A DNA stretch of 64,000 nucleotides, taken from positions 184,356-248,355 of the forward strand of contig JAJFKT010000026.1 of NCBI GenBank assembly GCA_021773075.1, given 5' to 3'. The notes below the pieces were generated by a model. The model worked only from the letters and a program-made list of their open reading frames with translations. It was not told the DNA's origin and searched no databases. The translations under genes were made by a program, and so were the position numbers. This document shows positions 1 through 64,000 of this stretch, one piece after another; within the stretch, counting starts at the first letter, position 1, and each line of letters starts with the position of its first letter. The stretch is from Woeseiaceae bacterium. Lineage in GTDB: Bacteria > Pseudomonadota > Gammaproteobacteria > Steroidobacterales > Woeseiaceae.

Positions 1-315
1 GACAGTGTCCAGAAATGAACGCGGTCGAATTGACTGCACCGCGAATGAAGCGCCATCGTTTTCTGGCGTAAGAACGGCAAAAGGACGTGACGGTTCATCT
101 TCTACGGTCAACAGGCGACCATCTTCCAGTTGCACGACGCCAGAAGGCTCGTAAAGACCATCGACAGGCTGAAATCCGAGTTTGCGGGAATCTGAGCGGA
201 CTTCCGTCACTAACAAGGCTAACAATATTAGGACTATCGTAGTACACGCGAGCAGCCGCGATAGGGCGGCCGGCGATGCAACCGCGAATATGTTGGATAC
301 TCTGCTTACTGTCAC
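1..315 (-). CDS. hypothetical exported or membrane-anchored protein, N-terminal fragment (3' end lies beyond window start)
   Basis: Not in the ORF track because it runs off the window. The minus-strand frame is open from GTG at 315-313 to base 1 (105 codons): (M)TVSRVSNIFAVASPAALSRLLACTTIVLILLALLVTEVRSDSRKLGFQPVDGLYEPSGVVQLEDGRLLTVEDEPSRPF... It has a hydrophobic N-terminal anchor followed by soluble-looking sequence. Preferred over the overlapping 95..391 ORF, whose product is Arg/Cys-rich and featureless. No family recognised. Confidence 0.35.
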   Translation of the reverse strand, partial: MTVSRVSNIFAVASPAALSRLLACTTIVLILLALLVTEVRSDSRKLGFQPVDGLYEPSGVVQLEDGRLLTVEDEPSRPFAVLTPENDGASFAVQSIRPRSFLDTV

Positions 316-362
316 TCTCCCGAAATTCTAGATGATGGATCGCTCGATCCGCGTACCGGCAA

Positions 363-947
363 TTACATCGACGAGCGTTCTGCTCCGCCATTGTTGCCGC
401 GTCGTGCCAACACCTCCTGAATCTTGATCTTGAATATCTCAGGGGAAAAAGGCAAAGAGAGAAAGTCTACCGCGTCCGTCGACATCCGCTGTTGTATCGC
501 CTGATCTGGTGCAAAAATGGAATACAGAAGAGACGGTATCCGTTGCTCGGAACTACATAGAGCATCAACGACTTCCAGTCCGGTTGAATGGGGCATATAA
601 GCTGAAACGATGAGGCCGTCAATTCGTTCACCGAGCTGCTGTTGCAACAGAACCGCCTGCTCGAGGTTAGAAGCGACCAGAATTTGATGCCCAAGGACCT
701 CCAACAGCTCGCCTATGGCCGACCTTAAATCCGGGTCGGGTTCCACAAGCAAGATGGCAGTTTCTGTGTCGGGCATCGGTGTATTTTCCGAGCGGGCGTT
801 GGCGGCTGGCATTATCGGACCATACTCTAACGCATGCAACATGACAGGAGGATGACAAACGCAACGGCGCTGACTATCGGCATCTGGGTTTCCAGTTCCC
901 CTGGAAGCGGGCCGCGTGGTTCGCTGATGATTGCCGCTTGAACTCAT
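363..947 (-). CDS. stand-alone CheY-like receiver-domain protein with non-canonical active-site residues
   Basis: Receiver-fold signature: ILLVEPDPDLRSAIGELLEVLGHQILVASNLEQAV...IDGLIVSAYMPHSTGLEVV...FLSLPFSPEIF. The ATG at 947 overlaps the ppk stop (ATGA, 944-947), which favours the long form. The receiver domain proper begins near an alternative ATG at 776. The expected D-x-x-M-P reads S-A-Y-M-P, and K-P-F reads L-P-F. Confidence 0.7.
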   Translation of the reverse strand: MSSSGNHQRTTRPASRGTGNPDADSQRRCVCHPPVMLHALEYGPIMPAANARSENTPMPDTETAILLVEPDPDLRSAIGELLEVLGHQILVASNLEQAVLLQQQLGERIDGLIVSAYMPHSTGLEVVDALCSSEQRIPSLLYSIFAPDQAIQQRMSTDAVDFLSLPFSPEIFKIKIQEVLARRGNNGGAERSSM

Positions 948-3040
948 TTGGCGATCGTCAGCGCGTTACCCGACCGAACATAACTGCCATCGGACTGCAT
1001 TCTCCAGGCGTGGCGCTCGTCGCCCAGTTGATTTTCCATGAATCCCCGAAGTTGGTCTCGTAGCGCCGACTCCTCGACGGGCACCAGCAGCTCGATTCGG
1101 TGCTCAAGGTTTCTCTGCATCAGATCGGCCGACCCAATATAGTACTCCTCGTTGCCGCCGTTACGAAAGTTGTAGATACGGGCGTGTTCCAGAAACCGGC
1201 CGACTGTGCTCGTTACAGAAATATTTTCCGACAGACCCGGTAGACCCGGGCGCAACCTGCAGGTATCGCGGACCAGCAGTTCGACGCGCACGCCTGCGCG
1301 TCCTGCACGATAAAGCGCAGCCACAATGTCGCGGTCCTCGAGGGCATTGGTTTTGAGTCGAATTCGCCCAGGAGATTTCGCCGAATGGAGCACGATCTCA
1401 CGCGCAATCTTTTCAAGGAGCGCAGTTTTCATTTTCGTCGGCGCAGTCAGTATCTTGTGGTATTCACGTTCAACATTGCTGCCACTGGTCAGACTGTTGA
1501 ACAGGTCCGCTATGTCTTCACCAATTTCCGCATCACAGCTAAGCAATCCGAAATCGGAATAGATGCGCGCTGTTCCAGCATGGTAATTTCCAGTACCAAC
1601 GTGAACGTAGCGTTGCAGCGTTTCCTGCTCTCTACGAATAACGAGGATTGCTTTGCAATGTGTCTTTAGTCCGACAACGCCGTAGCTGACGTGAACACCC
1701 GAGTCCTCAAGGCGACGCGCCCAACGCACGTTGGCGGCTTCGTCAAAGCGGGCCTTGAGTTCAACCAGCACAGCAACCTGTTTGCCGCAGCGCGCCGCCC
1801 TGGCAAGACTGTCGACAATGGTCGTGTTCGCCGAAGTTCGATAGAGAGTTGCTTTAATGACCGCAACATGCGGATCGTCACTCGCGGCGGTAACGAATCG
1901 TTCGACCGAACTGACGAATGACTCCTGTGGATATTGCAGCAGTATCGATCCTCGCTTGCGAATCGAGTCAAAAATATCGCTGCCTTCATTCAGGTGAGTA
2001 TTGTCTATCGGGTTATGCGGCGTGTCCCGTAATTCGGGAATATCGAGGTTGGCAATCTCCATCAGATCGGCCATACCAAGCAAACCGTCGTCCTGATAGA
2101 TTTCGGCGGCCGGATCGATATCGAGTTTTGCGGCAAGCATGAAGCGCTGCGACTGCGGCATCGACTGCTCAACTTCGAGCCGAACGCTGGGCGCGAATTT
2201 TCGATCTCGCAGTTCCGCTTCGATCATAGCGAGCAGATCGTCGGCGCCGTCCTCGTCGCGTTCGGCGGCAGCATTTCGTGTGACCCGAAAAAGTTGACAG
2301 CTCTCGACCGCGCAGTTGGGGAACAACAGATCCAGGTTGTTTTCAACTACCTCCTCCAAAAGTACGTAACGGTGCGTACCGCCGATTCGAACAAAACGCG
2401 GTGAATGCGGGCCGACAGGTACTTTTACGCGTGCTGTAAAGTCGTTTCCGTTTACCTCGCTAAGTTTCACCAAGAGATTCAATGAAAGATTGGAGATGAA
2501 TGGGAACGGGTGTGCAGAATCCAGTCCCAGCGGTGTTACCAGCGGCAGGACATCGTGCTCGTAGTCGCTTCGCAGAGTTAGTCGCTCGCCGGGCGCTAAC
2601 TCGTCGTAGTGTTGCAAGTGGACATCGTGCACACGAAGTTCGCGCATGGCAGCTGCGGCCAACTCGGCCTTTTCAGCCATTAGATTACGCACACTTTCCG
2701 CAGCGTCATCAATCTGATGCTGTGGTGTGCGCCCATCAACGGTTCGTTTTTCGTACCCGGCTCCAACCTGCAGTTTCAGGCCACCTATTCGTTTCATGAA
2801 GAATTCGTCGAGGTTGGAGCTGACTATGGCAAGAAACTTGACCCGCTCTAACAATGGCGTGCGCGAATTGCGAGCCTCGTCAAGAACTCTGCGATTAAAC
2901 GCCAGCCAGGTCAGCTCGCGATTGAGATATAGCTCCGGCGCGTAAATATCGGTCCAATCAGTGGCCAAGTCCGCGGCATCCGAGGTTGCAGCGTGGCATA
3001 ACGCGATGGATCGCCCGGGTACCGCTGGTGTCATTGTCAT
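944..3040 (-). CDS. ppk: polyphosphate kinase 1
   Basis: 698 aa. Hallmark PPK1 N-domain LYLNRELTWLAFNRRVLDEARNSRTPLLERVKFLAIVSSNLDEFFMKRIGGLK. The autophosphorylation-His region reads KTHCKAILVIRRE and the C-terminal PLD-like motif reads GRFLEHARIYNF. Confidence 0.95.
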   Translation of the reverse strand: MTMTPAVPGRSIALCHAATSDAADLATDWTDIYAPELYLNRELTWLAFNRRVLDEARNSRTPLLERVKFLAIVSSNLDEFFMKRIGGLKLQVGAGYEKRTVDGRTPQHQIDDAAESVRNLMAEKAELAAAAMRELRVHDVHLQHYDELAPGERLTLRSDYEHDVLPLVTPLGLDSAHPFPFISNLSLNLLVKLSEVNGNDFTARVKVPVGPHSPRFVRIGGTHRYVLLEEVVENNLDLLFPNCAVESCQLFRVTRNAAAERDEDGADDLLAMIEAELRDRKFAPSVRLEVEQSMPQSQRFMLAAKLDIDPAAEIYQDDGLLGMADLMEIANLDIPELRDTPHNPIDNTHLNEGSDIFDSIRKRGSILLQYPQESFVSSVERFVTAASDDPHVAVIKATLYRTSANTTIVDSLARAARCGKQVAVLVELKARFDEAANVRWARRLEDSGVHVSYGVVGLKTHCKAILVIRREQETLQRYVHVGTGNYHAGTARIYSDFGLLSCDAEIGEDIADLFNSLTSGSNVEREYHKILTAPTKMKTALLEKIAREIVLHSAKSPGRIRLKTNALEDRDIVAALYRAGRAGVRVELLVRDTCRLRPGLPGLSENISVTSTVGRFLEHARIYNFRNGGNEEYYIGSADLMQRNLEHRIELLVPVEESALRDQLRGFMENQLGDERHAWRMQSDGSYVRSGNALTIAK

Positions 3041-3189
3041 GCCCTCTATGTTCGGTTTGCATTTCGACTTGGTGGCAAGTCTACGTAGCGCGGCATGACA
3101 ACGGGATGAACACGAGCGTTCATCCTGGTGTCATTTGCTACGCGCTAGGCTCGTCGCCAATGAATGATTGTATTGGCGAGGATGGAACA

Positions 3190-3864
3190 ATGGCGAAGTC
3201 GGAACTGAAAGGGTCTGCAACAAAGCAGCTCAAGAAAGCCGCGGCAAAATGCGACAAGGCTGGTGAAGTTGTGGATTTCTCTGATCAGAAGAAAAGGAAA
3301 AAGGCGAAAACCGAAGTGCAAACAGGATTTGGTACAACGCGTGGCCTTGAGTCAATGTTCCGCAATGCCTATCGCGCGCAGCTGGATATGATAACGCTGG
3401 CTGCGACGAAGGCCAATATCATGATTTCGGTGAATGGTTCGTTGCTGGCGCTGTTGACGCTGTCAAGCGCTTACGTCCTGACAAATGAGCCGCGCTTGCT
3501 GATCTCGGTTGCAATATTTCTGGCGAGCTGCGTTATTTCGATTTTCTTTGCAGTGATGGCAGCGCGACCGCAGAAAATCGCCAAGACGCCGACTGGTCTG
3601 GATGACTTCAGGGCCGACAGGGCTGACCTGCTGGTTTTTGAGCATTTCGCTAAGCTGTCAAGAGACGACTATATGACAGCGATGACGGAACTCATGCGGG
3701 ACAAAGAACGAATTTACAAAGCGATGGTTGGCCATTTGTACTTTCTTGGGCGCTCGGCGGATCGGCGATTCAGGTTGTTGCGTGTGTCTTACACCGCTTT
3801 CTTCGTCGGGCTCGTTATCAGTCTTGCTGCCTTTCTGGTCATGACATTCGCTCTAACTCAATGA
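3190..3864 (+). CDS. membrane protein, possibly DUF5706 / Pycsar-effector-like TM family (tentative)
   Basis: The ORF 2986..3864 overlaps ppk, so the ATG at 3190 (MAKSELKGS...) is the plausible start. It has a Lys-rich N-terminus followed by ATKANIMISVNGSLLALLTLSSAYVL. Further hydrophobic helices are LLISVAIFLASCVISIFFAVMAA and YTAFFVGLVISLAAFLVMTF. The family assignment is from memory of the family pattern only. Confidence 0.5.
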   Translation: MAKSELKGSATKQLKKAAAKCDKAGEVVDFSDQKKRKKAKTEVQTGFGTTRGLESMFRNAYRAQLDMITLAATKANIMISVNGSLLALLTLSSAYVLTNEPRLLISVAIFLASCVISIFFAVMAARPQKIAKTPTGLDDFRADRADLLVFEHFAKLSRDDYMTAMTELMRDKERIYKAMVGHLYFLGRSADRRFRLLRVSYTAFFVGLVISLAAFLVMTFALTQ

Positions 3865-3938
3865 CGCCTATTTGCTACTTTTTGCTTACGACACATCGTT
3901 CACTCGGGTCGGGCACGAAGAAAGAGAACGTGTAAGTA

Positions 3939-4619
3939 ATGCCCAGAAAGAATCTATTTAGTCGCCTGCTACCGAAGTCGCTGGTCACACCACTGAGAGC
4001 GCACATGGCGGTCGTATGCCTGAGTGTCCAGGAATTACCGCTCTTATTGGAGGCACTTATTGCCCGCGATCACCCGACAGTTGAGACGATTAGAAACGCG
4101 ATCGGTCTCTACGAACAGCAAGCCGATAAGGTCGAGGTTGAGCTATGTGGCCGGCTTCCGGAAAGTCTTGTCATACCCCTGAGTCGCATGGACATACTGC
4201 ATATTTTGCAATTGCAGGATTCCATTGTGGATACGGCGGAAGAAATCGCAAGTTTGCTTGTGGTTCGCGAAATGGTTGTTTTGGACGAAATGCGCGATCC
4301 ATTGCTGACGTTAACGCGTCGCTGTGTTGAGGCTTGCGACCAGGCTGCAAAAGTAATCTCAGAACTGGATGAACTACTGGAAGTTGGTTTTCGGGGTCGT
4401 GAGGCGAAACGGGTTGTAAACATGATCGCCTTATTGAGCGAGACTCAAACTGAGACGGCCGCGCTTGCCACGACCCTTGCGGAAATCCTGTTCCATCACG
4501 AGCAAAACTTTGACCCTGTGTCTGTGCTGCTCTGGTTTCGAGTGATCGGACAGCTCAGTGACATCGCCGACTACGCGGAAGGCGTAGGCGATCGTGTACG
4601 TCTTTTGATCGCTCTGTAG
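3939..4619 (+). CDS. DUF47 / TIGR00153-family putative phosphate transport regulator (PhoU-like, Pit accessory)
   Basis: 226-aa helical protein. It has EQQADKVEVELCGRL and PLSRMDILHILQLQDSIVDTAEEIASLL, typical of DUF47. It sits immediately upstream of a PiT transporter, the conserved pairing. Confidence 0.8.
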   Translation: MPRKNLFSRLLPKSLVTPLRAHMAVVCLSVQELPLLLEALIARDHPTVETIRNAIGLYEQQADKVEVELCGRLPESLVIPLSRMDILHILQLQDSIVDTAEEIASLLVVREMVVLDEMRDPLLTLTRRCVEACDQAAKVISELDELLEVGFRGREAKRVVNMIALLSETQTETAALATTLAEILFHHEQNFDPVSVLLWFRVIGQLSDIADYAEGVGDRVRLLIAL

Positions 4620-4701
4620 AAGTCCCGCAACAATATCGAATACTTAGCGCCGATTTCGAAGATCGGCATGCGCTCACCGGAATAAAGAGAATGATCTGAA
4701 T

Positions 4702-5967
4702 ATGGATATCATTGGGAACTATCACACAATTCTATTTGGGCTGGCTATATTGTTCGGCCTGTACATGACGTGGGGCATCGGTGCGAACGACGTCGCGAAT
4801 GCGATGGGAACATCGGTGGGGTCTGGAGCGATCACTGTCCGCCAGGCGATCATCATTGCGGCAATATTCGAGTTCACCGGCGCGTTCCTGGCCGGCGGGC
4901 ACGTTACGTCGACTATTCGCAAAGGGATCATTGACCCTGCACCGATTGCGAACAACCCCGAGATTCTTGTTTTCGGAATGCTTGCATCACTACTGGCTGC
5001 AGGTGTCTGGTTGATGATCGCCTCCTACAGAGGATGGCCGGTATCGACCACTCATTCTATCATCGGGGCGATAGTCGGGTTTGCCATCGCCGGCATCGGT
5101 ATCGACTCCGTCAAATGGGTCAAGATAGGCCAAATCGCCGCCAGTTGGGTTGTGTCGCCGGTTTTGGGTGGACTCATCGCATTCATACTGATGAAGAGTA
5201 TTCGACACTTGATTCTCGAGACCGATAATCCATTTAAAAGTGCCAAACGTTGGTCACCTGCCTACGTATTTCTGGTCGGATTTATCATCTCGCTAGTGAC
5301 GCTTTTTAAAGGCTTAAAGCACCTCAATTTCCATCTTAGTGTGCCGATGAGCTTTGCAGTGGCAACCGCAATCGGTGCTGTTATTACCGGGATAGGGTGG
5401 GTCCTGATCGATCGCATTCATGTTGACGCTGCGGCGGACCGGGAATTTCACTATGCCAGCGTCGAAAACGTGTTTGCGCCGATGATGTTATTTACGGCGG
5501 CGGCTATGGCTTTCGCGCATGGCTCGAACGATGTCGCCAACGGCATTGGACCGTTGGCAGCAGTTGTCAGTATTTTGGAATCCGGCGGTCAGGTCGCGCA
5601 GGAGGCCGCGTTACCGAATTGGATATTGATAATGGGCGGCGTCGGCATAGTCGTCGGTTTGGCCACCATGGGCGTTCGCGTGATGCGAACTATCGGTACG
5701 CGAATTACCGCATTGACTCCGAGCCGCGCCTTTTGTGCGACATTGGCCGCAGCCTCGACCGTCGTTCTGGCGTCGCGGACCGGGATGCCGGTCTCGACCA
5801 CACATATTGCTGTAGGCGCGGTGATTGGTGTCGGACTCGCCCGCGGTATCGGCGCCATCGACCTGCGTGTTATCGGTGGAATCGTCGTTTCCTGGTTTGT
5901 AACTCTGCCAATCGGGGCTGTGTTGGCGGCGCTGGCCTTTTTCACATTGAAAGGTATGTTTACCTAG
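4702..5967 (+). CDS. pit: inorganic phosphate transporter, PiT (PHO4) family
   Basis: 421-aa polytopic protein. Duplicated signature: GANDVANAMGTSVGSGA near the N-terminus and GSNDVANGIGPLAAV in the second half. Confidence 0.95.
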   Translation: MDIIGNYHTILFGLAILFGLYMTWGIGANDVANAMGTSVGSGAITVRQAIIIAAIFEFTGAFLAGGHVTSTIRKGIIDPAPIANNPEILVFGMLASLLAAGVWLMIASYRGWPVSTTHSIIGAIVGFAIAGIGIDSVKWVKIGQIAASWVVSPVLGGLIAFILMKSIRHLILETDNPFKSAKRWSPAYVFLVGFIISLVTLFKGLKHLNFHLSVPMSFAVATAIGAVITGIGWVLIDRIHVDAAADREFHYASVENVFAPMMLFTAAAMAFAHGSNDVANGIGPLAAVVSILESGGQVAQEAALPNWILIMGGVGIVVGLATMGVRVMRTIGTRITALTPSRAFCATLAAASTVVLASRTGMPVSTTHIAVGAVIGVGLARGIGAIDLRVIGGIVVSWFVTLPIGAVLAALAFFTLKGMFT

Positions 5968-6095
5968 TCGAGGCTAAGTCGCGCGGCTTTTTCAAGCGGG
6001 TCATGTCAAAATAACGGTCTGAATGCAGTTACATTGCGGAGCGCGCTGTCAATTTGAACGCGGCGACGACGTACAGACGAGAACTACGGCAAAGA

Positions 6096-6677
6096 ATGCA
6101 TCTTACGACGATCGAAGTTGAAGAAACGGACGACATCCACGGCGTCCTGTTTCCGCGCAGCGTGTCGTTTCGTGACATTGTCGTCACCGGCCCTCTTGGC
6201 AGTGGCAAGACGACGCTGGTGGAGGCAATCCACGGATGGTCCGAAGAAGGATACGTCGATCTGGCGACAAGAAACTGGTGGAGAAGTCGCCTATTGACTT
6301 TCCGGCCGCGCGAGATTCACTTCGGCGTGCCGTTCGTCGGTCACGATGACGTCACCGATGGCAACTGGCCATCGGCCGAAATCGATATTAATCGCATTCG
6401 TTTGCCTGCCATGAAGCGCAGATTTTTCAACTTCGATTGGCGAGCGTTTGTCTTCGATTTTCAGTTGCCACCGGCCGAACACATTTACGATGTCCGCACG
6501 GCTCGCGCCAAAAAGGGCAGTCATCATCTGGATGCCACACTGACTCTGGACAAGGTAAAAAACGAGGTGGCTGCCTACGAGACTCTGGCATCGCATTTTC
6601 ATCAAGCCGGAATGGAGGTTTACGTTCGGCACGAAAATCTGGGCCGCCCGAGGCGAATTATCGATGCCAAAACCTAG
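6096..6677 (+). CDS. P-loop NTPase-like hypothetical protein
   Basis: Walker A motif VVTGPLGSGKTTLVEAI. The ORF opens at TTG 6054 and the first ATG is 6096. No further family recognised. Confidence 0.55.
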   Translation: MHLTTIEVEETDDIHGVLFPRSVSFRDIVVTGPLGSGKTTLVEAIHGWSEEGYVDLATRNWWRSRLLTFRPREIHFGVPFVGHDDVTDGNWPSAEIDINRIRLPAMKRRFFNFDWRAFVFDFQLPPAEHIYDVRTARAKKGSHHLDATLTLDKVKNEVAAYETLASHFHQAGMEVYVRHENLGRPRRIIDAKT

Positions 6678-6686
6678 AAAGTATCT

Positions 6687-7820
6687 TCATACTCCTACAG
6701 CGACCTGCAACGAGCCGGCGGTTGCATGCACCTTGCTAATGAATCGTAATTCGTCCTGGCCACGTTGGTTCAGCCAATTGCACAAGGGCTCGGCCGGATA
6801 AGCCCGGGGTTGCATTTCGCCGTCAATCCGCAGAAATACTCCGACCTGATCCGGCCTTGCGCTGAATACCAGATGATGTTGAGAAACGCGACCGATGTTT
6901 CGCCATACTGTTTCGTCTTTCGCCAGCGGAGTATGAGCAACGATGAACGGAATATCCTCGCGTAATCCAAGCGATTTCCTAAACCGCCGCACGTCTCTGG
7001 CTGTGTAACCGAATGGGCAGGCTGGAGATTGAATTCGGTTCCAGACCAATTCGTGCGAGAGATTCGCAAACTGACTGATGTTGACAATTTTCTCACGCGA
7101 AACTTTGCGTTGTGGCGGTCCGCCATGACAAGCAACAAAATCTGCGGACAGCGCAACCATTGGTGATAGTTCATAAAATCGCTGTAATTCAATACGATAT
7201 GCGTCGCCACGAATCGCCTTCACGTAATTTTCCCAGAGCTGGCATTGTCGCACGCCGTGTTTTGTCAGCTCAGGCGAGAAGCCGTCATGGTTGCCAATCA
7301 GAAAATAGATTTGGTTTGGATAGCGCAGTTTCAACTTGAATATGAGGTCCATCATCAGAACTGATGAGCGCATTGATCCAAGCATTTCAGGATTCTCATC
7401 GTGCACCGCGTCACCAAGAAAGACAATTGCAGCACTGCCGTCGTCCAGATTTTCCATAACTGAATTCTCGCTTAGAATCTTGAGAAGGTTGTCAACATTC
7501 GCATGTAGATCGCCAACCAGTATCGGCGCGAGATGAGGTGGGAGCTCGACCAGACCTCCGGGTTTGCCATCATCACCAACCGGACAATAGGGTGCGTACG
7601 TCATGGCGTCATTAACGCTCTTTAACAATGACAGGCCTTCGTCTGCTTGCAGTACCTCAATTGGTCCGCCGTAGATTTCAAGCACACGTTGTAATGCCGC
7701 GCGGCGTTTTGCACAACTCACACGTAGTTGACGATCCGCACGCGCAGCGGCCAACGGGGTTTCATCGCCAAAATAATCGCTAATGTTACTGACCGTAAAT
7801 TTTCTGCGAAATGCACGCAT
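6687..7820 (-). CDS. metallophosphoesterase (PPP / calcineurin-like phosphatase family)
   Basis: Ordered PPP motifs: LVGDLHANVDNL, IVFLGDAVHDE, YFLIGNHD, VACHGGP, FIVAHTP. Confidence 0.8.
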   Translation of the reverse strand: MRAFRRKFTVSNISDYFGDETPLAAARADRQLRVSCAKRRAALQRVLEIYGGPIEVLQADEGLSLLKSVNDAMTYAPYCPVGDDGKPGGLVELPPHLAPILVGDLHANVDNLLKILSENSVMENLDDGSAAIVFLGDAVHDENPEMLGSMRSSVLMMDLIFKLKLRYPNQIYFLIGNHDGFSPELTKHGVRQCQLWENYVKAIRGDAYRIELQRFYELSPMVALSADFVACHGGPPQRKVSREKIVNISQFANLSHELVWNRIQSPACPFGYTARDVRRFRKSLGLREDIPFIVAHTPLAKDETVWRNIGRVSQHHLVFSARPDQVGVFLRIDGEMQPRAYPAEPLCNWLNQRGQDELRFISKVHATAGSLQVAVGV

Positions 7821-7886
7821 ATGAAACCCCGTCCACTGTGATCTGACTTACCCTGTTATTCGTTTGCCAAGCCTACGCGCAGGCTG

Positions 7887-7928
7887 ATGACAGCGGCATG
7901 AACGGTGTGTTGTTCATGCCGCTGTCAT
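7887..7928. repeat. perfect 17-bp inverted repeat (8-nt spacer) in a divergent promoter region
   Basis: ATGACAGCGGCATGAAC (7887-7903), GGTGTGTT, GTTCATGCCGCTGTCAT (7912-7928). It lies between the start of the phosphoesterase gene (7820, minus) and the porin gene (7987, plus). Confidence 0.6.
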
Positions 7929-7950
7929 TTACGGGTCGTTATTCTGTGCT
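7922..7950 (+). promoter_or_regulatory. possible Pho-box-like array upstream of the porin gene
   Basis: CTGTCAT-TTAC-GGGTCGT-TATT-CTGTGCT: three 7-mers at 11-bp phasing. The first is a perfect match to the E. coli Pho-box half-site CTGTCAT; the others match 4/7 and 5/7. A TACATT -10-like hexamer follows at 7954-7959. Weak. Confidence 0.25.
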
Positions 7951-7986
7951 GAATACATTGAGTAACTGACATAAGCGAATTTCGAA

Positions 7987-9186
7987 ATGAAAATATTGAG
8001 ACCTTTGGCCGGCTTTGCCTTTACCGCATTGATTCTTGGTTTTGCGACGTCGGCATTGGCCGATTTCAAGATCAAATCCAACGGCGCGATGAAAATTGAG
8101 AGCGACAATGGTGACTACGAACTCGAAGTGGGTGGTCGGCTGCAGCAGGACTACAATAGTTTCGACGGCGTTATTAACAAAAGCGAAGATGAAACGGAGA
8201 GCGATTTTTTTACGCGCCGTGCACGCCTGTCAGTTTCGGGGAAAGCGAAGGACTGGAGCTACAAATTCTCGTACAACTTTACCGACGACGGTTCCGTCGA
8301 CGTGCTTAGCATTGCTTACAATGGGTTGGGTAAAATGCTGCGGTTGACGATTGGTCAGCAAAAGGAGTATTTCGGGCTGGAAGAAGCGGGCAGTTCGAAA
8401 TGGACCACCGGAATCGAACGATCAATGCCGTCAAACGGCTTTACGTTTGGCAAGAACGTCGGCCTGAGCGTTCGCGGTGCGAATAAATTCGTAACCTATA
8501 GCCTCGGCACATTTCAGGAGAATATTGAGGCGTCCGGCAATGAGTTGGACCACGCAGTAACAGGTCGGCTCGTGATTCGCCCGCTAAAAACCAAAGACAC
8601 GATTCTGCATCTGGGTGCGGGATTCAGCAAGCGACGTGGACAATTCGATTCGCTTTCTGCACGCCTCGGCGTTCGCGGTGGAGAGGAAAAGACCGCTAAC
8701 TCCGTCGGGGTAGAATACGACGGTGCCGTTGCCAGAGACCTACAAGCCTGGAATTTAGAAGCAGCGGCGATCCTGGGCCGCTACCACATCATGGCTGAGT
8801 ACTTCGACGTGGAATTGATTGCGGCCGACACGGTGCCGAGTATTTCGGCGACCGGTTATTATTTTCAATTCGGCTGGTCGTTGACCGGCGAACGTCGGAA
8901 ATACAAGACCAGCAGTGGCGCCATGGACGTGATTTCGTCGGATCGTCGAGGCGGCGCATGGGAAGTCTTCGGTCGTATTGACAACCTGGACGTCAACGAT
9001 AATCAGTCCACGCCCTTGATCGACATAGACGGTGGCACCGGGATGACAGCGACTATCGGTCTCAATTGGTACGCCACCGATAGCATCAAGCTTGCGGTCA
9101 ACTTCGTTCGGGCACAAACCGATCGCACGATTGGTGGCCGGGACAATGGCAGCGCCATCGCTGCCAGGCTGCAGTACGTCTTCTGA
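7987..9186 (+). CDS. phosphate-selective porin O/P (OprO/OprP) family outer-membrane porin
   Basis: Signal peptide MKILRPLAGFAFTALILGFATSALA. DFFTRRARLSVSGKAKDWSYKFSYNF resembles the Porin_O_P family. Alternating beta-strand pattern and C-terminal ...ARLQYVF. Confidence 0.75.
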   Translation: MKILRPLAGFAFTALILGFATSALADFKIKSNGAMKIESDNGDYELEVGGRLQQDYNSFDGVINKSEDETESDFFTRRARLSVSGKAKDWSYKFSYNFTDDGSVDVLSIAYNGLGKMLRLTIGQQKEYFGLEEAGSSKWTTGIERSMPSNGFTFGKNVGLSVRGANKFVTYSLGTFQENIEASGNELDHAVTGRLVIRPLKTKDTILHLGAGFSKRRGQFDSLSARLGVRGGEEKTANSVGVEYDGAVARDLQAWNLEAAAILGRYHIMAEYFDVELIAADTVPSISATGYYFQFGWSLTGERRKYKTSSGAMDVISSDRRGGAWEVFGRIDNLDVNDNQSTPLIDIDGGTGMTATIGLNWYATDSIKLAVNFVRAQTDRTIGGRDNGSAIAARLQYVF

Positions 9187-9328
9187 CAAAATTTCACCGC
9201 AAAATCGTCGTGCGTTAGCGTCGAGCGCGACGCCTTTGGCCATTGTGCCGCCGACTTAAATACATTTCTCTCAAATTCAGCAATATTTCTGCATTGCGCC
9301 GGCAAACCGGCGTGAATTGTCTACCTGC

Positions 9329-9362
9329 TTGACGAATTACATAAATGGGGTATACTACCCCA
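9329..9362 (+). promoter_or_regulatory. sigma70-type promoter with embedded palindrome TGGGGTA-N3-TACCCCA (copy 1)
   Basis: -35 TTGACG (9329-9334), 16-nt spacer, -10 TATACT (9351-9356). The palindrome TGGGGTATACTACCCCA (9346-9362) spans the -10. The architecture is the same as at 12509 and 14582. Confidence 0.55.
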
Positions 9363-9389
9363 AATATAGTCAATAACAGTAAGAAGACC

Positions 9390-10826
9390 ATGAATTTCCG
9401 AGTTGCCAGGCCGATAAACCAAACTGAGAACGCCCAGGTCGGGCGCACTGCGTTATTGCTCGGCTCTTTCAAACCGCCTCACGGAGGTCATTTACAGATT
9501 GTTTCCAAGCTGTTTGAGTCCGGCGATGTCGAAGAAGTGGTCATCGTTATTTCAGCCGGTTCCAAACCGTTGCCAGGTTCAACGCACGCCATCGACTCTA
9601 CGGCGTCAGAATTGATGTGGCGGGCGATGCTAGGGAACGAGCGGCGTGTGAGGATTGAAAAGGCGGCCGGTACGGCCGCCGAGCATGCCTGCCAAACCAT
9701 GCAACAGGCACCGGTTGGCACACGCATCCTGGTGTGCCTCAGCGATGATCATTCCGAGGCCGTTGATAGTGCCGTACAAAGCTTGAATTTGAATTCCGGA
9801 ACAGCCAAAGCCGTATCCGCAGAGGTAGTACGCATGCCAGCGAATAATGATAGCTACGACACTCAGGAACAACGCAGATTCCTGGCCCGGGGCGAGCAGG
9901 GACGCAAACAGTATGTCTCTATGCAGACCGGCGGATTATCACGAATGGTACGCGAGCGTATGTGGCGAATTTGTCAATCAGAATTACGCGATATCCACTC
10001 AATAACCGCCAATCGACTGCAAGTCCTTACGCCGGAAATTATGGCGGCTATGGATGCCGAGTTCGCGCAGGCAACCAGCACCAGCCAGTGCCTGGAATTC
10101 GATGCGTGTACCGCTGACGGGAATTCTGTGCGAGTGAAATACACGGGTGATGAGAACGAAGACCTGCATTTTGAAAAACGGTCGCAGCCGTATCCGCGCG
10201 ATCGTCTCGCGTACGCCCACCGCTGTCTGCGTTTGCTGGAGTGCCACCACGGTAATGCGCAATGGTTTCCGCGCGTCCATTACTTCGAGAAAAAGCACGG
10301 AATACTTGCCGAGACTAACGCAGTCGCTGACGGCCAAACCCTGATGTCACAGTTTGTTGCCGGAAAATTTGACGACGAGATAGCAGTAAATCTGGGCAAG
10401 GTCGTTGCTGAATTGCATGCGACACCAATTGCTGAAAAGCCGATTCGTGGCTCCTTGAAACAAGAAAGAAGCTGGTGGGAGCGACGTCGAAGGTATTGGT
10501 GTGAGCGATTGGATATTCAAACGAATAAACGCGTAACTGACGGCGATACAAATCGTAGTGGGCGATGCCTGGTGCATCTCAACCTTGCCGCTGAGAATAT
10601 AATTGTCGGCAACGGCCAGGTTGCGCTGCGCGGATTTGAGTGTGCATCCAGCGTCGGCGATCCGGCACTCGATGTCTTGACGATTATTTCTAACTATGTA
10701 ACCAGCGGTGCGGCAACCGGTCAGCGACAGGTTGCGCAACAGGCTGCCGATTGTTTCGTCGACAGTTACGAGCGGCACGCTCTCAAGGGTTCTGAGGTCG
10801 TCCGGCGCGCCAGGGAGATGCTGTAA
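9390..10826 (+). CDS. two-domain protein: N-terminal cytidylyltransferase-like nucleotidyltransferase, C-terminal APH/choline-kinase-like domain with degenerate catalytic residues
   Basis: N-terminus GSFKPPHGGHLQIV is an (H/T)xGH nucleotidyltransferase motif. The C-terminus CLVHLNLAAENIIV...LRGFECASSVGDPALDV aligns to the HxDxxxxN and DFE motifs of the APH kinase fold, with both Asp replaced. The ATG at 9345 lies inside the predicted promoter, so ATG 9390 is preferred. Confidence 0.65.
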   Translation: MNFRVARPINQTENAQVGRTALLLGSFKPPHGGHLQIVSKLFESGDVEEVVIVISAGSKPLPGSTHAIDSTASELMWRAMLGNERRVRIEKAAGTAAEHACQTMQQAPVGTRILVCLSDDHSEAVDSAVQSLNLNSGTAKAVSAEVVRMPANNDSYDTQEQRRFLARGEQGRKQYVSMQTGGLSRMVRERMWRICQSELRDIHSITANRLQVLTPEIMAAMDAEFAQATSTSQCLEFDACTADGNSVRVKYTGDENEDLHFEKRSQPYPRDRLAYAHRCLRLLECHHGNAQWFPRVHYFEKKHGILAETNAVADGQTLMSQFVAGKFDDEIAVNLGKVVAELHATPIAEKPIRGSLKQERSWWERRRRYWCERLDIQTNKRVTDGDTNRSGRCLVHLNLAAENIIVGNGQVALRGFECASSVGDPALDVLTIISNYVTSGAATGQRQVAQQAADCFVDSYERHALKGSEVVRRAREML

Positions 10827-10835
10827 TCGGGTGAA

Positions 10836-12410
10836 TTACTGCCTGCTCGATATCGAGAAGTATCTACTCGGATGTCGATCGACGACGCTATCTTCGAAGC
10901 CGAGAACAGTCGGCTTCACCATGTGCTTGCTGACATAAAAATACAACGGCACGATTGGGTAGTCGCTGAGCAACATCGCTTCAGCATCATGTGCATGTCT
11001 CGCGGCCGATTCTGGATCGACTTGCCGGGCAGCCAGGTTGAGTTCCTTATCGTATTCAGCATTTTGATATTGCGGTAGGTTTTGGGGGCTGTCAGTGCGA
11101 AAAACATCCAGAAATGTGCTCGCGGCATTGTAATCGCCAGCCCACGCAAAGCGCATAATATCCCAATCCACGCGCCGATCACGCGACTGGAGAAAGTACT
11201 TCCATTCTCTTTTTTCGAGCTCTGTTTCAACACCAAGAACCTGGTTCCACATGCCAGTTACCGCCAGTGCCACTTGCTCATGAATGCCGTCGGTATCGTA
11301 TAAATAGGTGATTCTCAAAGCGTGTTCCGCTGAATAGCCAGCACGCGAATAGGCGTCCCGTGCGAGCTTTTCGCGGGCACCTTTTTCGAGGTTCATCCAG
11401 TCAAATGATGCAGCCTCATAGCCGTCCACGCCAGGCGGTACAATCCCGAACGCGGGGCTTTCTCCTCGTCCAATCAGACTAGCTAGTTGCTCTCGGTCCA
11501 CCGCCATCGTCAGTGCCTGGCGAAGGAGGTCGTTGTCAAACGGTGCTTCATGCAGGTCGAATGCGAGGTAATAAAGAGCGAGTGTCGGCGCGATGCGGGT
11601 TTCGGCCCCGTAGTCAGCGATAGCGGCCTTGACCATCTTCCCCGGAATTGTCATCGTGATATCCAAATCGCCCGCGCGATACATATTAAATTCAGCCATT
11701 TCATCGGCTATCGGCAAGTAGATCACTTCGTCGATGCGAACCGAATCGGCATCCCAGTAGCGCGAATTCTTCCTCAGGCGAAGCGCGCCACCCAACTGCT
11801 GATCGAAAAAAATGAACGCACCGTTGCTCACATGCGCCTTTCCTGACGCGTGTCGCGGGAACGCGATCGGCAGCGAAAGTACCGACAAAAAGTGACCCGC
11901 CGGCTTTGATAAGCGAATCTCAAGTTCACTTGCGGAGTGTGCAATAACGCCCAGTTCCGTTGCTGGCATTTCCCCATCGTTCACTGCCCGAAAATTTTGA
12001 ATAGGCTCGAGCAGACTGGCGTATGTTGACAACGTCTCGGGTACCGCATTACGTCGAAATGCCCGAACAAAGTCATCTGCGGTTACCGAATCACCATTGG
12101 ACCAGCGTGCATCCGCGCGCACTGCGAACGTGTATACGAGCCCATCCGCACTGATCTCCCAGGATTCGGCAACGCCAGGCAGCAATGAACCGTCAGCAGC
12201 CTCTGCCAAGAGCCCTTCATACATGTCGATCAATACATTGAAGGTATGGAGGTTCTCAGCAATACCCGGATCAAGCGTGCCTGGCTCGGCACTGTTTCCA
12301 CGACGAACACTCTGCCGTTTTTCGTCATCATCTCGGCCGCTTCCCGACCTGTCGCAGGAGACAGTCAGCACGATGAAGAAAGCGAGAACAAAAGTCAGGG
12401 TAAGACGCAT
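10836..12410 (-). CDS. ABC transporter substrate-binding protein, family 5 (peptide/oligopeptide/nickel type), lipoprotein
   Basis: Lipobox LTVSC. RGNSAEPGTLDPGIAENLHTFNVLIDMYEGLL and the overall length of about 520 aa are typical of SBP_bac_5. No permease or ATPase genes are adjacent. Confidence 0.85.
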   Translation of the reverse strand: MRLTLTFVLAFFIVLTVSCDRSGSGRDDDEKRQSVRRGNSAEPGTLDPGIAENLHTFNVLIDMYEGLLAEAADGSLLPGVAESWEISADGLVYTFAVRADARWSNGDSVTADDFVRAFRRNAVPETLSTYASLLEPIQNFRAVNDGEMPATELGVIAHSASELEIRLSKPAGHFLSVLSLPIAFPRHASGKAHVSNGAFIFFDQQLGGALRLRKNSRYWDADSVRIDEVIYLPIADEMAEFNMYRAGDLDITMTIPGKMVKAAIADYGAETRIAPTLALYYLAFDLHEAPFDNDLLRQALTMAVDREQLASLIGRGESPAFGIVPPGVDGYEAASFDWMNLEKGAREKLARDAYSRAGYSAEHALRITYLYDTDGIHEQVALAVTGMWNQVLGVETELEKREWKYFLQSRDRRVDWDIMRFAWAGDYNAASTFLDVFRTDSPQNLPQYQNAEYDKELNLAARQVDPESAARHAHDAEAMLLSDYPIVPLYFYVSKHMVKPTVLGFEDSVVDRHPSRYFSISSRQ

Positions 12411-12508
12411 CAGGCTAAACCTATGATTTAAAAAGAAAAACCATGATACATGGGTCAGAGGCGATTGAGAAATCCGGACAAGAAGCGGCTTCGGATGAAA
12501 TAAAGTAC

Positions 12509-12542
12509 TTGACGAAAGCTATTATTGGGGTAATATACCCCA
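12509..12542 (+). promoter_or_regulatory. sigma70-type promoter with embedded palindrome TGGGGTA-N3-TACCCCA (copy 2)
   Basis: -35 TTGACG (12509-12514), 16-nt spacer, -10 TAATAT (12531-12536), palindrome TGGGGTAATATACCCCA (12526-12542). Confidence 0.55.
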
Positions 12543-12638
12543 CTTATGAGCTATATCAATTTACATCTCGCGACTCCAATGACCTCTGCATCCGCCATGT
12601 ACGGCGATTTGCGAGGTTTCACGCAAAAGGAATTCGTC

Positions 12639-14084
12639 ATGAATAATCTGTGGAATTATCTGCTGGGCCTCGTTATCTGCTTTTCGATTTCAGCTTGTGG
12701 CGGAGGGGCCCAGACCACAACACAAGCACCGAGCGCTGCAAATCCTGTGCCTGGAATGGCATCCGGACCGATTTCAACCTTCGGCAGCATCGTCGTCAAC
12801 GGCGTTCGTTACAACACGGATTCTGCATCGTTTGAGGTCAATGACGCCCCGGGGACGCAGGCCGATCTAAGTGTTGGGCAGATCGTCACCGTGAAAGGGA
12901 TGATCGATGCCAATGGCACTACGGGCACCGCAAACGCAGTGACATTTGACGATACTGTCAAAGGTCCTGTTCAGAGCATCGATCTGGTCGGGCGACAATT
13001 CGTTGTTCTTGGACAGAATGTTCTGGTCGTGGCGGGAACGTCCTTTGATGACCGTTTCAGCCCCGCAACTATGGATGGCCTTAGCGTTGGTCAGATTGTG
13101 GAAGTGAGTGGCCAGTTTGATGCGAATAACGACATCGTCGCTACCCGTATTGAGCCCAAACCAGCAGGCACTCAATTCGAGGTCCACGGTACGGTCAGCA
13201 ATCTTGACAATACCAATATGCGTTTCAACATCAATAACCTCGTCGTTGACTACAGCGCGGCCCTGCTTGACAATTTTCCGGCCGGGCAAATTAGCAACGG
13301 CGATTTCGTTGAAGCCAAGGGCACCATGCTCGGCGCCGCCGGTGAACTACTGGCGACCAAAGTGGAGCTTGATGCGTTATTGCCGGGAGCCACGGGTGGT
13401 GACCGCATTGAGATCGAAGGTTTTATCACTCGCTTCGAGTCTGCACAGGATTTTGATGTCGCGGGGCAGAAGGTTACAAGCACCTCAAGCACGCGTTTTC
13501 TTGGTGGCAGCGCGTCCGACCTGGGACTGAATATCAAGGTTGAGGCCGAGGGCGATCTCGACAGCGATGGTGTTCTCGTTGCGACGAAAATAGATATTCG
13601 TCGAGCGAAGGCCGTGCGCGCAACCGCAAATGTGGATTCTGTCAACGCAGCTGACAAATCGCTGGTGGTCCTCGGTATTACCGTCAAAGTGGACGCACAA
13701 ACGCGCCTTGAAGACAAAACCGATGCGGACGTAACGCCACTAACCCTTTCCGATATCAGCGCCGGCGATTACATCGAAGTTCGCGGTAGCGAATTTCCTG
13801 CTGGCAGCGGGACCATTCTTGCGGCGCGCTTCGAACGCGAGGATCCGGACAACCGCGCGATCCTGCAGGGCTTTGTCGAAGCCATTAGTGAGCCATCATT
13901 CAATATTCTCGGCGTCAGCATCGAAACGAGCGGTGCTACAGTATTCCGCGAGGCTGACGGTACCGTCATTTCGTCGACCAATTTTTTCGGTCAACTAACA
14001 GAGAACTCGCTGGTCAAGGCGAAAGGAACGGAAGTCGCAAACTCAACAATATCTGCGACAGAAGTTGAATTCGAAATCGAATAA
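12639..14084 (+). CDS. DUF5666-like repeat lipoprotein (paralog A)
   Basis: The start at ATG 12639 has an AAGGA RBS and gives the lipoprotein signal MNNLWNYLLGLVICFSISAC-GGG. Repeated modules of the form G.IxxFGSIVVNGVRY...SVGQIVTVKG / VVLGQNVLV...GQIVEVSG. About 65% identical by eye to 15440..16903 over aligned blocks. Confidence 0.75.
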   Translation: MNNLWNYLLGLVICFSISACGGGAQTTTQAPSAANPVPGMASGPISTFGSIVVNGVRYNTDSASFEVNDAPGTQADLSVGQIVTVKGMIDANGTTGTANAVTFDDTVKGPVQSIDLVGRQFVVLGQNVLVVAGTSFDDRFSPATMDGLSVGQIVEVSGQFDANNDIVATRIEPKPAGTQFEVHGTVSNLDNTNMRFNINNLVVDYSAALLDNFPAGQISNGDFVEAKGTMLGAAGELLATKVELDALLPGATGGDRIEIEGFITRFESAQDFDVAGQKVTSTSSTRFLGGSASDLGLNIKVEAEGDLDSDGVLVATKIDIRRAKAVRATANVDSVNAADKSLVVLGITVKVDAQTRLEDKTDADVTPLTLSDISAGDYIEVRGSEFPAGSGTILAARFEREDPDNRAILQGFVEAISEPSFNILGVSIETSGATVFREADGTVISSTNFFGQLTENSLVKAKGTEVANSTISATEVEFEIE

Positions 14085-14103
14085 ATCAAAAGGACGAACA
14101 GAT

Positions 14104-14454
14104 ATGGAAACCAGGGAAATGATCGGAGAACGCAACAGCTCAGTTGCTGCCGAATTTGCAGAAATTGGCACCTCCTGCCGGCAGTTTCGTACACGGTTTG
14201 ATGTTGATATTCGAGAATTCATTATTCTTGCGACACTTTATGACTCCTGTTCGGCGAGTTCGCAGGCACTGTCCGAAGTGCTTGAGCTAAGCGCTTCGAC
14301 GGTGGACTACTGCTTATGCAAACTGGCAGAAAACGGACTGGCCATGGAATTGGACCGCAATACCTGCGAATTCTGCGCAACAACAGACGGCAGGAAACTG
14401 GTCCGCACAGCCTACCGGCAGTACGAGTCGGCAGCCATTGACATGGCTGCGTGA
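14104..14454 (+). CDS. small MarR-like winged-helix protein (paralog A)
   Basis: FDVDIREFIILATLYDSCSASSQALSEVLELSASTVDYCLCKLAENGLAMELDRNTCEFCATTDGRKLV matches the MarR wHTH pattern (xxxFxhL..L....s...La..l.ls.stv...l..L...Gl......D.R....T..G). At 116 aa it is shorter than typical MarR proteins. The ATG at 14104 is preferred over 14065, which overlaps the upstream gene. Confidence 0.6.
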   Translation: METREMIGERNSSVAAEFAEIGTSCRQFRTRFDVDIREFIILATLYDSCSASSQALSEVLELSASTVDYCLCKLAENGLAMELDRNTCEFCATTDGRKLVRTAYRQYESAAIDMAA

Positions 14455-14581
14455 AAGGATCCGACGTGGAAACAGCGTATGACAACACTATCCGTAACAA
14501 GAACTCCAGATTTGGTCAACAATGGCCGGAGTACACAGCATGACGCAAGAGGCTGCCACGACCGAAACACATCCAAATTCC

Positions 14582-14615
14582 TTGACAATGGATGCAATTG
14601 GGGTAAAATACCCCA
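14582..14615 (+). promoter_or_regulatory. sigma70-type promoter with embedded palindrome TGGGGTA-N3-TACCCCA (copy 3)
   Basis: -35 TTGACA (14582-14587), 16-nt spacer, -10 TAAAAT (14604-14609), palindrome TGGGGTAAAATACCCCA (14599-14615). The ATG of the next gene starts at 14616. Confidence 0.55.
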
Positions 14616-15443
14616 ATGACAGAACAGAGTATCAAGTTACTGCTGCAGAAAGCGTGCCAGGCGTTGCTACGTCCGATCGCCTCGGTGCTGCTAAAAACCG
14701 GCATGACGTGGAAAGAGTTTTCCGACATTTCGAAGACCGTATTCGTGTCAGTCGCTACCGACGAGTTCGGTATCCGCGGTCGGCCAACGAATGTCTCAAA
14801 AACATCAATCTTAACCGGTATTTCGCGAAAAGAGGTGAAACGCCAGCGCGACCTGATTCAAGAAGGTGGCGCGCTGATGCCAAACAAAACCACCGACGCT
14901 TCGCGTTTGCTAACGGCATGGTATCAGGATAGCGACTATGTCGATGAGCAGGGTGAACCGATGACTTTGACGCGACACGGTCCTGCCCCGAGTTTTCAGT
15001 CTTTGTTCGACACTTACGGCGGTGATACGCCCGAACAGACACTGATCAAGGAACTGAGCGGCGTCGGATCCATTGAGATTGACGACGATGGACAACTGCA
15101 TGCAAAGCGCCGCTATCACATGCCGGTGCAAACGGATATCGGCCACATTCAGGTCTTCTGCTCAATCCTGATCGACCATGCAAATACGCTGAGCAAAAAC
15201 CTTTACGGTGACGAGACCGAACGGTTGATCGAGGGCATGGCGATCAACCATTCGATCGATCCGGATGCGCTCGATGCGTTCCGAGAGTTTGCCGACCAGC
15301 GCGGCCAGTTGTTGCTTGAAGAAATTGACGAATGGTTGAGCGGTCATTGCATCGATGTGAACTCGACGGAAAAAACTCCTATAAGGCTAGGACTTGGTGT
15401 CTATGGCTTTGAAGACAAGAATTCAAAAGGAAGAACGAAATGA
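14616..15443 (+). CDS. hypothetical cytoplasmic protein (possible HTH-containing N-terminus)
   Basis: 275 aa with no signal peptide. The N-terminus MTEQSIKLLLQKACQALLRPIASVLLKTGMTWKEFSDISKTVFVSVATDEF looks helical and HTH-like. Its stop overlaps the start of the next gene (ATGA at 15440-15443). Confidence 0.55.
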   Translation: MTEQSIKLLLQKACQALLRPIASVLLKTGMTWKEFSDISKTVFVSVATDEFGIRGRPTNVSKTSILTGISRKEVKRQRDLIQEGGALMPNKTTDASRLLTAWYQDSDYVDEQGEPMTLTRHGPAPSFQSLFDTYGGDTPEQTLIKELSGVGSIEIDDDGQLHAKRRYHMPVQTDIGHIQVFCSILIDHANTLSKNLYGDETERLIEGMAINHSIDPDALDAFREFADQRGQLLLEEIDEWLSGHCIDVNSTEKTPIRLGLGVYGFEDKNSKGRTK

Positions 15444-16903
15444 AAAATATACTTGGCACGATAACCTTACTCTTGGCCTTTTCTTTGCTCCACGGTTGCG
15501 GCGGTGGTGGTGGGGGCAGCGGAACTCCGCCAGTGGTCCCGCCGCCGGTTGACGCAATCATCAGAACCGGAATTGCGGTTGGCCCAATCGACACGTTCGG
15601 AAGCGTTGTCGTAAATGGCGTTCGCTACGACACTGCCACAGCGACCTTCACGAGCGATGGCGCTGCCGCAAGCGAAAGTGATCTGAATGTCGGTGACGTT
15701 GTGACGGTCATGGGCACGATTGAAGATGACGGGCTAACTGGAACGGCAGAAACGGTAGCGACCGACGACACGGTAAAGGGCCCAATTGAGAGTATCGATC
15801 TGGCACTGAGTCAGATCGTGGTGCTTGGGCAAACCGTGCTGATTCGTCCGGAAACGTCTTTCGATGACACGCTTAGTCCTGCCTCGATTGATGGTCTGAG
15901 TGTCAGCATGATTGTCGAGGTGAGTGGACAAATCGACGCCAATGGCAATGTTCTCGCAACACGCATAGAGCCGAAGCCGGCCGGTACGCAATTCGAAGTT
16001 CACGGCACTGTTAGCGGCCACAATGCGACAACATTCGTTTTCTCCCTCAACAATCTGGTTGTTGACTACAGCGGTGCGACGCTGAACGATTTTCCGGGTA
16101 ATGCGATCGCAGACGGAGACTTCGTGGAAGCGAAAGGGGTGTCCCTGGGTGCTGCTGGCGAATTGATAGCAACCATCGTTGACCTCGAAGACAATGGCCT
16201 TAACGGTGCTGCTGACACGCATGTCGAAATCGAAGGCTTCATCACACGTTTCGTTTCGGCGACGGATTTTGATGTTACTGGCAATCCCGTTACGACGAAC
16301 GGCTCGACGACATTCGTCGGCGGCGTTGCGGCAGATCTGGGGCTGAACATCAAGGTGGAAGTCGAGGGTGCTCTCGATGCCGGTGGCCTGTTGGTCGCTG
16401 AAAAAGTGGATATTCGCCGTAGCAAGGCGGTGCGCGGTGTTGCGGTAGCCGATTCTGTCGATGCCGCAGCAGGATCGGTGGTTATGCTCGGAATCACGTT
16501 CACCACGGACGAATTGACTCGATTTGAGGACAAGAGCAGCGCCGATATTCGACCGTTGACGATTGGCGATATCAGCGCTGGTGATTACCTGGAAATTCGC
16601 GGCGCCGAGTTCCCGGCTGGAAGTGGCCAGATACTCGCAACCATTTTTGAACGTGAGGATTTGGATACACGGACGGAGCTGCAAGGATTCGTCGAAACAG
16701 TTGCGGATCCATCATTGACCATCCTCGGTGTCACGATTGATACCAATGGGTCGACGATATTCAGGGATATTGATGACAACGTGATTAGCGCCACAGACTT
16801 TTTTAGCCAGGTCGCGGCGAATTCTCTAGTAAAAGCAAGCGGATCAGAAACAGGAGATACATCCATACTCGCACAGGAAGTGGAATTCGAGCTGGAATTG
16901 TAG
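15440..16903 (+). CDS. DUF5666-like repeat lipoprotein (paralog B)
   Basis: Lipoprotein signal MKNILGTITLLLAFSLLHGC-GGGGGGSG. Same repeat organisation as 12639..14084, for example RIEPKPAGTQFEVHGTVS, NNLVVDYSGA and DGDFVEAKG, which are shared almost verbatim. Confidence 0.75.
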   Translation: MKNILGTITLLLAFSLLHGCGGGGGGSGTPPVVPPPVDAIIRTGIAVGPIDTFGSVVVNGVRYDTATATFTSDGAAASESDLNVGDVVTVMGTIEDDGLTGTAETVATDDTVKGPIESIDLALSQIVVLGQTVLIRPETSFDDTLSPASIDGLSVSMIVEVSGQIDANGNVLATRIEPKPAGTQFEVHGTVSGHNATTFVFSLNNLVVDYSGATLNDFPGNAIADGDFVEAKGVSLGAAGELIATIVDLEDNGLNGAADTHVEIEGFITRFVSATDFDVTGNPVTTNGSTTFVGGVAADLGLNIKVEVEGALDAGGLLVAEKVDIRRSKAVRGVAVADSVDAAAGSVVMLGITFTTDELTRFEDKSSADIRPLTIGDISAGDYLEIRGAEFPAGSGQILATIFEREDLDTRTELQGFVETVADPSLTILGVTIDTNGSTIFRDIDDNVISATDFFSQVAANSLVKASGSETGDTSILAQEVEFELEL

Positions 16904-17028
16904 ATCAGCTCAGGGACGAGCAAAAAGGAAGATTGGGCGCGGCCGGCGAAGAGCGACGCCAGGGAAGTGCCCGCCCAAATTTTCCATTGATAACAAAAAC
17001 AAGAACACGAATAGCAAGGAGCGAACGA

Positions 17029-18354
17029 ATGATGGGACGATTGATTAAGGTACTCATGATTGGCGTCTGCAGTAGTACAACGCTCGCAGCGGGCGGCGCG
17101 GATGCAGACCTGTTCGACAGTGCACAAATTGCCGCCGAAGAGGGTCGTCTTGCTGACATGCAGGAACTCTACGAGCGAATACTCGTCGACGACCCGAACA
17201 ATATTCGAGCGTTAAACGGTAAGGCCGCCGCTCAGGCATGGCAACGCGACTTCGACGGGGCACAGCTTACGTATTCCCGATCAATCGCTGTCGAGCCGCA
17301 AAATACGGATACATTAGTGGGCCTCGGTTACGCCTATGCGTGGGCCGGTGCGTACACCCAGGCCCACACTCAATTCCACCGCGCGCTGGCGATCGATCCA
17401 GGAAGTAGTGGCGCACGCAAGGGTATTGGATACAGTTATCACTGGGCAGGCGAACACGAGTTGGCACTCGGATCTTTCGAAACGGCGCAAAGTATCGCAC
17501 CGGACGATGCAGAAATTGCCGAGGCCATTGGCAGGGTGAAGTTGTCCTTAGGTCACTCACGTGATGCGGTCGCTGACTTTGACCGGGCACTGCAAATCGA
17601 CCCGACTCGACACAGTGCGAGCTTGGCGAGGCGCAGCGCACACCTGTCGGCACCAGCGCTCGAATTGACGACGCGCTTTGGTTCGACAAGCAATGCAGGC
17701 TCGGGTCTGCGGGCCGTCGAAGTCGCGCATTGGTCAGCGCCAACAACGCGATTCGCAGTGCGCTATGACAACAGCCTTGGCCTCGACAATTCGTCGATTA
17801 GTGATCGTGGTGAAGATGCGCGCGGCTACTTCGTCTCGGTGCAGCAGTATATTAACGACAGATGGATCGTTGGCGCCGAGGTTGGCCGACGCCAGCTTGA
17901 TGCTGGCGACGAGAGCATGCTCACTCTGCAAGGTTCCTACAACAGCGCCGTCGGCGTGTTTCGTCTCGGAACACAGATCGGCCGGCACGAAGCCGGCCAT
18001 ACTGACAAACTAGTGTTCGGTGGATTCAACTTTGCACTGGCGAATAATTGGCGTATCGAACCGACTGTCTATCTATCACAGACTGGAGTCGCTCGCGATA
18101 ACGAGTGGCGCAGTGTTGTCAACGCCGAGTATCAATCGCAATCGCTTTGGTCGGCGGGCGCGTTGTTAGGTGTTGGCCAGATCGACTCTGCTGATTCAAT
18201 TTTCGACGGTGATACCTCGATCGCCGGTTTGTGGGGCAGCTACCTGATCGCAGACCGATTCTCTCTGCGCCTTTCGGTGCGGCGCGAAAATACGCCTACT
18301 GCGGACTTTACCGTCGCCGAATTCGGATTCACGTACCGCCTGCCGGGCAACTAG
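17029..18354 (+). CDS. TPR-repeat protein with C-terminal outer-membrane beta-barrel (YaiO-like, tentative)
   Basis: ATG 17029 gives the signal peptide MMGRLIKVLMIGVCSSTTLAAGGADA. TPR-like repeats (YERILVDDPNNIRALNGKAAAQAWQRDFDGAQLTYSRSIAVEPQN...) are followed by about 230 aa of alternating beta-strand pattern. Confidence 0.65.
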   Translation: MMGRLIKVLMIGVCSSTTLAAGGADADLFDSAQIAAEEGRLADMQELYERILVDDPNNIRALNGKAAAQAWQRDFDGAQLTYSRSIAVEPQNTDTLVGLGYAYAWAGAYTQAHTQFHRALAIDPGSSGARKGIGYSYHWAGEHELALGSFETAQSIAPDDAEIAEAIGRVKLSLGHSRDAVADFDRALQIDPTRHSASLARRSAHLSAPALELTTRFGSTSNAGSGLRAVEVAHWSAPTTRFAVRYDNSLGLDNSSISDRGEDARGYFVSVQQYINDRWIVGAEVGRRQLDAGDESMLTLQGSYNSAVGVFRLGTQIGRHEAGHTDKLVFGGFNFALANNWRIEPTVYLSQTGVARDNEWRSVVNAEYQSQSLWSAGALLGVGQIDSADSIFDGDTSIAGLWGSYLIADRFSLRLSVRRENTPTADFTVAEFGFTYRLPGN

Positions 18355-18364
18355 GGGGTATACG

Positions 18365-20137
18365 ATGGAGCTGACATCTTCAAGTACGGTAAGTGTCGAG
18401 CAAGCAGCATCGCAAACGATCAATTTTCGCACTGTCGCAAACCGGTCACCAGCGATGTTCATATTCCTGTTCGCTATGTGGTTTGCCGCCCTGGCATGGT
18501 TCGGGCCACGGCTGCTGCAATCGATGGCTGCGGCACAGGGCCCGGTATCCGCATTCGCGCAGGCCTATTTCATAGTATTCGTGTGCATTGCCTGGCTCTA
18601 CGGATTGTATAACGTGTCAGTGGTGTCGTTTGCGACGTACACGAGAATCCGAAATCGGCTGACCGCAACCGATACGACCCCGCCCGAGAAATTAAATACG
18701 CCGATTGCCGTGCTGTACACGACGTGCAATGACTTCGTCGAAGCCGGCGCGATGTCGTGCGCCAAAATGGAATACGGAAACTTCAAACTCTACATACTTG
18801 ACGACAGCAGCGATGTCGGTTACCAGCGCAAGGTTGATCGTTTCGCAAGTCAATATGAGCATGTCGATGTCGTCCGCCGAAAAGATCGTTCCGGGTTCAA
18901 GGCGGGAAATCTGAATCACGCACTGGAAAGTGTCGTAACGGAGCCGTACTTCGTTATCGCAGATTCCGACGAGATCCTGCCGAGAGATTTCCTGTCCAAA
19001 TTGGTGCCGCGGATTGCCGCCGATCCAAGTTGTGGGTTTATCCAGGCCAATCACCAATGCATCAAGCAGGGGACGAAACTGCAGCGTGACATGTGCCGTG
19101 GGATCGATATTCACTGGGAATGGTATCAGCCTTTGAGGAACCGCTTCGGCTTCGTCATGTTCCTCGGTCACGGCGCGATACTGCGAAAACGTTGCTGGGA
19201 TGAAGCCGGCGGGTTTCCTGAGTTGGTCAGTGAAGATCTGGCGTACGCGATCGCGATTCGCGAACGCGGCTATTACGGGACCTTTGCCTCCGACGTTGTT
19301 TGCATGGAGGAGTTTCCGTCATCCGTTAGGGCTTTCCGCATTAGACACGTCAAGTGGACTCGAGGCACTTGCGAGTTCCTGCATCGGTTTACATCACGTT
19401 TGCTGCGCTCCAGGAACATCTCCTGGTCCGAGAAGTTGGATATTCTTTTTCCAACCGCGAATCTCCCGCTGACGTTGTTTTTTTTCGTCTTCATGATGAT
19501 GACGTCAATAGTGCTGCCACTGACGATTGGCGAGCGGGCGACTATGACGATAGAGATCGGATTGAGCTCGCTACAAATTCCAATCGTGCGCATGCCCGCT
19601 GAGATGAACGTCCTTTACACTTGGGACTTCTACTTAATGACGTTGGTGTCACTGGTGTCGCCGCTGCTGTGCTTTATGCTCGCCATGTGGCGCTCACCAC
19701 TAAAATTATTGCGATTTCTCGCGCATTCTACGTCGTTATATGCCGCGTTGGCACCATTGTCGACTATCTGCGTCATCGGTTATTTGAAAACGCGGGCCGC
19801 CCGATTTCTCGTTACCGGCGACAGTGCAGCAGGTGCCCAGGGCGAGAGTAACTACTGGGCGGAAACTCATCCCGACTCCGAGATTACGCAGCGCTTTGAG
19901 TGGGTTGCTGCCTGGGTATTTCTGATTGGCGCACTTGTCAGTTTTCAAATTGCCTTATTTGGTCTGGCGATTGGATACGCGTTACTGGCAATCATGCACA
20001 GCGCTGACTGGGGTCGGCCCGGACTGCAGACAATGACCTGGGTTCCTTTTACTTTTATTGCCAGTGGAATTGCTCTTGGTGGCATGAGCTTGTTCGGGAT
20101 GCAGCCGGTTTTTTTCGGCTACGGGTTTCATTTCTGA
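18365..20137 (+). CDS. membrane-embedded processive family-2 glycosyltransferase (polysaccharide synthase; OpgH / cellulose-synthase-like)
   Basis: N-terminal TM pair, then GT2 motifs: VLYTTCNDF, YILDDSSD, FKAGNLNHAL, IADSDEIL, VSEDLAYAIAIRERGY and a QxxRW-like RHVKWTRGTCEF. Multiple C-terminal TM helices follow. Confidence 0.8.
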   Translation: MELTSSSTVSVEQAASQTINFRTVANRSPAMFIFLFAMWFAALAWFGPRLLQSMAAAQGPVSAFAQAYFIVFVCIAWLYGLYNVSVVSFATYTRIRNRLTATDTTPPEKLNTPIAVLYTTCNDFVEAGAMSCAKMEYGNFKLYILDDSSDVGYQRKVDRFASQYEHVDVVRRKDRSGFKAGNLNHALESVVTEPYFVIADSDEILPRDFLSKLVPRIAADPSCGFIQANHQCIKQGTKLQRDMCRGIDIHWEWYQPLRNRFGFVMFLGHGAILRKRCWDEAGGFPELVSEDLAYAIAIRERGYYGTFASDVVCMEEFPSSVRAFRIRHVKWTRGTCEFLHRFTSRLLRSRNISWSEKLDILFPTANLPLTLFFFVFMMMTSIVLPLTIGERATMTIEIGLSSLQIPIVRMPAEMNVLYTWDFYLMTLVSLVSPLLCFMLAMWRSPLKLLRFLAHSTSLYAALAPLSTICVIGYLKTRAARFLVTGDSAAGAQGESNYWAETHPDSEITQRFEWVAAWVFLIGALVSFQIALFGLAIGYALLAIMHSADWGRPGLQTMTWVPFTFIASGIALGGMSLFGMQPVFFGYGFHF

Positions 20138-20162
20138 TCGGCAAGCGACGAGGAGTTCGAGA

Positions 20163-20489
20163 GTGTTTTCGCAGACCTCGAAAGATAGGGATAACAAAGA
20201 GCGGCTCGACGAAGTTGATAAGTATGTCGACACCGGTACGTCATGCCCGGAGCTGTGCGCGAAGTACGATGTTGACATTCGGGAGTTCGTGATTCTCGCG
20301 TGTATGAGTGAAACCGGTGAGTCGTGCGTCAATTACCTCAGCGCAGCAATTGGACTTAGCCCGACGACCGTAAGTGCGTGCATCGACAGACTGTTTGAGA
20401 ATGGCTTGATTCGATCGTCGGATGAGAATCCACCGCGTTACCTGCCAACAACCGACGGCATCGCAATGCTGCGTAAAGCAGGTGAATAA
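20163..20489 (+). CDS. small MarR-like winged-helix protein (paralog B)
   Basis: YDVDIREFVILACMSETGESCVNYLSAAIGLSPTTVSACIDRLFENGLIRSSDENPPRYLPTTDGIAMLRKA is colinear with 14104..14454. GTG start, 108 aa. Confidence 0.6.
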   Translation: MFSQTSKDRDNKERLDEVDKYVDTGTSCPELCAKYDVDIREFVILACMSETGESCVNYLSAAIGLSPTTVSACIDRLFENGLIRSSDENPPRYLPTTDGIAMLRKAGE

Positions 20490-20625
20490 CGTCACGCCTG
20501 ATGCGATATCGTAGCGACTCAGGAAACTGCCCAGTTCCGTCCATGACCACGGCAATGAGCCATTCAATAGTAGGTACTTATACGTAACCAGAAATAATGT
20601 GCGCGCTGTTACGGTCCATGTTGAT

Positions 20626-21153
20626 ATGGCAGTTTGGACAACGAACCTGGGAACATCAAGTCGGATATTGCCGCTTACGATGATAGCTTTGCTCATCGTG
20701 ACTGTGCCGGCGACAGCGGCCGATGTCGGTGAGGTTGCTCCGGATTTCGAGATCGCGACACAGGATGGAAATGTACTCCGGCTGTCAGAGTTTCGTGGGC
20801 GAAGGCCGGTCTACGTGGTCTTTTGGAATACCTGGTGCTCTTTCTGCATTAAGAAAGTCCCTCGGTATATCAAATTGCAGGAACGCTTTGGTGACAGGAT
20901 TGAGATCATCGCGATCAATACGACCTGGAGCGATTCTCCCGAGAAGATGCGAGTGTTCGAGGATCGCTTTCAGATCAATTATTCAGCTGTGTTTGATACT
21001 GGCAAACTGATCACGGATCGCTTCGAAGTCACCAATGTTCCTGCCGAATTCATCATTGATGTAAACGGAATAATCCGATACCGAAATAACGTGCCCGAAT
21101 ATCCGATCGCTCATTTGCCTGATTGGTCGGTGACCAATGCCTCTGCCAAATAG
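20626..21153 (+). CDS. TlpA/redoxin-family periplasmic thiol-disulfide oxidoreductase
   Basis: APDFEIATQDGNVLRLSEFRGRRPVYVVFWNTWCSFCIKKVP carries a thioredoxin-fold WCxxC motif. N-terminal signal or anchor. The start is uncertain (GTG 20599, ATG 20626 or ATG 20680). Confidence 0.8.
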   Translation: MAVWTTNLGTSSRILPLTMIALLIVTVPATAADVGEVAPDFEIATQDGNVLRLSEFRGRRPVYVVFWNTWCSFCIKKVPRYIKLQERFGDRIEIIAINTTWSDSPEKMRVFEDRFQINYSAVFDTGKLITDRFEVTNVPAEFIIDVNGIIRYRNNVPEYPIAHLPDWSVTNASAK

Positions 21154-21709
21154 TCGCCTGGACAGGCGAAAATTCCTAAAGCGCGGCGGTGCGGCCGTCG
21201 TGGCCGCCACCGCCCTCGCCGGACTCCCATTCGCGCTACGAAAGGAAATGACAGAAGAGACGTCGTTTGTCTTTTTCTCGTCTCAACAAAAGCAAACGCT
21301 TACCGCCCTCCAGGAGCACCTGTTTCCCAAGGGTCCTGATTCTCCGGGCGCTACGGATATTGGCGCAGCTGCTTATCTTGAATGGGCTATTACCGTACCG
21401 GAATCGGATCCAGATACGCGAAATACCATTGTCAACGGCATCAGTCGATTGCACGACGCCACCATTGAGCGATTCGATACGGCGTTTGTACGACTTGAGT
21501 TCATGCAAAAGGAACAACTGTTGCGCTATCTGGCGGATGAGACCCGTTGGGGCCGAGTTTGGCTTTCAATGGTGTTGACCTACATCTTCGAAGCGCTGCT
21601 TTCCGACCCGGTGTACGGTGGCAATCCCGATCAAGTCGGCTGGCGATGGCTGGAACATCAACCAGGTTTTCCCAGACCTCCGGTGGATAAAATATACGGA
21701 AAGCTGTGA
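21137..21709 (+). CDS. gluconate 2-dehydrogenase subunit 3-family protein (Tat-exported small subunit)
   Basis: Twin-arginine signal LDRRKFLKRGGAAVVAATALAGLPFA. Size and position directly upstream of a GMC flavoprotein match the small subunit of membrane-bound sugar or polyol dehydrogenases. Confidence 0.7.
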   Translation: MPLPNSRLDRRKFLKRGGAAVVAATALAGLPFALRKEMTEETSFVFFSSQQKQTLTALQEHLFPKGPDSPGATDIGAAAYLEWAITVPESDPDTRNTIVNGISRLHDATIERFDTAFVRLEFMQKEQLLRYLADETRWGRVWLSMVLTYIFEALLSDPVYGGNPDQVGWRWLEHQPGFPRPPVDKIYGKL

Positions 21710-23400
21710 TGGTGGATTTCGATGTATGTGTAGTGGGAAGCGGCGCGGGTGGAGGTCCGGTTGCTTTGACATTAGCTGAGGCTGGGTATTCTGTTTTGGT
21801 CTTGGAGAAAGGACCCTGGTTGACGGAAGACGACTTCTACAAAGATGAGATTGCGTGCTGCCGACGCAATACTTACTCACTGAACTTGCGAGAAGAGTTT
21901 CACGTCGTTGAAAAACCCGACAAGAACAAAAGGTGGGTCGCTACACCTACTTACGAAGGCGGCCGAGACTTTTGGAACGGCAATATGGTGGGTGGTTCAT
22001 CAAACCTGATGAGCGGTTTTTTTCATCGCCTAAAGCCCAAAGACTTTCGCTTGTTGTCGGAGTTCGGTCCGATTGACGGTGCGAACGTCGAAGATTGGCC
22101 GATTGCTTATGATGAACTGGAACCTTATTACGAAAAAGTTGAGCGCGAGGTTGGCATTTCCGGCCGAGTGGTCGATCATCCGAATCTGGAGCCGCGGTCA
22201 ACGAACGACTATCCGTACCCTCCAACCGCTGAACATCCGGTAGCCGAATGGTTTGATGATCTCTGCCGACGAAAACGTTTGCATTCGATCCCGGTTGCAC
22301 GGGCAATACTGTCGCGGCCGGCGAACGGAAGATCTGGCTGTCAATACTCCGGGTACTGCGGAAGCTATGGTTGCTCCTCCGGCGCCAAGGGTAGCTCGCG
22401 CGTAGCATTGCTGAATCGTGCTGTTGCTTCGGGGAATTGCGAAATTCGGCCGAATTGTCATGTCTATAATCTAGAGAGCGACTCCACTGGCCGGGTGGTG
22501 AGTGCCAATTTCTATGTTGTAAATGGAGATGCTCAAACAGTCCGCGCGGACCTGTTTGTCGTTGCTTGTCAGGCGGTTGAGACATCCCGTTTACTTCTGC
22601 TTTCGCGTGGGCCTCGTCACCCGAACGGGCTTGCTAACAGCCACAATCAAGTCGGCAAGAACCTGGTATTTTCGGGTGGTGGAGCCGGCACCGGTACTAT
22701 CCTGTATGACAGTCTGGATGCGAAGAAGGCCGCTCAACTCAAAATTCGGGGGCCGTTTGTCAATCGTGCGCTACAGGACTGGTACTACATCGACAACGAC
22801 GAGATAGGAAAGGCGAAAGGCGGCACGATTGAGTTTCTGTTTCGTCACCCGAATCCTACCGGTCGTGCGATTCAACAGAAATGGGAATCGGATCGATTGC
22901 TTTGGGGACACCCATTGAAGAACAAGGTGCACAGATACTTTACGAGTGCTGGTTACCTCCGCTTCGAAACTTTTGCGGACTGGCTACCCAACAATAACTG
23001 CAACGTGACATTGGACACGGCGTTAAGAGATAAATGGGACGCGCCTGTTGCACGAATAAAAGTCGGCAAACATCCGCACGATCTGAAGATCAGCCGATAC
23101 CTGGCCCGCAAGGGCTATCAGATGCTGACTGATTTGGGCGCAGAAAAGGTGAGTTGGGGCGTTAGCAGCAATCCGCCGGGCAACTTAATGGCCGGTGGAT
23201 GCCGGTTTGGGAACGATCCAAAGCAATCGGTACTTGACAAGAACTGCCGCGCGCACGACGTTGAAAACCTGTACGTGACAGACGGTAGCTTTATGCCGAC
23301 CGGCGGGAGCGTCCCTCACACCTGGACGATCTACGCGAATGCATTTCGAGTAGCGGAGAAGATATTGGTTGAGCTCGGTGGCGAGAAGGCGGGCCGTTGA
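21706..23400 (+). CDS. GMC-family FAD-dependent oxidoreductase (dehydrogenase large subunit)
   Basis: FAD-binding DVCVVGSGAGGGPVALTLAEAGYSVLVLEKG. C-terminal GMC region GGCRFGNDPKQSVLDKNCRAHDVENLYVTDGSFMPTGG. Confidence 0.9.
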   Translation: MMVDFDVCVVGSGAGGGPVALTLAEAGYSVLVLEKGPWLTEDDFYKDEIACCRRNTYSLNLREEFHVVEKPDKNKRWVATPTYEGGRDFWNGNMVGGSSNLMSGFFHRLKPKDFRLLSEFGPIDGANVEDWPIAYDELEPYYEKVEREVGISGRVVDHPNLEPRSTNDYPYPPTAEHPVAEWFDDLCRRKRLHSIPVARAILSRPANGRSGCQYSGYCGSYGCSSGAKGSSRVALLNRAVASGNCEIRPNCHVYNLESDSTGRVVSANFYVVNGDAQTVRADLFVVACQAVETSRLLLLSRGPRHPNGLANSHNQVGKNLVFSGGGAGTGTILYDSLDAKKAAQLKIRGPFVNRALQDWYYIDNDEIGKAKGGTIEFLFRHPNPTGRAIQQKWESDRLLWGHPLKNKVHRYFTSAGYLRFETFADWLPNNNCNVTLDTALRDKWDAPVARIKVGKHPHDLKISRYLARKGYQMLTDLGAEKVSWGVSSNPPGNLMAGGCRFGNDPKQSVLDKNCRAHDVENLYVTDGSFMPTGGSVPHTWTIYANAFRVAEKILVELGGEKAGR

Positions 23401-23486
23401 TTTGCATGGCTTCTTGGGTGGGCAGAGTCGGAGCTGAAAAACCGTACAATCCTTCACTACCACGCGCTCGAACAATATTGCTACCC

Positions 23487-26153
23487 TCATAAATACTGGG
23501 TTTCGGTAGCATCCAGAACAACACGAATTCGTTGCGCCAGCTGTGCGGAGGAATAGGGCTTCGGTAATAACGGAATCTTTTGCGCGCTTTCAATTTCTCT
23601 ATCGCTTTCTGGCTCCATCCCGGTAGTAAGCAATACCTTCATGTCCGGCCAGGTATTCATCGCAATATGCGCAAGCTCTCGACCATTGGTCTCACCGGGC
23701 ATGACAATGTCGGCAAACAGAAGGTCTATCTGCTGGTTCTGTTGCAGAATATCCATCGCCGCGGCTGCATCTTCGGCATAAAGAGTTTCATATCCGAGAC
23801 GATTCAGAGTACGGCAAGCGAACTGGCGTACCCTCTTATTGTCTTCCACAACGAGTATGATTTCCTCGCCCGTTGGGAGATCCTCATCTACGACTTCAAT
23901 TTCAAAATCTTCCGTTGTAGCCACACTTGGAAACGATAATTTGATGCAGGTGCCTTTGTCCGGGCCACTATCGATGTGAAGAATACCGCCGCACTGTTGA
24001 ACAAAATCACTGACCATCGTTAATCCAAGTCCGGTACCTGTCTCAACGGTCTTGGTTGTAAAGAATGGCTCAATGGCCCGGCGTCTGGTTTCGTCGTCCA
24101 TTCCGACGCCATCGTCTGTCACAGTCAGTACAATAAAATCGCCGGAACCTAGATCACCATCCCCTTCTGTTTTATTCACCATCTCCTGCAGGGTCGAGAT
24201 TATTATGTTCCCCCCATCTGGCATGGCGTCACGAGCGTTGGTGACCATATTGAGTACCGCGCTTTCCAGACGATTCTTATCAACAAGGATATTGTCGATG
24301 TCATTATCCAGTTCCATTCTTATACTGATCTCCGGAACCGATCGCTGTATGAGTCTCTCCATAGCTACAAGAATGTTGTTGATGTTCATAGAATGAACAT
24401 CAAGTTCCTGACGGCGAGAATAGGCCAGTAATCGCTTGATTAGGTCGGCCCCGTCCTGGGCTGCGGACAGCGCATCATCAAGCAGATCGTTATGATCCTG
24501 GTCTTCATAAACCACATCCAGCTTAAGAAACCGCAGGTTGCCTCGAATGACCGTCAAAAGATTATTGAAATCGTGAGAAATGCCGTCTGTCATGCGGCCA
24601 ATTGCCTCAAGTTTCATGGCCTGGGTCAGCATACTCTCCTTCTTGCGTGCATCCGTAATGTCTTCATTGATCGAGATGTAGCGGGCGATTTGACCTTCCT
24701 GATCTCGGACGGGGCAGATCGTGGAAGACAGCCAGAACGGGTCGCCGTTCTTTGTCCTGTTTTGAAATACCCCTCGCCAAATACCGCCTTTTGAAACAGT
24801 TCCCCAAAGTTCCTTGTAGTTTTCCTTCGAGGTCTGGCCGGAGCTCAAAAAACGGGGGTTCTCACCGATTACCTCATCCTCACGATAACCGGTGATATCG
24901 TAAAAACGGGGGTTAACGTATTCAATGTTTCCTGCAGCATTGGTAATCATTATCGATACCGGGCTTTGTTCAACGGCACTGGAGAGCTGTTGCAGCTCGG
25001 CGTTCATTTTTTCCTCACCGGACAGGTCACGCATGATGCCGGTAAATGAAACGTTCTGCCCTTCTTGCACCTTACTGACAGTGAGGTAAATCGGAACGAA
25101 ATCACCATCCTTACGCCGCGCCTGTACTCTTCGGCCGGTGCCAATGATCGTGGCAATATCTGTTCGCAAATATTCTCTTATATAGTCATCATGCGTTTCA
25201 GCGTCTGGCAAAGACATAAGCATTGATACGTTTTGGCCCAACACCTGATCGGCCGCATAAGCAAAAATTGACTCTGCGGCCAGATTGAATGTCTGGATGA
25301 TTCCCGCTTCATCTATTGTGACAATACCTTCACCCGCGTTATTCAAGATTGATTCCAGGCGTAATTCGCGATCCAGTATTTCTTCTTGTTTGCCAATCAA
25401 ACTCCGGTGCATTACCTCAAGGTCTTCCGTCAGACTCTTGAGTTCGGAAATGGTAGTGTTGACGCGGAATTCGATGGAATGATCGCCAGCGGCAATGCTT
25501 GTAGCCAAACCTCTCAGAGATGAAACAGGCCGGGTAAGAAACCGGCCAAAGAAAATCGCCAGCAATATGCTGAATACGATATAGCAACTCGCTATGAATG
25601 AACCATATTGGTACGCAGTATTAATTTGATCCTGCACTGCTAATTCGTCATAGCCTAATCTCAAAGTACCCAGCGATCTGCCATCCACATCACTGAACAA
25701 TTGCACCGCGATAAAATATATCTGGTCTGCATGCTGACCGAAATCAAAGTCTTCCCTAAAAACTATCGGTTCTTTAGTGCCGTTCGTTTCGGTGCCAATC
25801 GTCGTATCATTGTTGTTAATAAGCTCCGCGAAGATCACGTCACCGCTAAATTGTGTCTCGTAAAAAAATGAGGCCTGTTTCTGTGCGTCCTGATTCTCGG
25901 CCGCAGGCTTAAGTATTTCGGAATACAGCAGAGTATCGTTGCGTACCTGATCGATAAACTGGGATTCAAAACTGCGTTCGACGATAAGCAGGATACCGAA
26001 GAACAGCAGGGGAGTAAGCGGGATATGGATAATGAATACCCCAAGCATCATGCGGCCGGTAATGCTATGCCAGAACCGTTTTAGTTGTTCGAATCTGTCC
26101 ACAATATACCCAGCGATTTTAGTCCGGATTGACGCCCGAGTTGTTCGGACCAC
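23487..26153 (-). CDS. hybrid sensor histidine kinase / response regulator (periplasmic sensor, HAMP, 2 x PAS, HisKA, HATPase, REC)
   Basis: H-box region GRMTDGISHDFNNLLTVIRGN. N-box and G-boxes LNMVTNARDAMPDGG...DDGVGMD...GTGLGLTMV. C-terminal receiver ILVVEDNKRVRQF...DLLFADIVMPGETNG...LPKPY. The ORF start overlaps the upstream gene by 73 nt; the ATG at 26051 (MMLGVFIIH..., first TM) is an alternative start. Confidence 0.9.
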   Translation of the reverse strand: MVRTTRASIRTKIAGYIVDRFEQLKRFWHSITGRMMLGVFIIHIPLTPLLFFGILLIVERSFESQFIDQVRNDTLLYSEILKPAAENQDAQKQASFFYETQFSGDVIFAELINNNDTTIGTETNGTKEPIVFREDFDFGQHADQIYFIAVQLFSDVDGRSLGTLRLGYDELAVQDQINTAYQYGSFIASCYIVFSILLAIFFGRFLTRPVSSLRGLATSIAAGDHSIEFRVNTTISELKSLTEDLEVMHRSLIGKQEEILDRELRLESILNNAGEGIVTIDEAGIIQTFNLAAESIFAYAADQVLGQNVSMLMSLPDAETHDDYIREYLRTDIATIIGTGRRVQARRKDGDFVPIYLTVSKVQEGQNVSFTGIMRDLSGEEKMNAELQQLSSAVEQSPVSIMITNAAGNIEYVNPRFYDITGYREDEVIGENPRFLSSGQTSKENYKELWGTVSKGGIWRGVFQNRTKNGDPFWLSSTICPVRDQEGQIARYISINEDITDARKKESMLTQAMKLEAIGRMTDGISHDFNNLLTVIRGNLRFLKLDVVYEDQDHNDLLDDALSAAQDGADLIKRLLAYSRRQELDVHSMNINNILVAMERLIQRSVPEISIRMELDNDIDNILVDKNRLESAVLNMVTNARDAMPDGGNIIISTLQEMVNKTEGDGDLGSGDFIVLTVTDDGVGMDDETRRRAIEPFFTTKTVETGTGLGLTMVSDFVQQCGGILHIDSGPDKGTCIKLSFPSVATTEDFEIEVVDEDLPTGEEIILVVEDNKRVRQFACRTLNRLGYETLYAEDAAAAMDILQQNQQIDLLFADIVMPGETNGRELAHIAMNTWPDMKVLLTTGMEPESDREIESAQKIPLLPKPYSSAQLAQRIRVVLDATETQYL

Positions 26154-26563
26154 ATATAGGAAACAGATCCCGGGTTATCGAGCAATGCCTTAACCAGCGC
26201 ATCAATGTTTTCATATTCAGGTGGCCGCTGGTCCCCAAGCCGGAAAACACGTGAAAGTAATTGACGTTCATATTCACGTTTGGACATGAAAACAATCTGT
26301 TGCAGAAATACGTCTGTTGCGAATCGATCACTCGTATTCAGTAACGGCCTAAGTCGTACCTGAGCTTTAGTCATTGGTACACCCAGGAATAACTTTCGTA
26401 CCTCTGCATGGGCAAGTGGTTCTATCGTTAAATTGTTGCTACAGACCAGCAGCAAGCTGCGTTGCGTCGTCTCTGCGCTGCTGTTTGTGCAAACCAAACA
26501 CAGACACATCAACAAGACTTTGAGTTTCGCCGCTTTCCTCTGCATCAGAACATTGCATCCCAC
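26081..26563 (-). CDS. hypothetical exported protein, periplasmic-binding-protein-like (short)
   Basis: Signal peptide KLKVLLMCLCLVCTNSSAE. LLLVCSNNLTIEPLAHAEVRKLFLGVPMTKAQVRLRPLLN resembles the start of PstS-like type-2 binding folds. Co-oriented with the downstream kinase gene and abutting it. Confidence 0.5.
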   Translation of the reverse strand: MGCNVLMQRKAAKLKVLLMCLCLVCTNSSAETTQRSLLLVCSNNLTIEPLAHAEVRKLFLGVPMTKAQVRLRPLLNTSDRFATDVFLQQIVFMSKREYERQLLSRVFRLGDQRPPEYENIDALVKALLDNPGSVSYMWSEQLGRQSGLKSLGILWTDSNN

Positions 26564-27612
26564 TGCAGCATGATTTGGCCAAAATTGTCTCCTTGCGTAC
26601 GATTTCCGGAAATTTCGAGTTTAAAGGCATGTCGACCAAACGCATTCAAACGAACCCCACCAAGAAGCCTGTCAGTGATGTGACGCGGAAATAGCGCTAG
26701 ATAGGCGTCATCCTCTTCGCCAAAGGTCCATTCACCGCGGCCGAAAATTGTCCATCGATCGTCCAGGTTGTATTCCGTTTGAAGATAGCCGCTAAAAAAA
26801 TTATCTGTTAGCGTCCCCGCCAACTGTTGCAGGCGATTATCGACGTAGAATGTTGAACCTACCAATCGCCACGGGTGGGATTCCCAGTTCCCATACGCTC
26901 CTGCGTTAATTTGGCGAATTTTTTCAATTTCCTGGTTGGTGGCAGGGATTTCAGTGTAATTGACAAACAGGCCGTATCGCGTCGGACTGTATATTACCGG
27001 TTCAAGATAAAGGTTCAGCGCGAGGCTGAGGTCCTGCGAACCCGATGCCGGCTCCAAAACATCCAGCGGTTCCAGTTTGTCGGCCATTTCAGGTCCAGTG
27101 GCCACTGCCAGCGCATAACCCAACCCCTTCTTGTCGTATTCCTTGATGCCTTCAACGAGTAGTCCCGTTAAATGCATAGGCAGGATTCCGTCGTCGTCTT
27201 CGAAGTCAACAATTGATGGCCGACTGATACTGGTTTCCAAATAGGAGCCATGATGAAACTGAGTATTCCAGTAACCTACAGGGTTATGAAACCGTCCGAA
27301 CCAGACCTTGCCATCGCCAATCGTCCAACCCAATTGAATTCGCTCAATATCCTGTTCATCTTTACTGAGTAGCAATTCACCGAGAAAAAGTAGTTTTCCG
27401 TACTCGGCCGTGGCAAATACACCTACACCATAGTTGTAATCATCATCATCGAGTAACGAGTCAGTTGCCAGATTGGTACGATAAACCGTGCCTATGTGAG
27501 GGAATAGCAGGTAATCGAAAGTAGATTCACTGTGACTGGGCGGCGAATAAATCGCTATTGCAATAACAATCAGGACATAGATCAATCCGCCTCTATTATC
27601 GTTACAGTTCAC
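26545..27612 (-). CDS. putative outer-membrane beta-barrel protein
   Basis: N-terminal signal or anchor LIYVLIVIAIAIYSPPSHSE. Alternating hydrophobic pattern, Gly/aromatic-rich, C-terminal ...IMLQWDAMF (terminal Phe). No named family recognised. Confidence 0.5.
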   Translation of the reverse strand: MNCNDNRGGLIYVLIVIAIAIYSPPSHSESTFDYLLFPHIGTVYRTNLATDSLLDDDDYNYGVGVFATAEYGKLLFLGELLLSKDEQDIERIQLGWTIGDGKVWFGRFHNPVGYWNTQFHHGSYLETSISRPSIVDFEDDDGILPMHLTGLLVEGIKEYDKKGLGYALAVATGPEMADKLEPLDVLEPASGSQDLSLALNLYLEPVIYSPTRYGLFVNYTEIPATNQEIEKIRQINAGAYGNWESHPWRLVGSTFYVDNRLQQLAGTLTDNFFSGYLQTEYNLDDRWTIFGRGEWTFGEEDDAYLALFPRHITDRLLGGVRLNAFGRHAFKLEISGNRTQGDNFGQIMLQWDAMF

Positions 27613-27790
27613 CTAGCTATGCTCCCTCGATTAAGCGTCGTTATGTGCTGACCTGCCTCATCCGTGGATGTGACGGGCTAGCGAATGTGGACTAATTATA
27701 CTATGTTGATCGGGAGACAGCGTTTCAGTAGATTTACCTAGTCTTGGCCCAGGGTTTCGTTCGACCCGATCACACCTTAAGAATTAAAGA

Positions 27791-28519
27791 ATGACCGAAT
27801 CCGCGAAAATACTAATTGTTGATGATGATGTTCGAATATGCCGAACTCTGAGGTTGTACCTGAAGCGAGAAGGCTATCAGGTCAGTATCGCAACCGATGG
27901 CGAGGAAATGTGGAAGTGTTTCGAGAATGACCTGCCCGATATGATATTGCTCGATATCATGTTGCCCGGCGACGATGGCATAACTCTGGCCCGCGAGCTG
28001 CGAAAAATTTCTGACGTTGGCATCATCATGCTGACTGGAAAAGATGACCCTGTTGATCAGATTATCGGCTTGGAAATCGGTGCCGATGATTACGTGACCA
28101 AGCCGTTTGATGAACGGCAGTTACTCGCCAGGATTCGGAGTCTGCTGCGTCGGCGCGCGATTCCTGTATCGAACACGACGGTTGAAACCGAAGACCAAAA
28201 TAAGAAGATTATTTTTGACGGTTGGGAAATGGATTTATTCACTCATGAACTGGTTTCCCCGGCAGGTCACAGGACGGAACTGACTTCCCATGAATTCAGA
28301 CTCCTTGAGATATTCGTACGAAATCCAGGGGGGGTCTTAAGCCGCGATCAAATTATGCAGAAACTGTACGAACGTGACTGGTCCTTGAATGATAGAAGCG
28401 TAGACGTGCTCATCGGAAAACTGCGCAAGAAAATCGAGGAAGACTCCTCACGACCAAAATTGATTCTGACCATCCGTAATTTTGGCTATAAGTTCGCTGG
28501 TCGAACTTCGAAAAAATGA
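27791..28519 (+). CDS. OmpR/PhoB-family response regulator (receiver plus winged-helix DNA-binding domain)
   Basis: Canonical receiver ILIVDDDVRICRTL...DMILLDIMLPGDDG...IIMLTGKDD...DDYVTKPF. C-terminal trans_reg_C region LTSHEFRLLEIFVRNPGGVLSRDQIM...RSVDVLIGKLRKKIE...ILTIRNFGYKF. Confidence 0.95.
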   Translation: MTESAKILIVDDDVRICRTLRLYLKREGYQVSIATDGEEMWKCFENDLPDMILLDIMLPGDDGITLARELRKISDVGIIMLTGKDDPVDQIIGLEIGADDYVTKPFDERQLLARIRSLLRRRAIPVSNTTVETEDQNKKIIFDGWEMDLFTHELVSPAGHRTELTSHEFRLLEIFVRNPGGVLSRDQIMQKLYERDWSLNDRSVDVLIGKLRKKIEEDSSRPKLILTIRNFGYKFAGRTSKK

Positions 28520-28593
28520 TCGTATTGGATGGGTCCGGTGCCCAGCGCTGTGCGGCTTGAGTGCAGCGCAGTCGTACTAATATCTGCACGAAT

Positions 28594-28670
28594 TTACATG
28601 TAGTTACAATAAATAATTAATCCTTACGAAATCTTGTTTCTCGGGTTACATAGACTCAGTAAGATTACAT
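28594..28670 (+). promoter_or_regulatory. array of TTACAT-like direct repeats upstream of the trihaem cytochrome genes
   Basis: TTACAT 28594, TTACAA 28604, TTACGA 28624, TTACAT 28646, TTACAT 28665 (spacings 10, 20, 22, 19 nt). They lie in the AT-rich 215-bp gap between the OmpR-type regulator gene and the first cytochrome gene. Confidence 0.45.
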
Positions 28671-28734
28671 CTGGGAATGTATTCCAGAAACGAGACATCC
28701 GGCGAGAAACTCAGAACGTAGTCACAGGTGATAA

Positions 28735-29097
28735 ATGAACAGAATGCGAAACGCGAACACTTCAAAAAAACTCGCAGTACTGGTTTTTGTGTTCTTGATT
28801 GCATATTCCACGTCGTATTCAGAATACGGCGATGTGGTATTGGATCGATATAAAGACACTATGGCAGAAGTCGGCCTGGCACCGGTGGTGTTCCCCCACT
28901 GGACGCATCGAATTCAATTTAAGTGCAAGGCTTGCCATGAAGGTATCTTCCCCATGAAAAAGGGGGCGAGTGACATCACTATGTCAGCAATTATCGACGG
29001 CGAGTTTTGTGGCAATTGCCATAACGGAAAAATCGCCTGGGACCCACTTTATTGCGATCGATGTCATTCGCTGACAGAAACCGAAGATAAGCAGTAG
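28735..29097 (+). CDS. trihaem c7-type cytochrome domain protein (paralog 1, minimal)
   Basis: Signal peptide, then FPHWTHRIQFKCKACHEGIFPMKKGASDITMSAIIDGEFCGNCHNGKIAWDPLYCDRCH. This gives three CXXCH motifs in the spacing I associate with the c7-type trihaem domain (TIGR04257 from memory). Confidence 0.85.
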   Translation: MNRMRNANTSKKLAVLVFVFLIAYSTSYSEYGDVVLDRYKDTMAEVGLAPVVFPHWTHRIQFKCKACHEGIFPMKKGASDITMSAIIDGEFCGNCHNGKIAWDPLYCDRCHSLTETEDKQ

Positions 29098-29100
29098 CCC

Positions 29101-29700
29101 ATGTATATCAGGAATTCTCCAAATTTTGGCAGAATGGTGGTCCGGTTTTTCGTTTGTGCGGTCCTTGTGGGCTACGGCAGTCATCAACTTGTGCTGGCAC
29201 AGGAGCCAACAGCGCAGCCGTCAAAACCGGCAGCGGATGACGTGGTTGATCCTGTAGACACAGATGAGTTCGTAGGAGAAATGTACAAGATTGGACTCGG
29301 CTGGCATCCCACCGATCTTGAAGAGTTTCCCACGGACAAGTTCGGTCTGGTTGACTGGGTGGCAACATTGGAAAAGGGACTGATCCAACCAAGAGGCAGC
29401 ATTGCTGCAAACGCTGTGGAGGGAGTTCCTTTCGACATGAATGTACTCATGCCATCGAAAACCGGCATGATTGCAGGCGCACACTTCCCACATAAAACGC
29501 ATACCACCTGGATGGGGTGTGACAGCTGTCATATCAAAATATTTATGCCGCTTGCCGGCTCCAACGATCTAACGATGTCCACGATTGTTGAGGGAAAAGC
29601 ATGTGGCGTCTGTCATGGGAAAGTGGCTTTCCCACTCAATGACTGCGCCCGATGTCACGTGCCGCCGCCGCAGCCCGGTGATAGCGAAGCTGCCAAATAA
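29101..29700 (+). CDS. trihaem c7-type cytochrome domain protein (paralog 2, with N-terminal extension)
   Basis: HFPHKTHTTWMGCDSCHIKIFMPLAGSNDLTMSTIVEGKACGVCHGKVAFPLNDCARCH (three CXXCH). Signal peptide present. An alternative ATG lies at 29134. Confidence 0.85.
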   Translation: MYIRNSPNFGRMVVRFFVCAVLVGYGSHQLVLAQEPTAQPSKPAADDVVDPVDTDEFVGEMYKIGLGWHPTDLEEFPTDKFGLVDWVATLEKGLIQPRGSIAANAVEGVPFDMNVLMPSKTGMIAGAHFPHKTHTTWMGCDSCHIKIFMPLAGSNDLTMSTIVEGKACGVCHGKVAFPLNDCARCHVPPPQPGDSEAAK

Positions 29701-29734
29701 TGGTCAATTACATGTCTTTTTCTAGTCTCTTATC

Positions 29735-30310
29735 ATGCGCACTGCATCGACTTCCCTTCGCGTAGGTTTGGCTATGCTGATCTTCGTTTGTGGTGTCGCT
29801 GCAAACGAAAACATGCCGGCTGCGCTGGCTGAGGCAGATGATGAAAACTCGTCGCCAACGATAGATGCCGAAGCTACCTTCCTGGAGTCGTTGCATTATT
29901 CCCACGAAGAATTCGTGCGTATCTATGCATCTCTTCCAAGAGATGAAGACAACAAGGTTGATTGGGAGCGGGCAACCAGCGAAGGACTTATCAATCCCCT
30001 CGCTTCCATCGATGTAAACAGTGGCGAAGAATTCGTAATGGACCTTAAGGTTGTAATCAAATTCGACGACATGCTGATCAAGGATGTTGTTTTTTCCCAT
30101 GCCGTTCATACGTACTGGCTTAATTGCAGCTCATGTCACCCAAAGCTCTTCAAGCCGGAGATTGCCGCGAATCGTATGACGATGAAAGAGATACGCGCAG
30201 GAAAATATTGTGGTCATTGCCATGGGATGGTTGCATTCCCGACAGATGTGGTAGACGCCCCGAATTTCCGTGCTAATTGTCTAAGGTGCCATCGCGCTCA
30301 AAGAGGATAA
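29735..30310 (+). CDS. trihaem c7-type cytochrome domain protein (paralog 3, with N-terminal extension)
   Basis: FSHAVHTYWLNCSSCHPKLFKPEIAANRMTMKEIRAGKYCGHCHGMVAFPTDVVDAPNFRANCLRCH (three CXXCH). Signal peptide MRTASTSLRVGLAMLIFVCGVAA. Confidence 0.85.
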   Translation: MRTASTSLRVGLAMLIFVCGVAANENMPAALAEADDENSSPTIDAEATFLESLHYSHEEFVRIYASLPRDEDNKVDWERATSEGLINPLASIDVNSGEEFVMDLKVVIKFDDMLIKDVVFSHAVHTYWLNCSSCHPKLFKPEIAANRMTMKEIRAGKYCGHCHGMVAFPTDVVDAPNFRANCLRCHRAQRG

Positions 30311-30316
30311 TCCGAA

Positions 30317-30940
30317 ATGCGATACTACTTAATACTTCTTCTCCTAACCTCGATCTGGACGTTAACTCCGGACTCCATTCTTCTAGCCGAGGATGACGAT
30401 CCAGTGGATACCAAAATCGTCATAGAAAGAGCCAAAAACCTCAAAACCATGCTTGATCACCTGCTTGTTGATTCAAACCACAGCAGTATCCAGAAGGTCA
30501 TCAATGAAGGGGGCGAATCGAGCGAGCCACTCATTGCAGAGGCGCTCAGACTAAAATCGAGTGGTGAGCGATTGCTCACAGAAAAAAAATATTTGGAGGC
30601 CGCGATCGCGCTCCAGTCCGCGCTCGATCACGTTTTTCAGGCTATCAGGTCGGAGCACGACGAGAATGAGCCAGCGGATGCGCTGGAGTTCAGACTGGCA
30701 GAAAGTGTCGAGATAAACGACACGTTTATCTCGGCTGCGCTACGAGTCGTGAACGGCGAGCCGAGCAAGGAAGCGTCTGGTTTGCTGGAAATGGCCAAGG
30801 ATGTTCGAAGTAAAGCGGACATGCAGATCGCCAACGGTGATGTGGTAGCGGCGCTTGATAATCTGAAACAATCAACTGAAATGGCACAGCAAGCCATCAT
30901 GTCGGTCAGAAATGGCAAGGTCATTGAAAGACGCCAATAA
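30317..30940 (+). CDS. hypothetical exported all-helical protein
   Basis: Signal peptide MRYYLILLLLTSIWTLTPDSILLA, then a charged helical sequence with no Cys or haem motifs. It starts 7 nt after the preceding cytochrome gene. Confidence 0.5.
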   Translation: MRYYLILLLLTSIWTLTPDSILLAEDDDPVDTKIVIERAKNLKTMLDHLLVDSNHSSIQKVINEGGESSEPLIAEALRLKSSGERLLTEKKYLEAAIALQSALDHVFQAIRSEHDENEPADALEFRLAESVEINDTFISAALRVVNGEPSKEASGLLEMAKDVRSKADMQIANGDVVAALDNLKQSTEMAQQAIMSVRNGKVIERRQ

Positions 30941-30993
30941 ATAGCTCGAGATTTTGCTAGCGCACGATCCATTGTAGAGGGAGCACAACGATC

Positions 30994-31734
30994 ATGACAC
31001 TTCGAATCAAATACCTATTGATATTATGCGTGTGTTTATCCGCCGGCCTCTTAATTACGAACACAATAGGCGCAGGCCACGCTGCGCAGACAGATAGCGC
31101 GGTGGGAATACAACAGGACGTGCCGAGCACTATTGATGGGAAGGTATCGAAATCTATTAATGTTCCGGGATATACCTATGTTGAGGTTGATACTGGTGAT
31201 GACAAAATCTGGGCCGCTGTACCCAGCACCTCTGTAACTATTGGCGAGCAGGTGTCGTTTTCAATCGGGATACCGATGCAGAACTTCTACAGCAAGACCC
31301 TGCAACGCAATTTTCCAGTCATTTATTTTGTGGACCATTTTATCACTGACGACGGGGCCACAAGCATGAGTGCGGCCGCCGCGGCGGCACATGGCAGCAT
31401 CAGCCAGGAGCCGGTTGCGGAATTATCCGCAGATATCAGCAAGGTGGAAGGCGGCAATTCGATAGCCGAGGTGCATGCGCAAAAAGACGAACTTAACGGG
31501 GAAACGATACGTGTGCGGGGACAGGTAACCAAGTTCACCGCCGGCGTCCTGGGCAAGAACTGGGTTCATATCAGGGACAGAAGTACCACCAATGATCTGA
31601 CCGTTACCACCGATGCTACAGTTGCAGCCAGCGATGTTGTAATTTTCGAAGGAAAACTCGCACTGGATAAGGACTTTGGTTATGGCTATATTTATTCAGT
31701 CATTCTGGAGGATGCAAGTGTAACGAAGGAATAG
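30994..31734 (+). CDS. hypothetical exported protein with OB-fold-like C-terminal region
   Basis: Signal peptide. GYTYVEVDTGDDKIWAAVPSTSVTIGEQVSF, and later ETIRVRGQVTKFTAGVLGKNWVHIRD. I recall this pattern from proteins annotated as OB-fold in metal-reducing bacteria (from memory, unverified). Confidence 0.45.
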   Translation: MTLRIKYLLILCVCLSAGLLITNTIGAGHAAQTDSAVGIQQDVPSTIDGKVSKSINVPGYTYVEVDTGDDKIWAAVPSTSVTIGEQVSFSIGIPMQNFYSKTLQRNFPVIYFVDHFITDDGATSMSAAAAAAHGSISQEPVAELSADISKVEGGNSIAEVHAQKDELNGETIRVRGQVTKFTAGVLGKNWVHIRDRSTTNDLTVTTDATVAASDVVIFEGKLALDKDFGYGYIYSVILEDASVTKE

Positions 31735-31739
31735 TTGAT

Positions 31740-32402
31740 CTAATCAGGAGCGTGCTCTGCCAACCATTCCTTTGCCAATTCCTCTGCTTCCGCAATTTGC
31801 TCTGAATTCATTACTTGCTCAAGCACAGATATGAGTCGTTTGGCAGCCGCGTCGTTATTCGTTGCTGCGATGTTGAACCACTTGTGTGCGTGCACATTAT
31901 CTTCCGCCGCACCCTCTCCGCGAAAATGCATCACGCCAAGCTGACTTTGCGCATCCGCATGACCTTGTTCTGCTGCTTCTAAAAACAGATCATACGCTTG
32001 CTGATAGTCTTGAGTGAGGTCGCTTCCTGAGAGATATCTTTTGCCAATCGCGAACTGTGCCATTGCAAGACCCTGCTCTGCGGCTTTCAACTGCCACGAT
32101 ACACCCAGTTCAACGTTTCGCGTGATGCCATTCCCGACGACGTACATCCTGCCCAGATCAAACTGGGCAATTGCGAGACCTTGCTCCGCCGCTTTGGCAT
32201 ACCAAAGCACTGCGTTCTTATCGTCCCTGGCCTTGCCCTTACCCGTGCGTTCCTTATTGCCATAAAAGCGTCCCAGATTGTACTGGGCGCGGGCATCGCC
32301 AGACTTTGCGGCTGATCTAAGCTCAGAAAAGTCGTTCGCAGTGGCCGGAGAATTTGAACACAGAATAATGAACAGAAATATTGATATCGGGATCCGCAGC
32401 AT
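31740..32402 (-). CDS. Sel1-like (SLR/TPR) repeat protein, exported
   Basis: ATG 32402 gives the signal MLRIPISIFLFIILCSNSPATA. Repeated SLR units: AQYNLGRFY...AVLWYAKAAEQGLAIAQFDLGRMY...GVSWQLKAAEQGLAMAQFAIGKRY...AYDLFLEAAEQGHADAQSQLGVMH... Confidence 0.85.
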   Translation of the reverse strand: MLRIPISIFLFIILCSNSPATANDFSELRSAAKSGDARAQYNLGRFYGNKERTGKGKARDDKNAVLWYAKAAEQGLAIAQFDLGRMYVVGNGITRNVELGVSWQLKAAEQGLAMAQFAIGKRYLSGSDLTQDYQQAYDLFLEAAEQGHADAQSQLGVMHFRGEGAAEDNVHAHKWFNIAATNNDAAAKRLISVLEQVMNSEQIAEAEELAKEWLAEHAPD

Positions 32403-32501
32403 AGCCGTTTGCAATTTCTCGCTCTGATTGGTTCTGGGATAATTATCTTAGAACGTTCTGGACGACGATGTCCAACGATACTCCGCGGCTTTCCGCCTCG
32501 T

Positions 32502-32559
32502 TTACATACGTTTACATTTCATTACAAACAAATATCGGCCGCTCATACGGAAATTACAT
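32502..32559 (+). promoter_or_regulatory. second array of TTACAT-like direct repeats, upstream of the tetrahaem cytochrome gene
   Basis: TTACAT 32502, TTACAT 32512, TTACAA 32522 (exact 10-nt phasing) and TTACAT 32554. Same hexamer family as at 28594-28670. Confidence 0.45.
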
Positions 32560-32636
32560 CCGCCCCATATTATTGCTGTCAATGGAGAGGGAAATTCATC
32601 CAGCTCAGCTTTGAAAACAAACGAAGGGGACATGTA

Positions 32637-33332
32637 ATGAAGACTTTAATCTCAGGCCAAGGGAATCGCATGCTAACGACCCTGTTGTCGGGGTTATTGA
32701 TGGGAATGGGAATCCTGTTCTCAACATCCGCGTTGGCCCAGGACAATACGACGATCGTCGGCTCTCCCCACGATTTTCGAACTCAAGGGTGGGTTAACAA
32801 TGGTAACAACGAAATTTGCGTGGTTTGTCATACACCGCATAACGCAATTTCCCCTCAAGACGGACCGTTGTGGAATCGTTCTTTGACAACCTCGACTTTC
32901 ACGTTGTACACGGCCAATTCTGCAACTCCTGGTAGCGATATTCAGGGCACAGGCTTCAATCAACCGTCGGGTGTATCAAGGCTATGCTTATCCTGCCACG
33001 ACGGGACCATTGCGATCGACGCTTTTGGTGGCTTGACTGGAACGGAAACGATGGATGACATTAACGTCGCCGCAAATCTCGGTGACGTGGTTGGCGGCGT
33101 CGGTGATTTGAGCAACGATCATCCGGTGGCCTTCACTTTTCCGACTACCGATCCTGAAATCGTTCCTAATGTAAACGGCCTGGTCGCGGGTGTGATGCCG
33201 CTATTTGGCGTAGGTCAAGATCAGATGGAGTGCGCTTCCTGCCATGATGTGCATGCTACAAATACATTTGACCAGCTACTCAGGGTTGACAATGACGGTA
33301 GCGCACTCTGCCTGACCTGCCACACAAAATAG
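32637..33332 (+). CDS. tetrahaem c-type cytochrome (stand-alone copy of the N-terminal module of the dodecahaem proteins)
   Basis: ATG 32637 gives the signal MKTLISGQGNRMLTTLLSGLLMGMGILFSTSALA. Motifs CVVCHTPH...PLWNR, CLSCHDGTIA, DHPVAF, CASCHDVH, CLTCH (4 CXXCH). The upstream part of ORF 32409 has no coding character. Confidence 0.85.
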   Translation: MKTLISGQGNRMLTTLLSGLLMGMGILFSTSALAQDNTTIVGSPHDFRTQGWVNNGNNEICVVCHTPHNAISPQDGPLWNRSLTTSTFTLYTANSATPGSDIQGTGFNQPSGVSRLCLSCHDGTIAIDAFGGLTGTETMDDINVAANLGDVVGGVGDLSNDHPVAFTFPTTDPEIVPNVNGLVAGVMPLFGVGQDQMECASCHDVHATNTFDQLLRVDNDGSALCLTCHTK

Positions 33333-33386
33333 CGTGTAAGGTAGTCACACCGCTGTTGGCTCCGACAGGAACCAGGGAAAATCAAC

Positions 33387-33420
33387 ACACCCCCTTCCGG
33401 TTGGTTGGGGGTGTATTTTT
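33387..33420 (+). terminator. rho-independent terminator after the tetrahaem gene
   Basis: ACACCCCC (33387-33394) pairs with GGGGGTGT (33407-33414). An inner CC/GG pairing is possible, and ATTTTT follows. Confidence 0.7.
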
Positions 33421-33492
33421 GTGAAACAATATCTTCATGATCAGGAAGAGCTTGTAAGGCGACATCATAAGATTTTGAAATGAGGTAAGAAG

Positions 33493-34626
33493 ATGCGACG
33501 AGTGCGAAGCAGAAACCTAAAAAATCATTTCCTGGTCGCGGTTTTTCTGTCCGTCTGTCTGGTTCCGGCGTACTCACAAGATCGGATGGACAGCGAAGAT
33601 GGCACAAGCACACTTTTCTATCCAGCGTTGCCGGAAGCTCCACGTATTCAGTACCTGACCAGCTTCTCGGTAGCTGGCGATGTAAAAGAGAAAAAGAAAA
33701 AGAGAAGTGGCTGGTTAAGCGATTTTGTCCTCGGCGAGCAGAACCCCGAGGACGATGAGGGACCGCAAAAACCCTATGGTGTGTCGCTCAACAATGGCCA
33801 GGTCCACGTCGTGGATACTCGGGGAGGCGGTTATGCGATCTTCGATGTGCCCGGTAAAGACTATCGGTTCACCCTCGGGTCAGGGTCTGCTGTTATGTCG
33901 AAACCCATCAACATAGAAATTGACGATGCGGGAACGAAGTATGTCACCGATACCGAGAGAGGTCAGATTCTTGCTTTTGACAGCAACGATAAGTTTCTGA
34001 GGGCCTACGGCAAACGCGGGGAATTCCGGCCGACGGATATTCTGGTTGACGAAGGTCGTTTGTACGTGGTCGATATTCAGGGGCACCGGATCATGGTGCT
34101 CGACAAAGATACTGGCGTCGAACTCAGTTCCTTCGGTGGGCCGGGCGCAGAAGAACATAATTTCTTTCAACCGACCAACATCGCCCTCGGGCCGAACAAG
34201 CATCTATATATTAGTGATACGGGCAATTTCCGTGTGCAAAAATTTACGCGGGACGGTGAGTTTGTGCAAAGTTTTGGAGCAGGCGTTGGCACTGCACCGG
34301 GTGACTTCGCACGCCCCAAAGGTATAGCTGTGGATCGTATGGGCCGGCTTTACGTCGTAGACGCCGCGTTCGAGACTGTTCAAATCTTCAGCAGCCAGGG
34401 TGAGCTGCTATTGTATTTTGGCGAGCCGGCGTCGACGCATCGAGGGGGGCTGGACCTGCCGGCAGATATCGATATTGACTATGACAGCGTCCCCTTTTTC
34501 CAGCAGTACGCGGATCCGGGTTTCAATCTCGAATATATCATTGTCGTTGCCAATCAGTTTGGCAGCAGCAGTGTCAATGTTTTTGGCTTCGGGCGCTATG
34601 AGTCGATGAGATATGAAGACGAGTAA
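33493..34626 (+). CDS. NHL-repeat six-bladed beta-propeller protein 1 (exported)
   Basis: Signal MRRVRSRNLKNHFLVAVFLSVCLVPAYS. Repeated NHL units such as LYVVDIQGHRIMVLDKDTGVELSSFG, FFQPTNIALGPNKHLYISDTGNFRVQKFTRDGEFVQSFG and FARPKGIAVDRMGRLYVVDAAFETVQIFSSQGELLLYFG. Confidence 0.85.
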   Translation: MRRVRSRNLKNHFLVAVFLSVCLVPAYSQDRMDSEDGTSTLFYPALPEAPRIQYLTSFSVAGDVKEKKKKRSGWLSDFVLGEQNPEDDEGPQKPYGVSLNNGQVHVVDTRGGGYAIFDVPGKDYRFTLGSGSAVMSKPINIEIDDAGTKYVTDTERGQILAFDSNDKFLRAYGKRGEFRPTDILVDEGRLYVVDIQGHRIMVLDKDTGVELSSFGGPGAEEHNFFQPTNIALGPNKHLYISDTGNFRVQKFTRDGEFVQSFGAGVGTAPGDFARPKGIAVDRMGRLYVVDAAFETVQIFSSQGELLLYFGEPASTHRGGLDLPADIDIDYDSVPFFQQYADPGFNLEYIIVVANQFGSSSVNVFGFGRYESMRYEDE

Positions 34627-34687
34627 TCGCACCCGCGGCGCATAAATTCTCGATAGAGGTCGGCAAACGGATCTCTGAGATTTACTG

Positions 34688-36697
34688 ATGCGTGAAATCG
34701 TTCTAACTTGCGTTGCACTGGTGTCGATCCTGTTGCCTGACTTCGCGGCCGCCGAGGACGAACTGGCTATTTTTAGGCTAACGAATGTACAGGCCTATAT
34801 AGAATTGCTATATCGAAAGAACGTGTTTAATAATCGAGCGACAGGGATTGAGACTGCTATTGACGATTACAGACCGCAAATCGAAGTCGGCACGTCCACC
34901 AATAGTTACATCTTTCATCCAAAACTGTTGCAGATAAGTTTGGCCGGGAGTTTGCTGTCCGATCGACAGGATATTAGCCGTCAGCAGTTATCAGTAGCGA
35001 CTAATGGGACAACAGAGTCGATCAGCCGTCAAAAACAAGTCTTACTGAACATCAACACAACGTTGCGGCTCTTGAAGGACAAACACTTTCCAACGACTTT
35101 TTCTTATCTGCGCGAAAATCCGGTTGTGCGAACTGGTCTGGAAGGTAGCTTTACACAGACAACAGAAAGATACGGCGTTGACTTTCAATTGCGAGACGTA
35201 TTACCCGTAAGCCTTTCAATAAACGCGTTCACCGATTCGTTCTTTGGGGAGTCCCTTGACCGGATAGTGGACTTTACCTCCGATCGTGTCACCGTAAAGT
35301 CGAGGAAAACCTTTTCCTCGGGTGACCGGTTTGCACTGAGTTACGAGGTGTCGAATCGAAATTCGCGAAACGGAGATCCCAGGAGAATGATCCAGGAAAC
35401 CCTGCGTCGATCGCGAAATCTGGCATTGACATCTAACTGGCGCCTGGGCAGCGGCGATCAGTTGCATATTGATCAAACCGCCAGCTTTAATCGGCGCGAC
35501 AACCCGGATGTGACAGACATCAATTTTTCACCCAGATTTCGCTGGCTACATTCCTCCACACTCCAGTCCAGGTATCGTTACAGTTTCAACCAGTCCGAAA
35601 GACCGGAGTCCATGATCAAGAACCGAACGGAAAGGTCAAGCGCTGCACTGCACTATTCGCCGACGCCGACAATGAATGGTTTCGTTCGCGCCAACTTCGA
35701 TCAATCGGAGGAAAAAAGTCGACTTCTGCAGAGCGCTTTTGGGCTGACGTCGAGAGGTAGTTTCAAGAAAACCTCGAAGATCGGGCTACTCAATTTGTCC
35801 CTTGGGCTTGGTTATGAACGCAAGGATAGGGAGTCCCTGGTAACGCAGATTAGTGTCATAGAGGAATCCGTCGAACTAGTCGGAACTCTACCGATTTTCC
35901 TGTCGAGGGACTTCGTCATTATTGGTACCGTGACGGTCCGCAATGAAACAGGCACCCAGATCCTTAGCGAGGGTGTCGATTATCGCCTGGTTGAGATCGG
36001 TTCCCGGACGCAGATAGAACGATTGATCGGCGGCGGTATTCTTGATGGAGAAACCGTGTTAGTCGACTACGATGCGCAAACTGGCGGGACCTTCGAGTAC
36101 TCACAGATAAGCCAGACGGCGAACCTCGACTTCAAATTTGCGAAATATCATAATATTTTCCTACGCTACCGCAATAACAGGCAAATACTGGAATCCGGTT
36201 TCTCAACGCTTCCGTTTAATTCGGTGAGGTCTGTGGAAGTCGGTCTGCGAGAACAAGTGCCTCTGCGCTGGATGGGACTCCAGCTTTATGGAGAGGCAAG
36301 GTATCTTCACCAGGATGAAGACATCAACCCGTATGAGCAGAAAAGTGTCCTTGTTTCCGTACAGGCACCGTTGCCGTATCGGCTGAAGTTGAGTTTATCG
36401 GCATCGCGGAACTTTGTGGATAATCTGAATTCCGTTGAGGACACGGACATGACGGTATTCAATGCCAACTTGAACTGGAACCCAAGAAGAAACCTGACGG
36501 TCAGGGCGGAAGGATATTACGATAAAGATACCGGAGGGACAATATTACGTAGCAGGACCAAGGGGAAACTAAGAGCGCAATGGCGATATCGAAAAATCCT
36601 TGTTGCAATGGACGCGACGTATGAAAAACAGCGGCAAGGAATTATCGAGAGTGATAATTACGAGCTTTGGTTGCGAATCAGAAGAGAGCTATTTTGA
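34688..36697 (+). CDS. large putative outer-membrane beta-barrel protein (no recognised family)
   Basis: 669 aa. Signal peptide ...LLPDFAAA-ED. Long run of short alternating amphipathic segments rich in R/N/S/Y/F. C-terminal ...YELWLRIRRELF (terminal Phe, OMP-type signal). No Cys or haem motifs. Confidence 0.6.
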   Translation: MREIVLTCVALVSILLPDFAAAEDELAIFRLTNVQAYIELLYRKNVFNNRATGIETAIDDYRPQIEVGTSTNSYIFHPKLLQISLAGSLLSDRQDISRQQLSVATNGTTESISRQKQVLLNINTTLRLLKDKHFPTTFSYLRENPVVRTGLEGSFTQTTERYGVDFQLRDVLPVSLSINAFTDSFFGESLDRIVDFTSDRVTVKSRKTFSSGDRFALSYEVSNRNSRNGDPRRMIQETLRRSRNLALTSNWRLGSGDQLHIDQTASFNRRDNPDVTDINFSPRFRWLHSSTLQSRYRYSFNQSERPESMIKNRTERSSAALHYSPTPTMNGFVRANFDQSEEKSRLLQSAFGLTSRGSFKKTSKIGLLNLSLGLGYERKDRESLVTQISVIEESVELVGTLPIFLSRDFVIIGTVTVRNETGTQILSEGVDYRLVEIGSRTQIERLIGGGILDGETVLVDYDAQTGGTFEYSQISQTANLDFKFAKYHNIFLRYRNNRQILESGFSTLPFNSVRSVEVGLREQVPLRWMGLQLYGEARYLHQDEDINPYEQKSVLVSVQAPLPYRLKLSLSASRNFVDNLNSVEDTDMTVFNANLNWNPRRNLTVRAEGYYDKDTGGTILRSRTKGKLRAQWRYRKILVAMDATYEKQRQGIIESDNYELWLRIRRELF

Positions 36698-36726
36698 CTG
36701 TAGCAACGAAAGTTTACCGGTATGCC

Positions 36727-37749
36727 ATGCGAGCAGCTATTTGCTTTGTCGTTGTGCTTGCGGCGTGCGTGCCGGTCGTGCACGGGCCGATCTACGAAAT
36801 GGAGATTGCAGAGCCAGTGTGGCCGGCAGCCCCCTCAAGGCCACGATTGGCTTTTGTAATGTCTTTTTCGGGCACGGAAGAACTCGGAATTAGAAAAAAC
36901 TTCTTGCAACAGTTACGGGCGTTGATCGGCGGGGCGCGTCAAGTCCGGTTGGTTCGGCCGGTGGCAGTTGTCGAAAGCTCCGACAAGCAGTTGTTTGTCG
37001 CTGATCCCGGAATGCGTGGCGTACATCGTTTCGACCTAGAGAGAGGCGGGTACCAGTTGATTCAGGGAGAGAACGGTCAACCGTTGTCATCGCCTGTCGC
37101 GCTTGCCGCCGGGTTGAGTGGTGAGGTCTATGTTACGGATTCACGTTTGGCCGCCGTATATGTTATTGAGCCCGGTAAAACCGTCGCCGAAAAAGTACCT
37201 CTTGAGGCCCTATTGGCGCGGCCGACCGGGCTGGCGCTGGACCCCTCAAGTGGGCGACTCTATCTCGTCGATACGGGCAGTCATGAAGTAAAAATATTCG
37301 CTCGCGACGGAGCTTTGCTGAAGCGATTTGGTCGCCGCGGTACAGGAACAGGTGAATTTAATTTTCCGACTATGATCTGGATGAACAATGCTGGTGAAAT
37401 TCTGGTTTCAGATTCCATGAATTTTCGGACACAGGTATTCGATTCTGCCGGAAACTTCCTGCGCCAATTTGGTGAAGCTGGCGATGGCGCAGGACATCAG
37501 GCACAAGGCAAGGGAATAGCGACAGACAGTAAGGGCCATGTGTATATCGTTGATTCGATGATGCACGCAGTTCAGGTTTTCGATCCGTCGGGCAACTTTC
37601 TATTCAAGTTAGGCTTTCGAGGGGAAGGTCCAGGAGAGTTCTGGTTACCGGCCGGCATCTTTGTCGGCGAGAGGGATACGATTTATGTGGCCGATTCCTA
37701 TAACGGCCGAATTCAGGTGTTCCGGTATATTGGTGGTAACTCGCCATGA
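36727..37749 (+). CDS. NHL-repeat beta-propeller lipoprotein 2
   Basis: ATG 36727 gives MRAAICFVVVLAAC (lipobox). NHL units: FNFPTMIWMNNAGEILVSDSMNFRTQVFDSAGNFLRQFG, GKGIATDSKGHVYIVDSMMHAVQVFDPSGNFLFKLG, FWLPAGIFVGERDTIYVADSYNGRIQVF. Its stop overlaps the next start (ATGA 37746-37749). Confidence 0.85.
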   Translation: MRAAICFVVVLAACVPVVHGPIYEMEIAEPVWPAAPSRPRLAFVMSFSGTEELGIRKNFLQQLRALIGGARQVRLVRPVAVVESSDKQLFVADPGMRGVHRFDLERGGYQLIQGENGQPLSSPVALAAGLSGEVYVTDSRLAAVYVIEPGKTVAEKVPLEALLARPTGLALDPSSGRLYLVDTGSHEVKIFARDGALLKRFGRRGTGTGEFNFPTMIWMNNAGEILVSDSMNFRTQVFDSAGNFLRQFGEAGDGAGHQAQGKGIATDSKGHVYIVDSMMHAVQVFDPSGNFLFKLGFRGEGPGEFWLPAGIFVGERDTIYVADSYNGRIQVFRYIGGNSP

Positions 37750-39437
37750 AATATGTAGGTTCGTCCTGTCTGATCTTGTTGGTGCTTTACTTGGCCGGCG
37801 GTATGTCCATGGCACAGCAAACATTCAATATGGAAGACAGCCGGCATGATCTGGCCATAGTCCTGTCGACCGGCTATGAAGGCGAGGTCAATGATGCTCA
37901 GTGTATCTTCTGTCATCCTCCCCGCAGTCAGACGCTAAAGATTGGATTGTGGAATGAGGCGCCAGCGGAGAATCTCTTTGACTACCCCTACGGCAGGCAG
38001 GATGAAAAAGGGACACCGGGCAAACCGGACGGTTCTTCGCTTGTCTGCCTCGGCTGTCATGACGGAACTATTGCTCTGGGCGACATACTCAGTCGTACTC
38101 AGTCGATCAGCAATAGTCGAGACACAAAACGTACTGACTTGTCCGACGGTCACCCTATCTCATTCTCGTATGATTCAACTCTGGTGGACAAGAATGATGA
38201 ACTTGAAAATCCAAAGACGTTAAGGCAACAGGTGAGGCTTGACACAACAGGCAAGATCCAGTGTACGAGTTGCCATGATCCCCATGACGATACCAATGGA
38301 AATTTCCTGGTAATGGACAACAGTTCAACAGCGCTGTGTGTCACGTGCCATAAAAAGGCCGGTTGGGGTACATCTCTGCACAATATTTCATCAGCGACCT
38401 GGAACCGTAGGGGACAGGATCCATGGCCATTCAATAATTTGAGAGGTTCAGTTGTAGAGCACGGTTGTTCTAATTGCCACACGCCCCACGCGGCAGGGAA
38501 TGGCCAATATCTTCTCAATTTCAATGTCGAAGAAGACAATTGCGCGGCATGTCACAATGGCAATGTGGCGGCTACAGATATCAGTGCAGAATTTAACAAA
38601 ATCTCGCATCACCCCATTGAGCAGACGACCGATATTCATGCAACGGATGAAGCGATCATTGTGAATGCGGAGGATCGTCATGTTGAGTGTGTTGATTGTC
38701 ATGACCCTCATTCCGTGAGTACGGCCGATGCGAACGGTACCACTGTCACCTGGAAAAATGTTCGCGGCGTGGATGTTAATGGTGGAGAAAAAACAGAGGC
38801 TATCGCAGAATTTGAATCGTGTTTTCGCTGTCATGGTGACAGCCCGGGAAAGGCCGCCATGCCAACCCCGCGCCTGCACGACCAGAATAACGTTCGGCTT
38901 CAGTTTGATAATGGTAATCCATCATTTCATCCGGTAGTTGGCCCCGGTAACAACTCAAACGTCCCATCTTTGATAGCACCATTGAGCGAAAACAGTACTA
39001 TCGCCTGCAGTGATTGCCACTCCAGTGATAACGACTCGAGTCTCGGTGGGAACGGGCCTGATGGACCGCATGGGTCGATTTACCGGTCTTTGTTGATTCG
39101 GGCCTATCAAACACAGGACCAGACACCTGAGAGTCCCGGCGCTTATTCCTTGTGTTATATGTGTCACGATCGGAACAGCATTCTTGGTGATGAGAGCTTT
39201 GCGCAGCACAGATTACACATCAGCGATAACAACACCCCTTGTAGTGTCTGCCACGACCCGCACGGGATAAGCTCTGTACAGGGGAATACAGTCAACAACT
39301 CACACTTGATTAATTTCGATACATCTGTCGTTTTCCCAAACAGCGGTAATGACCTTCATTTTGAGGATCGTGGAGATCTCAGCGGAGCCTGCTTTTTGGC
39401 ATGCCACAATCTTGAACATGACGGTCTTTCATATTGA
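37746..39437 (+). CDS. dodecahaem c-type cytochrome A (11 CXXCH + 1 CX3CH)
   Basis: Signal peptide. Haem motifs: CIFCH, CLGCH, CTSCH, CVTCH, CSNCH, CAACH, CVDCH, CFRCH, CSDCH, CYMCH, CSVCH, plus C-terminal CFLACH. Conserved DGHPISF and NPSFHPVVGPG blocks. Confidence 0.9.
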   Translation: MKYVGSSCLILLVLYLAGGMSMAQQTFNMEDSRHDLAIVLSTGYEGEVNDAQCIFCHPPRSQTLKIGLWNEAPAENLFDYPYGRQDEKGTPGKPDGSSLVCLGCHDGTIALGDILSRTQSISNSRDTKRTDLSDGHPISFSYDSTLVDKNDELENPKTLRQQVRLDTTGKIQCTSCHDPHDDTNGNFLVMDNSSTALCVTCHKKAGWGTSLHNISSATWNRRGQDPWPFNNLRGSVVEHGCSNCHTPHAAGNGQYLLNFNVEEDNCAACHNGNVAATDISAEFNKISHHPIEQTTDIHATDEAIIVNAEDRHVECVDCHDPHSVSTADANGTTVTWKNVRGVDVNGGEKTEAIAEFESCFRCHGDSPGKAAMPTPRLHDQNNVRLQFDNGNPSFHPVVGPGNNSNVPSLIAPLSENSTIACSDCHSSDNDSSLGGNGPDGPHGSIYRSLLIRAYQTQDQTPESPGAYSLCYMCHDRNSILGDESFAQHRLHISDNNTPCSVCHDPHGISSVQGNTVNNSHLINFDTSVVFPNSGNDLHFEDRGDLSGACFLACHNLEHDGLSY

Positions 39438-40456
39438 GCGAGCGAACCGTGACCAGGTCAATAATAATACTGACGCTTTTGATTGCTGTTGCCTGTACGC
39501 CAGCAAGGCTAAAGGATGCTGATATTTCTGCCTCTGAAGCGCAGGCAGTCTGGCCTGATCCGCCACAGGAGGCCCGGATTCGATATCTGTATTCTTTCAG
39601 CGAACCCACTGATCTGGGAATCAAACCCAGGGCGTTCTCGCGTTTCTTACAGGTGTTTACAGGTAAGGAAAGTCAGCGAATGTTGAGGCCGTATTCTATT
39701 GCTGCCGACGATGACATGATTGTTATTGTCGACCCGGGGCTCAAGGTCGTTCACCTCTATATGACCAAGCGAAAGAAATATGCAGTGATTAGCGATGTTG
39801 ATGGTGAAAGCTTTGTATCACCGGTCGGGATCAGCCTGGGGCATGACGCCATCTACCTCACTGACTCCGCCCTAGGCAAGGTTTTCGTTTTCGATCGGCA
39901 AGGTGAACATAAAAATACGATCACAGGTCTGATGCGTCCTACTGGGATTGTCTTTCATTCTGCCAGTCGGCGCCTTTACGTCACCGATACGCTCGAAAAT
40001 CAGATAGTCGTATTCGACGACAAAGGCGTACAACTGAACGCATTTGGAGCAAGAGGGGGAGCGGTCGGTGAATTCAATTTCCCCTCATTTCTCACCCTGC
40101 ATGGCGATATCCTTTACGTGAATGACACGATGAACTTTCGCATACAAGCGTTCACTCTGGATGGATCTCCTGTTGCTTCCTTTGGCAAATCCGGCGATGG
40201 GTCTGGACAGTTCGCGCTTTCAAAAGGGCTGGGTGCAGATAGGCAGGGGCACCTCTATGTTGCTGATTCCCTGTCAAACTACATTCAAATATTCGATGCG
40301 GAGGGCCGCTTTCTATTGTCCTTTGGTGGCATGGGGGGAAACATAGGACAATTCAGGTTGCCGGTTGGTATTTACATATTGAAAAACAGGATATTCGTCG
40401 CTGATTCCCAGAATCAGCGCGTGCAGGTTTTTGAATATATCGGGGGTGACACCTGA
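39434..40456 (+). CDS. NHL-repeat beta-propeller lipoprotein 3
   Basis: The start is either TTG 39434 (TTGA overlap with the upstream stop) or GTG 39449, giving (M)TRSIIILTLLIAVAC (lipobox). NHL units: FNFPSFLTLHGDILYVNDTMNFRIQAFTLDGSPVASFG, LSKGLGADRQGHLYVADSLSNYIQIFDAEGRFLLSFG, FRLPVGIYILKNRIFVADSQNQRVQVF. Confidence 0.85.
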   Translation: MSERTVTRSIIILTLLIAVACTPARLKDADISASEAQAVWPDPPQEARIRYLYSFSEPTDLGIKPRAFSRFLQVFTGKESQRMLRPYSIAADDDMIVIVDPGLKVVHLYMTKRKKYAVISDVDGESFVSPVGISLGHDAIYLTDSALGKVFVFDRQGEHKNTITGLMRPTGIVFHSASRRLYVTDTLENQIVVFDDKGVQLNAFGARGGAVGEFNFPSFLTLHGDILYVNDTMNFRIQAFTLDGSPVASFGKSGDGSGQFALSKGLGADRQGHLYVADSLSNYIQIFDAEGRFLLSFGGMGGNIGQFRLPVGIYILKNRIFVADSQNQRVQVFEYIGGDT

Positions 40457-42213
40457 TGCGGTGCGCGGCGGTTTTGATTGTTCTCCTGCTGTGCGTCGCG
40501 CCCGTTGGAACGGCGTCGGATATCTCTGCTACAAGGCATAATCTGTCCGTTTCCGGATCGGGGTCAGTGACGAGCGGATCCGTTAATGAGGTCTGCGTCT
40601 TTTGTCATACGCCGCACCATTCTTCACAAAGTGCGCCGTTGTGGAACCGCGAACTTCCCACCGGACAAACCTACCAGTTGTACGGTAGCAGCACTCTCGA
40701 TGCGTCACCTGAAAACCCGCAGCTAAGGTCAGGTAATCATTCCCTGCTTTGTCTTTCATGTCATGACGGCACGATTGCATTGGGGGATTTTATTAACCCA
40801 TCCCAGGAAGATACCGGCTTTGTATTTGGGGCTGGCGACAGGGGCAGGCTGGGTACTGATTTGAGTAACGATCATCCGGTTTCATTTACTTACGACAACA
40901 GTTTGTCACTCAGTGATACGCGTCTGCATCCGCCAGGGATCAATGGTGCGAACATCGCACCTCTGCCGTTGCAGGGCGGGCAATATCTTGAATGTACGAC
41001 TTGTCACGACGTACACGACAACACGCTGCAACCATTTCTTTATGAGCAATCACTGAATGGCGACCTTTGTCTTAAGTGCCATGATTTTGCAACCTGGGAC
41101 TTTGCGGTTTCATCGCATGCCACGCAGACCGGAAACACGCCAGGCTCACCCGGACCCTGGGATAACAGGAGAGCGGAATGGCGCGGTTTCAATGTTGCCG
41201 AGAACAGTTGTTTCAACTGTCACACTCCACACGGTGCTCCATCGCCGGAACGATTGCTCAAGGATGTTGAAGAGAATACCTGTTTGCAATGTCACAACGG
41301 CACCGTTGCCGACACCAATATCGCTGCCGAGTTTAACAAGGCCTCCAGCCATCCAATTGATATGACAACGGACGTTCACGATCCCAGTCCAAGCGTCGAG
41401 TCTGCCATTGTCCAGTCCCGGCATGTGGAATGTGTTGATTGCCATAACCCGCATGCGGTCAGTGGTACTGATATTGGCAATCTGCCTGGACCACTAAACG
41501 GTGTCAGGGGGCTCGACTCGTCTGGCCTCGGCGAAGTAAATCCAATTACCGAGGTGTACCAGCTGTGTTTTCGCTGTCATGCCTACAGTGGCAGTAAACC
41601 GGCACCACCGACGGCACGCGTGCACGAACAGACCAATGTCGCAATGGAGTTTGATACCGGTAATCCATCATTCCATCCGATACTCGGACCAAGCGTTAAT
41701 CCTAACGTACCCAGCCTTATCATTGCGCCGGGTAGTATTATTACGTGTATCGACTGTCACAATAGTAATACATCCAGCACGGCCGGTGGCAGTGGCCCTG
41801 ATGGACCGCATGGTTCCACCTTTCCGACATTGCTCGCTCGTCGATATGTGACGGCAGACAATACTCGCGAGAGTGCTGCTGTATATGCGCTGTGTTTGAA
41901 TTGTCACGACTATGACAGCATTCTTAACGATGATAGCTTCGGTGAACATTCCAGGCATCTTGAGAATGGTGATGTGCCCTGTAATGCTTGCCATGACCCG
42001 CACGGTGTCTCATCGACCCAGGCGACATCCAGTAATGGCTTTCCCAACAATACACATTTGATCAACTTCGACACCGGAATTGTCTCGCCTACGCTGGGCA
42101 ACCCCGCACCATTATTTGAAGACGGTGGTACTTTCCGCGGCACGTGTACTCTCAGCTGTCACGGCGAGCAACATTGTCCGGGTGACAATTGCGATATTGA
42201 TGCCCGTTATTAG
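40456..42213 (+). CDS. dodecahaem c-type cytochrome B (11 CXXCH + 1 CX3CH)
   Basis: The start ATG overlaps the upstream stop by 1 nt (TGATG). Signal MRCAAVLIVLLLCVAPVGTA. Motifs: CVFCH, CLSCH, CTTCH, CLKCH, CFNCH, CLQCH, CVDCH, CFRCH, CIDCH, CLNCH, CNACH, plus CTLSCH. Colinear with 37746..39437. Confidence 0.9.
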   Translation: MRCAAVLIVLLLCVAPVGTASDISATRHNLSVSGSGSVTSGSVNEVCVFCHTPHHSSQSAPLWNRELPTGQTYQLYGSSTLDASPENPQLRSGNHSLLCLSCHDGTIALGDFINPSQEDTGFVFGAGDRGRLGTDLSNDHPVSFTYDNSLSLSDTRLHPPGINGANIAPLPLQGGQYLECTTCHDVHDNTLQPFLYEQSLNGDLCLKCHDFATWDFAVSSHATQTGNTPGSPGPWDNRRAEWRGFNVAENSCFNCHTPHGAPSPERLLKDVEENTCLQCHNGTVADTNIAAEFNKASSHPIDMTTDVHDPSPSVESAIVQSRHVECVDCHNPHAVSGTDIGNLPGPLNGVRGLDSSGLGEVNPITEVYQLCFRCHAYSGSKPAPPTARVHEQTNVAMEFDTGNPSFHPILGPSVNPNVPSLIIAPGSIITCIDCHNSNTSSTAGGSGPDGPHGSTFPTLLARRYVTADNTRESAAVYALCLNCHDYDSILNDDSFGEHSRHLENGDVPCNACHDPHGVSSTQATSSNGFPNNTHLINFDTGIVSPTLGNPAPLFEDGGTFRGTCTLSCHGEQHCPGDNCDIDARY

Positions 42214-42255
42214 GGGTTCGCACTGACAAACTCTTACGTTGCTGGAAACGCATGA

Positions 42256-42804
42256 CTAAAGTTTTGGCGTGGGACGGTCCCTGCCTTCGCCAAATAGGCG
42301 GCCGACGCTCATTCGCATAGCGTCAGTTGCGTCGGCGGTCCGCAGGGCCAGACGAAGGCATGTACCAATTGCGGGTTGCAGCGGCATCGCATCCAAATCC
42401 ATGCCGTCCAACAGGTTCTTCACGTAAAGGCCAAGTTCGGTGTCCCCCGAGGTGCTTAGGTGGCGACGAAAGAACAGCGTGTCTGTGTCCTCGGTGCGCG
42501 TCATTAATTGCAGGAACGCGTAGGCTCTGCCGGATATCTGCAGATCACCGTCCCGGGTTGCGCGTAGAACACGAAGCTTGTTTTCCACCAACGTCAGGCT
42601 GAAGCCAAGATCCACGTCTTCGAAAAAAACCGTCACGACCCGGTCACCGAGAAAGTCGAGATCTCCGCCAGCCAGATGCTCCGCGAACATGAGGTTCAAT
42701 GCATGTTCGGTTGGCAGCCGGGCAAAACGTCTGGGCAACCAACCCAGCGACTTTGCAACGATGAACGGTACGACCGGTGGTTTTGCATTGGCTTCGGTCA
42801 TCAT
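42256..42804 (-). CDS. ubiT: SCP2-domain ubiquinone anaerobic biosynthesis accessory factor UbiT (YhbT-like)
   Basis: 182-aa protein of SCP2 lipid-binding type, in an operon with ubiU/ubiV homologues. ATGA overlap with the ubiD stop. Confidence 0.7.
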   Translation of the reverse strand: MMTEANAKPPVVPFIVAKSLGWLPRRFARLPTEHALNLMFAEHLAGGDLDFLGDRVVTVFFEDVDLGFSLTLVENKLRVLRATRDGDLQISGRAYAFLQLMTRTEDTDTLFFRRHLSTSGDTELGLYVKNLLDGMDLDAMPLQPAIGTCLRLALRTADATDAMRMSVGRLFGEGRDRPTPKL

Positions 42805-44333
42805 TGTATGCCCAGGTCATTCCAAATTTTGTCAACACGTTTCCTGACGTCGTCGCTCATGCGAATCGGCTGTCCCCAATTGCGCTCGGTCTCACCGGGC
42901 CACTTATTGGTCGCGTCCAGGCCCATTTTCGACCCCAGACCGGATGTAGGACTGGCGAAATCAAGGTAATCCACCGGCGTGTTATCGACGATCATCGTGT
43001 CGCGCGCAGGGTCCATGCGCGTACTGATAGCCCACATCACGTCGTCCCAGGAGCGCACGTCGATATCGTCATCGGTAACGATGATGAACTTGGTGTAAGT
43101 AAACTGCCGCAGGCAGGACCAGATTCCCATCATAATTCGGCGGGCGTGTCCCCGGTACTGCTTGTTGATGCTAACGATGGCCACTCGGTAGGAACAAGCT
43201 TCTGGCGGCAGATAGAAGTCGGTAATCTCAGGAAACTGCGCTTGCAGCAAGGGAATGAACAATTCGTTCAGAGATTTTGCGAGCACCGATGGCTCGTCCA
43301 GTGGTGGCTTGCCCATATAGGTCGCCTGGTACACAGGATTCCTGCGATGCGTTATTCGCTCGACCGTGAAAATGGGGAATTTCTCGACGGAATTATAATA
43401 GCCGGTGTGATCGCCAAAAGGCCCCTCATCGCGAACCTGGTCGGGCTCGATGAAGCCTTCGAGCACGATCTCAGCTGTCGCAGGAACGAGTAGATTGTGC
43501 GAAAGACAGCGTGTGACGCGTGTCTTCGAGCCGCGTAATAATCCAGCAAACTGATATTCGGAAATCGTGTCGGGGACCGGCGCGACCGCGGCAAGTGTTG
43601 TCGCCGGATCGCAGCCGATGGCAACGGCCACTGGAAAGCGCTTGCCCGGGTACTTTTTCGCAAAATCGGCGAAATCGATTGCGCCACCGCGATGATGCAA
43701 CCAGCGCATGATCAGCTGATTGCGGCCGACAACCTGCTGCCGGTAAATTCCTACGTTGAGCCGCTCCTTGTTGGGGCCTTGCGTCACGACGAGTCCAAAG
43801 GTGATGAGCCGTGCCGCGTCCTCGGGCCAACATTTCTGAATGGGCAGCATTGCCAAATCGACGTCGTCCTTCTCAATAATGGTCTCTTGGCAAACTGGAT
43901 GAGAATCGTGCAGTGGATTGACGTGTGCAAGATTGCCGAATGTGGCCAGACTTCTGACGGCAGAACCAACGTCATCGGGAATGTGTGGCGTCTGCAAATT
44001 CCTGAGCTGCTCCCCGAATCCGCGTATCGCGGTCAGGTCTTCGAGCCCCAGGGCCGCGGCGACGCGTTGGGGCGTCCCAAAAACGTTGCCAACAATCGGC
44101 ATCAAGTTGCCAACAGGATGTTCGAAACGAAGCGCGGGGCCCTCGTGTCGAATTGAGCGATGACACAGTTCAGTGATCTCGAGTTCCGGACTGACCGGCG
44201 CAGTCACACGCCTCATCCATTGTCGTCCTTCGAGGAACTCCAGGTATTCGCGTAGGCTGTGAAAGATCTGGCGACTGTCCTGCGCCAGCGCGGTGAGTCC
44301 ACGACCGATAATCTGCCGGGTTCTATCGCGCAC
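42801..44333 (-). CDS. ubiD: 4-hydroxy-3-polyprenylbenzoate decarboxylase UbiD
   Basis: Colinear, high-identity match to my recollection of E. coli UbiD. Shared blocks include NLGIYRQQ-type (LNVGIYRQQVVGRNQLIMRWLHHRGGA), PVPDTISEYQFAGLLRG, GPFGDHTGYYN, FLRQFTYTKFIIVTDDDIDVRSWDDVMWAISTRMDPARD and GLGSKMGLDATNKWPGET. Confidence 0.9.
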   Translation of the reverse strand: MRDRTRQIIGRGLTALAQDSRQIFHSLREYLEFLEGRQWMRRVTAPVSPELEITELCHRSIRHEGPALRFEHPVGNLMPIVGNVFGTPQRVAAALGLEDLTAIRGFGEQLRNLQTPHIPDDVGSAVRSLATFGNLAHVNPLHDSHPVCQETIIEKDDVDLAMLPIQKCWPEDAARLITFGLVVTQGPNKERLNVGIYRQQVVGRNQLIMRWLHHRGGAIDFADFAKKYPGKRFPVAVAIGCDPATTLAAVAPVPDTISEYQFAGLLRGSKTRVTRCLSHNLLVPATAEIVLEGFIEPDQVRDEGPFGDHTGYYNSVEKFPIFTVERITHRRNPVYQATYMGKPPLDEPSVLAKSLNELFIPLLQAQFPEITDFYLPPEACSYRVAIVSINKQYRGHARRIMMGIWSCLRQFTYTKFIIVTDDDIDVRSWDDVMWAISTRMDPARDTMIVDNTPVDYLDFASPTSGLGSKMGLDATNKWPGETERNWGQPIRMSDDVRKRVDKIWNDLGIQ

Positions 44334-45225
44334 TTATCATTCCGGCAGCGCCGTGCCAGTAACCGTCGCACAATCCCTCAGGCGCATAGACTCTAAGGTC
44401 TCGAGTAGCCGCATCGCCGGTAACCTCGCCGCGGCGCAGCGCGTCGATCATTGCAATTATCGATTTTGTACCGCCTGCCTGTGGGCTGATTCGAAAAATG
44501 TCGGCGATACCCGAGTTGTCTTCAAGTTCAGATAACAGGCAGGACGTGCGGGCCGACATAGTCTGAATGCCGTTGATGACAAGGAAGTTCTCATCCTCCC
44601 GGGTCTGCAGCGATAAGCCGTCTGGATAGTCAATGCAACAGTTTGCGCAGTCATCCTTTGGCACCTTGTGAGCGCGGGCCGTATAGCATCGCGCCGAGTA
44701 GGCAAGCGGCAGACGGCCCCAGGCAGGCAGCTCATACTCAATGGGCGCGAGAATATCAGCGCGAATCTCGGTCAGCATACTTCGGGACATTTCCACCGGT
44801 ACGACCCAACGTCGCAGCCCAAGGTCGATTAACTTCTGCAGCGCACGTTGATTAAGGAGGTTCAGTGTTGGGCCGCCGACAAATGGCACTTTGCCAGCCA
44901 GCATTTGTACAGCGGACATGTCGTTGGCTTCGACCAGCATTTCGCCGTTGTCGCAGAGCCGCTTGATGTAACCAAGTTCCGACTGGGCCTCGACGAGCGC
45001 AAACGTCGACAATACGACTTCCTTACCCGCTGCGGCAAGCATCTCAGCCGTGTCGATCCAGTCCTGGCGTCGAAACTCCCGGCGCTTGGAGCAAACGGTT
45101 TCGCCGAGGTAGACGATGTCGATTGGACTATCCGCGACATGCACGTAGAGGTCTTGCATATCCGCTTTGGGCCAATGGAACTGCAGTGGGCCAAGCGATA
45201 ATCTCGTCGCTGCAATTTCGCTCAT
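44323..45225 (-). CDS. ubiV: U32-family ubiquinone anaerobic hydroxylase subunit UbiV (YhbV-like)
   Basis: LSLGPLQFHWPKADMQDLY...IVYLGETVCSKRR...VLSTFALVEAQSELG...LPLAYSARCYTARAH...CANCCIDYPDG is colinear with E. coli YhbV as I recall it. The start ATG 45225 overlaps the ubiU stop (TAATG). An alternative ATG lies at 45234. Confidence 0.85.
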   Translation of the reverse strand: MSEIAATRLSLGPLQFHWPKADMQDLYVHVADSPIDIVYLGETVCSKRREFRRQDWIDTAEMLAAAGKEVVLSTFALVEAQSELGYIKRLCDNGEMLVEANDMSAVQMLAGKVPFVGGPTLNLLNQRALQKLIDLGLRRWVVPVEMSRSMLTEIRADILAPIEYELPAWGRLPLAYSARCYTARAHKVPKDDCANCCIDYPDGLSLQTREDENFLVINGIQTMSARTSCLLSELEDNSGIADIFRISPQAGGTKSIIAMIDALRRGEVTGDAATRDLRVYAPEGLCDGYWHGAAGMISAR

Positions 45226-46220
45226 TACTGCCATCCCCTGTTGTAAGCGCCAAGAGTTGTTTGTGCTCCCTCTGATAGGGAAGTAAGGGTGGCAAGCCAT
45301 TCTTTCTCGGGGCGGTAAGCCTTTGTGTCGGCCAGGCATTTGTCGATCGCCTCACGAAATACTGAAGTGACGCGACTCACATAGGCCGGGCTGCGCTGCC
45401 GCCCTTCGATCTTGATCGCGGCGACGCCGATCTCGACGAGATCGGCAAGAATAGGCAAGGTGTTCAGACTAGTGGGTTCTTCAATGGCATAGCCTATGTC
45501 GCTTTTTACGCAATAGCGCCCTTTGCAGATCGTCGGATATCCGGCATTTTCGTTATCCGCAATACGATCGATCAGGACATCATTCAGGCGGGTTTCCATG
45601 CCGGCATTCGTTTCCGACCAACGCACGAATTTGGCGGGGGAACAGGCGCCATACATGTTCGGGCCCTGGCCGGTCACGTACGATGACAGGTAGCAACGAC
45701 CTTCGACCATCACGCAAAGGCTGCCGAAACCAAAAGTCTCGATCGGTACCGGGCTGTTTTTGGCGATGGCTGCGACCTGGCGAACCGACAGGACGCGTGG
45801 CAGGACTGCCCTCTTGATGCCGAACTGCTGTGCGTAGAATTGAATCGCGTCCTGAGATGTTGCAGAGCCTTGGACGGACAGGTGCAGGTTCAGATTCGGC
45901 CAGGATTCAGCCGCGTAATCCATGACCCCGATGTCGGCGAGGATCAATGCATCGGCGCCTATGCTGGCAGCCATATCGACCGCATATTGCCATTTCTTCA
46001 GATTGCCGGGTTGCGGATAGGTATTGATGGCGATGAACACCCGTACGCCGCGTTCATGTGCGTATTCCGTTCCTTCAGCAATCTGTCGATCGGTGAAATT
46101 GAGACCCGGGAAGTGCCGCGCATTAGTTTCATCCCGGAAGCCAATGTAGACTGAATTTGCGCCTGCATCCACAGCGGCTTTCAGCGACTGAAGATTCCCG
46201 GCCGGACAAACGAGTTCCAT
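45225..46220 (-). CDS. ubiU: U32-family ubiquinone anaerobic hydroxylase subunit UbiU (YhbU-like)
   Basis: MELVCPAGNLQSLKAAVDAGANSVYIGFRDETNARHFPGLNFT...FGFGSLCVMVEGRCYLSSYVTG...GACSPAKFVRW...YPTICKGRY...IKIEGRQRSPAYV...TTLGAYNRGWQ is nearly colinear with E. coli YhbU. The ATG at 46220 is preferred over 46292. Confidence 0.9.
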   Translation of the reverse strand: MELVCPAGNLQSLKAAVDAGANSVYIGFRDETNARHFPGLNFTDRQIAEGTEYAHERGVRVFIAINTYPQPGNLKKWQYAVDMAASIGADALILADIGVMDYAAESWPNLNLHLSVQGSATSQDAIQFYAQQFGIKRAVLPRVLSVRQVAAIAKNSPVPIETFGFGSLCVMVEGRCYLSSYVTGQGPNMYGACSPAKFVRWSETNAGMETRLNDVLIDRIADNENAGYPTICKGRYCVKSDIGYAIEEPTSLNTLPILADLVEIGVAAIKIEGRQRSPAYVSRVTSVFREAIDKCLADTKAYRPEKEWLATLTSLSEGAQTTLGAYNRGWQ

Positions 46221-46558
46221 CTTTGGACCTGTGTTCAAGCGAATCTTAAATTGTCCATACTCCTGGGCGGTTTGGCGATACATACTTTCCACAGCTTGCC
46301 ACGCCTGATCGGAGGGTAGTGCGGCTGGCTAGATTGTTCCTGGCACATAATCCGTGGTTCTACGAAAGTACAGACAATTTAACCGCCGCTGATCGATTGT
46401 TGGCTCCCTTCGCGAAACACGGAGCGAGCCTCCGAGCCCACCGATTCGCGGTAGCGGGGTAAAACCCTTACAAAATCTCGACGGTGTTTATAGATCTTGC
46501 TGTTTTCGACGAATTAGAATATGAATGGGTTGACCTTGGATACTAGATTTAGCCCAAT

Positions 46559-46876
46559 TTGACCGGCATCCGGAAGAACGTATTGAAATTTGAGCATGGA
46601 TTACTGGCCGCACTGCTTTTGCTTAGCACGTTCGTGTTTGCCGCATCCGACTGGGTCAATCGTATCGTCGAAATTATCCCGGTCAGCGTTACGCTGACCG
46701 ACGTCCAGGAAAAACCGGATTTCCTCCAAATTATTGGTCACGCCTGCGATAATTCCGATATTTCCAGTCTACTGCGTGCAATTGACAAAGCTGATCTGGG
46801 GTCGCCGAATCTACAGAAGGTTGAGCGAAAGAATGGCATCAGCTATTTCGTCCTGCGGGTCAACAGCAAGCACTAG
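46559..46876 (+). CDS. hypothetical small membrane-anchored protein
   Basis: 105 aa with a TTG start and no in-frame ATG. One N-terminal TM (LLAALLLLSTFVFAA), then a region vaguely PilN/GspL-like (LQIIGHACDNSDISSLLRAIDKADL). Weak. Confidence 0.3.
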   Translation: MTGIRKNVLKFEHGLLAALLLLSTFVFAASDWVNRIVEIIPVSVTLTDVQEKPDFLQIIGHACDNSDISSLLRAIDKADLGSPNLQKVERKNGISYFVLRVNSKH

Positions 46877-46981
46877 AGCCTAGAGTACATATCACGTTCT
46901 GTACGCCGTCAGGAGTGGTCCGACCGTCGCTGTATTGAGGTTAGTTAAACATCGATTCTTATGAAAAAAAGACCGTTCTGA

Positions 46982-47944
46982 ATGCGCGATGATAATCTCG
47001 AACATACCGGTGTTCACCGACTGATCGACGCCGAACTTCTTCCGGTAATTGAAAGTCGCCCTCCGAATATGGGGCCGGTGTGTCGCGATAATCTCGTAGA
47101 AGTTAGACGTTTGTCCGACGAGGCTCGGGAATTACAATGCGGCACAGCGCCTGAATTCGCTGCTGAATCGCACGTGATCGAGTCGGAAGAAGGGGAAGTC
47201 GTTGTGCGTGTTTTTCGACCGGAGTCATCGTCCCGGCGAAACGCATTGCTTTGGTTCCACGGCGGCGGCTACATCATGGGCTCCAGTGATGACCTGTTGG
47301 GAAAACAGTTCGCGGCGAATGTTGGCTGTACGGTTTTCTCTGTTGAGTACCGATTGGCACCGGAGCACCCACACCCAGCAGCAGTCAATGATGGAATTGC
47401 AGCTCTCAAATGGCTTCGCAACGAAGCTGAGTCGCTCGGTGTGAGCGGTGACAAAATCGCCATTGCTGGTGCAAGTGCTGGTGCAGGTCTGGCCGCTGGC
47501 GTGACACTGCTGAATCGTGACTCCAATGGACCGATGCCGGTATTCCAGTTGTTACTGTATCCGATGCTCGACAATCTGCACGATACAGTCTCCGGTAGGG
47601 TCGAAGAATATCCGATTTGGAATCGACAAACATCGCTCAACGCGTGGAACATGTATTTGAATGGGTCGCCTGGTACACATGCTTCGCCTTACGCGGCACC
47701 AGGACGAGCAATGGATCTCTCCTGTTTGCCGCCGACGTTTCTAGGCGTTGGTGACGTAGATTTGTTTCGCGATGAAAATATCGCCTTCGTGCAGAAGTTG
47801 ATCGCGGACGGTTCGATTGGAGAGCTGAAAATCTACCCAGGCGTTTACCACGCCGCGGAATGGCAATACCCCGACGCTGGCATCAGTCAGCGCATGATCG
47901 CCGACACGTTCGCTGCTCTTCGCGCCGGTTTCAATATAGAATAG
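46982..47944 (+). CDS. alpha/beta hydrolase fold-3 esterase/lipase (HSL-like)
   Basis: Oxyanion motif LLWFHGGGYIMGS, nucleophile elbow IAIAGASAGAGLA (GxSxG), late His in YPGVYHAAE. Confidence 0.85.
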   Translation: MRDDNLEHTGVHRLIDAELLPVIESRPPNMGPVCRDNLVEVRRLSDEARELQCGTAPEFAAESHVIESEEGEVVVRVFRPESSSRRNALLWFHGGGYIMGSSDDLLGKQFAANVGCTVFSVEYRLAPEHPHPAAVNDGIAALKWLRNEAESLGVSGDKIAIAGASAGAGLAAGVTLLNRDSNGPMPVFQLLLYPMLDNLHDTVSGRVEEYPIWNRQTSLNAWNMYLNGSPGTHASPYAAPGRAMDLSCLPPTFLGVGDVDLFRDENIAFVQKLIADGSIGELKIYPGVYHAAEWQYPDAGISQRMIADTFAALRAGFNIE

Positions 47945-48048
47945 TCGTTATTGGCAATAACATGAGCATTTTGACGAATCCCTTGCCACGCGAAATTGGC
48001 TTATATTGGTTCTAGCCTGAGCTGCCGGGCAATTCCAGGAGAGACAAC

Positions 48049-48789
48049 GTGGATTCTCGTAAATTGAGCTTCGATACCAATGGTTATGTTGCTATTCAGT
48101 CCTTTCTTAGTGAAAACGAAGTCGATCGGCTTCGCGATCAGACCTTGAAGTTCATTGATCAGGATGTACCGAACTTGCCGGATGACGTCGTCTACTGCGA
48201 GGTCAAAGGCAATTATTCAACGCTGAAGCAAGTTCAGAAACTGAACGAATATGGCAATCACTTCAATGAGCTTGCGGCGTCGGACAGGGTTGTTGGCCTG
48301 GCGGAGGAGCTCCTTGGCGGAGCTGTCGTACTACAGAACATGCAGTATTTCGACAAGGTGCCAGGGCTTGGCAAGCCCACCCCTCCACATCAGGACGGCT
48401 ACTACTTCATGATCAAGCCACAGCACGCAGTAACCATGTGGCTATCGCTGGGAGATGCGGATGCCGATAACGGTGCCGTTCGCTACATACCCGGTCCTCA
48501 CAATGAAATGCGGCCACATGGGCTCACAGGAACGCTTGGCTTCTCTCAGGGAATCTCGGACTGGGACGAACGTGACGAGGACGCCTGTGTACAAATGCTT
48601 GCCGGGCCGGGCGACCTGTTAGTGCATCACAGTTTGACAATTCACTGCGCGAACGGAAACCCTACAGATCGTGATCGCAAGAGCATTGGTCTTATTTTCT
48701 ATCGTGACGACGTCGAGATTGACGAGGAGGCGCACGAGGCCTATCAGCAACAACTAAACGAGTCTCTCAGAAGTCAGGCCAGAATCTGA
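48049..48789 (+). CDS. phytanoyl-CoA dioxygenase (PhyH) family Fe(II)/2-oxoglutarate oxygenase
   Basis: GTG start. GYVAIQSFLSENEVDRL, PPHQDGYYFMIKP (HxD facial triad), GAVRYIPGPH, LVHHSLTIHCANGN, typical of PhyH. Confidence 0.75.
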   Translation: MDSRKLSFDTNGYVAIQSFLSENEVDRLRDQTLKFIDQDVPNLPDDVVYCEVKGNYSTLKQVQKLNEYGNHFNELAASDRVVGLAEELLGGAVVLQNMQYFDKVPGLGKPTPPHQDGYYFMIKPQHAVTMWLSLGDADADNGAVRYIPGPHNEMRPHGLTGTLGFSQGISDWDERDEDACVQMLAGPGDLLVHHSLTIHCANGNPTDRDRKSIGLIFYRDDVEIDEEAHEAYQQQLNESLRSQARI

Positions 48790-48921
48790 ATCCACCCATC
48801 GGACAGAATTATCGAAATAATTTTCAGCAGCTTTGGCGAATTCAATAACGATCGCCCTATTGGCCCAGCAATCTGGCCGCATTTCGATCTGCTGTTCGTT
48901 CACGATGGCGAGATCGCGATT

Positions 48922-49617
48922 GTGATAGACGATGGTGAATCTCGCCGGGTCCGCAAAGGACAGGGCGTGCTGATTTTTCCGCACACCTCATTTCTGGGCG
49001 AAAGTATCAGCAATCGAGCGCTTGCTTCTGTGCATCACTTCGTTTTGGATGCGCAGCGATCGAAAGAAACCAGTTCTTCCCTTGATCGATTTCTTGGCAA
49101 GCGGCGAGGTTTCGAATTTCTCGATTCGGAGGGCGATCGCCGAATTGATCGAGACCTGGAACGTTCAATCCGCCTTGGCGACGATCAGTCTGATGAACTC
49201 AATCACGAATCGCAGACTTGCCTGTTGCGCCTGGTATTGCTTCAGTTGCAAGTCGAACGCGCTCCGATTTCTTCGTCATCAAGGAAAACGCAGATAAAGC
49301 TGCATCGTCTTTTGTCGTGGTTGGCTGAAAATATTTCGGCTTCGATTGCTGTCCGTGACATGGCAGCCACCGTCTCGATCTCTGAAAGCCACTTACGACG
49401 TTTATTCCGGGCTGAGTACGGTACCGGGCCTGCTCGTTATTTCCAGGAAATGAAGATGCGAGAAGCACGAAGGCTGCTACGCGAAAGTGCCGAACCCATT
49501 AAGGCGATTTCGAGCCGCCTGGGTTTTGACGACTTGCCCCACTTTTACAGAAGCTTCAAAAATTACACAGAGATGGCGCCGGCCGAGTATCGCGATCGGT
49601 ATAGCCCGATCGGCTAA
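48922..49617 (+). CDS. AraC-family transcriptional regulator (N-terminus uncertain)
   Basis: C-terminal AraC HTH: IAVRDMAATVSISESHLRRLFRAEYGTGPARYFQEMKMREARRLLRESAEPIKAISSRLGFDDLPHFYRSFKNYTEMAPAEYR. GTG 48922 is the first canonical start, but cupin-like sequence continues upstream in frame to 48790 (see findings). Confidence 0.8.
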   Translation: MIDDGESRRVRKGQGVLIFPHTSFLGESISNRALASVHHFVLDAQRSKETSSSLDRFLGKRRGFEFLDSEGDRRIDRDLERSIRLGDDQSDELNHESQTCLLRLVLLQLQVERAPISSSSRKTQIKLHRLLSWLAENISASIAVRDMAATVSISESHLRRLFRAEYGTGPARYFQEMKMREARRLLRESAEPIKAISSRLGFDDLPHFYRSFKNYTEMAPAEYRDRYSPIG

Positions 49618-49635
49618 ATCCAGGTTTGATCAAAT

Positions 49636-49695
49636 TAGTACCAATCCTAATACCACTTTACTGATTTTCCCCTAAGAGGTACTATCAAGGTACTA
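49636..49695 (+). promoter_or_regulatory. three copies of GGTACTA upstream of the GntR-family gene (candidate operator)
   Basis: TAGTACC (49636-49642, inverted), GGTACTA (49678-49684) and GGTACTA (49689-49695; 11-nt phasing). They lie 33-92 nt upstream of ATG 49728. Confidence 0.35.
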
Positions 49696-49727
49696 ACTCA
49701 TTGTGATCTCGATAGGGGAGTGGTGAG

Positions 49728-50462
49728 ATGTCGCTGCAGTCCGTTGCTCGGCCGTTAGACCGAACAAGCAAGAAGCCGCTGTACCAACAGCTTCGCCATA
49801 CTCTGCGCGAGGTTATTGAGCAGGATGTACTTGCACCCGAAGACGTATTACCGGCAGAGCGTGATATCGCAGTCGATTTTGGTGTTTCCCGAATCACGGT
49901 CCGTAAAGCTATAGAGGGGCTCGTCGATGAGGGCTTGCTCGACAGACGTCATGGTGCCGGTACGTTCGTCGCTTCACGTATCCAGAAGAATATGGCGGCG
50001 CTGTCGTCGTTCTCCGAAGATATGGCCTCTCGCGATTGGGAGGCTAGAAGCGAGTGGCTGGGTAGGACGGAAAGCCAGACCTCACCGGCCGAAGCTTTGG
50101 AGTTGGGTTTGCCGCCGGGATTGTCGATCTACCGGTTTGACCGAATCCGTTACGCCGAAGACACACCGTTGGCAATTGAGCACGCGATCGTCCCCGCGGC
50201 ATGTCTGTCTTCTATAGATTCTGTTGACACGTCGCTCTATGCAGCGCTTGAGTTGACGAATCACAGGCCGACAAAAGCGGTGCAACGACTGCAGGCCATT
50301 GCCTTCAATCAGGATCAAGCGTCGGTCCTGGATATTAGCTGCGGCGATCCGGGTCTCTTTATCGAGCGCCGCGGATTTCTTGACGATGGTCGAGTTGTCG
50401 AAGTAACGCGCTCGTACTATCGCGGCGACGCGTACGACTTCGTTGCTGAGCTTTCCCTGTGA
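49728..50462 (+). CDS. GntR/HutC-family transcriptional regulator with UTRA effector domain (NagQ-like)
   Basis: N-terminal wHTH PLYQQLRHTLREVIEQDVLAPEDVLPAERDIAVDFGVSRITVRKAIEGLVDEGLLDRRHGAGTFV. C-terminal UTRA-like region. Precedes the nagB-II and nagA homologues. Confidence 0.85.
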   Translation: MSLQSVARPLDRTSKKPLYQQLRHTLREVIEQDVLAPEDVLPAERDIAVDFGVSRITVRKAIEGLVDEGLLDRRHGAGTFVASRIQKNMAALSSFSEDMASRDWEARSEWLGRTESQTSPAEALELGLPPGLSIYRFDRIRYAEDTPLAIEHAIVPAACLSSIDSVDTSLYAALELTNHRPTKAVQRLQAIAFNQDQASVLDISCGDPGLFIERRGFLDDGRVVEVTRSYYRGDAYDFVAELSL

Positions 50463-50475
50463 GGACAGAAGTAGT

Positions 50476-51504
50476 ATGAGCGTCGCTACTCGCATGCACA
50501 TAGAGGCGGGATCGTCGTCGGCGGTCGTTTCAGCACAGCTTCGCAAGAATGAATCTCTGGTCGACTCAATCGGTGAGCAGTTGCGTGCAGAACCACCGCA
50601 GTTTGTCGTTACCTGTGCAAGAGGCAGCTCGGACCACGCGGCAACCTACGGTAAGTATCTGATCGAGACGTTCGCCGGTATCCCAACGGCGTCGTTCGCG
50701 CCCTCCGTAAGCTCGGTCTACTCCGTGAAACAAAACATGCGTGGCGCACTGTTTCTGGCATTGTCGCAGTCCGGTGCCAGCCCGGATCTGCTGGCATCGG
50801 CCAAAGCAGCAAAGCAAGCGGGAGCGCGTGTTGTCGCGCTTGTCAATGTCACCGCGTCTCCTCTGGCCGAAATGGCGGACGATGTTATCCCGCTGCATGC
50901 TGGCACCGAAACGAGTGTCGCTGCCACAAAGTCCTATATCGCGACACTCACGGCACTGGTGCAGCTTGTAGCGGCCTGGAGCAGAAACGAGCAACTAAAG
51001 CGAGCGCTGCAGAAATTGCCCGGGCAACTTGACGAGGCCTGGCAGCTTGACTGGCAAGACGGTATCGATGCCCTTGAGAACGCCAGAAACTTTTTTGTCA
51101 TTGGTCGCGGTGTCGGCCTGGGGATCGCTCAGGAGGCGGCGCTGAAATTCAAAGAGACTGCCGGTCTTCACGCTGAAGCTTATAGCGCAGCGGAAGTTCG
51201 GCACGGTCCGATGGCGATTGTTAATCGCGGCTTTCCCGTTCTGATTTTCACGCAAGACGACCGGACACGTGCTGGTGTTGATGACGTCGTGACCGATTTT
51301 ACGAATCGGGGCGCGGTCGTACTGGTTTGCGGAAAGGACTACGACAACGCCATCAACCTTCCGTCCGTAAGCAACGTCGTCGCGGCAACAGCACCCATTT
51401 TGTTTATTCAGTCCTTTTACAAGATGGTAAATGCTCTCGCAATCAAACGTGGTTACGACCCGGACAGCCCACCGCACCTTCGCAAGGTTACTGAAACGAT
51501 ATGA
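50476..51504 (+). CDS. SIS-domain sugar-phosphate isomerase/deaminase (GlmS C-terminal-like; NagB-II type)
   Basis: Two SIS modules: FVVTCARGSSDHAATYGKYLIE...FLALSQSGASPDLL and FFVIGRGVGLGIAQEAALKFKETAGLHAEAYSAAEVRHGP. The ATG at 50476 avoids overlap with the regulator gene. Confidence 0.8.
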   Translation: MSVATRMHIEAGSSSAVVSAQLRKNESLVDSIGEQLRAEPPQFVVTCARGSSDHAATYGKYLIETFAGIPTASFAPSVSSVYSVKQNMRGALFLALSQSGASPDLLASAKAAKQAGARVVALVNVTASPLAEMADDVIPLHAGTETSVAATKSYIATLTALVQLVAAWSRNEQLKRALQKLPGQLDEAWQLDWQDGIDALENARNFFVIGRGVGLGIAQEAALKFKETAGLHAEAYSAAEVRHGPMAIVNRGFPVLIFTQDDRTRAGVDDVVTDFTNRGAVVLVCGKDYDNAINLPSVSNVVAATAPILFIQSFYKMVNALAIKRGYDPDSPPHLRKVTETI

Positions 51505-52646
51505 CTTTGAGCGCCATAAGCAACGCCTGTGTATTGACCGACCAAGGATTCGTTGAGCGGCAAACAGTCGTTATTCGTGACGGCTTGATCGATGTCGTAG
51601 CGGACGACGGGGAAGCCGATCTGAGCAATGTGAATGCTCAGAACGCAGATGGGCGATTTTTGCTGCCGGGATTTATCGATATCCAGGTCAACGGTGGTGG
51701 CGGTGTGCTATTTAATGACGAACCCACCGTCGAGGGCATTCGGGCTATCGGCGCCGCCCACCGTGTTTTCGGTACGACCGGGTTTCTGCCAACGCTCATC
51801 AGCGATGATCTTGATAAAGTCGCGTCTGCGATCGCCGCGACTGACGCAGCCATAGATGCCGGCGTCCCCGGTGTTTTGGGCATTCACCTCGAAGGTCCGT
51901 TTCTGAGTGAGCAAAAAAAGGGCGCTCACGACGCTTCGAAGTTTCGCACGCTTGATGAAGACGCGGTCGATCTGCTGAGTTCATTGCGCCGCGGAAAAAC
52001 TCTGGTCACGCTTGCGCCTGAAGCGAATTATCCGGCGCTTATTCGAAGTTTGATCGACGCGGGCGTGATTGTTGCGGCCGGGCACACGAATGGGACGTAC
52101 GAGGAAACGCGAACCGCTCTGGATGCCGGCGTTTCGGGTTTCACGCACCTTTTTAATGCAATGTCACCTCTAACCGGCCGCGCGCCAGGTGTCGTCGGCG
52201 CGGCATTGGAAGACGCAGAAAGCTGGTGCGGAATCATTGCTGACGGTCACCACGTTCATCCCGCGTCGCTGCGAATCGCCATAGCTGCCAAGCCTGATGG
52301 ACTTTGTCTCTTGGTTACAGACGCGATGCCGAGTGTTGGCGCTACTGATAAATCATTTGAGTTGGACGGGCGGGCAATAAGCGTCGCCAACGGCAAATGC
52401 GTCACAGCGGATGGCACATTGGCGGGTTCCGATCTCGATATGGCGGCTGCGGTCCGAAACGCTGCAAGTATGCTAAATCTCGATTTGACTCAAGCCGTTC
52501 GTATGGGGAGCAAGTATCCGGCCGCGGCGATTCACCTCGACCACGAATTAGGCTCGATAAAACCCGGCTACCGGGCAAATCTGGTACTAGCTGATGCCGA
52601 TTTGAACATCGTCGATACCTGGATCGATGGGGAATCGGGCCAGTGA
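51501..52646 (+). CDS. nagA: N-acetylglucosamine-6-phosphate deacetylase
   Basis: PGFIDIQVNGGGGVLFND, GIHLEGPFLS, AAGHTNG, FTHLFNAMS, IADGHHVHP and LVTDAM are the ordered NagA metal and active-site motifs. Confidence 0.9.
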   Translation: MTLSAISNACVLTDQGFVERQTVVIRDGLIDVVADDGEADLSNVNAQNADGRFLLPGFIDIQVNGGGGVLFNDEPTVEGIRAIGAAHRVFGTTGFLPTLISDDLDKVASAIAATDAAIDAGVPGVLGIHLEGPFLSEQKKGAHDASKFRTLDEDAVDLLSSLRRGKTLVTLAPEANYPALIRSLIDAGVIVAAGHTNGTYEETRTALDAGVSGFTHLFNAMSPLTGRAPGVVGAALEDAESWCGIIADGHHVHPASLRIAIAAKPDGLCLLVTDAMPSVGATDKSFELDGRAISVANGKCVTADGTLAGSDLDMAAAVRNAASMLNLDLTQAVRMGSKYPAAAIHLDHELGSIKPGYRANLVLADADLNIVDTWIDGESGQ

Positions 52647-52653
52647 GTACGTC

Positions 52654-53670
52654 ATGTATCAGGTAGGCGTCATCGGGTTGGGACAAATCGCCTGGTCGAT
52701 TGATAGTGACCCGCATCGCGAGACCATCTGGTCGCATGTCGGCGCGTATGACAGCTCACCTCAGGTCTGTATTCGTGCTGTAAGCAGCCGTGACGAGGCG
52801 GTCTGTAAAACGGTACAGAAACAGTACTCAATACCGAGTTACTACACGAATTATCACGAAATGTTGTCAACGGAAAATCTGGATATCGTGAGTATCTGTA
52901 CTCCGATCTCAACGCACCACGAGATCGTGATGGCTTGCGTCGATGCCGGTGTCAAAGCCATCTTTTGTGAAAAGACATTGTCATTCGAGACTGCTGAGGC
53001 GGAAGAGATGGTTCGTGTTTGCAGCGAGCGTGGCGTTGTCCTCGCGGTCAATTTCATACGACGATGGGACAGTCTCAGCATTCATGTAAGCGATTTACTC
53101 GCTGAAAATTCCATTGGTGATCTGATGACGGTCGTTGCTTATGGCGTGACGGCGTTGCATACCAGCACAAGCCATTTAATTGATCAGATGTGTCTTTATG
53201 CAGGCACTCCATCCTGGGTTGTGGGCGATGATCCAGGCGGATTTGTACGTGAAGTGCACGGAGCGAACGATCCGGGGGGCATCGCGATGATCAAATTCGA
53301 GTCCGGAGTGGTTGGTTTCATTAAGGGTTCCAGCGCGAGTCCAAGCCGGTTCATGTCGGAGCTGGATATCGTGGGCGAGCGGGGAAGGATACGCGTGGAC
53401 GGCGATTGTGACCGCTTGTCTCTGTATCAATTTGCAGAAACACATTCGGTTGGTACAGGTTACGAGTCACTTGTCGAAGTTGAAGTCTCGCTTCCGGGCA
53501 AGAACGAACGAATGATCGACGCAGTCGCAGACATTGTTGATTGCATCTCCAGCAAGAAGAAACCGAGAAGCAGCGGCTCATCATCGCTGGACTCTTTAAA
53601 AATAATCGATGGCATCAGACGATCCGCTGAAAACGACAATTCGAAGACCGAAATCGAAACGGCCGCGTAA
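52654..53670 (+). CDS. Gfo/Idh/MocA-family NAD(P)-dependent oxidoreductase
   Basis: Rossmann N-terminus MYQVGVIGLGQIAWS, and DIVSICTPISTHHEIVMACVDAGVKAIFCEKT (EKP-type motif). Confidence 0.85.
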   Translation: MYQVGVIGLGQIAWSIDSDPHRETIWSHVGAYDSSPQVCIRAVSSRDEAVCKTVQKQYSIPSYYTNYHEMLSTENLDIVSICTPISTHHEIVMACVDAGVKAIFCEKTLSFETAEAEEMVRVCSERGVVLAVNFIRRWDSLSIHVSDLLAENSIGDLMTVVAYGVTALHTSTSHLIDQMCLYAGTPSWVVGDDPGGFVREVHGANDPGGIAMIKFESGVVGFIKGSSASPSRFMSELDIVGERGRIRVDGDCDRLSLYQFAETHSVGTGYESLVEVEVSLPGKNERMIDAVADIVDCISSKKKPRSSGSSSLDSLKIIDGIRRSAENDNSKTEIETAA

Positions 53671-53688
53671 CGGCTCACGGAGAATATT

Positions 53689-56331
53689 ATGGGGTGGCTC
53701 AATAGGCGGTACTTAGCGACATTTCTTGTACTGACAACAAGCTTCGCAGCGAATGCGAACACCGGCCCGGAAGAACGGACGACCGTCGCGTGGCGTGAGC
53801 TTGGAGAAATTGCCGCCAAAGAAACTAACTCATGGCCGGGTGCGGCCGGATCATTTGTAGGCACCCACAACGACGCACTTATTCTTGCCGGTGGTCACAA
53901 GGGCGAGTACTACGACTCGATTTGGATCGCGACTCAGAGCGGCGTTTCGGACGCCGATAGCGAATCGGCAGTGCGCCTTACCTGGCACGACACGAAACTG
54001 CGATTGCCCGGCGGGCGAGCATTCGGTGCATCCGCCAGTCACCGTCTTGGCGTGATTGCAATTGGCGGAAGTGACGGCGAATCAGGATTGACTGAAGTTC
54101 TGTTGATTCGCTGGAACCCGGACTCATCCAGTGCCAGTTTGCTGAGTCTGCCTTCCATACCCGGCGGCTCGAGTAACGGCGCGGCAGCGGTAGTTGGCGA
54201 CACGCTCTATGCATCGGCCGGAGATATCAGCAGCGAAATTTTCGCATTCGACTTGTCGGGAATCGCAACCGATGCCTCGGGTTCAGTGCTGTCTGACGGA
54301 TCGGTGGTGCAACTTATCCCAGGAGATATTGAGCAGGATAGACTTGCCAGTTCATGGCAACTGCTACCGACAATACCGGGATCAGCGGACGAACTGGTCG
54401 GCCGAAATTACGTCTCAATGGTGGCGCAAGACACGGGTCGCGGTAATCAACTATTCGTAGTCGAAGACCGCCAGAGTAGCGCAGACCTGTGGGCCTACTC
54501 TCCATCTGGCGAAGAGAGCGCGACACCGTGGTTAAGGAAAGCAAGTGCTCGCGCGGGACCTCAGGACGCGGACATCGCTGGAGGATCGGCAATCGCATTA
54601 GGCCAATCACATATTCTTTTCCTGACAGGACTCGGCCAGGTCGGTGTCCGCCAGTCCTTGTCGTACAACACGATCACAAATGTCTGGGCTCAGTACAACG
54701 ACGCGCCACGTGCAGCGGTATTAGCTGATGCGACAACTCACTCGGTCCAGTGGCTAAGTAATATCGTTCTTGTCAGTGGTAGTACGAGTGCCGACGCAGC
54801 ACTAGATAAATTTTGGACGATCGAGGTCAACGGTCCGGAGCTGACGTTCGGCTGGGTAAATATGTCGGTCCTCGTGGTGTATCTGTTGTCGATGGTAATG
54901 GTCGGCGTTTACTTCGTCTTCAAGAACAGCAGCACTGACGATTATTTTCGGGGCGGCCAGAATATTCCCTGGTGGGCGGCGGCTTGTTCGATCTACGCTA
55001 CGATGTTGAGCTCCCTTACCTATGTTGCCTTGCCGGCACTGGTCTATCGCACGGACTGGCTTATCTACATTGGCACAATGATGATTCTGGTCGTCGCGCC
55101 AATCGCCATCTACGTTGCTATGCCGTTTTTTCGGCAGATCGATGCCACCAGCGCATACGAATATCTTTCGAAGCGCTTCAATATGCCAGTACGCATGTTC
55201 GCGAGCGCTCTGTTCACTTTGTTCCACATTGGTCGCATGGGAATAGTTTTGGCGCTTACTGCACTAGCGCTCGCTGCAGTGACGCCACTTGACGCGTGGC
55301 AATCGGTTCTTGTTATGGGCGTGTTGTCACTAATCTACTGCACACTTGGTGGTGTCGAGGCGGTCATCTGGACTGACACCATTCAGACCGTCGTCCTGCT
55401 CATCGGTGCTGTGATCTGTTTCAGCATCATTCTGGGTGGTGTCGATGGTGGAATGGCCGGATTTTTCAGTACCGGCATGGCCGATAACAAGTTCAATATG
55501 GTCAATCTGGATTTCGGTCCGGGGAGTATTACCACGCTATCGATCTGGGTTATTGTACTGGGCGGCATCGGACAGAATATTTCGAGCTACACCGCAGACC
55601 AGGCTGTCGTACAACGCTACATGACGACCAAAGACACGAAGGCCGCCGCAAAATCAATCTGGGCGAACGGTATTCTCGCCGTTCCCGGCGCGTTGCTGTT
55701 CTTCTGTATCGGTACGGGCCTCTACGCGTTTTATCGGTCGCAGCCCGAGAAGCTGGATCCGACAATCCAGATCGACCAGATTTTTCCAACGTTTATCGGC
55801 GCGGAGTTACCGATCGGTATCGCTGGTCTGATTGTTGCCGGCATTTTCGCCGCGGCACAATCCACGGTTTCGACGAGCATGAATTCAATTGCGACGACTA
55901 TTGTCACGGATTTCATGCGGCCTTTTGATGCGTGCCGGTCCGAGAAGGCGTATCTGAATGCTGCTCGTCTTCTTACCTTCACGATGGGTGTTATTGGAAC
56001 GCTGGCGGGTCTGTTATTTATTAGCCCGGAGATTCGCTCTCTGATGGAAGAATACTTCAAGGTGATCGGCATGTTTATGGGGGCTTTGGGTGGCCTGTTC
56101 GTTCTCGGTGTCACGACCCAGCGGGCCAACGGTTGGGGTGCGATGACGGGCATACTTGCTGGCGTTGCAGTGATGATTACCGTTTGGCTCATGAAGTGGG
56201 CGGACGGCTATCTTTTCGCGACCATTGGCATACTGACCTGCCTCGTGGTTGGCTATCTGGCGAGTTTGTTACTTCCTTCTGATGATCAGGACATCAATGG
56301 ACTGACAATTTATACGATGCGGAATCAGTGA
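53689..56331 (+). CDS. fusion protein: N-terminal exported Kelch/beta-propeller domain plus C-terminal sodium:solute symporter (SSS) permease
   Basis: Signal MGWLNRRYLATFLVLTTSFAANA. About 380 aa with Kelch-like blades (ALILAGGHKG, GVIAIGGSDGESG, GAAAVVGDTLYASAGD, NQLFVVED). An SSS permease follows from about residue 390 (YFRGGQNIPWWAAACSIYATMLSSLTYVALPA..., about 13 TM). Confidence 0.75.
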   Translation: MGWLNRRYLATFLVLTTSFAANANTGPEERTTVAWRELGEIAAKETNSWPGAAGSFVGTHNDALILAGGHKGEYYDSIWIATQSGVSDADSESAVRLTWHDTKLRLPGGRAFGASASHRLGVIAIGGSDGESGLTEVLLIRWNPDSSSASLLSLPSIPGGSSNGAAAVVGDTLYASAGDISSEIFAFDLSGIATDASGSVLSDGSVVQLIPGDIEQDRLASSWQLLPTIPGSADELVGRNYVSMVAQDTGRGNQLFVVEDRQSSADLWAYSPSGEESATPWLRKASARAGPQDADIAGGSAIALGQSHILFLTGLGQVGVRQSLSYNTITNVWAQYNDAPRAAVLADATTHSVQWLSNIVLVSGSTSADAALDKFWTIEVNGPELTFGWVNMSVLVVYLLSMVMVGVYFVFKNSSTDDYFRGGQNIPWWAAACSIYATMLSSLTYVALPALVYRTDWLIYIGTMMILVVAPIAIYVAMPFFRQIDATSAYEYLSKRFNMPVRMFASALFTLFHIGRMGIVLALTALALAAVTPLDAWQSVLVMGVLSLIYCTLGGVEAVIWTDTIQTVVLLIGAVICFSIILGGVDGGMAGFFSTGMADNKFNMVNLDFGPGSITTLSIWVIVLGGIGQNISSYTADQAVVQRYMTTKDTKAAAKSIWANGILAVPGALLFFCIGTGLYAFYRSQPEKLDPTIQIDQIFPTFIGAELPIGIAGLIVAGIFAAAQSTVSTSMNSIATTIVTDFMRPFDACRSEKAYLNAARLLTFTMGVIGTLAGLLFISPEIRSLMEEYFKVIGMFMGALGGLFVLGVTTQRANGWGAMTGILAGVAVMITVWLMKWADGYLFATIGILTCLVVGYLASLLLPSDDQDINGLTIYTMRNQ

Positions 56332-56334
56332 CGC

Positions 56335-57360
56335 ATGAGTCGCGATCACAGAAATAGCACCGGAAGCAAGATGAACGATTCAGACTTTGGATCAGAGAAC
56401 ACGCGCGGGTATTGGATACCGAACAAGCGTATTCAATATCCGCCAGTATTCGTCTGGCCGCCGCAGCTTGTCGGTTTCCTGAAATGGCTGCCGAAATACG
56501 TATTCCCATGGGGAATTTCCTATGCACTGCTGGCAGTTTTCGTTTGGACATTTCTAACGCCGTCGATGGAGCGACTCACGACCTTTTCTGCGGACTGGAT
56601 TGGCCTGGTATTTCTACGGAATATTGTGCTGACAATTCTCGTTGTTGGTACTTGGCACTTGTGGTTTTACGTTAAGCGCGCGCAAGGAACAGCGTTCAAA
56701 TTCAATAGGCGGTGGCCACTCGAGGATAGCCCTGCATTCTTGTTCAACAATCAAACGAAGGACAACATTTTTTGGACCTTTGCCAGTGGCGTGCCGATCT
56801 GGACGGCATGGGAGGTCGTATCGTTGTGGCTCTACTCGAATGGCTATGTCGGTGGACTTTCTTTTGCCGAGGACAAGGTATTGTTTGTCGGCCTGTTGTT
56901 ATTATTGCCGCTGCTGCACGAATTTCATTTCTTTTGCATTCACCGGCTATTGCACTGGCCACCGCTGTATCGGCGGGTGCATCGACTGCACCACCTCAAT
57001 ACAAACCCAGGGCCGTGGTCTGGTCTATCGATGCACCCGGTTGAACACTTAGTCTACTTCTCTGGTTTCTTGATTTATTGGATTATCCCATCGCACCCGT
57101 TGCATGCGCTAAATCTCGGATTGATGGCAGGTCTGTCGCCGGCACAGGGTCACACAGGATTCGATCGAGTTGTTTTGGGCGACAAAGTATCCCTCAACTT
57201 GCCATACTACGCCCACTACTTGCATCACCGTTTTTTCGAAGTGAATTACGCCGACGGAAACATCCCGTTGGACAAGTGGTTCGGATCATTTCACGACGGA
57301 TCGCCGGAAGCGGATGAGGCGCTAAAACAACGGCGTAAGATTCGATCGAGATCTGAGTGA
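56335..57360 (+). CDS. fatty acid hydroxylase / sterol desaturase superfamily membrane di-iron enzyme
   Basis: Histidine boxes HEFHFFCIHRLLH, HRLHH and HYLHHRF. Several TM segments. Confidence 0.75.
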   Translation: MSRDHRNSTGSKMNDSDFGSENTRGYWIPNKRIQYPPVFVWPPQLVGFLKWLPKYVFPWGISYALLAVFVWTFLTPSMERLTTFSADWIGLVFLRNIVLTILVVGTWHLWFYVKRAQGTAFKFNRRWPLEDSPAFLFNNQTKDNIFWTFASGVPIWTAWEVVSLWLYSNGYVGGLSFAEDKVLFVGLLLLLPLLHEFHFFCIHRLLHWPPLYRRVHRLHHLNTNPGPWSGLSMHPVEHLVYFSGFLIYWIIPSHPLHALNLGLMAGLSPAQGHTGFDRVVLGDKVSLNLPYYAHYLHHRFFEVNYADGNIPLDKWFGSFHDGSPEADEALKQRRKIRSRSE

Positions 57361-57383
57361 TCGTGACTCATGGAAAGTACCCA

Positions 57384-58532
57384 TTATCGAAATCGCAGGT
57401 TGTTACGATTCAAGTCGGCGATCGATTTGCAGCCCATGAGCTTCATGTCGCGTTCGATCTCGGCGCGTAAGTTACTGAGCGCTTTCTCAACGCCGGCCTG
57501 TCCGGCGGCTGCGAGCGCATATAGATAGAAGCGCCCGCCAGAGCAAGCTTTGGCGCCAACTGAGAGCGCTTTTAATACATGAGTGCCACGTCGAATGCCG
57601 CCGTCGCAGATAACGTCAATCTGATCGCCCACCGCATCGACAATCTCGGCAAGTTGATCAAATGGCGCTCTCGATCCGTCGAGTTGTCTGCCACCGTGAT
57701 TGGAAACCATGATTGCTGACGCACCGATGTCGACAGCGCGCTTCGCGTCCTCGACGGACATCACACCTTTTAGCGCAAACGGTCGGCCCCAGTACTGACA
57801 GATTTCTTCAGCCGCTTTCCAGTCCATGGACTGATCGAGCATATTGGTAAAGTAGTCGGATACGGAGGTGGCAATATTTGTACCGTCTTTTGCATAGTCC
57901 TTGATCTGGGAAAGCTCAAATTTCTCGTGTGTGAAATGATTAATCGCCCAGGCTGGATGTGTTGCGAAACTCAACAGGCTCTTGAGCGTTAGTCGTGGCG
58001 GAGAAGTGAATCCTGTGCAGAGATCACGTTCCCGGTTGCCGCCGACAATTGTGTCGACCGTCAGCGCCATGCATTCGAAGTTGGCTTCGATACAACGGTC
58101 GATCATGCTTTTGGTGAGCCCCTTATCTTTATGAAAGTAGAGCTGAAACATCTTCGGCGACTTGATCGTTGAACCGATTTTTTCAATGCTCACCGTGCCG
58201 AGCGACGAAATTCCAAACAGCGTCCCAAACTTTTCGGCGGCCCGACCGACCGCGCGTTCACCGTCGTGGTGAAATAATCGTTGTAGCGCTGTTGGTGACA
58301 GAAACAGGGGTAAATCGAGCTTCTGGCCCATGACGGTCGTAGACAAATCGATCTCTTCGACTCCGGCGAGAACGTTCGGAACCAGATCACAGTCGTTATA
58401 CGCTTCCGTGTTTCTTCGATAGGTCACCTCATCATCGGCGGCGCCGTCGATATAGTGAAATATCGGACCGGGAAGTCTCTTCTTCGCTAGCTCGCGAAGA
58501 CGTGCGGTGTTGTGGCAGTCCTTCAGGCGCAT
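57384..58532 (-). CDS. FMN-dependent alpha-hydroxy acid dehydrogenase (LldD / glycolate oxidase family)
   Basis: FHYIDGAADDEVTYRRN, LSPTALQRLFHHDGE, MVSNHGGRQLD and DGGIRRGTHVLKALSVGA are typical FMN_dh motifs. Confidence 0.85.
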   Translation of the reverse strand: MRLKDCHNTARLRELAKKRLPGPIFHYIDGAADDEVTYRRNTEAYNDCDLVPNVLAGVEEIDLSTTVMGQKLDLPLFLSPTALQRLFHHDGERAVGRAAEKFGTLFGISSLGTVSIEKIGSTIKSPKMFQLYFHKDKGLTKSMIDRCIEANFECMALTVDTIVGGNRERDLCTGFTSPPRLTLKSLLSFATHPAWAINHFTHEKFELSQIKDYAKDGTNIATSVSDYFTNMLDQSMDWKAAEEICQYWGRPFALKGVMSVEDAKRAVDIGASAIMVSNHGGRQLDGSRAPFDQLAEIVDAVGDQIDVICDGGIRRGTHVLKALSVGAKACSGGRFYLYALAAAGQAGVEKALSNLRAEIERDMKLMGCKSIADLNRNNLRFR

Positions 58533-58578
58533 CGTGCTAATCCCTTAAACTGTGGGCGAGGGTCGAATTATGTCTTGC

Positions 58579-59274
58579 CTAAGACTTCGCCAGACTAGCA
58601 GGAGAGCCTGCAGCTTCTGAGACCGCATCTGAAAACCATGTCGTAATGTATTCCACACGTGTTATCGCTGAACCTACTACGACCGCGTCCGCACCATTCT
58701 CGATTGCGCTGGCCGCATCGTTCGGGGTTTTCAGCCGTCCTTCGGCGATCACGAATGTATCAAGCTTCGCGAATTCACTGAGTAGCGCCAATTCAGGCGC
58801 AGTGTTTTCTGAAATTTCTTCGTATGCGTAGCCGGAAAGTGTTGTGCCCAATGCATCCGCACCCTCGGTGATTGCCTGCGCCCCATCTTCCCTACGCGCG
58901 CAATCGGCCATCGCCAGTATGCCGTGGCTGTGAATACGTTTGACCAGCTCCGCAGTGGCCACCGGACGCTCACGCTGGGTCGCGTCATAGGCGATGATCG
59001 CAGCGCCTGCCTCTGCCAAAGCATCAATATCTTCAATCAAAGGCGTTATTCGGACGGGCGAAGATTCAAGATCTCGTTTGACGATACCAATGATCGGTAA
59101 GCCGCAAACCTGTGCCAAACTTCGAACTGATTCGACACCTTCGATACGCAGGCCAGCCGCACCTCCGCTCTCCGCCGCGAGGCCGAGACTGGTAATAATT
59201 TGAGTACTGTCCATTGGACCGCCAACGATGGGTTGGCACGAAACAACAACCTTGTTTTTCAACTTTTTTAGCAT
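58579..59274 (-). CDS. nanE: N-acetylmannosamine-6-phosphate 2-epimerase
   Basis: VVVSCQPIVGGPMDS, GAAGLRIEG, PIIGIVKRD and SGYAYE resemble E. coli NanE. ATG 59274 is preferred; GTG 59292 is possible. Confidence 0.8.
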   Translation of the reverse strand: MLKKLKNKVVVSCQPIVGGPMDSTQIITSLGLAAESGGAAGLRIEGVESVRSLAQVCGLPIIGIVKRDLESSPVRITPLIEDIDALAEAGAAIIAYDATQRERPVATAELVKRIHSHGILAMADCARREDGAQAITEGADALGTTLSGYAYEEISENTAPELALLSEFAKLDTFVIAEGRLKTPNDAASAIENGADAVVVGSAITRVEYITTWFSDAVSEAAGSPASLAKS

Positions 59275-59552
59275 CTTGCTGGTCGTTCCCACGGTTCACC
59301 TTCCCTAAGTGTGTATTGAGGCTCTATTGCGTGAATTTGAATAAGTAGTGTAAAAACAATAGCTTAACTATTCTGGTCGGGCATATCTATTGATTTCGCC
59401 GCAAAGAATAATAATATAATCTTTTTTCCTTGACTAGTGCAATAAAAGTTTTTATTCTCGAGGTGTTGTAAATGTCGCAACACATATTCGCTATCGTTAA
59501 TAAGCTAGCAAGCAGGTCGCGATACCATCCAGTTGATCCCGAGGGGGCTAAA

Positions 59553-62426
59553 ATGAACATCGTGGGTAGATCGAAGATCCAAAAACTGGCGCTTACCGCC
59601 ATATCGTCAGCAGTTTTATTGATCGCGCTTCCAGTTGTTTCAAGTGCGCAGGAGGAAGTAGTCGAGGAAATTATTGTGACTGGTTCTCACATTCGCAAAG
59701 ATACTTTCTCGTCGTCATCCCCAATTTCAGTACTGGATGCCCAATCGATCGAAGGAATTGGTGCTACAAATGTTGGTGATTTGATTGCCCGCGTACCGTC
59801 GGTTGTTGCAGCGGTTGACGGATCCAGCGCCAATGTTAACGAGCCGTCGAACAGCGGTCTCAGCACGATCGCACTGCGTAACTTGGGTTCATCAAGGACT
59901 CTGGTTCTGGTCAACGGTCGCCGATACGTATCTGGCACTGGCGCCGGCGCTGGATACGGTGTTGACCTCAATACCCTCCCTACTACGATGATCGAGCGAG
60001 TCGAAGTGCTAACCGGTGCACAGTCAGCGGCTTACGGTTCGGACGCGGTTGCCGGGGTTGTCAATATCATTACCAAAACCGATTTCGATGGCATTCGAAT
60101 ACACGCTCAAACGGGCCAGGCGTCAGAGGGCGACCGCGAGAGGCAGGACGTTGACGTGACGATTGGCCATAATTTCTCAGACGGCAATGTCTGGTTTTCT
60201 CTTGGGTTCTCGGATGACGAGGGCCTGCAGGCTATTGACAGGGCGAACTCGGCTTTTAGTCGGCGGTCTATTGATACTACTGGCGATGGATTATTCGATT
60301 CTCTGGCATTTGAAGGCTCTTCGCATGTTCCAGGCGCTCGACTAATTGCTGGTGGCCTTAGCCTCAATGGTGATGGCACACCGTTCGATGGTGGACGTGA
60401 TCTAGCAACTACCGACCGATTGAACTTCAATGAATTTCGGTCGATCTTGATTCCGCTGGAGCGTCGTTTTGCCAACGCGGGTATGACGCTCGACGTAAGT
60501 GAAAAGGCGACCGTATCGATGGAACTGGGCTTCGCTCGTGTTGAGTCACGCGCAACATTTGAGCCGATTCCGCTGAGCGTTTTCGGCGATGTCTTCAAGT
60601 TGTTCAAGGGCGGCACTTCAGGAATGGACCTTACGACGCATCCGCTTTGGGTCGGAAGCTCGGCAGGCGCTCAAATTGTTGCCGCTGGCGTCACCAATTT
60701 TGATGATTTCGGAAATACTTTCCGTCGCACGGTCGAACTGGGTAGTCGTGGGTCGGGCAATATTCGAGAGACGTTTCGGATAGCGGCAGCATTGGACTAT
60801 GAATTCGACAACGGAATGTTCCTCGATATCCATGGTACCTACGGTGTAACCGATCAGGTGCAGACTGACTTTGGCGACATAAACCTCGAGCGGGCTCAAC
60901 TTGCACTCAACATGGAGGCCGATGGATTAGGCGGTTTCCAATGCGTTGATGAAATCGCCCGCATTCAGGGTTGTGTGCCATTCAACCCATTTGGCACAAT
61001 CGACAGCATCGCGGGCCAAGCAGGAATTACCGGTATATCTCCCGAGGCAGCGGAATATCTCGCCGCGGCAGTTGGACTGACAGGCAACATTGAACAGACT
61101 GTTGTTGCGGCTGTGCTCTCCGGTGATTTGCCGTTCAGTGTGGGCAATCAGGACAATGCTGGTTTCGCCTTCGGCCTGGAGTACCGTGAAGAGCGCGGGG
61201 AAGAGACTCCGGACGGGCTGCGCCAAAAGGGTATTACTCGCGGCTTCAACATTCAGCCAACCAAGGGCAACTTCAACGTGATTGACGTATTTGGCGAGAT
61301 CCAGCTGCCGCTTACAGATATGTTGACACTGGACGCTGCAGTACGAGCAGGTGACTACTCAAGCGTCGGAAGTACGTTTACCTGGAAGGTTGGACTGGAC
61401 GCGGCGGTCAACGATTCAATTCGTTTCAGACTGGCGGCCTCCACTGCGGTTCGGGCACCGAACGTCACTGACTTGTTCGGTGGAGCATTTGCCAGTGCAG
61501 CCCTGTCGTTCGACCCATGTAATGGAGTTGACCTTACAACGACAGGCACCACCGCCGACAACTGTCGCTCGGTCCCTGCCATCATGACCCGAATCATTAA
61601 TGACGGTTCATTTGCGCTCACCCAGGTTGAGGGACAGAACACGACGACATTCAGTCAGGGTTCGCCAACGGTTGAAGAAGAAGAGGCTGATTCGTTTACG
61701 ATCGGTGCAATTTTCACACCGACGGGTCTTGAGGGTCTCTCAATCGCTGTAGACTTCTACTCCATTGAAATTGACGACGCCATTCGGGTGCCCTCGGGAA
61801 CCGATGTATTGAATCGTTGCTATGCCGTTGCGCCAGGTTCGTTCGACCCTACCTGCGGTGGTCTGGTATTCAGAAGTCCCGCTTTCGGCCCTGTTCTCGA
61901 TGTACGTGCGGCAGCGAATAACGAAGATACGATCGAAACTTCAGGCATTGATGTGGAAGCATCCTACTCATTCGATAATCTGGCCGGTGGTGACCTACTT
62001 ATTTCATTCGGTGCCAATTTCCTTACGGAGTTTGACGTCACGGGTCGAGCCGGTGATAAGCAGGATTTGAGTGGCGAAGTGTTGTTTCCAGAGGTTCGAT
62101 TCAACTTGAACTTTGACTACAATATCAACAACTTCAATATCTTCAGCCAGGTACGATTCCGAGATGAAACCAAGGATCGAAATGACAATACGATCCATAC
62201 TGCGGAACTAAATGATATCGACTCCGTAGTGTATGTCGATCTTCGCGGCAGCTACCGATTCAATGACTCTGTCAGCGCGTACATCGGATCAAACAATCTG
62301 TTCGATGAATCGCCGCCAGCCATGGGATTTACCCATAAGAACTTCCAGCAGGCTGTCAACACCAACGGCACGGCTTTCGACACCGTAGGTCGCCAGTGGT
62401 ACGCAGGTATAACCGCCACTTTCTAG
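59553..62426 (+). CDS. TonB-dependent outer-membrane receptor
   Basis: ATG 59553 gives the signal MNIVGRSKIQKLALTAISSAVLLIALPVVSSA. TonB box/plug EEIIVTGSHIRKD...IERVEVLTGAQSAAYGSDAVAGVVNIITK. Long barrel with terminal ...RQWYAGITATF. Confidence 0.9.
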   Translation: MNIVGRSKIQKLALTAISSAVLLIALPVVSSAQEEVVEEIIVTGSHIRKDTFSSSSPISVLDAQSIEGIGATNVGDLIARVPSVVAAVDGSSANVNEPSNSGLSTIALRNLGSSRTLVLVNGRRYVSGTGAGAGYGVDLNTLPTTMIERVEVLTGAQSAAYGSDAVAGVVNIITKTDFDGIRIHAQTGQASEGDRERQDVDVTIGHNFSDGNVWFSLGFSDDEGLQAIDRANSAFSRRSIDTTGDGLFDSLAFEGSSHVPGARLIAGGLSLNGDGTPFDGGRDLATTDRLNFNEFRSILIPLERRFANAGMTLDVSEKATVSMELGFARVESRATFEPIPLSVFGDVFKLFKGGTSGMDLTTHPLWVGSSAGAQIVAAGVTNFDDFGNTFRRTVELGSRGSGNIRETFRIAAALDYEFDNGMFLDIHGTYGVTDQVQTDFGDINLERAQLALNMEADGLGGFQCVDEIARIQGCVPFNPFGTIDSIAGQAGITGISPEAAEYLAAAVGLTGNIEQTVVAAVLSGDLPFSVGNQDNAGFAFGLEYREERGEETPDGLRQKGITRGFNIQPTKGNFNVIDVFGEIQLPLTDMLTLDAAVRAGDYSSVGSTFTWKVGLDAAVNDSIRFRLAASTAVRAPNVTDLFGGAFASAALSFDPCNGVDLTTTGTTADNCRSVPAIMTRIINDGSFALTQVEGQNTTTFSQGSPTVEEEEADSFTIGAIFTPTGLEGLSIAVDFYSIEIDDAIRVPSGTDVLNRCYAVAPGSFDPTCGGLVFRSPAFGPVLDVRAAANNEDTIETSGIDVEASYSFDNLAGGDLLISFGANFLTEFDVTGRAGDKQDLSGEVLFPEVRFNLNFDYNINNFNIFSQVRFRDETKDRNDNTIHTAELNDIDSVVYVDLRGSYRFNDSVSAYIGSNNLFDESPPAMGFTHKNFQQAVNTNGTAFDTVGRQWYAGITATF

Positions 62427-62455
62427 TCGATACTGACTCAAAGTGGGCCCCCGAG

Positions 62456-62494
62456 AGCATGGCTTCTCACTTCGGTGAGAAGCCATGCTTTTTT
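62456..62494 (+). terminator. rho-independent terminator after the TonB-dependent receptor gene
   Basis: Perfect 15-bp stem AGCATGGCTTCTCAC / GTGAGAAGCCATGCT with a TTCG loop, followed by a T-run. Confidence 0.9.
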
Positions 62495-62521
62495 CAACGG
62501 ACGATGAGTTCGAGGCTGCTA

Positions 62522-64000
62522 ATGCTTAGATTGTGCTTCACTGTATTCGCCGCGTATTCGATTGCTGCGATTCTCGCTGCGTGTCAAGCGGATACGGAGC
62601 GGAGCGCCGAAGGCCCGATACCACCAAACATCATTCTCGTGATGTCTGACGACCAGGGATGGGGTGACGTTGCATACAATGGTAATTCAGTCGTTCAGAC
62701 TCCGAATCTGGATGCGATGGCTCGAGAAGGCGTCCGTCTTGATCGGTTCTACGCGGCAGCCCCTGTCTGTTCCCCAACAAGGGCAAGTGTCCTCACAGGA
62801 CGCCATCCGTTTCGCTATGGAATTGAGTGGGCGGGACAAGGACATTTACCTGAAGATGAAATCACAATCGCGGAAGTGCTTAAATCGAACGGTTATCGCA
62901 CGGGAATTTTTGGAAAATGGCACGTCGGTGAATTGAGCAGGACCGTCAATCAGAGTTATTTCGCGGGTGATCAAGCGGATCCAGAGCACTATGCGCCGCC
63001 CTGGGATAACGGATTCGATGTCACATTCGCGACCGAATCGATGATGCCCACCTACAATCCATACTTCCACGTAGGCGGAGCTTATGGCGCTGACGACTAC
63101 CGATTTATCCAAAATGTCGCGGTAGAGCGCGATCAGATTTCGGATGGGTTTCGCTGGCGAGACTATTTTTGGACAGGGCCTGGCCAGTTTATTGACGAGT
63201 GGCTCGGCGGTGATGTATCCGAAATCGTAATGGACAGGGCACTGGAATTTATCGAGTCGAAGGATGTATCCAATAAGCCGTTTCTCGCCATTATTTGGTT
63301 TCACGCGCCGCACACACCGGTGGTTGCTGGAAACGCCGATCGAGGAGTGTATCCAGACCTGAAAATCGAAGCACAACACTGGTTTGGCACACTTACCGCC
63401 ATGGATCGTCAGGTTGGCCGGCTCCGGACCAGATTGCGCGAGTTGCAAATTTCCGACAATACGATCGTCTGGTTCAACTCCGATAACGGGCCTTCGTATA
63501 TTCACGATTATAATTCTGCGGGGCCGTTTAAAGGGAAAAAGGCCGAGCTGACTGAAGGTGGTGTCCGCGTACCGTCAATTGTGGAGTGGCCTGCAAGATT
63601 CGATGGGCAGCGATCAATTAAGGCTGCAGTTTCGACAAGCGATTTTTATCCGACCCTCCTCGCAGCCGCCGGCGTAGATACCCCAGTTAATCAGCCGACG
63701 CTAGACGGAGAAAATGTTCTTCCGTTACTCATTGGGGAGGTGACTGATCGTCATCAGGCAATCGCGTTTCAATCACCAATTCGAGGTAGCGGCTACGACG
63801 CGGACAAGACACAATTACAATTTGCGCTATCTGGCGATCGCTACAAGCTCATAAGTGGAGATGGAGGAGCGTCATGGCAGCTCTACGATCTGCAGAACGA
63901 TCCGTCGGAATCGAATAATATAGCTGAACAAAAATCTGCTGTGGTGCGTTTAATGCGAGCGCAGCTGGACGAGTGGCGAGTTTTGGTAAGCGAAGACGCT
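62522..64000 (+). CDS. sulfatase (formylglycine-dependent arylsulfatase family), lipoprotein; 3' end beyond the window
   Basis: Not in the ORF track (no stop in the window). MLRLCFTVFAAYSIAAILAAC (lipobox), then PPNIILVMSDDQGWGDVAYNG...APVCSPTRASVLTGRHP (C-x-P-x-R FGly motif) and GKWHVG. The frame stays open to base 64000. An alternative ATG lies at 62504. Confidence 0.9.
   Translation, partial: MLRLCFTVFAAYSIAAILAACQADTERSAEGPIPPNIILVMSDDQGWGDVAYNGNSVVQTPNLDAMAREGVRLDRFYAAAPVCSPTRASVLTGRHPFRYGIEWAGQGHLPEDEITIAEVLKSNGYRTGIFGKWHVGELSRTVNQSYFAGDQADPEHYAPPWDNGFDVTFATESMMPTYNPYFHVGGAYGADDYRFIQNVAVERDQISDGFRWRDYFWTGPGQFIDEWLGGDVSEIVMDRALEFIESKDVSNKPFLAIIWFHAPHTPVVAGNADRGVYPDLKIEAQHWFGTLTAMDRQVGRLRTRLRELQISDNTIVWFNSDNGPSYIHDYNSAGPFKGKKAELTEGGVRVPSIVEWPARFDGQRSIKAAVSTSDFYPTLLAAAGVDTPVNQPTLDGENVLPLLIGEVTDRHQAIAFQSPIRGSGYDADKTQLQFALSGDRYKLISGDGGASWQLYDLQNDPSESNNIAEQKSAVVRLMRAQLDEWRVLVSEDA

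Follow-up and report, generated by a model that had tools for sequence, protein, structure and literature searches.

What does a dense run of haem-binding motifs in a Woeseiaceae gammaproteobacterium, probably from marine sediment, encode, and is it a new kind of system? The locus occupies positions 28735-42213 of the window, by which we mean the whole 64-kb stretch of DNA analysed (features lie on the forward strand unless stated otherwise), and comprises thirteen genes, among whose products are six secreted c-type cytochromes, a 669-aa barrel and three lipoproteins of the NHL propeller type. A sequence-only reading had proposed an undescribed outer-membrane or extracellular cytochrome system, with 35 CXXCH and 2 CX3CH motifs in six cytochromes (three trihaem, one tetrahaem and two dodecahaem). 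Our motif count agrees, each of the two largest cytochromes having 11 CXXCH and 1 CX3CH, and the open reading frames lie where they had been placed after some corrections of start codons (the tetrahaem gene begins at 32637, not 32409, and the second NHL gene probably at 36727). Over all six frames, the window contains 39 CXXCH motifs, and because the 4 outside the locus genes are off-frame or contain a stop, the clustering of haem motifs is far beyond chance. An in-frame CXXCH scan detected no other c-type cytochrome in the window outside the locus; since in-frame CXXCH is absent there, the window has no quinol dehydrogenase cytochrome, as the sequence-only reading also held, nor was any other inner-membrane partner found in it. 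The same reading's observation that ccm genes are missing likewise stands, there being no ccm or ccs genes among the approximately 40 window products scanned.

The 231-aa tetrahaem cytochrome (32637-33332), a candidate filament subunit, is by sequence a homologue of OmcE, the nanowire subunit of Geobacter and Desulfuromonas. Its matches in the PDB include OmcE (7TFS; E 5e-22) and Desulfuromonas soudanensis OmcE (9YUQ; E 6e-22), and it is 39% identical to Geobacter sulfurreducens OmcE (E 1e-27), the second solved filament former being 41% identical to Geobacter OmcE. The protein equals OmcE in length and has four CXXCH motifs and four further His in the same order, with the chain ending right after the fourth haem motif. 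Its His residues number exactly 8, none of which varies among 91 family members; they correspond to the eight haem ligands and leave no spare His. The predicted structure is a low-confidence model (pLDDT 63, no Foldseek match). OmcE-like tetrahaem proteins are very common (7665 matches), and not every one of them need form filaments. A 160-bp gap follows the gene, which stands by itself. Homology to OmcE favours the second idea of the sequence-only reading, namely, an assembly or secretion cluster for a cytochrome polymer outside the cell.

The same module recurs in the two largest cytochromes. Cytochrome A (563 aa, 37746-39437; 11 CXXCH and CFLACH) consists of an OmcE-like N-terminal tetrahaem module, which matches OmcE structures at E 1e-14, and two further OmcE-like repeats (hhalign, 97% and 81%). 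In its paralogue, cytochrome B (585 aa, 40456-42213; 11 CXXCH and CTLSCH; 43% identity to A), residues 1 to 209 share 39% identity with OmcE of G. sulfurreducens (E 4e-43). The count of 12 is kept across orthologues, with the CX3CH motif present in all orthologues of cytochrome A, and the conservation of this extra site indicates that the large-cytochrome family here carries 12 haems.

Each OmcE-like cytochrome is paired with an NHL beta-propeller lipoprotein: NHL1 (33493-34626) with the tetrahaem gene, an adjacency that recurs across loci, and NHL2 (36727-37749 by its most likely start; lipobox LAAC) and NHL3 (39434-40456; lipobox AVAC) with cytochromes A and B, respectively, the stop and start codons overlapping in both of the latter pairs. 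In nearly all loci, an NHL gene precedes the 12-haem gene. NHL1 and NHL2 match the NHL Pfam model above its cutoff (E 5e-29 for NHL2), and all three are homologues of the NHL lipoprotein encoded beside omcE in Geobacter: NHL1 at E 6e-35, NHL2 at E 3e-66, with TRIM71 NHL at E 2e-61 (solved six-bladed propellers), and NHL3 at E 7e-50, together with a ScyF-like NHL match. Weak matches of the NHL proteins to SGL/gluconolactonase-like models were also returned by the Pfam search. The NHL3 gene is limited to the close relatives L001, L060 and L061. Clear lipoboxes had been noted in two of the three proteins; these are present, and in NHL1 too a Cys lies in a lipobox-like motif (LSVC, compared with LSAC in the nearest relative). 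Most orthologues of the NHL proteins carry lipoboxes, and for NHL1 such a motif is present in 43 of 55.

The 669-aa protein (34688-36697) is a predicted outer-membrane beta-barrel, as had been suspected, with a signal peptide, a C-terminal Phe (the R-x-F type of terminus is typical of its family) and an AlphaFold2 model (pLDDT 89) of approximately 28 to 30 strands. It contains no haem motif and matches no Pfam family, MtrB_PioB included, and the top PDB fold match of the model, MtrB, reaches a TM score of only 0.32. The barrel is one member of a large family without a name (2066 clusters at 50% identity). A strongly conserved domain is inserted in it near residues 400 to 465, invariant residues being concentrated at 419 to 468. 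No relation to the Geobacter omcE-linked barrel is detectable by hhalign (1.4% and 12%), so that function cannot be transferred from it by homology.

At the head of the locus are three c7-type trihaem cytochromes, each with 3 CXXCH motifs, which matched the c7 models in the family profile searches and exceed the curated cutoffs for Cytochrome_C7 and TIGR04257: a 120-aa PpcA-like protein, a putative periplasmic carrier (28735-29097; TIGR04257, 70 bits against a cutoff of 40), whose best solved match is domain C of GSU1996 (E 1e-36); a 199-aa protein with an N-terminal extension of approximately 100 aa (29101-29700; 61 bits); and a 191-aa protein, also with an N-terminal extension (29735-30310; 63 bits). 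These are followed by a 207-aa secreted protein without Cys (30317-30940), which has no Pfam or NCBIfam match and homologues limited to the close relatives L001 and L060, and by a 246-aa secreted two-domain protein (30994-31734) with a weak TOBE match, for which no PDB relative was found. The latter is a recurrent accessory gene of the cluster family: at least 9 other loci have a homologue beside NHL/12-haem genes. Within the locus on the reverse strand lies a gene for a Sel1-repeat protein with a signal peptide (31740-32414; Sel1 E 4e-27), a candidate adaptor or chaperone whose position is kept in L001 and L060.

Just upstream, an OmpR-type response regulator (27791-28519; Response_reg and Trans_reg_C domains) occupies the same position in the Woeseiaceae relative L001 (91% identity) and, from this position, is a candidate regulator of the locus. 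A divergent three-gene set on the reverse strand (23487-27612) encodes a 355-aa OMP-like protein with a C-terminal Phe and a 160-aa protein, neither with a Pfam match, and a PAS/HAMP hybrid histidine kinase identified by domain search; the set is kept beside the cluster in L001 (79 to 87% identity) and is possibly a sensor for the locus. Directly downstream of the locus are genes resembling the O2-independent ubiquinone pathway.

The NHL-cytochrome-barrel unit is conserved well outside the Woeseiaceae. The core order tetrahaem-NHL-barrel-NHL-12-haem occurs in at least 566 metagenome loci and spans Gamma- and Betaproteobacteria, Phycisphaeraceae and Victivallales, with Thiobacillus, Thiodiazotropha and Aromatoleum among its carriers. 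Of 59 eligible loci, 49 have the barrel gene immediately upstream of the NHL and 12-haem genes, and 41 of 45 have the tetrahaem gene. Further genes in related loci encode a SurA-like PPIase, CcmE, ResB/CcsB and a membrane protein resembling cytochrome b561, and some of these loci have a Uet-like order, tetrahaem-PPIase-barrel-NHL-12-haem.

Comparison with known systems indicates that the locus is most likely a variant of those described in Geobacter and Tenderia and not a new kind. The sequence-only reading had pointed to NHL and porin-like neighbours as a Geobacter analogy, and indeed an NHL propeller and a 752-aa barrel adjoin omcE in G. sulfurreducens. According to a 2025 preprint, the standard or minimal omcE cluster consists of OmcE, two propeller lipoproteins, a large barrel and two multihaem cytochromes, and OmcE homologues with a nearby porin have previously been reported in Pseudomonadota. 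The Geobacter cluster shares with ours the tetrahaem subunit, homologous NHL lipoproteins, an adjoining large barrel gene and a PpcA-type c7 trihaem gene heading the locus; it differs in its barrel family, which is unrelated at the sequence-profile level, and in having 9- and 8-haem cytochromes in place of 12-haem proteins with an OmcE-like N-terminal module, whereas our locus lacks glycosylation genes and resB/ccsB and belongs to a Woeseiaceae gammaproteobacterium, not a classical metal reducer. The Uet (undecahaem electron transfer) cluster, named in "Candidatus Tenderia electrophaga" and also found in Gallionella, is similar by parts list only: a tetrahaem cytochrome, a predicted 28-strand barrel, three c7-type trihaems, NHL propellers and an 11-CXXCH cytochrome, UetJ, which is likened to the 12-haem family here by description, not sequence. 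The window lacks the Uet PPIase (UetB), cupredoxin (UetF) and ccsAB/bat genes, its gene order differs, and it has a third NHL gene and a second large cytochrome. With the tetrahaem, NHL and c7 families already tied to OmcE nanowires, and the Uet parts list so alike, the labels "undescribed" and "non-canonical parts" do not hold.

Other systems are more distant. MtrCAB, PioAB and MtoAB would share the proposed multihaem rod inside a large barrel (MtrB has 26 strands), but Mtr systems contain neither NHL lipoproteins nor an OmcE-like subunit. Membership in Mtr/Pio was rejected (MtrA/DmsE model, 56 to 57 bits against a cutoff of 192), in line with the earlier judgment that the locus is not Mtr, Pio or, its barrel being haem-free, Cyc2. 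The Geobacter OmcS-companion (osc) assembly cluster, said to have been described by Shen et al. in 2025, reportedly combines a filament cytochrome, a beta-propeller-like protein and a channel-like outer-membrane component; OmcS, a hexahaem protein, is not known to be related to OmcE by sequence, and the likeness (propeller-like protein, channel-like component and, in loci related to ours, a prolyl isomerase chaperone) is one of concept, not sequence. In Desulfovibrio ferrophilus IS5, the portion of the published account drawn on here describes multihaem cytochromes co-expressed with NHL propellers (DFE_448-451 and DFE_461-465), of which DFE_449, with 12 haem sites, was found in the outer-membrane fraction; the role proposed for these clusters is electron uptake, that portion mentions no barrel, and the likeness is by description, not sequence.

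OmcE homology, NHL lipoproteins and the barrel together support the outer-membrane or extracellular system first proposed, and we lean, with modest confidence, towards an OmcE/Uet-type apparatus for extracellular electron transfer at the outer membrane, which most likely works as an electron conduit in that membrane and bears an OmcE-like wire. The three PpcA-like trihaem cytochromes would carry electrons through the periplasm. We infer that a 12-haem cytochrome, with its three OmcE-like repeats (4+3+5 haems), sits in or against the approximately 30-strand barrel and takes electrons across the outer membrane, for which such a rod would be long enough (an estimated 10 nm). Outside the cell, the tetrahaem protein would accept or donate electrons, most likely as a polymer whose subunits are joined by His-haem bonds, like those of OmcE filaments; for this polymer, the N-terminal module of the 12-haem protein would offer a natural docking or nucleation point. 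The NHL lipoproteins, gene-paired with each cytochrome, probably serve at the outer membrane as partners in assembly, export or anchoring, and expression is probably governed by the response regulator and hybrid kinase next to the locus.

The same parts could work without a filament, as a Uet-style porin-cytochrome conduit in which the 12-haem protein occupies the barrel, the tetrahaem proteins act singly as surface cytochromes, and electrons from Fe(II), minerals or other cells enter a microaerobic or denitrifying chain. This is possible but doubtful. The parts list equals that of Uet by description, the one c7 protein compared (28735-29097) best matches GSU1996 domain C, as reported for UetD/E/G, same-core carriers are mostly oxidisers or denitrifiers, and the ubiquinone pathway-like genes adjoin the locus; against this, the tetrahaem protein retains every sequence feature of two proven filament formers, with each His committed, UetB and UetF are missing and gene order differs, and support for Uet to date is itself genomic and expression based.

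A filament built of the 12-haem cytochromes, each subunit being three OmcE-like repeats and the tetrahaem protein serving as cap, tip or adaptor, is improbable, even though cytochrome B, in its N-terminal module, is closer to OmcE than the tetrahaem protein is (E 4e-43 versus 1e-27), repeat 2 retains the N-terminal His motif of repeat 1, conserved His in the 12-haem family exceed the need of 12 bis-His haems, and the two paralogues have diverged and are each paired with an NHL protein of their own. Solved filaments include no subunit of this type, the tetrahaem gene is set apart by its 160-bp gap, as is frequent for major-subunit genes, and occurs in nearly every locus, and a length of 560 to 590 aa suits a barrel-spanning rod (cf. 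the 10-haem MtrA in MtrB). We regard as very improbable a redox module that acts in the periplasm on a soluble substrate, with an ordinary solute porin, NHL enzymes or binding proteins and no transfer across the outer membrane: enzymes do occur among NHL propellers, and the SGL/gluconolactonase-like matches would fit, but a barrel of some 30 strands is far larger than solute porins and is locked between cytochrome/NHL pairs in most eligible loci, the tetrahaem protein has a homologue that is proven to form extracellular filaments, and Pfam and NCBIfam searches found no catalytic redox enzyme encoded in the locus.

The proposed OmcE-type conduit with a wire is set apart from solved systems by its unnamed barrel family, its 12-haem cytochromes in three OmcE-like repeats and its recurring core order. 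As to the direction of flow, the carriers of the same core (Thiobacillus, Thiodiazotropha and Aromatoleum), together with the Uet carriers Tenderia and Gallionella, which are grouped with them by parts list and not by sequence, are mostly oxidisers or denitrifiers, so that uptake of electrons, or traffic in both directions, is as likely as metal reduction.

The interval from 28735 to 42213 contains 13 ORFs, six of which encode secreted c-type cytochromes (three trihaem proteins, one tetrahaem protein, and two larger proteins). Summed over these six products, the haem motifs number 35 CXXCH and 2 CX3CH, and the haem-motif cluster that the sequence-only reading had described here is thus confirmed by ORF and motif counts. 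Over all six frames, the 64-kb window holds 39 CXXCH motifs; the 4 that lie outside the cytochrome genes are off-frame noise, such that the clustering is real and the window contains no further c-type cytochrome. The tetrahaem protein, read from its true start at 32637 (32637-33332, + strand), has 231 aa and 4 CXXCH motifs, and the two big cytochromes, A (37746-39437, + strand) and its paralogue B (40456-42213, + strand), each carry 11 CXXCH motifs and 1 CX3CH motif. The remaining products are three NHL propellers, a 669-aa protein, two small secreted proteins (207 and 246 aa), and a Sel1-repeat protein, whose gene, recognized in a Pfam domain search, lies on the opposite strand to the rest of the locus. 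Promoter and terminator site counts are not above those of shuffled sequence, and we make no claim about the hairpin 3' of the tetrahaem gene.

Sequence comparison identifies the tetrahaem protein as a homologue of OmcE, the tetrahaem nanowire subunit of Geobacter and Desulfuromonas. Among all PDB sequences, its only significant phmmer matches are the two solved OmcE filaments, of G. sulfurreducens and D. soudanensis (E values of 5e-22 for 7TFS and 6e-22 for 9YUQ). The G. sulfurreducens OmcE aligns with it at 39% identity over 203 aa (BLASTP, E = 1e-27), and the two proven filament formers, the OmcE proteins of G. sulfurreducens and D. soudanensis, share 41% identity with each other. The protein has exactly eight histidines, four within CXXCH motifs and four elsewhere, and these eight are the invariant histidines of a 91-sequence alignment that combines its own relatives with relatives of the Geobacter-type OmcE. 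Its ligand layout is that of OmcE (four CXXCH motifs and four further histidines in the same order, with the chain ending just after the last motif), and its length fits the OmcE size class of about 200 to 240 aa. A haem-free AF2 model built from the 91-sequence alignment reached a pLDDT of 63 and returned no Foldseek match.

The 361-aa NHL lipoprotein adjoining omcE in Geobacter matches NHL1 (33493-34626), NHL2 (36727-37749), and NHL3 (39434-40456; all + strand) with E values of 6e-35, 3e-66, and 7e-50, respectively, and in most NHL orthologues a classic lipobox precedes a conserved motif, P-x-P-P-x-x-P-R-I. On profile evidence, the three trihaem proteins (28735-29097, 29101-29700, and 29735-30310, + strand) are assigned to the c7/PpcA type: they score 70, 61.4, and 62.6 bits against the c7 trihaem model TIGR04257 (NCBIfam cut-off, 40), and the one that was compared with the PDB (28735-29097) has domain C of GSU1996 as its best match (E = 1e-36).

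The two big cytochromes also incorporate OmcE-like sequence, in that the N-terminal 200 residues of both constitute an OmcE-like module (OmcE against cytochrome B, 39% identity and E = 4e-43; against cytochrome A, E = 4e-19). We searched for internal repeats by profile-profile comparison of thirds of the 12-haem family alignment, in which the OmcE-like module recurs, over haems 1-3, at residues 207-345 (probability 97%, E = 5e-11) and residues 346-563 form a partial repeat of haems 2-4 (probability 81%). The C-terminal CX3CH (C-x-L-x-C-H-G) is kept in 17 of the 17 orthologues listed, so that the family has 12 haems (4+3+5), not 11; for annotation, the name "undecahaem" masks this conserved twelfth site. 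The family alignment contains 14 invariant histidines outside the haem motifs. A near-invariant histidine that follows the first haem motif is retained in cytochrome B and missing from paralogue A, both in the window and in the close relatives L001, L060, and L061, where CIFCHPPR (PPR/APR) replaces the usual CxxCHTPH (TPH); with this conserved histidine lost, one haem of the A paralogue may need a ligand from elsewhere. Several of the 12-haem orthologues of related loci L002, L003, L005, L007, L027, L033, L048, and L064 end in long poly-Gly tails with interspersed Met and Cys (e.g., GGGGGGMGGGGGMACMGGGG...), and the window proteins have no such tails.

The 669-aa protein (34688-36697, + strand) is modeled by AlphaFold2 (23 homologues; pLDDT of 89) as nearly all beta, with about 28 to 30 strands and, around residues 400-465, an inserted domain in which the invariant residues of its family are concentrated. 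It contains one Cys and no CXXCH motif, and a Cyc2-type fused cytochrome-porin was rejected for want of a haem motif. Foldseek places MtrB first (6R2Q_B; TM score of 0.32 and 9% identity), followed at similar scores (TM of about 0.3) by TonB-dependent receptors, LptD, and ushers, all generic large barrels that do not assign the protein to a family; identity as a chaperone-usher pore was rejected because the TM score is about 0.26. No Pfam family matches the protein at an E value of ≤0.01, and a profile search of 1.84 billion representatives recovered 2066 clusters at E ≤ 1e-3 and 562 at E ≤ 1e-30: the barrel belongs to a large family that has neither a name nor a Pfam model. Homology of this family to the barrel of the Geobacter omcE cluster was rejected, as comparisons with the latter were null both by BLAST (E = 0.4 against the 752-aa protein) and by hhalign (probability of 1.4%, or 12% with a 70-sequence profile). 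Some related loci encode a 594-aa barrel that belongs to the window family as a remote member (97.8%, E = 1e-12).

A genome scan for the cluster returned 18 loci. The nearest relative, L001 from a Woeseiaceae MAG, has 13 of the 13 genes at 73 to 92% identity, together with the upstream regulator set, a match that makes a Woeseiaceae origin of the window very likely. A five-gene core, with the order tetrahaem-NHL-barrel-NHL-12-haem, recurs widely, in other Gammaproteobacteria, "Candidatus Thiodiazotropha," Thiobacillus, Phycisphaeraceae, and Victivallales, and its presence in a cultured strain, Aromatoleum tolulyticum ATCC 51758, makes that strain a tractable model for the core. A metagenome scan with the 12-haem alignment yielded at least 566 confirmed loci. 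The sequence-only reading had proposed a gene-neighborhood comparison, by which the NHL-cytochrome-barrel unit proves to be conserved across genomes: of 59 eligible loci searched with an iterated HMM, 49 have the barrel gene immediately upstream of the NHL and 12-haem genes, and the tetrahaem gene occurs in 41 of 45 loci. Adjacencies are fixed between the tetrahaem gene and NHL1 and between NHL2 or NHL3 and a 12-haem gene, and in the window the pairs NHL2/cytochrome A and NHL3/cytochrome B overlap from stop to start.

Around this core the complement of genes varies. Among the loci compared, only the close relatives also carry the c7 trio, the 207-aa protein, the Sel1 gene, NHL3, and a second 12-haem gene; homologues of the 246-aa protein recur adjoining the 12-haem gene. 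Additional genes in other loci encode a 5-haem cytochrome, a SurA-like prolyl isomerase (found in 8 related loci), a b561-like membrane protein, TPR proteins, CcmE, and ResB/CcsB. Six longer clusters (L003, L005, L007, L013, L027, and L033) continue with 8-haem and 7-haem proteins, a membrane protein resembling cytochrome b561, a trihaem protein of about 350 aa, one more NHL protein, and a 14- to 16-haem cytochrome; the b561-like protein of these clusters is a candidate inner-membrane quinone link, of which the window has none. In one NCBI genome (L103, 1-6775), the five-gene core stands back to back with type IV pilus minor-pilin and PilY1 genes, an adjacency that may be coincidence.

Two described systems resemble the locus. 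According to a 2025 preprint on the D. soudanensis OmcE filament, the minimal omcE cluster consists of OmcE, two multihaem cytochromes, two beta-propeller lipoproteins, and a large barrel, and OmcE homologues with a nearby porin gene occur in five phyla, including Pseudomonadota. The window shares with the omcE cluster of Desulfuromonadia an OmcE homologue and homologous propeller lipoproteins. Both have a large barrel, but that of the window is not of the Geobacter family of about 750 aa, and in place of the Geobacter 9- and 8-haem cytochromes, to which the window has partial matches (23 to 28% identity; best E value of about 7e-9), it has 12-haem proteins whose N-terminal module is OmcE-like. 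The second system is the undecahaem electron transfer (Uet) cluster of "Candidatus Tenderia electrophaga," proposed as an electron-uptake conduit and later found in Gallionella, which comprises a tetrahaem protein, a peptidyl-prolyl isomerase (PPIase), a 28-strand barrel, three c7 trihaems, a cupredoxin, two NHL proteins, and an undecahaem protein. Compared by description only, the window matches this published parts list minus the PPIase (UetB) and the cupredoxin (UetF); Pfam and NCBIfam searches found no prolyl isomerase or cupredoxin domain in the window locus. Its gene order differs from uetA-J, and a Uet-like order (tetrahaem-PPIase-barrel-NHL-12-haem) is seen instead in some related loci, while two NCBI-derived homologue loci have the ordinary core order. 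In one paper on Woeseiaceae, mtrCAB-type genes are the only ones noted; membership of the window locus in the Mtr/Pio/Mto group was rejected, as matches to the MtrA/DmsE decahaem model TIGR03508 (55.9 and 57.2 bits) fall below its cut-off of 192.2 and the barrel has no Pfam family and a TM score of 0.32 to MtrB. The window system is a variant of the kinds represented by the OmcE cluster and Uet, not the undescribed system first suggested from sequence, although a second suggestion made at that time, an assembly or secretion cluster for an extracellular cytochrome polymer, comes close to this verdict. What distinguishes it is a separate barrel family, a 12-haem cytochrome built of three repeats, the very broad occurrence of its core, and its presence in a likely Woeseiaceae genome.

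The analysis shows the sequence homologies, the conserved ligands, the fold of the barrel, the lipoboxes, and the order of the genes, whereas localization, contacts, and direction of electron flow are inferred in the reading that we prefer. The c7 trihaems would act as electron carriers in the periplasm, and a 12-haem rod in or at the barrel would form a membrane-spanning wire. The OmcE-like tetrahaem protein would lie outside the cell, probably as a polymer, and dock on the OmcE-like end of the rod, and the NHL lipoproteins would each assemble or anchor a specific partner. The chief alternative is the one proposed for Uet, a conduit without a filament that serves electron uptake, and the host range is no less compatible with uptake than with metal reduction. 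A bolder reading, which we put forward as a rather unlikely conjecture, would make the 12-haem protein a covalent "mini-filament" of three OmcE-like units threading a barrel of about 30 strands, its OmcE-like N-terminal module nucleating and anchoring a tetrahaem polymer outside the cell, with the NHL lipoproteins as dedicated chaperones for each cytochrome and the wires serving uptake or cell-to-cell exchange.

The flanks of the locus offer several further observations. Directly downstream (42256-46292, - strand) are genes for an SCP2-domain protein, UbiD, and two U32-peptidase-family proteins, a set that we take to resemble the O2-independent ubiquinone pathway (UbiT, UbiD, and UbiU/UbiV) and that would presumably suit low-oxygen respiration. 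Homologues of these genes are absent from the 4.5 kb downstream of the cluster in L001, where a Sel1-like gene comes after the last cytochrome. On the other side (23487-27612, - strand), a sensor set transcribed away from the cytochrome locus, and kept with it in L001, encodes a 355-aa porin-like protein ending in Phe, a 160-aa protein (neither with a Pfam match), and a PAS/HAMP hybrid histidine kinase. Farther upstream (12546-20137) lie genes for two DUF5666-repeat proteins, a DUF6502 protein, a TPR protein, and a family-2 glycosyltransferase, for which we saw no link to the cytochrome locus. The G+C content is 47 to 52% over the sensor genes and cytochrome locus (24000-42000) and 52 to 57% on either side, a dip compatible with horizontal acquisition of the whole block.

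The 2025 preprint describes the secretion, anchoring, initiation, and termination of OmcE filaments as unsolved, with no tip-like candidate in omcE operons. The present cluster family supplies a concrete candidate for the filament connection, namely, a 12-haem protein with an OmcE-like end adjoining a dedicated barrel; if the bolder reading is true, OmcE-type nanowires would have their missing base or anchor in the 12-haem protein. Given how widely the module occurs among sulfur oxidizers, denitrifiers, and likely Woeseiaceae, cytochrome wires would on that reading belong to ordinary marine sediment bacteria and not only to metal reducers. With an OmcE-type system in Woeseiaceae, more of the common sediment bacteria would come under suspicion of electron exchange with minerals or neighbors.

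Follow-up and report, generated by a model that had tools for sequence, protein, structure and literature searches.

The window, that is, the whole 64-kb stretch of DNA that was analyzed, contains a stand-alone gene for a small tetrahaem c-type cytochrome, followed by genes for β-propellers, a large β-barrel, and two much larger cytochromes. An earlier note on this DNA had compared the tetrahaem protein, with no claim of homology, with the OmcE filament subunit of Geobacter. Is the likeness one of descent, and if so, does the protein build a filament or does it carry electrons in some other way? The features that bear on these questions are collected in Table 1.

Table 1. Features of the cytochrome locus in order of position. 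L001 is an 89%-identical relative.
Feature	Position	Strand	Basis or remark
Hybrid sensor histidine kinase with PAS domains	23487..26153	-	Domain matches; syntenic with the cluster in L001
OmpR/PhoB-type response regulator	27791..28519	+	Pfam Response_reg E = 9e-30, Trans_reg_C E = 1.4e-24
Second TTACAW-N4-TTACAW copy	28594..28609	+	Promoter region of the trihaem-cytochrome operon; conserved in L001
Three consecutive secreted trihaem c7-type cytochrome genes (120, 199, 191 aa)	28735..30310	+	NCBIfam TIGR04257 61–70 bits, cut-off 40
Direct repeats TTACAT-N4-TTACAT-N4-TTACAA, 10-bp period	32502..32527	+	Candidate regulator-binding site, ~110 nt before the tetrahaem start codon
OmcE-family tetrahaem c-type cytochrome gene	32637..33332	+	Open ORF, 231 aa; PDB phmmer and ligand conservation
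Intrinsic-terminator-like hairpin ACACCCCC...GGGGGTGT plus T-run	33387..33420	+	Consensus scan; in the 160-nt gap before the propeller 1 gene
NHL-repeat β-propeller protein 1, 377 aa	33493..34626	+	Pfam NHL E = 1.8e-16
Large outer-membrane β-barrel, 669 aa	34688..36697	+	Signal peptide, C-terminal Phe; AF2 all-β, pLDDT 90.6
NHL β-propeller lipoprotein 2	36667..37749	+	Pfam NHL E = 4.6e-29, lipobox VLAAC
12-haem cytochrome 1, 563 aa	37746..39437	+	N-terminal OmcE-like module (4 haems) followed by 7 CXXCH + 1 CX3CH
NHL β-propeller lipoprotein 3	39434..40456	+	Pfam NHL E = 4.1e-17, lipobox IAVAC
12-haem cytochrome 2, 585 aa	40456..42213	+	All eight ligand residues kept in the OmcE-like N-terminal module; 8-haem extension follows

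The tetrahaem ORF is preceded, at a distance of 7 nt, by a strong Shine-Dalgarno sequence, AAGGGGA. Its product starts with a Sec signal peptide, the cleavage of which is probably at ALA/QD after residue 34. Every motif block that had been quoted for the protein is present and in the order given. There are exactly four CXXCH motifs in the precursor (C61, C117, C199, and C225), and the residue totals are 8 Cys and 8 His, so that four His lie outside CXXCH: His45, His68, His162, and His206. Four CXXCH motifs within about 200 mature residues is the make-up of an OmcE-type protein. The C-terminus is found two residues past the last CXXCH, as in both solved OmcEs and in 86/90 homologues.

A phmmer search of the PDB with the tetrahaem sequence returned only two matches with E < 0.01, and both are filaments: 7tfs_A, the Geobacter OmcE filament (E = 5.6e-22, query residues 54–231), and 9yuq_N, the Desulfuromonas soudanensis OmcE filament (E = 6.1e-22, query residues 38–231). 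The latter chain is identified as D. soudanensis OmcE by its residue numbering, which fits the loops named in the preprint on that structure (10.1101/2025.10.22.684050). The protein is 41% identical to OmcE and 39% identical to the D. soudanensis protein, while the two filament formers are 44% identical to each other. Both solved OmcEs have a His at the positions aligned with His45, His68, His162, and His206, and the same eight conserved positions have been given for OmcE homologues (10.1101/2025.10.22.684050). The four CXXCH motifs and the four additional His are invariant across 58 homologues; in 90 stand-alone proteins from other genomes the ligand positions are nearly invariant, with His68 kept in 83/90. 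Thus, the likeness to OmcE is real homology, as the PDB matches, the eight ligand positions, and a gene order like that of the published minimal omcE cluster all indicate. By homology, the protein is a new member of the already known OmcE family, a family for which 4646 database matches to the tetrahaem protein are found at E ≤ 1e-3.

In profile searches, no OmcE-type family came up for the protein in either Pfam or NCBIfam, and the only domain above cut-off is a generic doubled-CXXCH domain. That domain, Pfam Cytochrome_C7 (25.6 bits, cut-off 24.8, with no individually significant stretch), together with weak matches to Pfam Cytochrom_c3_2 (22.2 bits, cut-off 25), to an NrfB-like Pfam family (17.4 bits, cut-off 27), and to NCBIfam NrfB (16–17 bits, cut-offs 166–184), would fit an ordinary periplasmic shuttle of the c3, NrfB, or c7 kind, with no relation to nanowires. 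However, the matches are confined to residues ~191–231, the doubled-CXXCH segment, and all but Cytochrome_C7 are below cut-off. In the PDB, no c3, c7, or NrfB structure is matched at E < 0.01, whereas the OmcE filaments are matched at E ~1e-22 along almost all of the mature sequence. The shuttle, which the earlier note had named as the case that would overturn its proposal, is unsupported by the sequence profiles and by the PDB search, and we consider it highly improbable. An OmcS-type protein, recognizable by homology to OmcS and by six haems, is not indicated either: the haem motifs number four, and OmcS chains are absent from the PDB matches at E ≤ 10. The OmcE fold is marked by haems packed alternately in stacked and T-shaped pairs. 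AlphaFold2, run without haems, gave a tetrahaem model with pLDDT 49.3 and pTM 0.29, and a Foldseek search of the PDB with this haem-free, low-confidence (pLDDT 49) model gave zero matches.

The neighboring genes are arranged as follows: tetrahaem, propeller, barrel, propeller, 12-haem cytochrome, and a second propeller/12-haem pair. The first propeller protein has a signal peptide and, in a lipobox scan, no canonical lipobox. The ORF of the second opens with TTG at 36667, ATG at 36727 being the more likely start. The third belongs, by gene order, to the extra propeller/cytochrome pair beyond the core cassette. The minimal omcE cluster has been described as an OmcE subunit, a large β-barrel, two β-propeller lipoproteins, and two multihaem cytochromes (10.1101/2025.10.22.684050). 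The locus analyzed here matches that composition, with its barrel, three NHL neighbors (two with a lipobox), and two 12-haem cytochromes, and differs in having one extra propeller gene. Sequence and gene order place the tetrahaem gene at the head of an omcE-type cassette.

The cassette is not peculiar to this genome. All four of its parts, i.e., subunit, propeller, barrel, and multihaem cytochrome, occur together in 41/80 species-representative loci with at least 10 phylum labels. The phyla with the cassette include Bacteroidota, Planctomycetota, Calditrichota, Ignavibacteriota, Verrucomicrobiota, and Nitrospirota, so that its range exceeds the five phyla listed in 2025 (10.1101/2025.10.22.684050). 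Gene order is conserved from phylum to phylum, and the position of the first propeller gene directly after the tetrahaem gene is likewise found in other phyla.

The flanks of the tetrahaem gene bear on its expression. The TTACAT repeats that had been noticed upstream are real and rare: TTACAW-N4-TTACAW occurs 3 times in the window, where 0 occurrences are expected, and the repeats before the tetrahaem gene are conserved in L001 and L002. A scan for the sigma-70 consensus upstream of the gene found none on the + strand; the lone match is on the - strand, for a divergent Sel1 gene. The OmpR/PhoB-type response regulator is probably the protein that binds the TTACAW direct repeats, and we propose it as a candidate. 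The trihaem c7-type genes, which are syntenic in L001, probably encode periplasmic electron carriers of the same regulon as the tetrahaem gene.

Downstream, the proposed hairpin with its T-run is also real as a sequence feature, and the stem is conserved in L001. It folds at -20.9 kcal/mol with z = -1.84 versus shuffles, an energy that is unremarkable on its own. Comparison of loci lends support to the claim that the tetrahaem gene has its own terminator: in 34/58 related loci, the stand-alone tetrahaem gene has a hairpin plus T-run after it, versus 3/62, 0/7, and 2/50 for the next three genes. In G. sulfurreducens, omcE is likewise predicted to be monocistronic (PMC1829397).

Does this family member polymerize? 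All four extra His, including the one that is inter-subunit in the filaments, are invariant; the architecture of the protein equals that of the two filament formers; a large barrel is conserved beside the subunit gene; and the conserved layout of subunit, terminator, and assembly genes is typical for polymer subunits. These observations argue against a non-polymerizing OmcE-family tetrahaem, situated on the outer surface or in the periplasm, that would work in monomeric or small oligomeric form, docked on the barrel/12-haem conduit, as the terminal oxidoreductase to minerals or soluble shuttles, or else as a shuttle between the c7-type cytochromes and the conduit. Such a protein, which we regard as doubtful here, is nonetheless what one might expect from the facts that the family is huge and taxonomically broad, that polymerization has been shown for two members only, that the tetrahaem sequence carries no known polymerization signature, and that the bundling loops of the filaments are not conserved among homologues (10.1101/2025.10.22.684050). 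Caution is also urged by those who solved the D. soudanensis structure, in whose view OmcE-like tetrahaems occur widely and perhaps only a subset of them forms wires (10.1101/2025.10.22.684050). In addition, G. sulfurreducens OmcE scores 138 bits against the N-terminal module of the 585-aa cytochrome and 80 bits against the stand-alone protein; therefore, sequence alone does not make the tetrahaem protein "the" OmcE orthologue.

The preferred reading, to which we assign a probability of roughly 0.6, is that the gene encodes a Sec-exported, bis-His-ligated OmcE-family tetrahaem that is the filament subunit of an omcE-type cassette and has its own regulated transcription. The steps would be as follows. 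The tetrahaem protein would be exported and its haems attached in the periplasm. The subunit would then be handed to, or through, the adjacent 669-aa barrel, with the NHL β-propeller (lipo)proteins assisting, and would polymerize head-to-tail outside the cell. As is the case in both OmcE filaments of known structure, one of the four non-CXXCH His would ligate a haem of the neighboring subunit, so that the haems would form an unbroken, insulated chain. The 12-haem cytochromes and the three trihaem c7-type cytochromes would supply electrons to the chain or withdraw them. The subunit gene, like the c7 operon, would be read from its own activator-dependent promoter with TTACAW repeats, the neighboring OmpR-type regulator being the probable activator. 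The terminator, or attenuator, after the subunit gene would leave the subunit in excess over the products of the assembly genes, as is the case for the major subunits of other surface filaments.

The same machinery may serve the reverse physiology, that is, uptake of electrons from extracellular donors such as Fe(II), reduced minerals, partner cells, or cathodes. By barrel score, the closest cassettes are those in genomes of Woeseiaceae, Thioalkalispiraceae, and unclassified Gammaproteobacteria; the cassette is also present in Thiodiazotropha genomes. The Woeseiaceae, Thioalkalispiraceae, and Thiodiazotropha-type lineages are largely sulfur-oxidizing or facultatively anaerobic inhabitants of sediment. 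Flanking ubiT/ubiD/ubiU/ubiV-like genes suggest ubiquinone-based respiration under low oxygen, and bis-His multihaem chains can in principle work in both directions. Against uptake, the cluster is without donor-specific genes, and every experimental OmcE precedent is one of electron export; we hold uptake to be unlikely.

The partner cytochromes of the proposed filament subunit share part of its sequence. The assertion that the same ordered blocks stand at the start of both large cytochromes is correct, the similarity being far beyond chance: BLASTP aligns the tetrahaem protein with the N-terminus of the 585-aa cytochrome at 41% identity over 181 aa (E = 2e-28) and with the 563-aa protein at 30% identity over 223 aa (E = 9e-18). 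The two large cytochromes are 42% identical over their full length, and the 585-aa protein matches 7tfs_A at E = 7.8e-40 over residues 5–209. To call them dodecahaem, as the earlier note did, is reasonable, but the twelve motifs are not uniform: each protein has 11 CXXCH and one C-terminal CX3CH (CFLACH, CTLSCH). This CxLxCH motif is conserved in 54/57 homologues. The OmcE-like N-terminal module is present in 52/57 partner 12-haem cytochromes, and most homologues retain the full set of eight haem ligands in it. In the 563-aa cytochrome, the His68-equivalent is replaced by Arg. The idea that this loss generally marks a "cap" subunit was rejected, since the residue is absent in only 3/57 large homologues.

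In a neighbor-joining tree, the fused modules form a clade of their own (53/57), apart from the stand-alone proteins. It follows that the split is old, and a recent duplication as the origin of the fused module was rejected. In the literature searched we found no description of an OmcE-like module in the partner cytochromes, those encoded by GSU0615-0617 included, which is not proof of novelty.

The subunit-like module invites a further proposal, which we put forward as speculative and rather unlikely as it stands. In it, the 12-haem cytochromes may provide the wire with a built-in base or primer. The N-terminal module, as a subunit mimic, would join the proximal wire end by His-haem cross-ligation, and the extra eight haems would run through or along the 669-aa barrel to the c7-type cytochromes.

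The locus may have some likeness to the MtrCAB/Pcc conduits, but it is not assigned to them here. Pfam gave zero matches for the barrel, and the best PDB fold match of its model is MtrB (6r2q_B, E = 1.1e-8), with TonB-dependent receptors, ushers, and LptD ranking next. Against TIGR03508, the DmsE/MtrA decahaem family, the 12-haem proteins score below threshold (55–57 bits), and one of them gives a weak match (E = 1e-3) to chain A, presumably MtrA, of the Mtr complex in 6r2q. However, the TM score of the barrel match is only 0.33, the TIGR03508 scores are far below the cut-off of 192 bits, and the Mtr/Pcc systems have neither NHL propellers nor an OmcE-type subunit.

OmcE of G. sulfurreducens (GSU0618, 7TFS) resembles the tetrahaem protein in its length of ~230 aa, the order of its CXXCH motifs, its four distal His, its Sec signal peptide, and its C-terminal end, and differs in the lengths and sequences of the loops. 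Its gene adjoins the multihaem cytochrome genes gsu0615-0617 (PMC1829397). Geobacter-type omcE clusters are followed by a glycosyltransferase block. Here, none is adjacent, the nearest GT2 gene (18365..20137) being ~12 kb upstream. The hosts differ as well: G. sulfurreducens belongs to the Desulfuromonadia, and the present host is probably a gammaproteobacterium, an assignment based on the taxa of the loci with the top barrel scores and on one named match of 59% identity. In a scan of a genome collection, the best match was 46% identical.

DSOUD_2954 of D. soudanensis WTL (9YUQ) shares the eight ligand positions and a "minimal" cluster without an adjacent glycosylation block. The DSOUD_2954 nanowires are bundled in an antiparallel arrangement (10.1101/2025.10.22.684050), and the loops at the bundle interface, D68-T72, T128-A131, N134-A137, and S175-A177, are not conserved in the tetrahaem protein. 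The present locus also has three propeller genes rather than two, plus the two-component system and the trihaem c7-type cytochromes. OmcS is more distant, being a hexahaem protein of ~407 aa with no detectable sequence similarity to the tetrahaem protein. OmcS and OmcE are nevertheless alike in that a His of the neighboring subunit serves as ligand to one interfacial haem. According to Shen et al. 2025 as cited in PMC13194489, the osc (omcS-companion) assembly cluster of G. sulfurreducens, too, places a filament cytochrome beside paralogous cytochromes and proposed folding/secretion proteins, with a large barrel in the region.

Even in Geobacter, what OmcE filaments do physiologically is a matter of dispute (PMC11077965), as is the importance of such wires beyond Geobacter-like metal reducers, and the solved bacterial OmcE filaments are only two, both from Desulfuromonadia. 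The locus analyzed here has all the parts of an OmcE-type cassette in compact form, apparently under regulation, and its host is probably a gammaproteobacterium from sediment. The subunit-like N-terminal module of its partner cytochromes offers a concrete, testable hypothesis about how such a wire may be anchored and connected to the periplasm. If the 12-haem cytochromes are indeed the base or primer, this would explain both the anchoring and the electrical connection of an "insulated" nanowire under at least ten phylum-level labels.

The tetrahaem protein is considered here to be a filament subunit of the OmcE family, with a probability of about 60% for the proposed mechanism as a whole. Its ORF is preceded by a strong ribosome-binding site (AAGGGGA). 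The product carries a Sec-type signal peptide that is probably cleaved after residue 34 (ALA/QD), and has exactly four CXXCH motifs (C61, C117, C199 and C225), with eight cysteines and eight histidines overall. When the entire PDB was searched by sequence, only two matches were significant: 7tfs_A, the OmcE filament of Geobacter sulfurreducens (E = 5.6e-22), and 9yuq_N (E = 6.1e-22), a 218-aa 'putative multihaem cytochrome c' in an entry with 16 chains. Loops numbered T128-A131, S175-A177, D68-T72 and N134-A137 in a preprint (10.1101/2025.10.22.684050) fit the 9yuq sequence exactly. Thus, 9yuq is the bundled OmcE nanowire DSOUD_2954 of Desulfuromonas soudanensis WTL. In a five-way alignment, the tetrahaem is 41% identical to OmcE and 39% to DSOUD_2954, and these two proven filament formers share 44% with each other, quoted as 41% in the preprint (10.1101/2025.10.22.684050).

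The four CXXCH motifs and His45, His68, His162 and His206 align across all three proteins, in each of which the last CXXCH lies two residues from the C-terminus. The motifs and the four extra histidines are invariant in 58 homologues, close and distant. Among 90 stand-alone homologues from other genomes, the ligand positions are nearly invariant (His68 in 83), and the C-terminus falls exactly two residues past the last CXXCH in 86. A core of four CXXCH and four His has been reported to be conserved among OmcE homologues (10.1101/2025.10.22.684050). In OmcE, as in OmcS, one interfacial haem takes its histidine from the adjacent subunit (reviews). The likeness to OmcE that the earlier note had pointed to, claiming no sequence homology, is borne out by the matches, the identities and the ligands. 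An AlphaFold2 model of the tetrahaem, with haems left out, reached a pLDDT of 49, and Foldseek with this model gave no match. A c3/NrfB-like shuttle, which the earlier note had named as its refuting case, lacks support: profile matches are confined to a generic doubled-CXXCH motif in the last ~37 residues and lie below curated cut-offs, save a marginal Cytochrome_C7.

The main rival, somewhat unlikely in our estimate, is a carrier of the same OmcE family that does not polymerise, at the surface or in the periplasm. The family is very large, with 4646 database matches at E<=1e-3, and its known polymerising members number two. Even in Geobacter, there is dispute over how much OmcE filaments matter physiologically (PMC11077965).

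Features of the tetrahaem cassette and neighbouring genes
Feature	Position	Strand	Remarks
Two ~500-aa DUF5666-repeat proteins	12546..14084; 15440..16903		4-5 repeats; E=1e-62 and 6e-55
355-aa protein	26545..27612	-	no Pfam match; C-terminal Phe (...QWDAMF)
PAS hybrid histidine kinase and OmpR-type response regulator	upstream of cassette		syntenic in L001
Two secreted proteins, function unassigned	upstream of cassette		syntenic in L001
Divergent Sel1-repeat gene	upstream of cassette		syntenic in L001
TTACAW-N4-TTACAW copy	28594-28609	+	c7 operon promoter region, just after OmpR-type regulator gene
Three consecutive secreted trihaem c7-type cytochromes	28735..30310	+	TIGR04257 (c7-type 'nanowire_3heme' domain) above cut-off; syntenic in L001
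246-aa secreted protein	30994..31734		weak TOBE/OB-fold match only
Three TTACAW units, 10-bp period	32502-32527	+	upstream of tetrahaem gene
Tetrahaem cytochrome gene	32637..33332	+	open ORF, 231 aa
Terminator-like hairpin and T-run	33387-33420	+	consensus scan
NHL beta-propeller	33493..34626	+	
669-aa protein	34688..36697	+	large outer-membrane barrel; no Pfam match
NHL propeller lipoprotein	36667..37749	+	
12-haem cytochrome	37746..39437	+	563 aa
NHL propeller lipoprotein	39434..40456	+	
12-haem cytochrome	40456..42213	+	585 aa
SCP2 (UbiT-like), UbiD and two peptidase-U32 (UbiU/UbiV-like) genes	42256..46292	-	downstream of cassette

The ordered sequence blocks described in the earlier note are all present in the tetrahaem and at the N-termini of the two large cytochromes. 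The N-terminus of the 585-aa protein is 41% identical to the tetrahaem over 181 aa (E=2e-28), the 563-aa protein 30% over 223 aa (E=9e-18), and the two large proteins share 42% identity at full length. By these alignments, the similarity is more than a coincidence of motifs. The term 'dodecahaem' stands with a small correction: each large protein has 11 CXXCH and one C-terminal CX3CH. A twelfth haem is plausible, as this CxLxCH is kept in 54 of 57 homologues. The OmcE-like four-haem module opens 52 of the 57 (related loci L003-L082), with its ligand residues conserved. In a neighbour-joining tree, fused modules form a single clade (53/57) apart from the stand-alone proteins, among which OmcE and DSOUD_2954 group. 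Thus, what had been read as a duplication is an ancient, conserved trait of the cassette rather than a local event. Raw scores place G. sulfurreducens OmcE nearer the 585-aa module (138 bits) than the stand-alone tetrahaem (80 bits); the family reads as a continuum, and the scores do not mark the tetrahaem out as the strict orthologue of OmcE.

At residue ~60, the 563-aa protein has Arg (CIFCHPPR) in place of the distal His of CxxCHTPH, which is present in the tetrahaem, the 585-aa protein and both solved OmcEs. Only 3/57 large homologues lack this His, so the Arg is a lineage-specific oddity. One haem of the 563-aa protein may be bound axially by another ligand or by one from outside the protein.

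The tetrahaem gene is the first in a tightly packed row of seven (32637..42213), in which genes overlap or nearly touch from the third onward. This make-up agrees with the minimal omcE cluster of the preprint (10.1101/2025.10.22.684050), which comprises the OmcE subunit, a large beta-barrel, two multihaem cytochromes and two beta-propeller lipoproteins; the window has one propeller gene more. The 669-aa product of that third gene has a signal peptide and a C-terminal Phe, and its AlphaFold2 model is all-beta and confident (pLDDT 90.6). Among PDB folds, the model comes closest to MtrB of the Mtr complex (E=1.1e-8); TonB-dependent receptors, pilus ushers and LptD rank next. With TM-scores of only ~0.3, it is safest to call the protein a 'large outer-membrane barrel'. 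A small beta domain is inserted at residues ~387-465 of the model, with a faint match, below threshold, to an NCBIfam phage tail tube protein (E=3.8e-4; 20 bits, cut-off 60); this domain could serve as a plug, or for docking on the periplasmic or extracellular side. The barrel of the omcE-type cluster has been proposed as a secretion pore or anchor (10.1101/2025.10.22.684050).

With one genome scanned for each species, 582 relatives were obtained, and the best 80 loci were compared. The order tetrahaem, propeller, barrel, propeller, 11-CXXCH cytochrome recurs among them across phyla, in Geobacter, Desulfocapsa, Desulfobulbaceae, Woeseiaceae, Thioalkalispiraceae, Ignavibacterium, Melioribacteraceae, Calditrichota, Bacteroidota, Opitutae, Nitrospiraceae and Planctomycetota MAGs. 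All four parts occur together in 41 of the 80, under at least 10 phylum-level labels, many of the other loci being truncated contigs. The window has one additional propeller/12-haem pair. OmcE homologues with a nearby porin were already known in Pseudomonadota (10.1101/2025.10.22.684050); the tetrahaem therefore belongs to a known type of system.

Synteny upstream of the cassette is shared with L001, the locus of an 89%-identical relative (GCA_021773095.1). In loci of Thiodiazotropha, Gemmatimonadota and Rhodospirillales (L058, L071, L077, L070), the cassette itself contains genes similar to those of the trihaem cytochromes. Relatives of the 246-aa protein adjoin the cassette in unrelated phyla at 67-152 bits (L009, L016, L026, L033, L037, L041, L056, L058, L071), and we regard this protein as a putative, hitherto unrecognised accessory component. 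The 355-aa gene is in an apparent operon with genes for a 160-aa protein and the hybrid histidine kinase, syntenic in L001; given its C-terminal Phe, the product may be an outer-membrane protein. Genes for TPR proteins and family-2 glycosyltransferases are close to the DUF5666-repeat genes.

Both sequence signals reported to flank the tetrahaem gene, the upstream TTACAT repeats (TTACAW units) and the hairpin with its T-run, were recovered. TTACAW-N4-TTACAW has three matches in the 64-kb window where none is expected, all within the promoter region of either the tetrahaem gene or the trihaem c7 operon, and both sites are kept in L001. A promoter scan found no sigma-70 consensus upstream of the tetrahaem gene, which fits an activator-dependent promoter. 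The repeats are a candidate operator, to which the adjacent OmpR-type regulator would bind. The hairpin has a folding energy of -20.9 kcal/mol, with a z-score against shuffles of only -1.84. A terminator-like hairpin directly follows the stand-alone gene in 34 of 58 loci of many phyla (for example L001 at 10693-10859, L055, L006, L016 and L074), against 3/62 after the first propeller, 0/7 after the barrel and 2/50 after the second propeller; this comparison appears more telling than the folding energy. Major-subunit genes of other surface polymers have the same layout of subunit gene, hairpin and downstream genes, and G. sulfurreducens omcE is predicted to be monocistronic (PMC1829397), in agreement with the hairpin here.

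In the proposed mechanism, the subunit would be made in excess, owing to its own promoter and terminator, exported and haem-loaded in the periplasm, handed over to the barrel and propeller machinery, and polymerised outside the cell through His-haem cross-ligation, with the 12-haem and c7-type cytochromes as the polymer's link to the periplasm. The conserved N-terminal module suggests that the 12-haem proteins form the base of the wire, a tentative and rather improbable assignment; how such wires are mounted was left as an open question (10.1101/2025.10.22.684050).

A ubiT/ubiD/ubiU/ubiV-like gene set is a signature of the oxygen-independent ubiquinone pathway. Its presence downstream of the cassette suggests a facultative anaerobe using ubiquinone. 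A doubtful variant on the physiology has electrons flowing inward in this probable gammaproteobacterial host.

Beyond the papers searched, the partner cytochromes have a conserved OmcE-like N-terminal module, the terminator after the subunit gene is conserved, and the full cassette occurs in many phyla besides the five that the preprint lists (10.1101/2025.10.22.684050).

What the first reader, a model, noticed from the sequence alone, without database searches (positions are those of the whole stretch)
36727..42213. Duplicated, translationally coupled gene pairs: NHL lipoprotein followed by dodecahaem cytochrome
The order is NHL2, MHC-A, NHL3, MHC-B, with every junction overlapping. NHL2 stop / MHC-A start is ATGA at 37746-37749. 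MHC-A stop / NHL3 start is TTGA at 39434-39437 (or GTG 11 nt downstream). NHL3 stop / MHC-B start is TGATG at 40454-40458. The two pairs are paralogous: the cytochromes are colinear with the same 12 motifs, and the NHL proteins share blade sequences. Tight coupling of a propeller lipoprotein to each large cytochrome suggests 1:1 complexes. The propeller might act as a lipid-anchored docking or chaperone subunit, or as a substrate-binding module.
Basis: partly seen in the sequence, partly recalled or inferred. Interest (0 to 1): 0.7.

Follow-up and report, generated by a model that had tools for sequence, protein, structure and literature searches.

The report
Duplicated propeller-cytochrome pairs in nanowire cluster
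The two propeller-lipoprotein and twelve-haem cytochrome gene pairs are real, but they are the tail end of an already described kind of bacterial "electron wiring" gene cluster (OmcE nanowire / Uet type), with the propeller-cytochrome unit copied once more in this lineage.

Summary
NHL2, MHC-A, NHL3 and MHC-B lie at the stated coordinates. Each cytochrome has 11 CxxCH plus one CxxxCH motif. The cytochromes are 42% identical and colinear, and the propellers are 37% identical.

The pairs are not a stand-alone system. They end a + strand island (about 27.8-42.2 kb) that encodes:
- three trihaem c7 cytochromes;
- a full-length homologue of the nanowire subunit OmcE;
- NHL1;
- a 28-strand MtrB-like outer-membrane barrel;
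- the two pairs.

In 78 of 78 informative loci from more than ten phyla, a homologous dodecahaem gene is directly preceded by an NHL gene, usually with a 4-nt overlap. The NHL proteins carry lipoboxes and the cytochromes do not. The pair stays together when the cluster is rearranged.

The second pair occurs only in this gammaproteobacterial lineage. MHC-B is the most conserved protein of the island. MHC-A evolves fast and has lost a conserved haem-ligand histidine.

Clusters with NHL propellers beside multihaem cytochromes are published (D. ferrophilus 2018, Uet 2022, OmcE clusters 2025). A 1:1 lipid-anchor complex is plausible but untested; a crude covariation test did not single it out. One possibly new point: the first 200 residues of the dodecahaem are a complete OmcE-like module, so it might be a filament base.

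The parts
27791..28519 (+). OmpR-type response regulator at the head of the island
   Evidence: Pfam Response_reg + Trans_reg_C. The same gene precedes the cluster in relatives L081, L083 and L084.
28735..29097 (+). Trihaem cytochrome c7 (first of three); likely periplasmic electron carrier
   Evidence: Pfam Cytochrome_C7, E 1.4e-15. Conserved in L081 and L084.
29101..29700 (+). Trihaem cytochrome c7 (second)
   Evidence: Pfam Cytochrome_C7, E 1.7e-10.
29735..30310 (+). Trihaem cytochrome c7 (third)
   Evidence: 3 CxxCH. Pfam Cytochrome_C7 E 1.5e-12; NCBIfam nanowire_3heme E 2.8e-17.
30317..30940 (+). Secreted protein of unknown function (orf2)
   Evidence: No family hit. Conserved in position in L081 and L084.
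30994..31734 (+). Secreted protein of unknown function (orf3), recurrent in related clusters
   Evidence: Only a weak TOBE hit. Homologues found in at least 13 of the 80 loci.
31740..32414 (-). Sel1-repeat protein on the opposite strand, inside the island
   Evidence: Pfam Sel1, E 4e-27. Same position and strand in L081 and L084.
32634..33332 (+). OmcE-like tetrahaem cytochrome; candidate nanowire subunit
   Evidence: 4 CxxCH and 4 further His. Full-length match to OmcE filament chains 7tfs_A (E 5e-22) and 9yuq_N (E 6e-22), ending at the same C-terminal CH(T/K)K. Ordinary signal peptide.
33493..34626 (+). NHL1, six-bladed beta-propeller of the type that sits beside the OmcE-like gene and the barrel gene
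   Evidence: Pfam NHL E 1.8e-16. 31% identical to NHL3. Orthologues carry a lipobox in 44 of 48 loci. Forms its own clade.
34688..36697 (+). Large outer-membrane beta-barrel (28 strands) with an ~80-residue beta insertion
   Evidence: AF2 mean pLDDT 90.5, all-beta, 28 long strands, insertion at residues 387-464. Best PDB fold match is MtrB 6r2q_B, E 8e-9. Signal peptide and C-terminal ...RRELF. No sequence match in PDB or Pfam.
36727..37749 (+). NHL2, beta-propeller lipoprotein upstream of MHC-A
   Evidence: Pfam NHL E 3e-29. Lipobox LAAC. Nests in the proteobacterial clade of NHL genes that precede dodecahaem genes.
37746..39437 (+). MHC-A, dodecahaem cytochrome (fast-evolving copy)
   Evidence: 11 CxxCH + CFLACH. 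N-terminal residues 29-204 match the OmcE-like model over positions 4-185 of 185, E 1.5e-37. 59-66% identical to orthologues in relatives. The conserved CHTPH His is replaced by Arg60.
39434..40456 (+). NHL3, beta-propeller lipoprotein upstream of MHC-B
   Evidence: Pfam NHL E 4e-17. Lipobox-like AVAC. Long branch within the clade of NHL genes that precede dodecahaem genes.
40456..42213 (+). MHC-B, dodecahaem cytochrome (slow-evolving copy)
   Evidence: 11 CxxCH + CTLSCH. Residues 21-210 match the OmcE-like model, E 6.5e-48. 81-84% identical to orthologues, the most conserved protein of the island. B-type orthologues occur only on contigs that also carry A-type genes.

Best explanation
The two pairs are the distal genes of an OmcE-type / Uet-like extracellular electron transfer island.

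Shown:
- The island encodes three periplasmic trihaem c7 cytochromes, a free OmcE-like tetrahaem subunit, a 28-strand MtrB-like outer-membrane barrel, three NHL beta-propeller proteins (at least NHL2 and NHL3 with lipoboxes), and two paralogous dodecahaem cytochromes.
- The first ~200 residues of each dodecahaem are a complete OmcE-like four-haem module.
- The unit 'NHL lipoprotein gene followed by an overlapping dodecahaem gene' is ancestral and near-universal in this family.
- In this gammaproteobacterial lineage the unit is present twice.

Inferred:
- Each NHL propeller is an outer-membrane lipid-anchored scaffold or assembly factor. It holds its own non-lipidated cytochrome at the barrel. 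Overlapping reading frames favour roughly equal synthesis of the two proteins.
- The dodecahaem carries electrons between the periplasmic c7 cytochromes and the cell surface or the OmcE-like filament.
- The second pair arose by tandem duplication and then diverged. MHC-B became the strongly constrained core conduit. MHC-A is a fast-evolving variant with altered haem ligation.
For: - Identity of the parts.
- OmcE homology: the tetrahaem matches 7tfs_A and 9yuq_N at E ~5e-22. The dodecahaem family profile matches 7tfs_A at E 3e-40 over the whole OmcE chain. An HMM of 54 free OmcE-like subunits matches dodecahaem heads over nearly its whole length (positions 2-4 to 184-185 of 185) at E 1e-37 to 1e-56.
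- Conserved neighbourhood: 78 of 78 informative loci have an NHL gene directly upstream. 47 have the order OmcE-like, NHL1, barrel, NHL, dodecahaem. 16 have the permuted order in which the NHL-dodecahaem unit stays intact.
- Overlap conservation.
- Lipobox on the propellers but not on the cytochromes.
- Lineage-specific second pair: none of the 80 species-representative loci has two dodecahaem genes. Relatives L081-L084 keep both. The A and B clades are sisters in 78 of 100 bootstraps.
- Rate asymmetry. His to Arg change.
[quoted passage not shown] The Uet cluster has a tetrahaem, a 28-strand barrel, three c7 trihaems, two NHL proteins and an 11-CXXCH cytochrome (bioRxiv 10.1101/2022.05.06.490989). 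D. ferrophilus NHL propellers were proposed to stabilise the cytochrome complex (PMC5815863).
Against: - No interaction, localisation or expression data exist for this locus.
- Mirror-tree partial correlation for the NHL-dodecahaem pair is low (0.14), versus NHL-NHL 0.69 and NHL1-barrel 0.54.
- NHL2 and NHL3 are never sisters in the tree (0 of 100). A simple unit duplication therefore needs fast divergence of NHL3; otherwise the second pair was acquired from elsewhere.
- The AF2 model of MHC-A was too poor (pLDDT 48.6) to check shape or haem geometry.
- The direction of electron flow is unknown.
Confidence: 0.6

Rival explanations
1. The NHL propellers are parts of the secretion and assembly channel together with the beta-barrel, like the channel-like accessory proteins of the OmcS system. 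They are not stable 1:1 partners of the cytochromes. The gene order only ensures co-expression.
For: - Covariation is strongest among NHL1, the upstream NHL and the barrel (0.69, 0.54, 0.40), and between barrel and dodecahaem (0.50). It is weak for NHL-dodecahaem (0.14).
- In the osc cluster, accessory proteins are assigned to folding, secretion and morphology of OmcS filaments (Shen et al. 2025 as cited in PMC13194489).
- Petersen et al. treat the barrel as 'secretion or anchor'.
- NHL3 is not constrained like MHC-B.
Against: - The NHL gene was duplicated together with the cytochrome gene while the barrel gene was not.
- The NHL-dodecahaem unit moves as a block away from the barrel gene in 16 loci.
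- A separate NHL clade accompanies other large cytochromes that have no barrel gene of their own.
- The mirror-tree analysis is crude, and the barrel distances are near saturation (mean p-distance 0.77).
Confidence: 0.25
2. The second pair (NHL3 + MHC-B) did not arise by tandem duplication. It was acquired by horizontal transfer and inserted behind MHC-A.
For: - NHL2 + NHL3 monophyly is found in 0 of 100 bootstraps. NHL3 falls outside the proteobacterial clade, and its nearest neighbours include Verrucomicrobiota and Myxococcota loci.
- The paralogues are as distant from each other (about 45%) as from other phyla (about 47%).
- The island has lower G+C than its flanks.
Against: - The MHC-A and MHC-B clades are sisters in 78 of 100 bootstraps.
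- No B-type cytochrome closer than 50% identity was found outside the lineage that also has the A-type, and both sit on the same contigs.
- Long-branch effects can explain the placement of NHL3.
Confidence: 0.2
3. The NHL proteins are enzymes or substrate/mineral-binding modules (for example lactonase- or arylesterase-like, or metal-binding), and they act on the extracellular substrate rather than on the cytochromes.
For: Weak Pfam hits to SGL, Arylesterase and Lactonase propeller families.
Against: - These hits reflect the shared propeller fold.
- Positions conserved at 90% or more are the structural blade residues (D..N.R.Q.F, Gly and Pro). There is no conserved Cys or Met, and only one His reaches 88%.
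- The closest solved relatives are protein- and RNA-binding NHL domains of TRIM71, TRIM2/3 and Brat.
Confidence: 0.05

Closest known systems
OmcE cytochrome-nanowire gene clusters of Desulfuromonadia (G. sulfurreducens GSU0618 region; D. soudanensis WTL), as described in bioRxiv 10.1101/2025.10.22.684050
   Same: OmcE-homologous tetrahaem subunit, large outer-membrane beta-barrel, beta-propeller lipoproteins and two further multihaem cytochromes. The paper gives exactly this parts list for the minimal cluster.
   Different: - Here there are three propellers and two paralogous dodecahaems.
- The dodecahaems carry an OmcE-like N-terminal module. The paper states that no OmcE-like tip or initiator candidate is encoded in the OmcE operons it studied.
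- Three c7 trihaem genes and a response regulator are part of the array here.
- The host is a gammaproteobacterium.
- Homology of the non-OmcE parts to the Geobacter proteins was not tested.
Uet (undecahaem electron transfer) cluster uetABCDEFGHIJ of Candidatus Tenderia electrophaga and some Gallionella (bioRxiv 10.1101/2022.05.06.490989; PMC10734462)
   Same: Tetrahaem (UetA), a barrel predicted to have 28 strands (UetC; 28 strands in the model here), three c7 trihaems (UetD/E/G), two NHL proteins (UetH/I), and a cytochrome with 11 CXXCH (UetJ; 11 CxxCH plus one CxxxCH here).
   Different: - No peptidyl-prolyl isomerase (UetB) or cupredoxin (UetF) was found in the island.
- The gene order differs.
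- There is an extra NHL + cytochrome pair.
- Sequence homology to the Uet proteins could not be tested here.
Desulfovibrio ferrophilus IS5 cytochrome island DFE_0448-0451 / DFE_0461-0465 (PMC5815863; PMC8322314; used as markers by FeGenie, PMC7005843)
   Same: Large multihaem cytochromes interleaved with six-bladed NHL beta-propellers, one of them (DFE_0463) a predicted lipoprotein. The propellers were proposed to stabilise the outer-membrane cytochrome complex.
   Different: A sulfate reducer, with different cytochrome sizes and gene order. No OmcE-like subunit or barrel is reported in the passages read. Homology was not tested here.
MtrCAB and Geobacter porin-cytochrome conduits
   Same: A large barrel whose best solved structural match is MtrB (6r2q_B). 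A rod-like multihaem cytochrome is a candidate to sit in it. Weak family-level hits to DmsE/MtrA and to MtrC domain II/IV models.
   Different: - The barrel has 28 rather than 26 strands and no detectable sequence similarity.
- The cytochromes are not lipoproteins. Lipid anchors sit on separate NHL proteins, which Mtr lacks.
- NCBIfam scores are far below the family cut-offs (55.9-57.2 vs 192.2).
osc (OmcS-companion) cluster of G. sulfurreducens (Shen et al. 2025, read only through its citation in PMC13194489)
   Same: A nanowire subunit gene accompanied by genes assigned to folding, secretion and filament morphology. From my own memory of that paper, these include a porin-like protein and a beta-propeller-like protein.
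   Different: The filament subunit is hexahaem OmcS. The paper itself could not be read here, and no sequence comparison was made.

Membership tests
OmcE-type cytochrome nanowire cluster | Tetrahaem OmcE homologue with four CxxCH and four further haem-ligand histidines | tested here: met
   Window 32634-33332 matches 7tfs_A (E 5.4e-22) and 9yuq_N (E 6.2e-22) through to the C-terminus. It has 8 His in the conserved positions PHDF, CHTPH, DHP and CHDVH.
OmcE-type cytochrome nanowire cluster | Large outer-membrane beta-barrel gene next to the OmcE gene | tested here: met
   Window 34688-36697: AF2 pLDDT 90.5, 28 strands. Best fold match MtrB, followed by TonB-dependent receptors, ushers and LptD.
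OmcE-type cytochrome nanowire cluster | Beta-propeller lipoprotein genes in the cluster | tested here: met
   NHL1, NHL2 and NHL3 have Pfam NHL repeats. Lipobox in NHL2 (LAAC) and NHL3 (AVAC), and in most orthologues. The window's NHL1 has an atypical box (LSVC).
OmcE-type cytochrome nanowire cluster | Two additional multihaem cytochrome genes | tested here: inconclusive
   MHC-A and MHC-B are present. Whether they are homologous to the two Desulfuromonadia cytochromes was not tested. Most related genomes have only one dodecahaem gene.
OmcE-type cytochrome nanowire cluster | The tetrahaem polymerises into an extracellular filament | not testable with these tools
   Needs microscopy of the organism or a heterologous host.
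Uet cluster (Tenderiales) | Cytochrome with eleven CXXCH (UetJ) and a tetrahaem (UetA) | tested here: inconclusive
   The motif counts agree (11 CxxCH + 1 CxxxCH; 4 CxxCH). No Uet sequence was available for alignment.
Uet cluster (Tenderiales) | 28-strand beta-barrel UetC | tested here: inconclusive
   The model has 28 long strands, the number predicted for UetC. Homology was not tested.
Uet cluster (Tenderiales) | Three c7-type trihaem cytochromes (UetD, UetE, UetG) and two NHL proteins (UetH, UetI) | tested here: met
   Three Cytochrome_C7 genes at 28735-30310 and three NHL genes. This is a match at the level of domain content only.
Uet cluster (Tenderiales) | Peptidyl-prolyl isomerase UetB and cupredoxin UetF; gene order uetA to uetJ | tested here: not met
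   No PPIase or cupredoxin domain in any ORF of the island. The order here is c7 x3, orf2, orf3, tetrahaem, NHL, barrel, NHL, cytochrome, NHL, cytochrome.
MtrA/DmsE decahaem family and MtrC/OmcA family | Score above the curated family cut-off; MtrC-type proteins are lipoproteins | tested here: not met
   TIGR03508: 55.9 (MHC-A) and 57.2 (MHC-B) bits vs cut-off 192.2. No TIGR03507 hit for either dodecahaem at E <= 0.01. There is no lipobox on the dodecahaems. Only the Pfam MtrC-MtrF_II-IV domain passes its cut-off, in MHC-A (47.5 vs 30).
NHL-repeat six-bladed beta-propeller (PF01436) | NHL repeats above the gathering score | tested here: met
   NHL1 59.7, NHL2 100 and NHL3 61.7 bits vs cut-off 20. 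The closest solved structures are the TRIM71, TRIM2/3 and Brat NHL domains.

The most novel reading that the evidence does not exclude
The dodecahaem (UetJ-like) cytochrome is the membrane-proximal base (or cap) of an OmcE-type nanowire.

- Its N-terminal domain is a complete OmcE-like subunit. That domain co-polymerises with the free OmcE-like tetrahaem through the inter-subunit histidine-haem bond known for OmcE.
- Its eight-haem tail threads the 28-strand barrel, as MtrA does in MtrB.
- Its dedicated NHL lipoprotein pins it to the outer membrane.
- The window's lineage would then carry two alternative bases: conserved MHC-B, and fast-evolving MHC-A, which lacks one ligand histidine.

Support:
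- The OmcE-like module occurs in these loci in two forms only: the free four-haem subunit (63 ORFs, plus four five-haem variants and a few cut or aberrant ORFs), and the head of the dodecahaem (78 full-length and 2 truncated).
- Both forms are cut by signal peptidase about five residues before the same conserved N-terminal His.
- Authors of the OmcE work state that no initiator or tip candidate is encoded in the operons they studied.
Probability: 0.2. Interest if true: 0.75.

Novelty: new variant of a known kind. Interest (0 to 1): 0.42.

Why it matters
How cytochrome nanowires are secreted, anchored and electrically joined to the cell is an open question in the field. The role of the beta-propeller lipoproteins in these clusters has not been tested.

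This locus does not reveal a new system, but it adds three things:
- It shows that the NHL-lipoprotein plus dodecahaem unit is an ancient, near-invariant module. At least 567 species genomes carry a relative, and the family has 1,581 clusters at 50% identity with E <= 1e-30.
- It shows that the dodecahaem carries an OmcE-like head.
- It gives a natural experiment: two diverged cognate pairs beside a single barrel. Swapped-pair interaction tests could decide whether each propeller is specific for its cytochrome or for the barrel.

The module also occurs in Woeseiaceae, Rhodocyclaceae, Ignavibacteria, Calditrichia and Bacteroidota. That bears on how widespread nanowire-type electron exchange is in sediments.

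Tried and rejected
- AF2 of MHC-A with a 64-sequence alignment gave mean pLDDT 48.6. No fold search was run on it, and haem geometry could not be examined.
- No multimer prediction tool was available, so cognate versus swapped NHL-cytochrome pairs could not be modelled.
- Mirror-tree covariation over 39 complete loci did not single out the NHL-dodecahaem pair. The first run failed because the distance correction saturated, and p-distances were used instead. I treat the result as weak evidence only.
- The idea that the dodecahaem is three tandem OmcE-like modules was not supported. Only the first module matches full length; the rest gives short, colinear, motif-level fragments (E 0.001-0.06).
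- A 'histidine budget' argument for a one-sided filament cap was dropped. The family has about 16 conserved non-motif His for 12 haems, so the count is not decisive.
- The promoter/terminator scan found fewer or no more sites than shuffled sequence.
- Direct homology tests against Uet, Geobacter GSU0615-0617 and D. ferrophilus DFE proteins were not possible.
- Shen et al. 2025 and Wang et al. 2022 (OmcE structure) are not held in the library.
- The source contig of the window could not be looked up. The organism is known only as a gammaproteobacterium-like lineage, from the affinities of its proteins.


Full report
**1. Observation**

- NHL2 is best started at ATG 36727, which gives the lipoprotein signal MRAAICFVVVLAAC.
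- MHC-A spans 37746-39437, NHL3 39434-40456 and MHC-B 40456-42213.
- ATGA (37746-37749) and TGATG (40454-40458) are true stop/start overlaps.
- TTGA (39434-39437) is an overlap only if the TTG is used; the next in-frame start, GTG 39449, lies 11 nt after the stop.
- Each cytochrome has 11 CxxCH and one CxxxCH. The latter is invariant in a 64-member alignment.
- MHC-A and MHC-B are 42% identical end to end (E 2e-144). NHL2 and NHL3 are 37% identical (E 5e-74).

**2. Surroundings**

In order, it holds:
- an OmpR-type response regulator (27791-28519);
- three trihaem c7 cytochromes (28735-30310);
- two secreted proteins of unknown function;
- a Sel1-repeat gene on the other strand;
- a tetrahaem cytochrome (32634-33332);
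- a third NHL gene (NHL1, 33493-34626; 31% identical to NHL3);
- a 669-residue protein with no family match (34688-36697).

The tetrahaem is a full-length homologue of the nanowire subunit OmcE. It matches the filament structures 7tfs_A and 9yuq_N at E about 5e-22, it has the four haem motifs and four further histidines, and it ends at the same C-terminal residue.

The 669-residue protein gives a confident AF2 model (pLDDT 90.5). The model is a 28-strand barrel with an ~80-residue beta insertion between strands 17 and 18. Its best solved structural match is MtrB of the Mtr complex, followed by TonB-dependent receptors, pilus ushers and LptD.

**3. The dodecahaem family**

The family is very large.
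- More than 5,700 proteins reached E <= 1e-10 among the 8,000 candidates scored.
- An exhaustive profile search found 1,581 clusters at 50% identity with E <= 1e-30.
- At least 567 species-representative genomes carry a relative.

The best 80 loci cover Gamma- and Betaproteobacteria, Ignavibacteria, Calditrichia, Bacteroidota, Nitrospirota, Desulfobacterota, Myxococcota, Planctomycetota, Verrucomicrobiota, Lentisphaerota and KSB1.

The N-terminal ~200 residues of the family are a complete OmcE-like module.
- The family profile matches OmcE at E 3e-40 over the whole chain.
- An HMM built from 54 free OmcE-like subunits matches dodecahaem heads over nearly its whole length (positions 2-4 to 184-185 of 185) at E 1e-37 to 1e-56.

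In the 80 loci this module occurs in two forms only. One is the free subunit: 63 four-haem ORFs, plus four five-haem variants and a few cut or aberrant ORFs. The other is the head of the dodecahaem: 78 full-length and 2 truncated.

**4. Conservation of the NHL-cytochrome unit**

- In 78 of 80 loci an NHL gene lies directly upstream of the dodecahaem gene. The other two loci are cut at the cytochrome start.
- 47 loci have the order OmcE-like, NHL1-type, barrel, NHL, dodecahaem.
- 16 loci (Ignavibacteria, Calditrichia and some Bacteroidota) have NHL-dodecahaem first and OmcE-like, NHL1-type, barrel after it. The two blocks that stay intact are therefore [NHL + dodecahaem] and [OmcE-like + NHL1 + barrel].
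- The NHL stop and the cytochrome start overlap by 4 nt in 37 of 58 evaluable loci, and by 1-11 nt in 46.
- Both NHL types carry lipoboxes in most loci: 36 of 50 upstream-type by a strict pattern (about 46 of 50 by eye) and 44 of 48 NHL1-type by a looser pattern. The dodecahaems and the OmcE-like subunits have ordinary signal peptides, cut about five residues before a conserved N-terminal histidine.
- A third, non-lipoprotein NHL clade sits directly upstream of other cytochromes with 8-24 CxxCH in 9 of 11 cases.

**5. The duplication**

- None of the 80 species-representative loci has two dodecahaem genes.
- Metagenomic relatives of the window (MHC-A 58-66% identical) keep the whole array, including NHL3 and MHC-B.
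- A slightly more distant relative (55%) has a different second pair instead.
- B-type cytochromes closer than 50% identity were found only on contigs that also carry the A-type.
- In neighbour-joining trees the A and B clades are sisters in 78 of 100 bootstraps. NHL2 and NHL3 are never sisters: NHL2 nests among proteobacterial orthologues, and NHL3 is a long branch.
- A tandem duplication followed by fast divergence of the second copy is the simplest reading. Acquisition of the second pair by transfer is not excluded.
- Between three members of the lineage, MHC-B is the most conserved protein of the island (81-88%). MHC-A (59-66%) and NHL3 (58-66%) are among the least conserved.
- The A clade has replaced the CHTPH histidine with arginine. 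That histidine is conserved in the rest of the family and in OmcE.

**6. Mechanism**

Shown: the parts list, the conserved unit, the complementary distribution of lipid anchors, and the OmcE-like head.

Inferred:
- The island builds an outer-membrane electron conduit of the OmcE-nanowire / Uet type.
- The c7 trihaems carry electrons across the periplasm.
- A dodecahaem works at or in the barrel.
- The OmcE-like subunit forms the extracellular polymer.
- Each NHL lipoprotein holds or assembles its own cytochrome at the outer membrane, with overlapping frames favouring matched synthesis.

Against a strict 1:1 complex:
- The mirror-tree analysis shows stronger covariation among the two propellers and the barrel than between propeller and dodecahaem.
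- Constraint on NHL3 and MHC-B is unequal.

The main rival is that the propellers belong to the secretion and assembly channel. The co-duplication and co-migration of NHL with the cytochrome argue against that rival. The direction of electron flow cannot be told from the sequence. The neighbouring UbiT-UbiD and UbiU/UbiV genes point to ubiquinone-based anaerobic respiration.

**7. Comparison with what is known**

- *Uet cluster.* It also matches the Uet cluster of Candidatus Tenderia by domain content and counts: tetrahaem, 28-strand barrel, three c7 trihaems, two NHL proteins and an 11-CXXCH cytochrome (bioRxiv 10.1101/2022.05.06.490989; PMC10734462). It lacks the Uet isomerase and cupredoxin, and the gene order differs.
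- *D. ferrophilus.* NHL propellers beside large cytochromes were reported in 2018 and proposed to stabilise the complex (PMC5815863; PMC8322314).
- *What was tested.* Membership in the OmcE-type cluster is met for the features that could be tested. Orthology to Uet, Geobacter and D. ferrophilus proteins other than OmcE was not tested.
- *Mtr.* The locus is not a member of the Mtr families.

**8. Novelty and verdict**

The finding is real, but it is an instance of a known kind of system with a lineage-specific extra copy of one module. Two things may go beyond the papers I could read:
- the OmcE-like head of the dodecahaem, and its strict co-occurrence with a free OmcE-like subunit;
- the breadth of phyla that carry the five-gene module.

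The most novel reading not excluded is that the dodecahaem is the base or cap of the filament.

Scores: interest 0.42; new variant of a known kind.

Noticed in passing
window 32634-33332 and 33394-33411: The OmcE-like tetrahaem gene is followed 60 nt later by a weak terminator-like hairpin with a T-run. This could let the putative filament subunit be expressed above the downstream genes. The scan as a whole found no more terminator-like sites than shuffled sequence.
   Followed up: partly
window 34688-36697 (protein residues 387-464): The 28-strand barrel model has an ~80-residue, well conserved small beta domain inserted between strands 17 and 18, on the predicted extracellular side. It gave a weak NCBIfam hit to a phage tail tube protein (E 4e-4, below cut-off). 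It might be a plug or a docking domain.
   Followed up: partly
window 37746-39437 (MHC-A residue 60): All A-clade dodecahaems of this lineage have Arg (rarely Pro or Asn) where the rest of the family and OmcE have the His of CHTPH, one of the four distal haem ligands of the OmcE module. One haem of MHC-A may be ligated differently, or in trans.
   Followed up: partly
window 40456-42213: MHC-B is the most conserved protein of the whole island among three lineage members (81-88% identity). Its upstream partner NHL3 is among the least conserved (58-66%).
   Followed up: yes
window 42256-46292 (- strand): Directly downstream lie an SCP2-domain protein (UbiT-like), UbiD, UbiV and UbiU. This is the set for oxygen-independent ubiquinone biosynthesis, consistent with anaerobic respiration in the host.
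   Followed up: partly
window 24001-34000: G+C is 47-50% here against 51-57% in the flanks, and it covers the sensor kinase, the c7 genes and the first part of the cluster. This may be a sign of island-like origin. The downstream flank differs between relatives (glycosyltransferases in L081/L082, TPR genes in L084).
   Followed up: partly
window 23487-27612 (- strand): A hybrid PAS/HAMP sensor histidine kinase (888 aa), a small periplasmic protein and a 355-residue protein that looks like an outer-membrane protein are transcribed divergently from the response regulator that heads the cytochrome array. They may be its regulator.
   Followed up: no
window 30317-31734 and 31740-32414: Two secreted proteins without family assignment and a Sel1-repeat protein on the opposite strand are kept at the same place in the relatives. 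Homologues of the second protein (orf3) recur near the module in at least 13 loci of other phyla.
   Followed up: partly
loci L007, L020, L032, L036, L048, L052, L072, L085: Many related loci carry a further pair a few kb downstream: a non-lipoprotein NHL protein followed, often with a 4-nt overlap, by a much larger cytochrome (13-24 CxxCH in the loci where the count was made, up to 1018 aa). NHL followed by cytochrome therefore looks like a general rule in these islands.
   Followed up: partly
loci L011, L024, L047, L074: Some loci encode five-haem variants of the OmcE-like subunit. These fit the 'five-CxxCH OmcE-like' proteins mentioned in the 2025 OmcE preprint.
   Followed up: no
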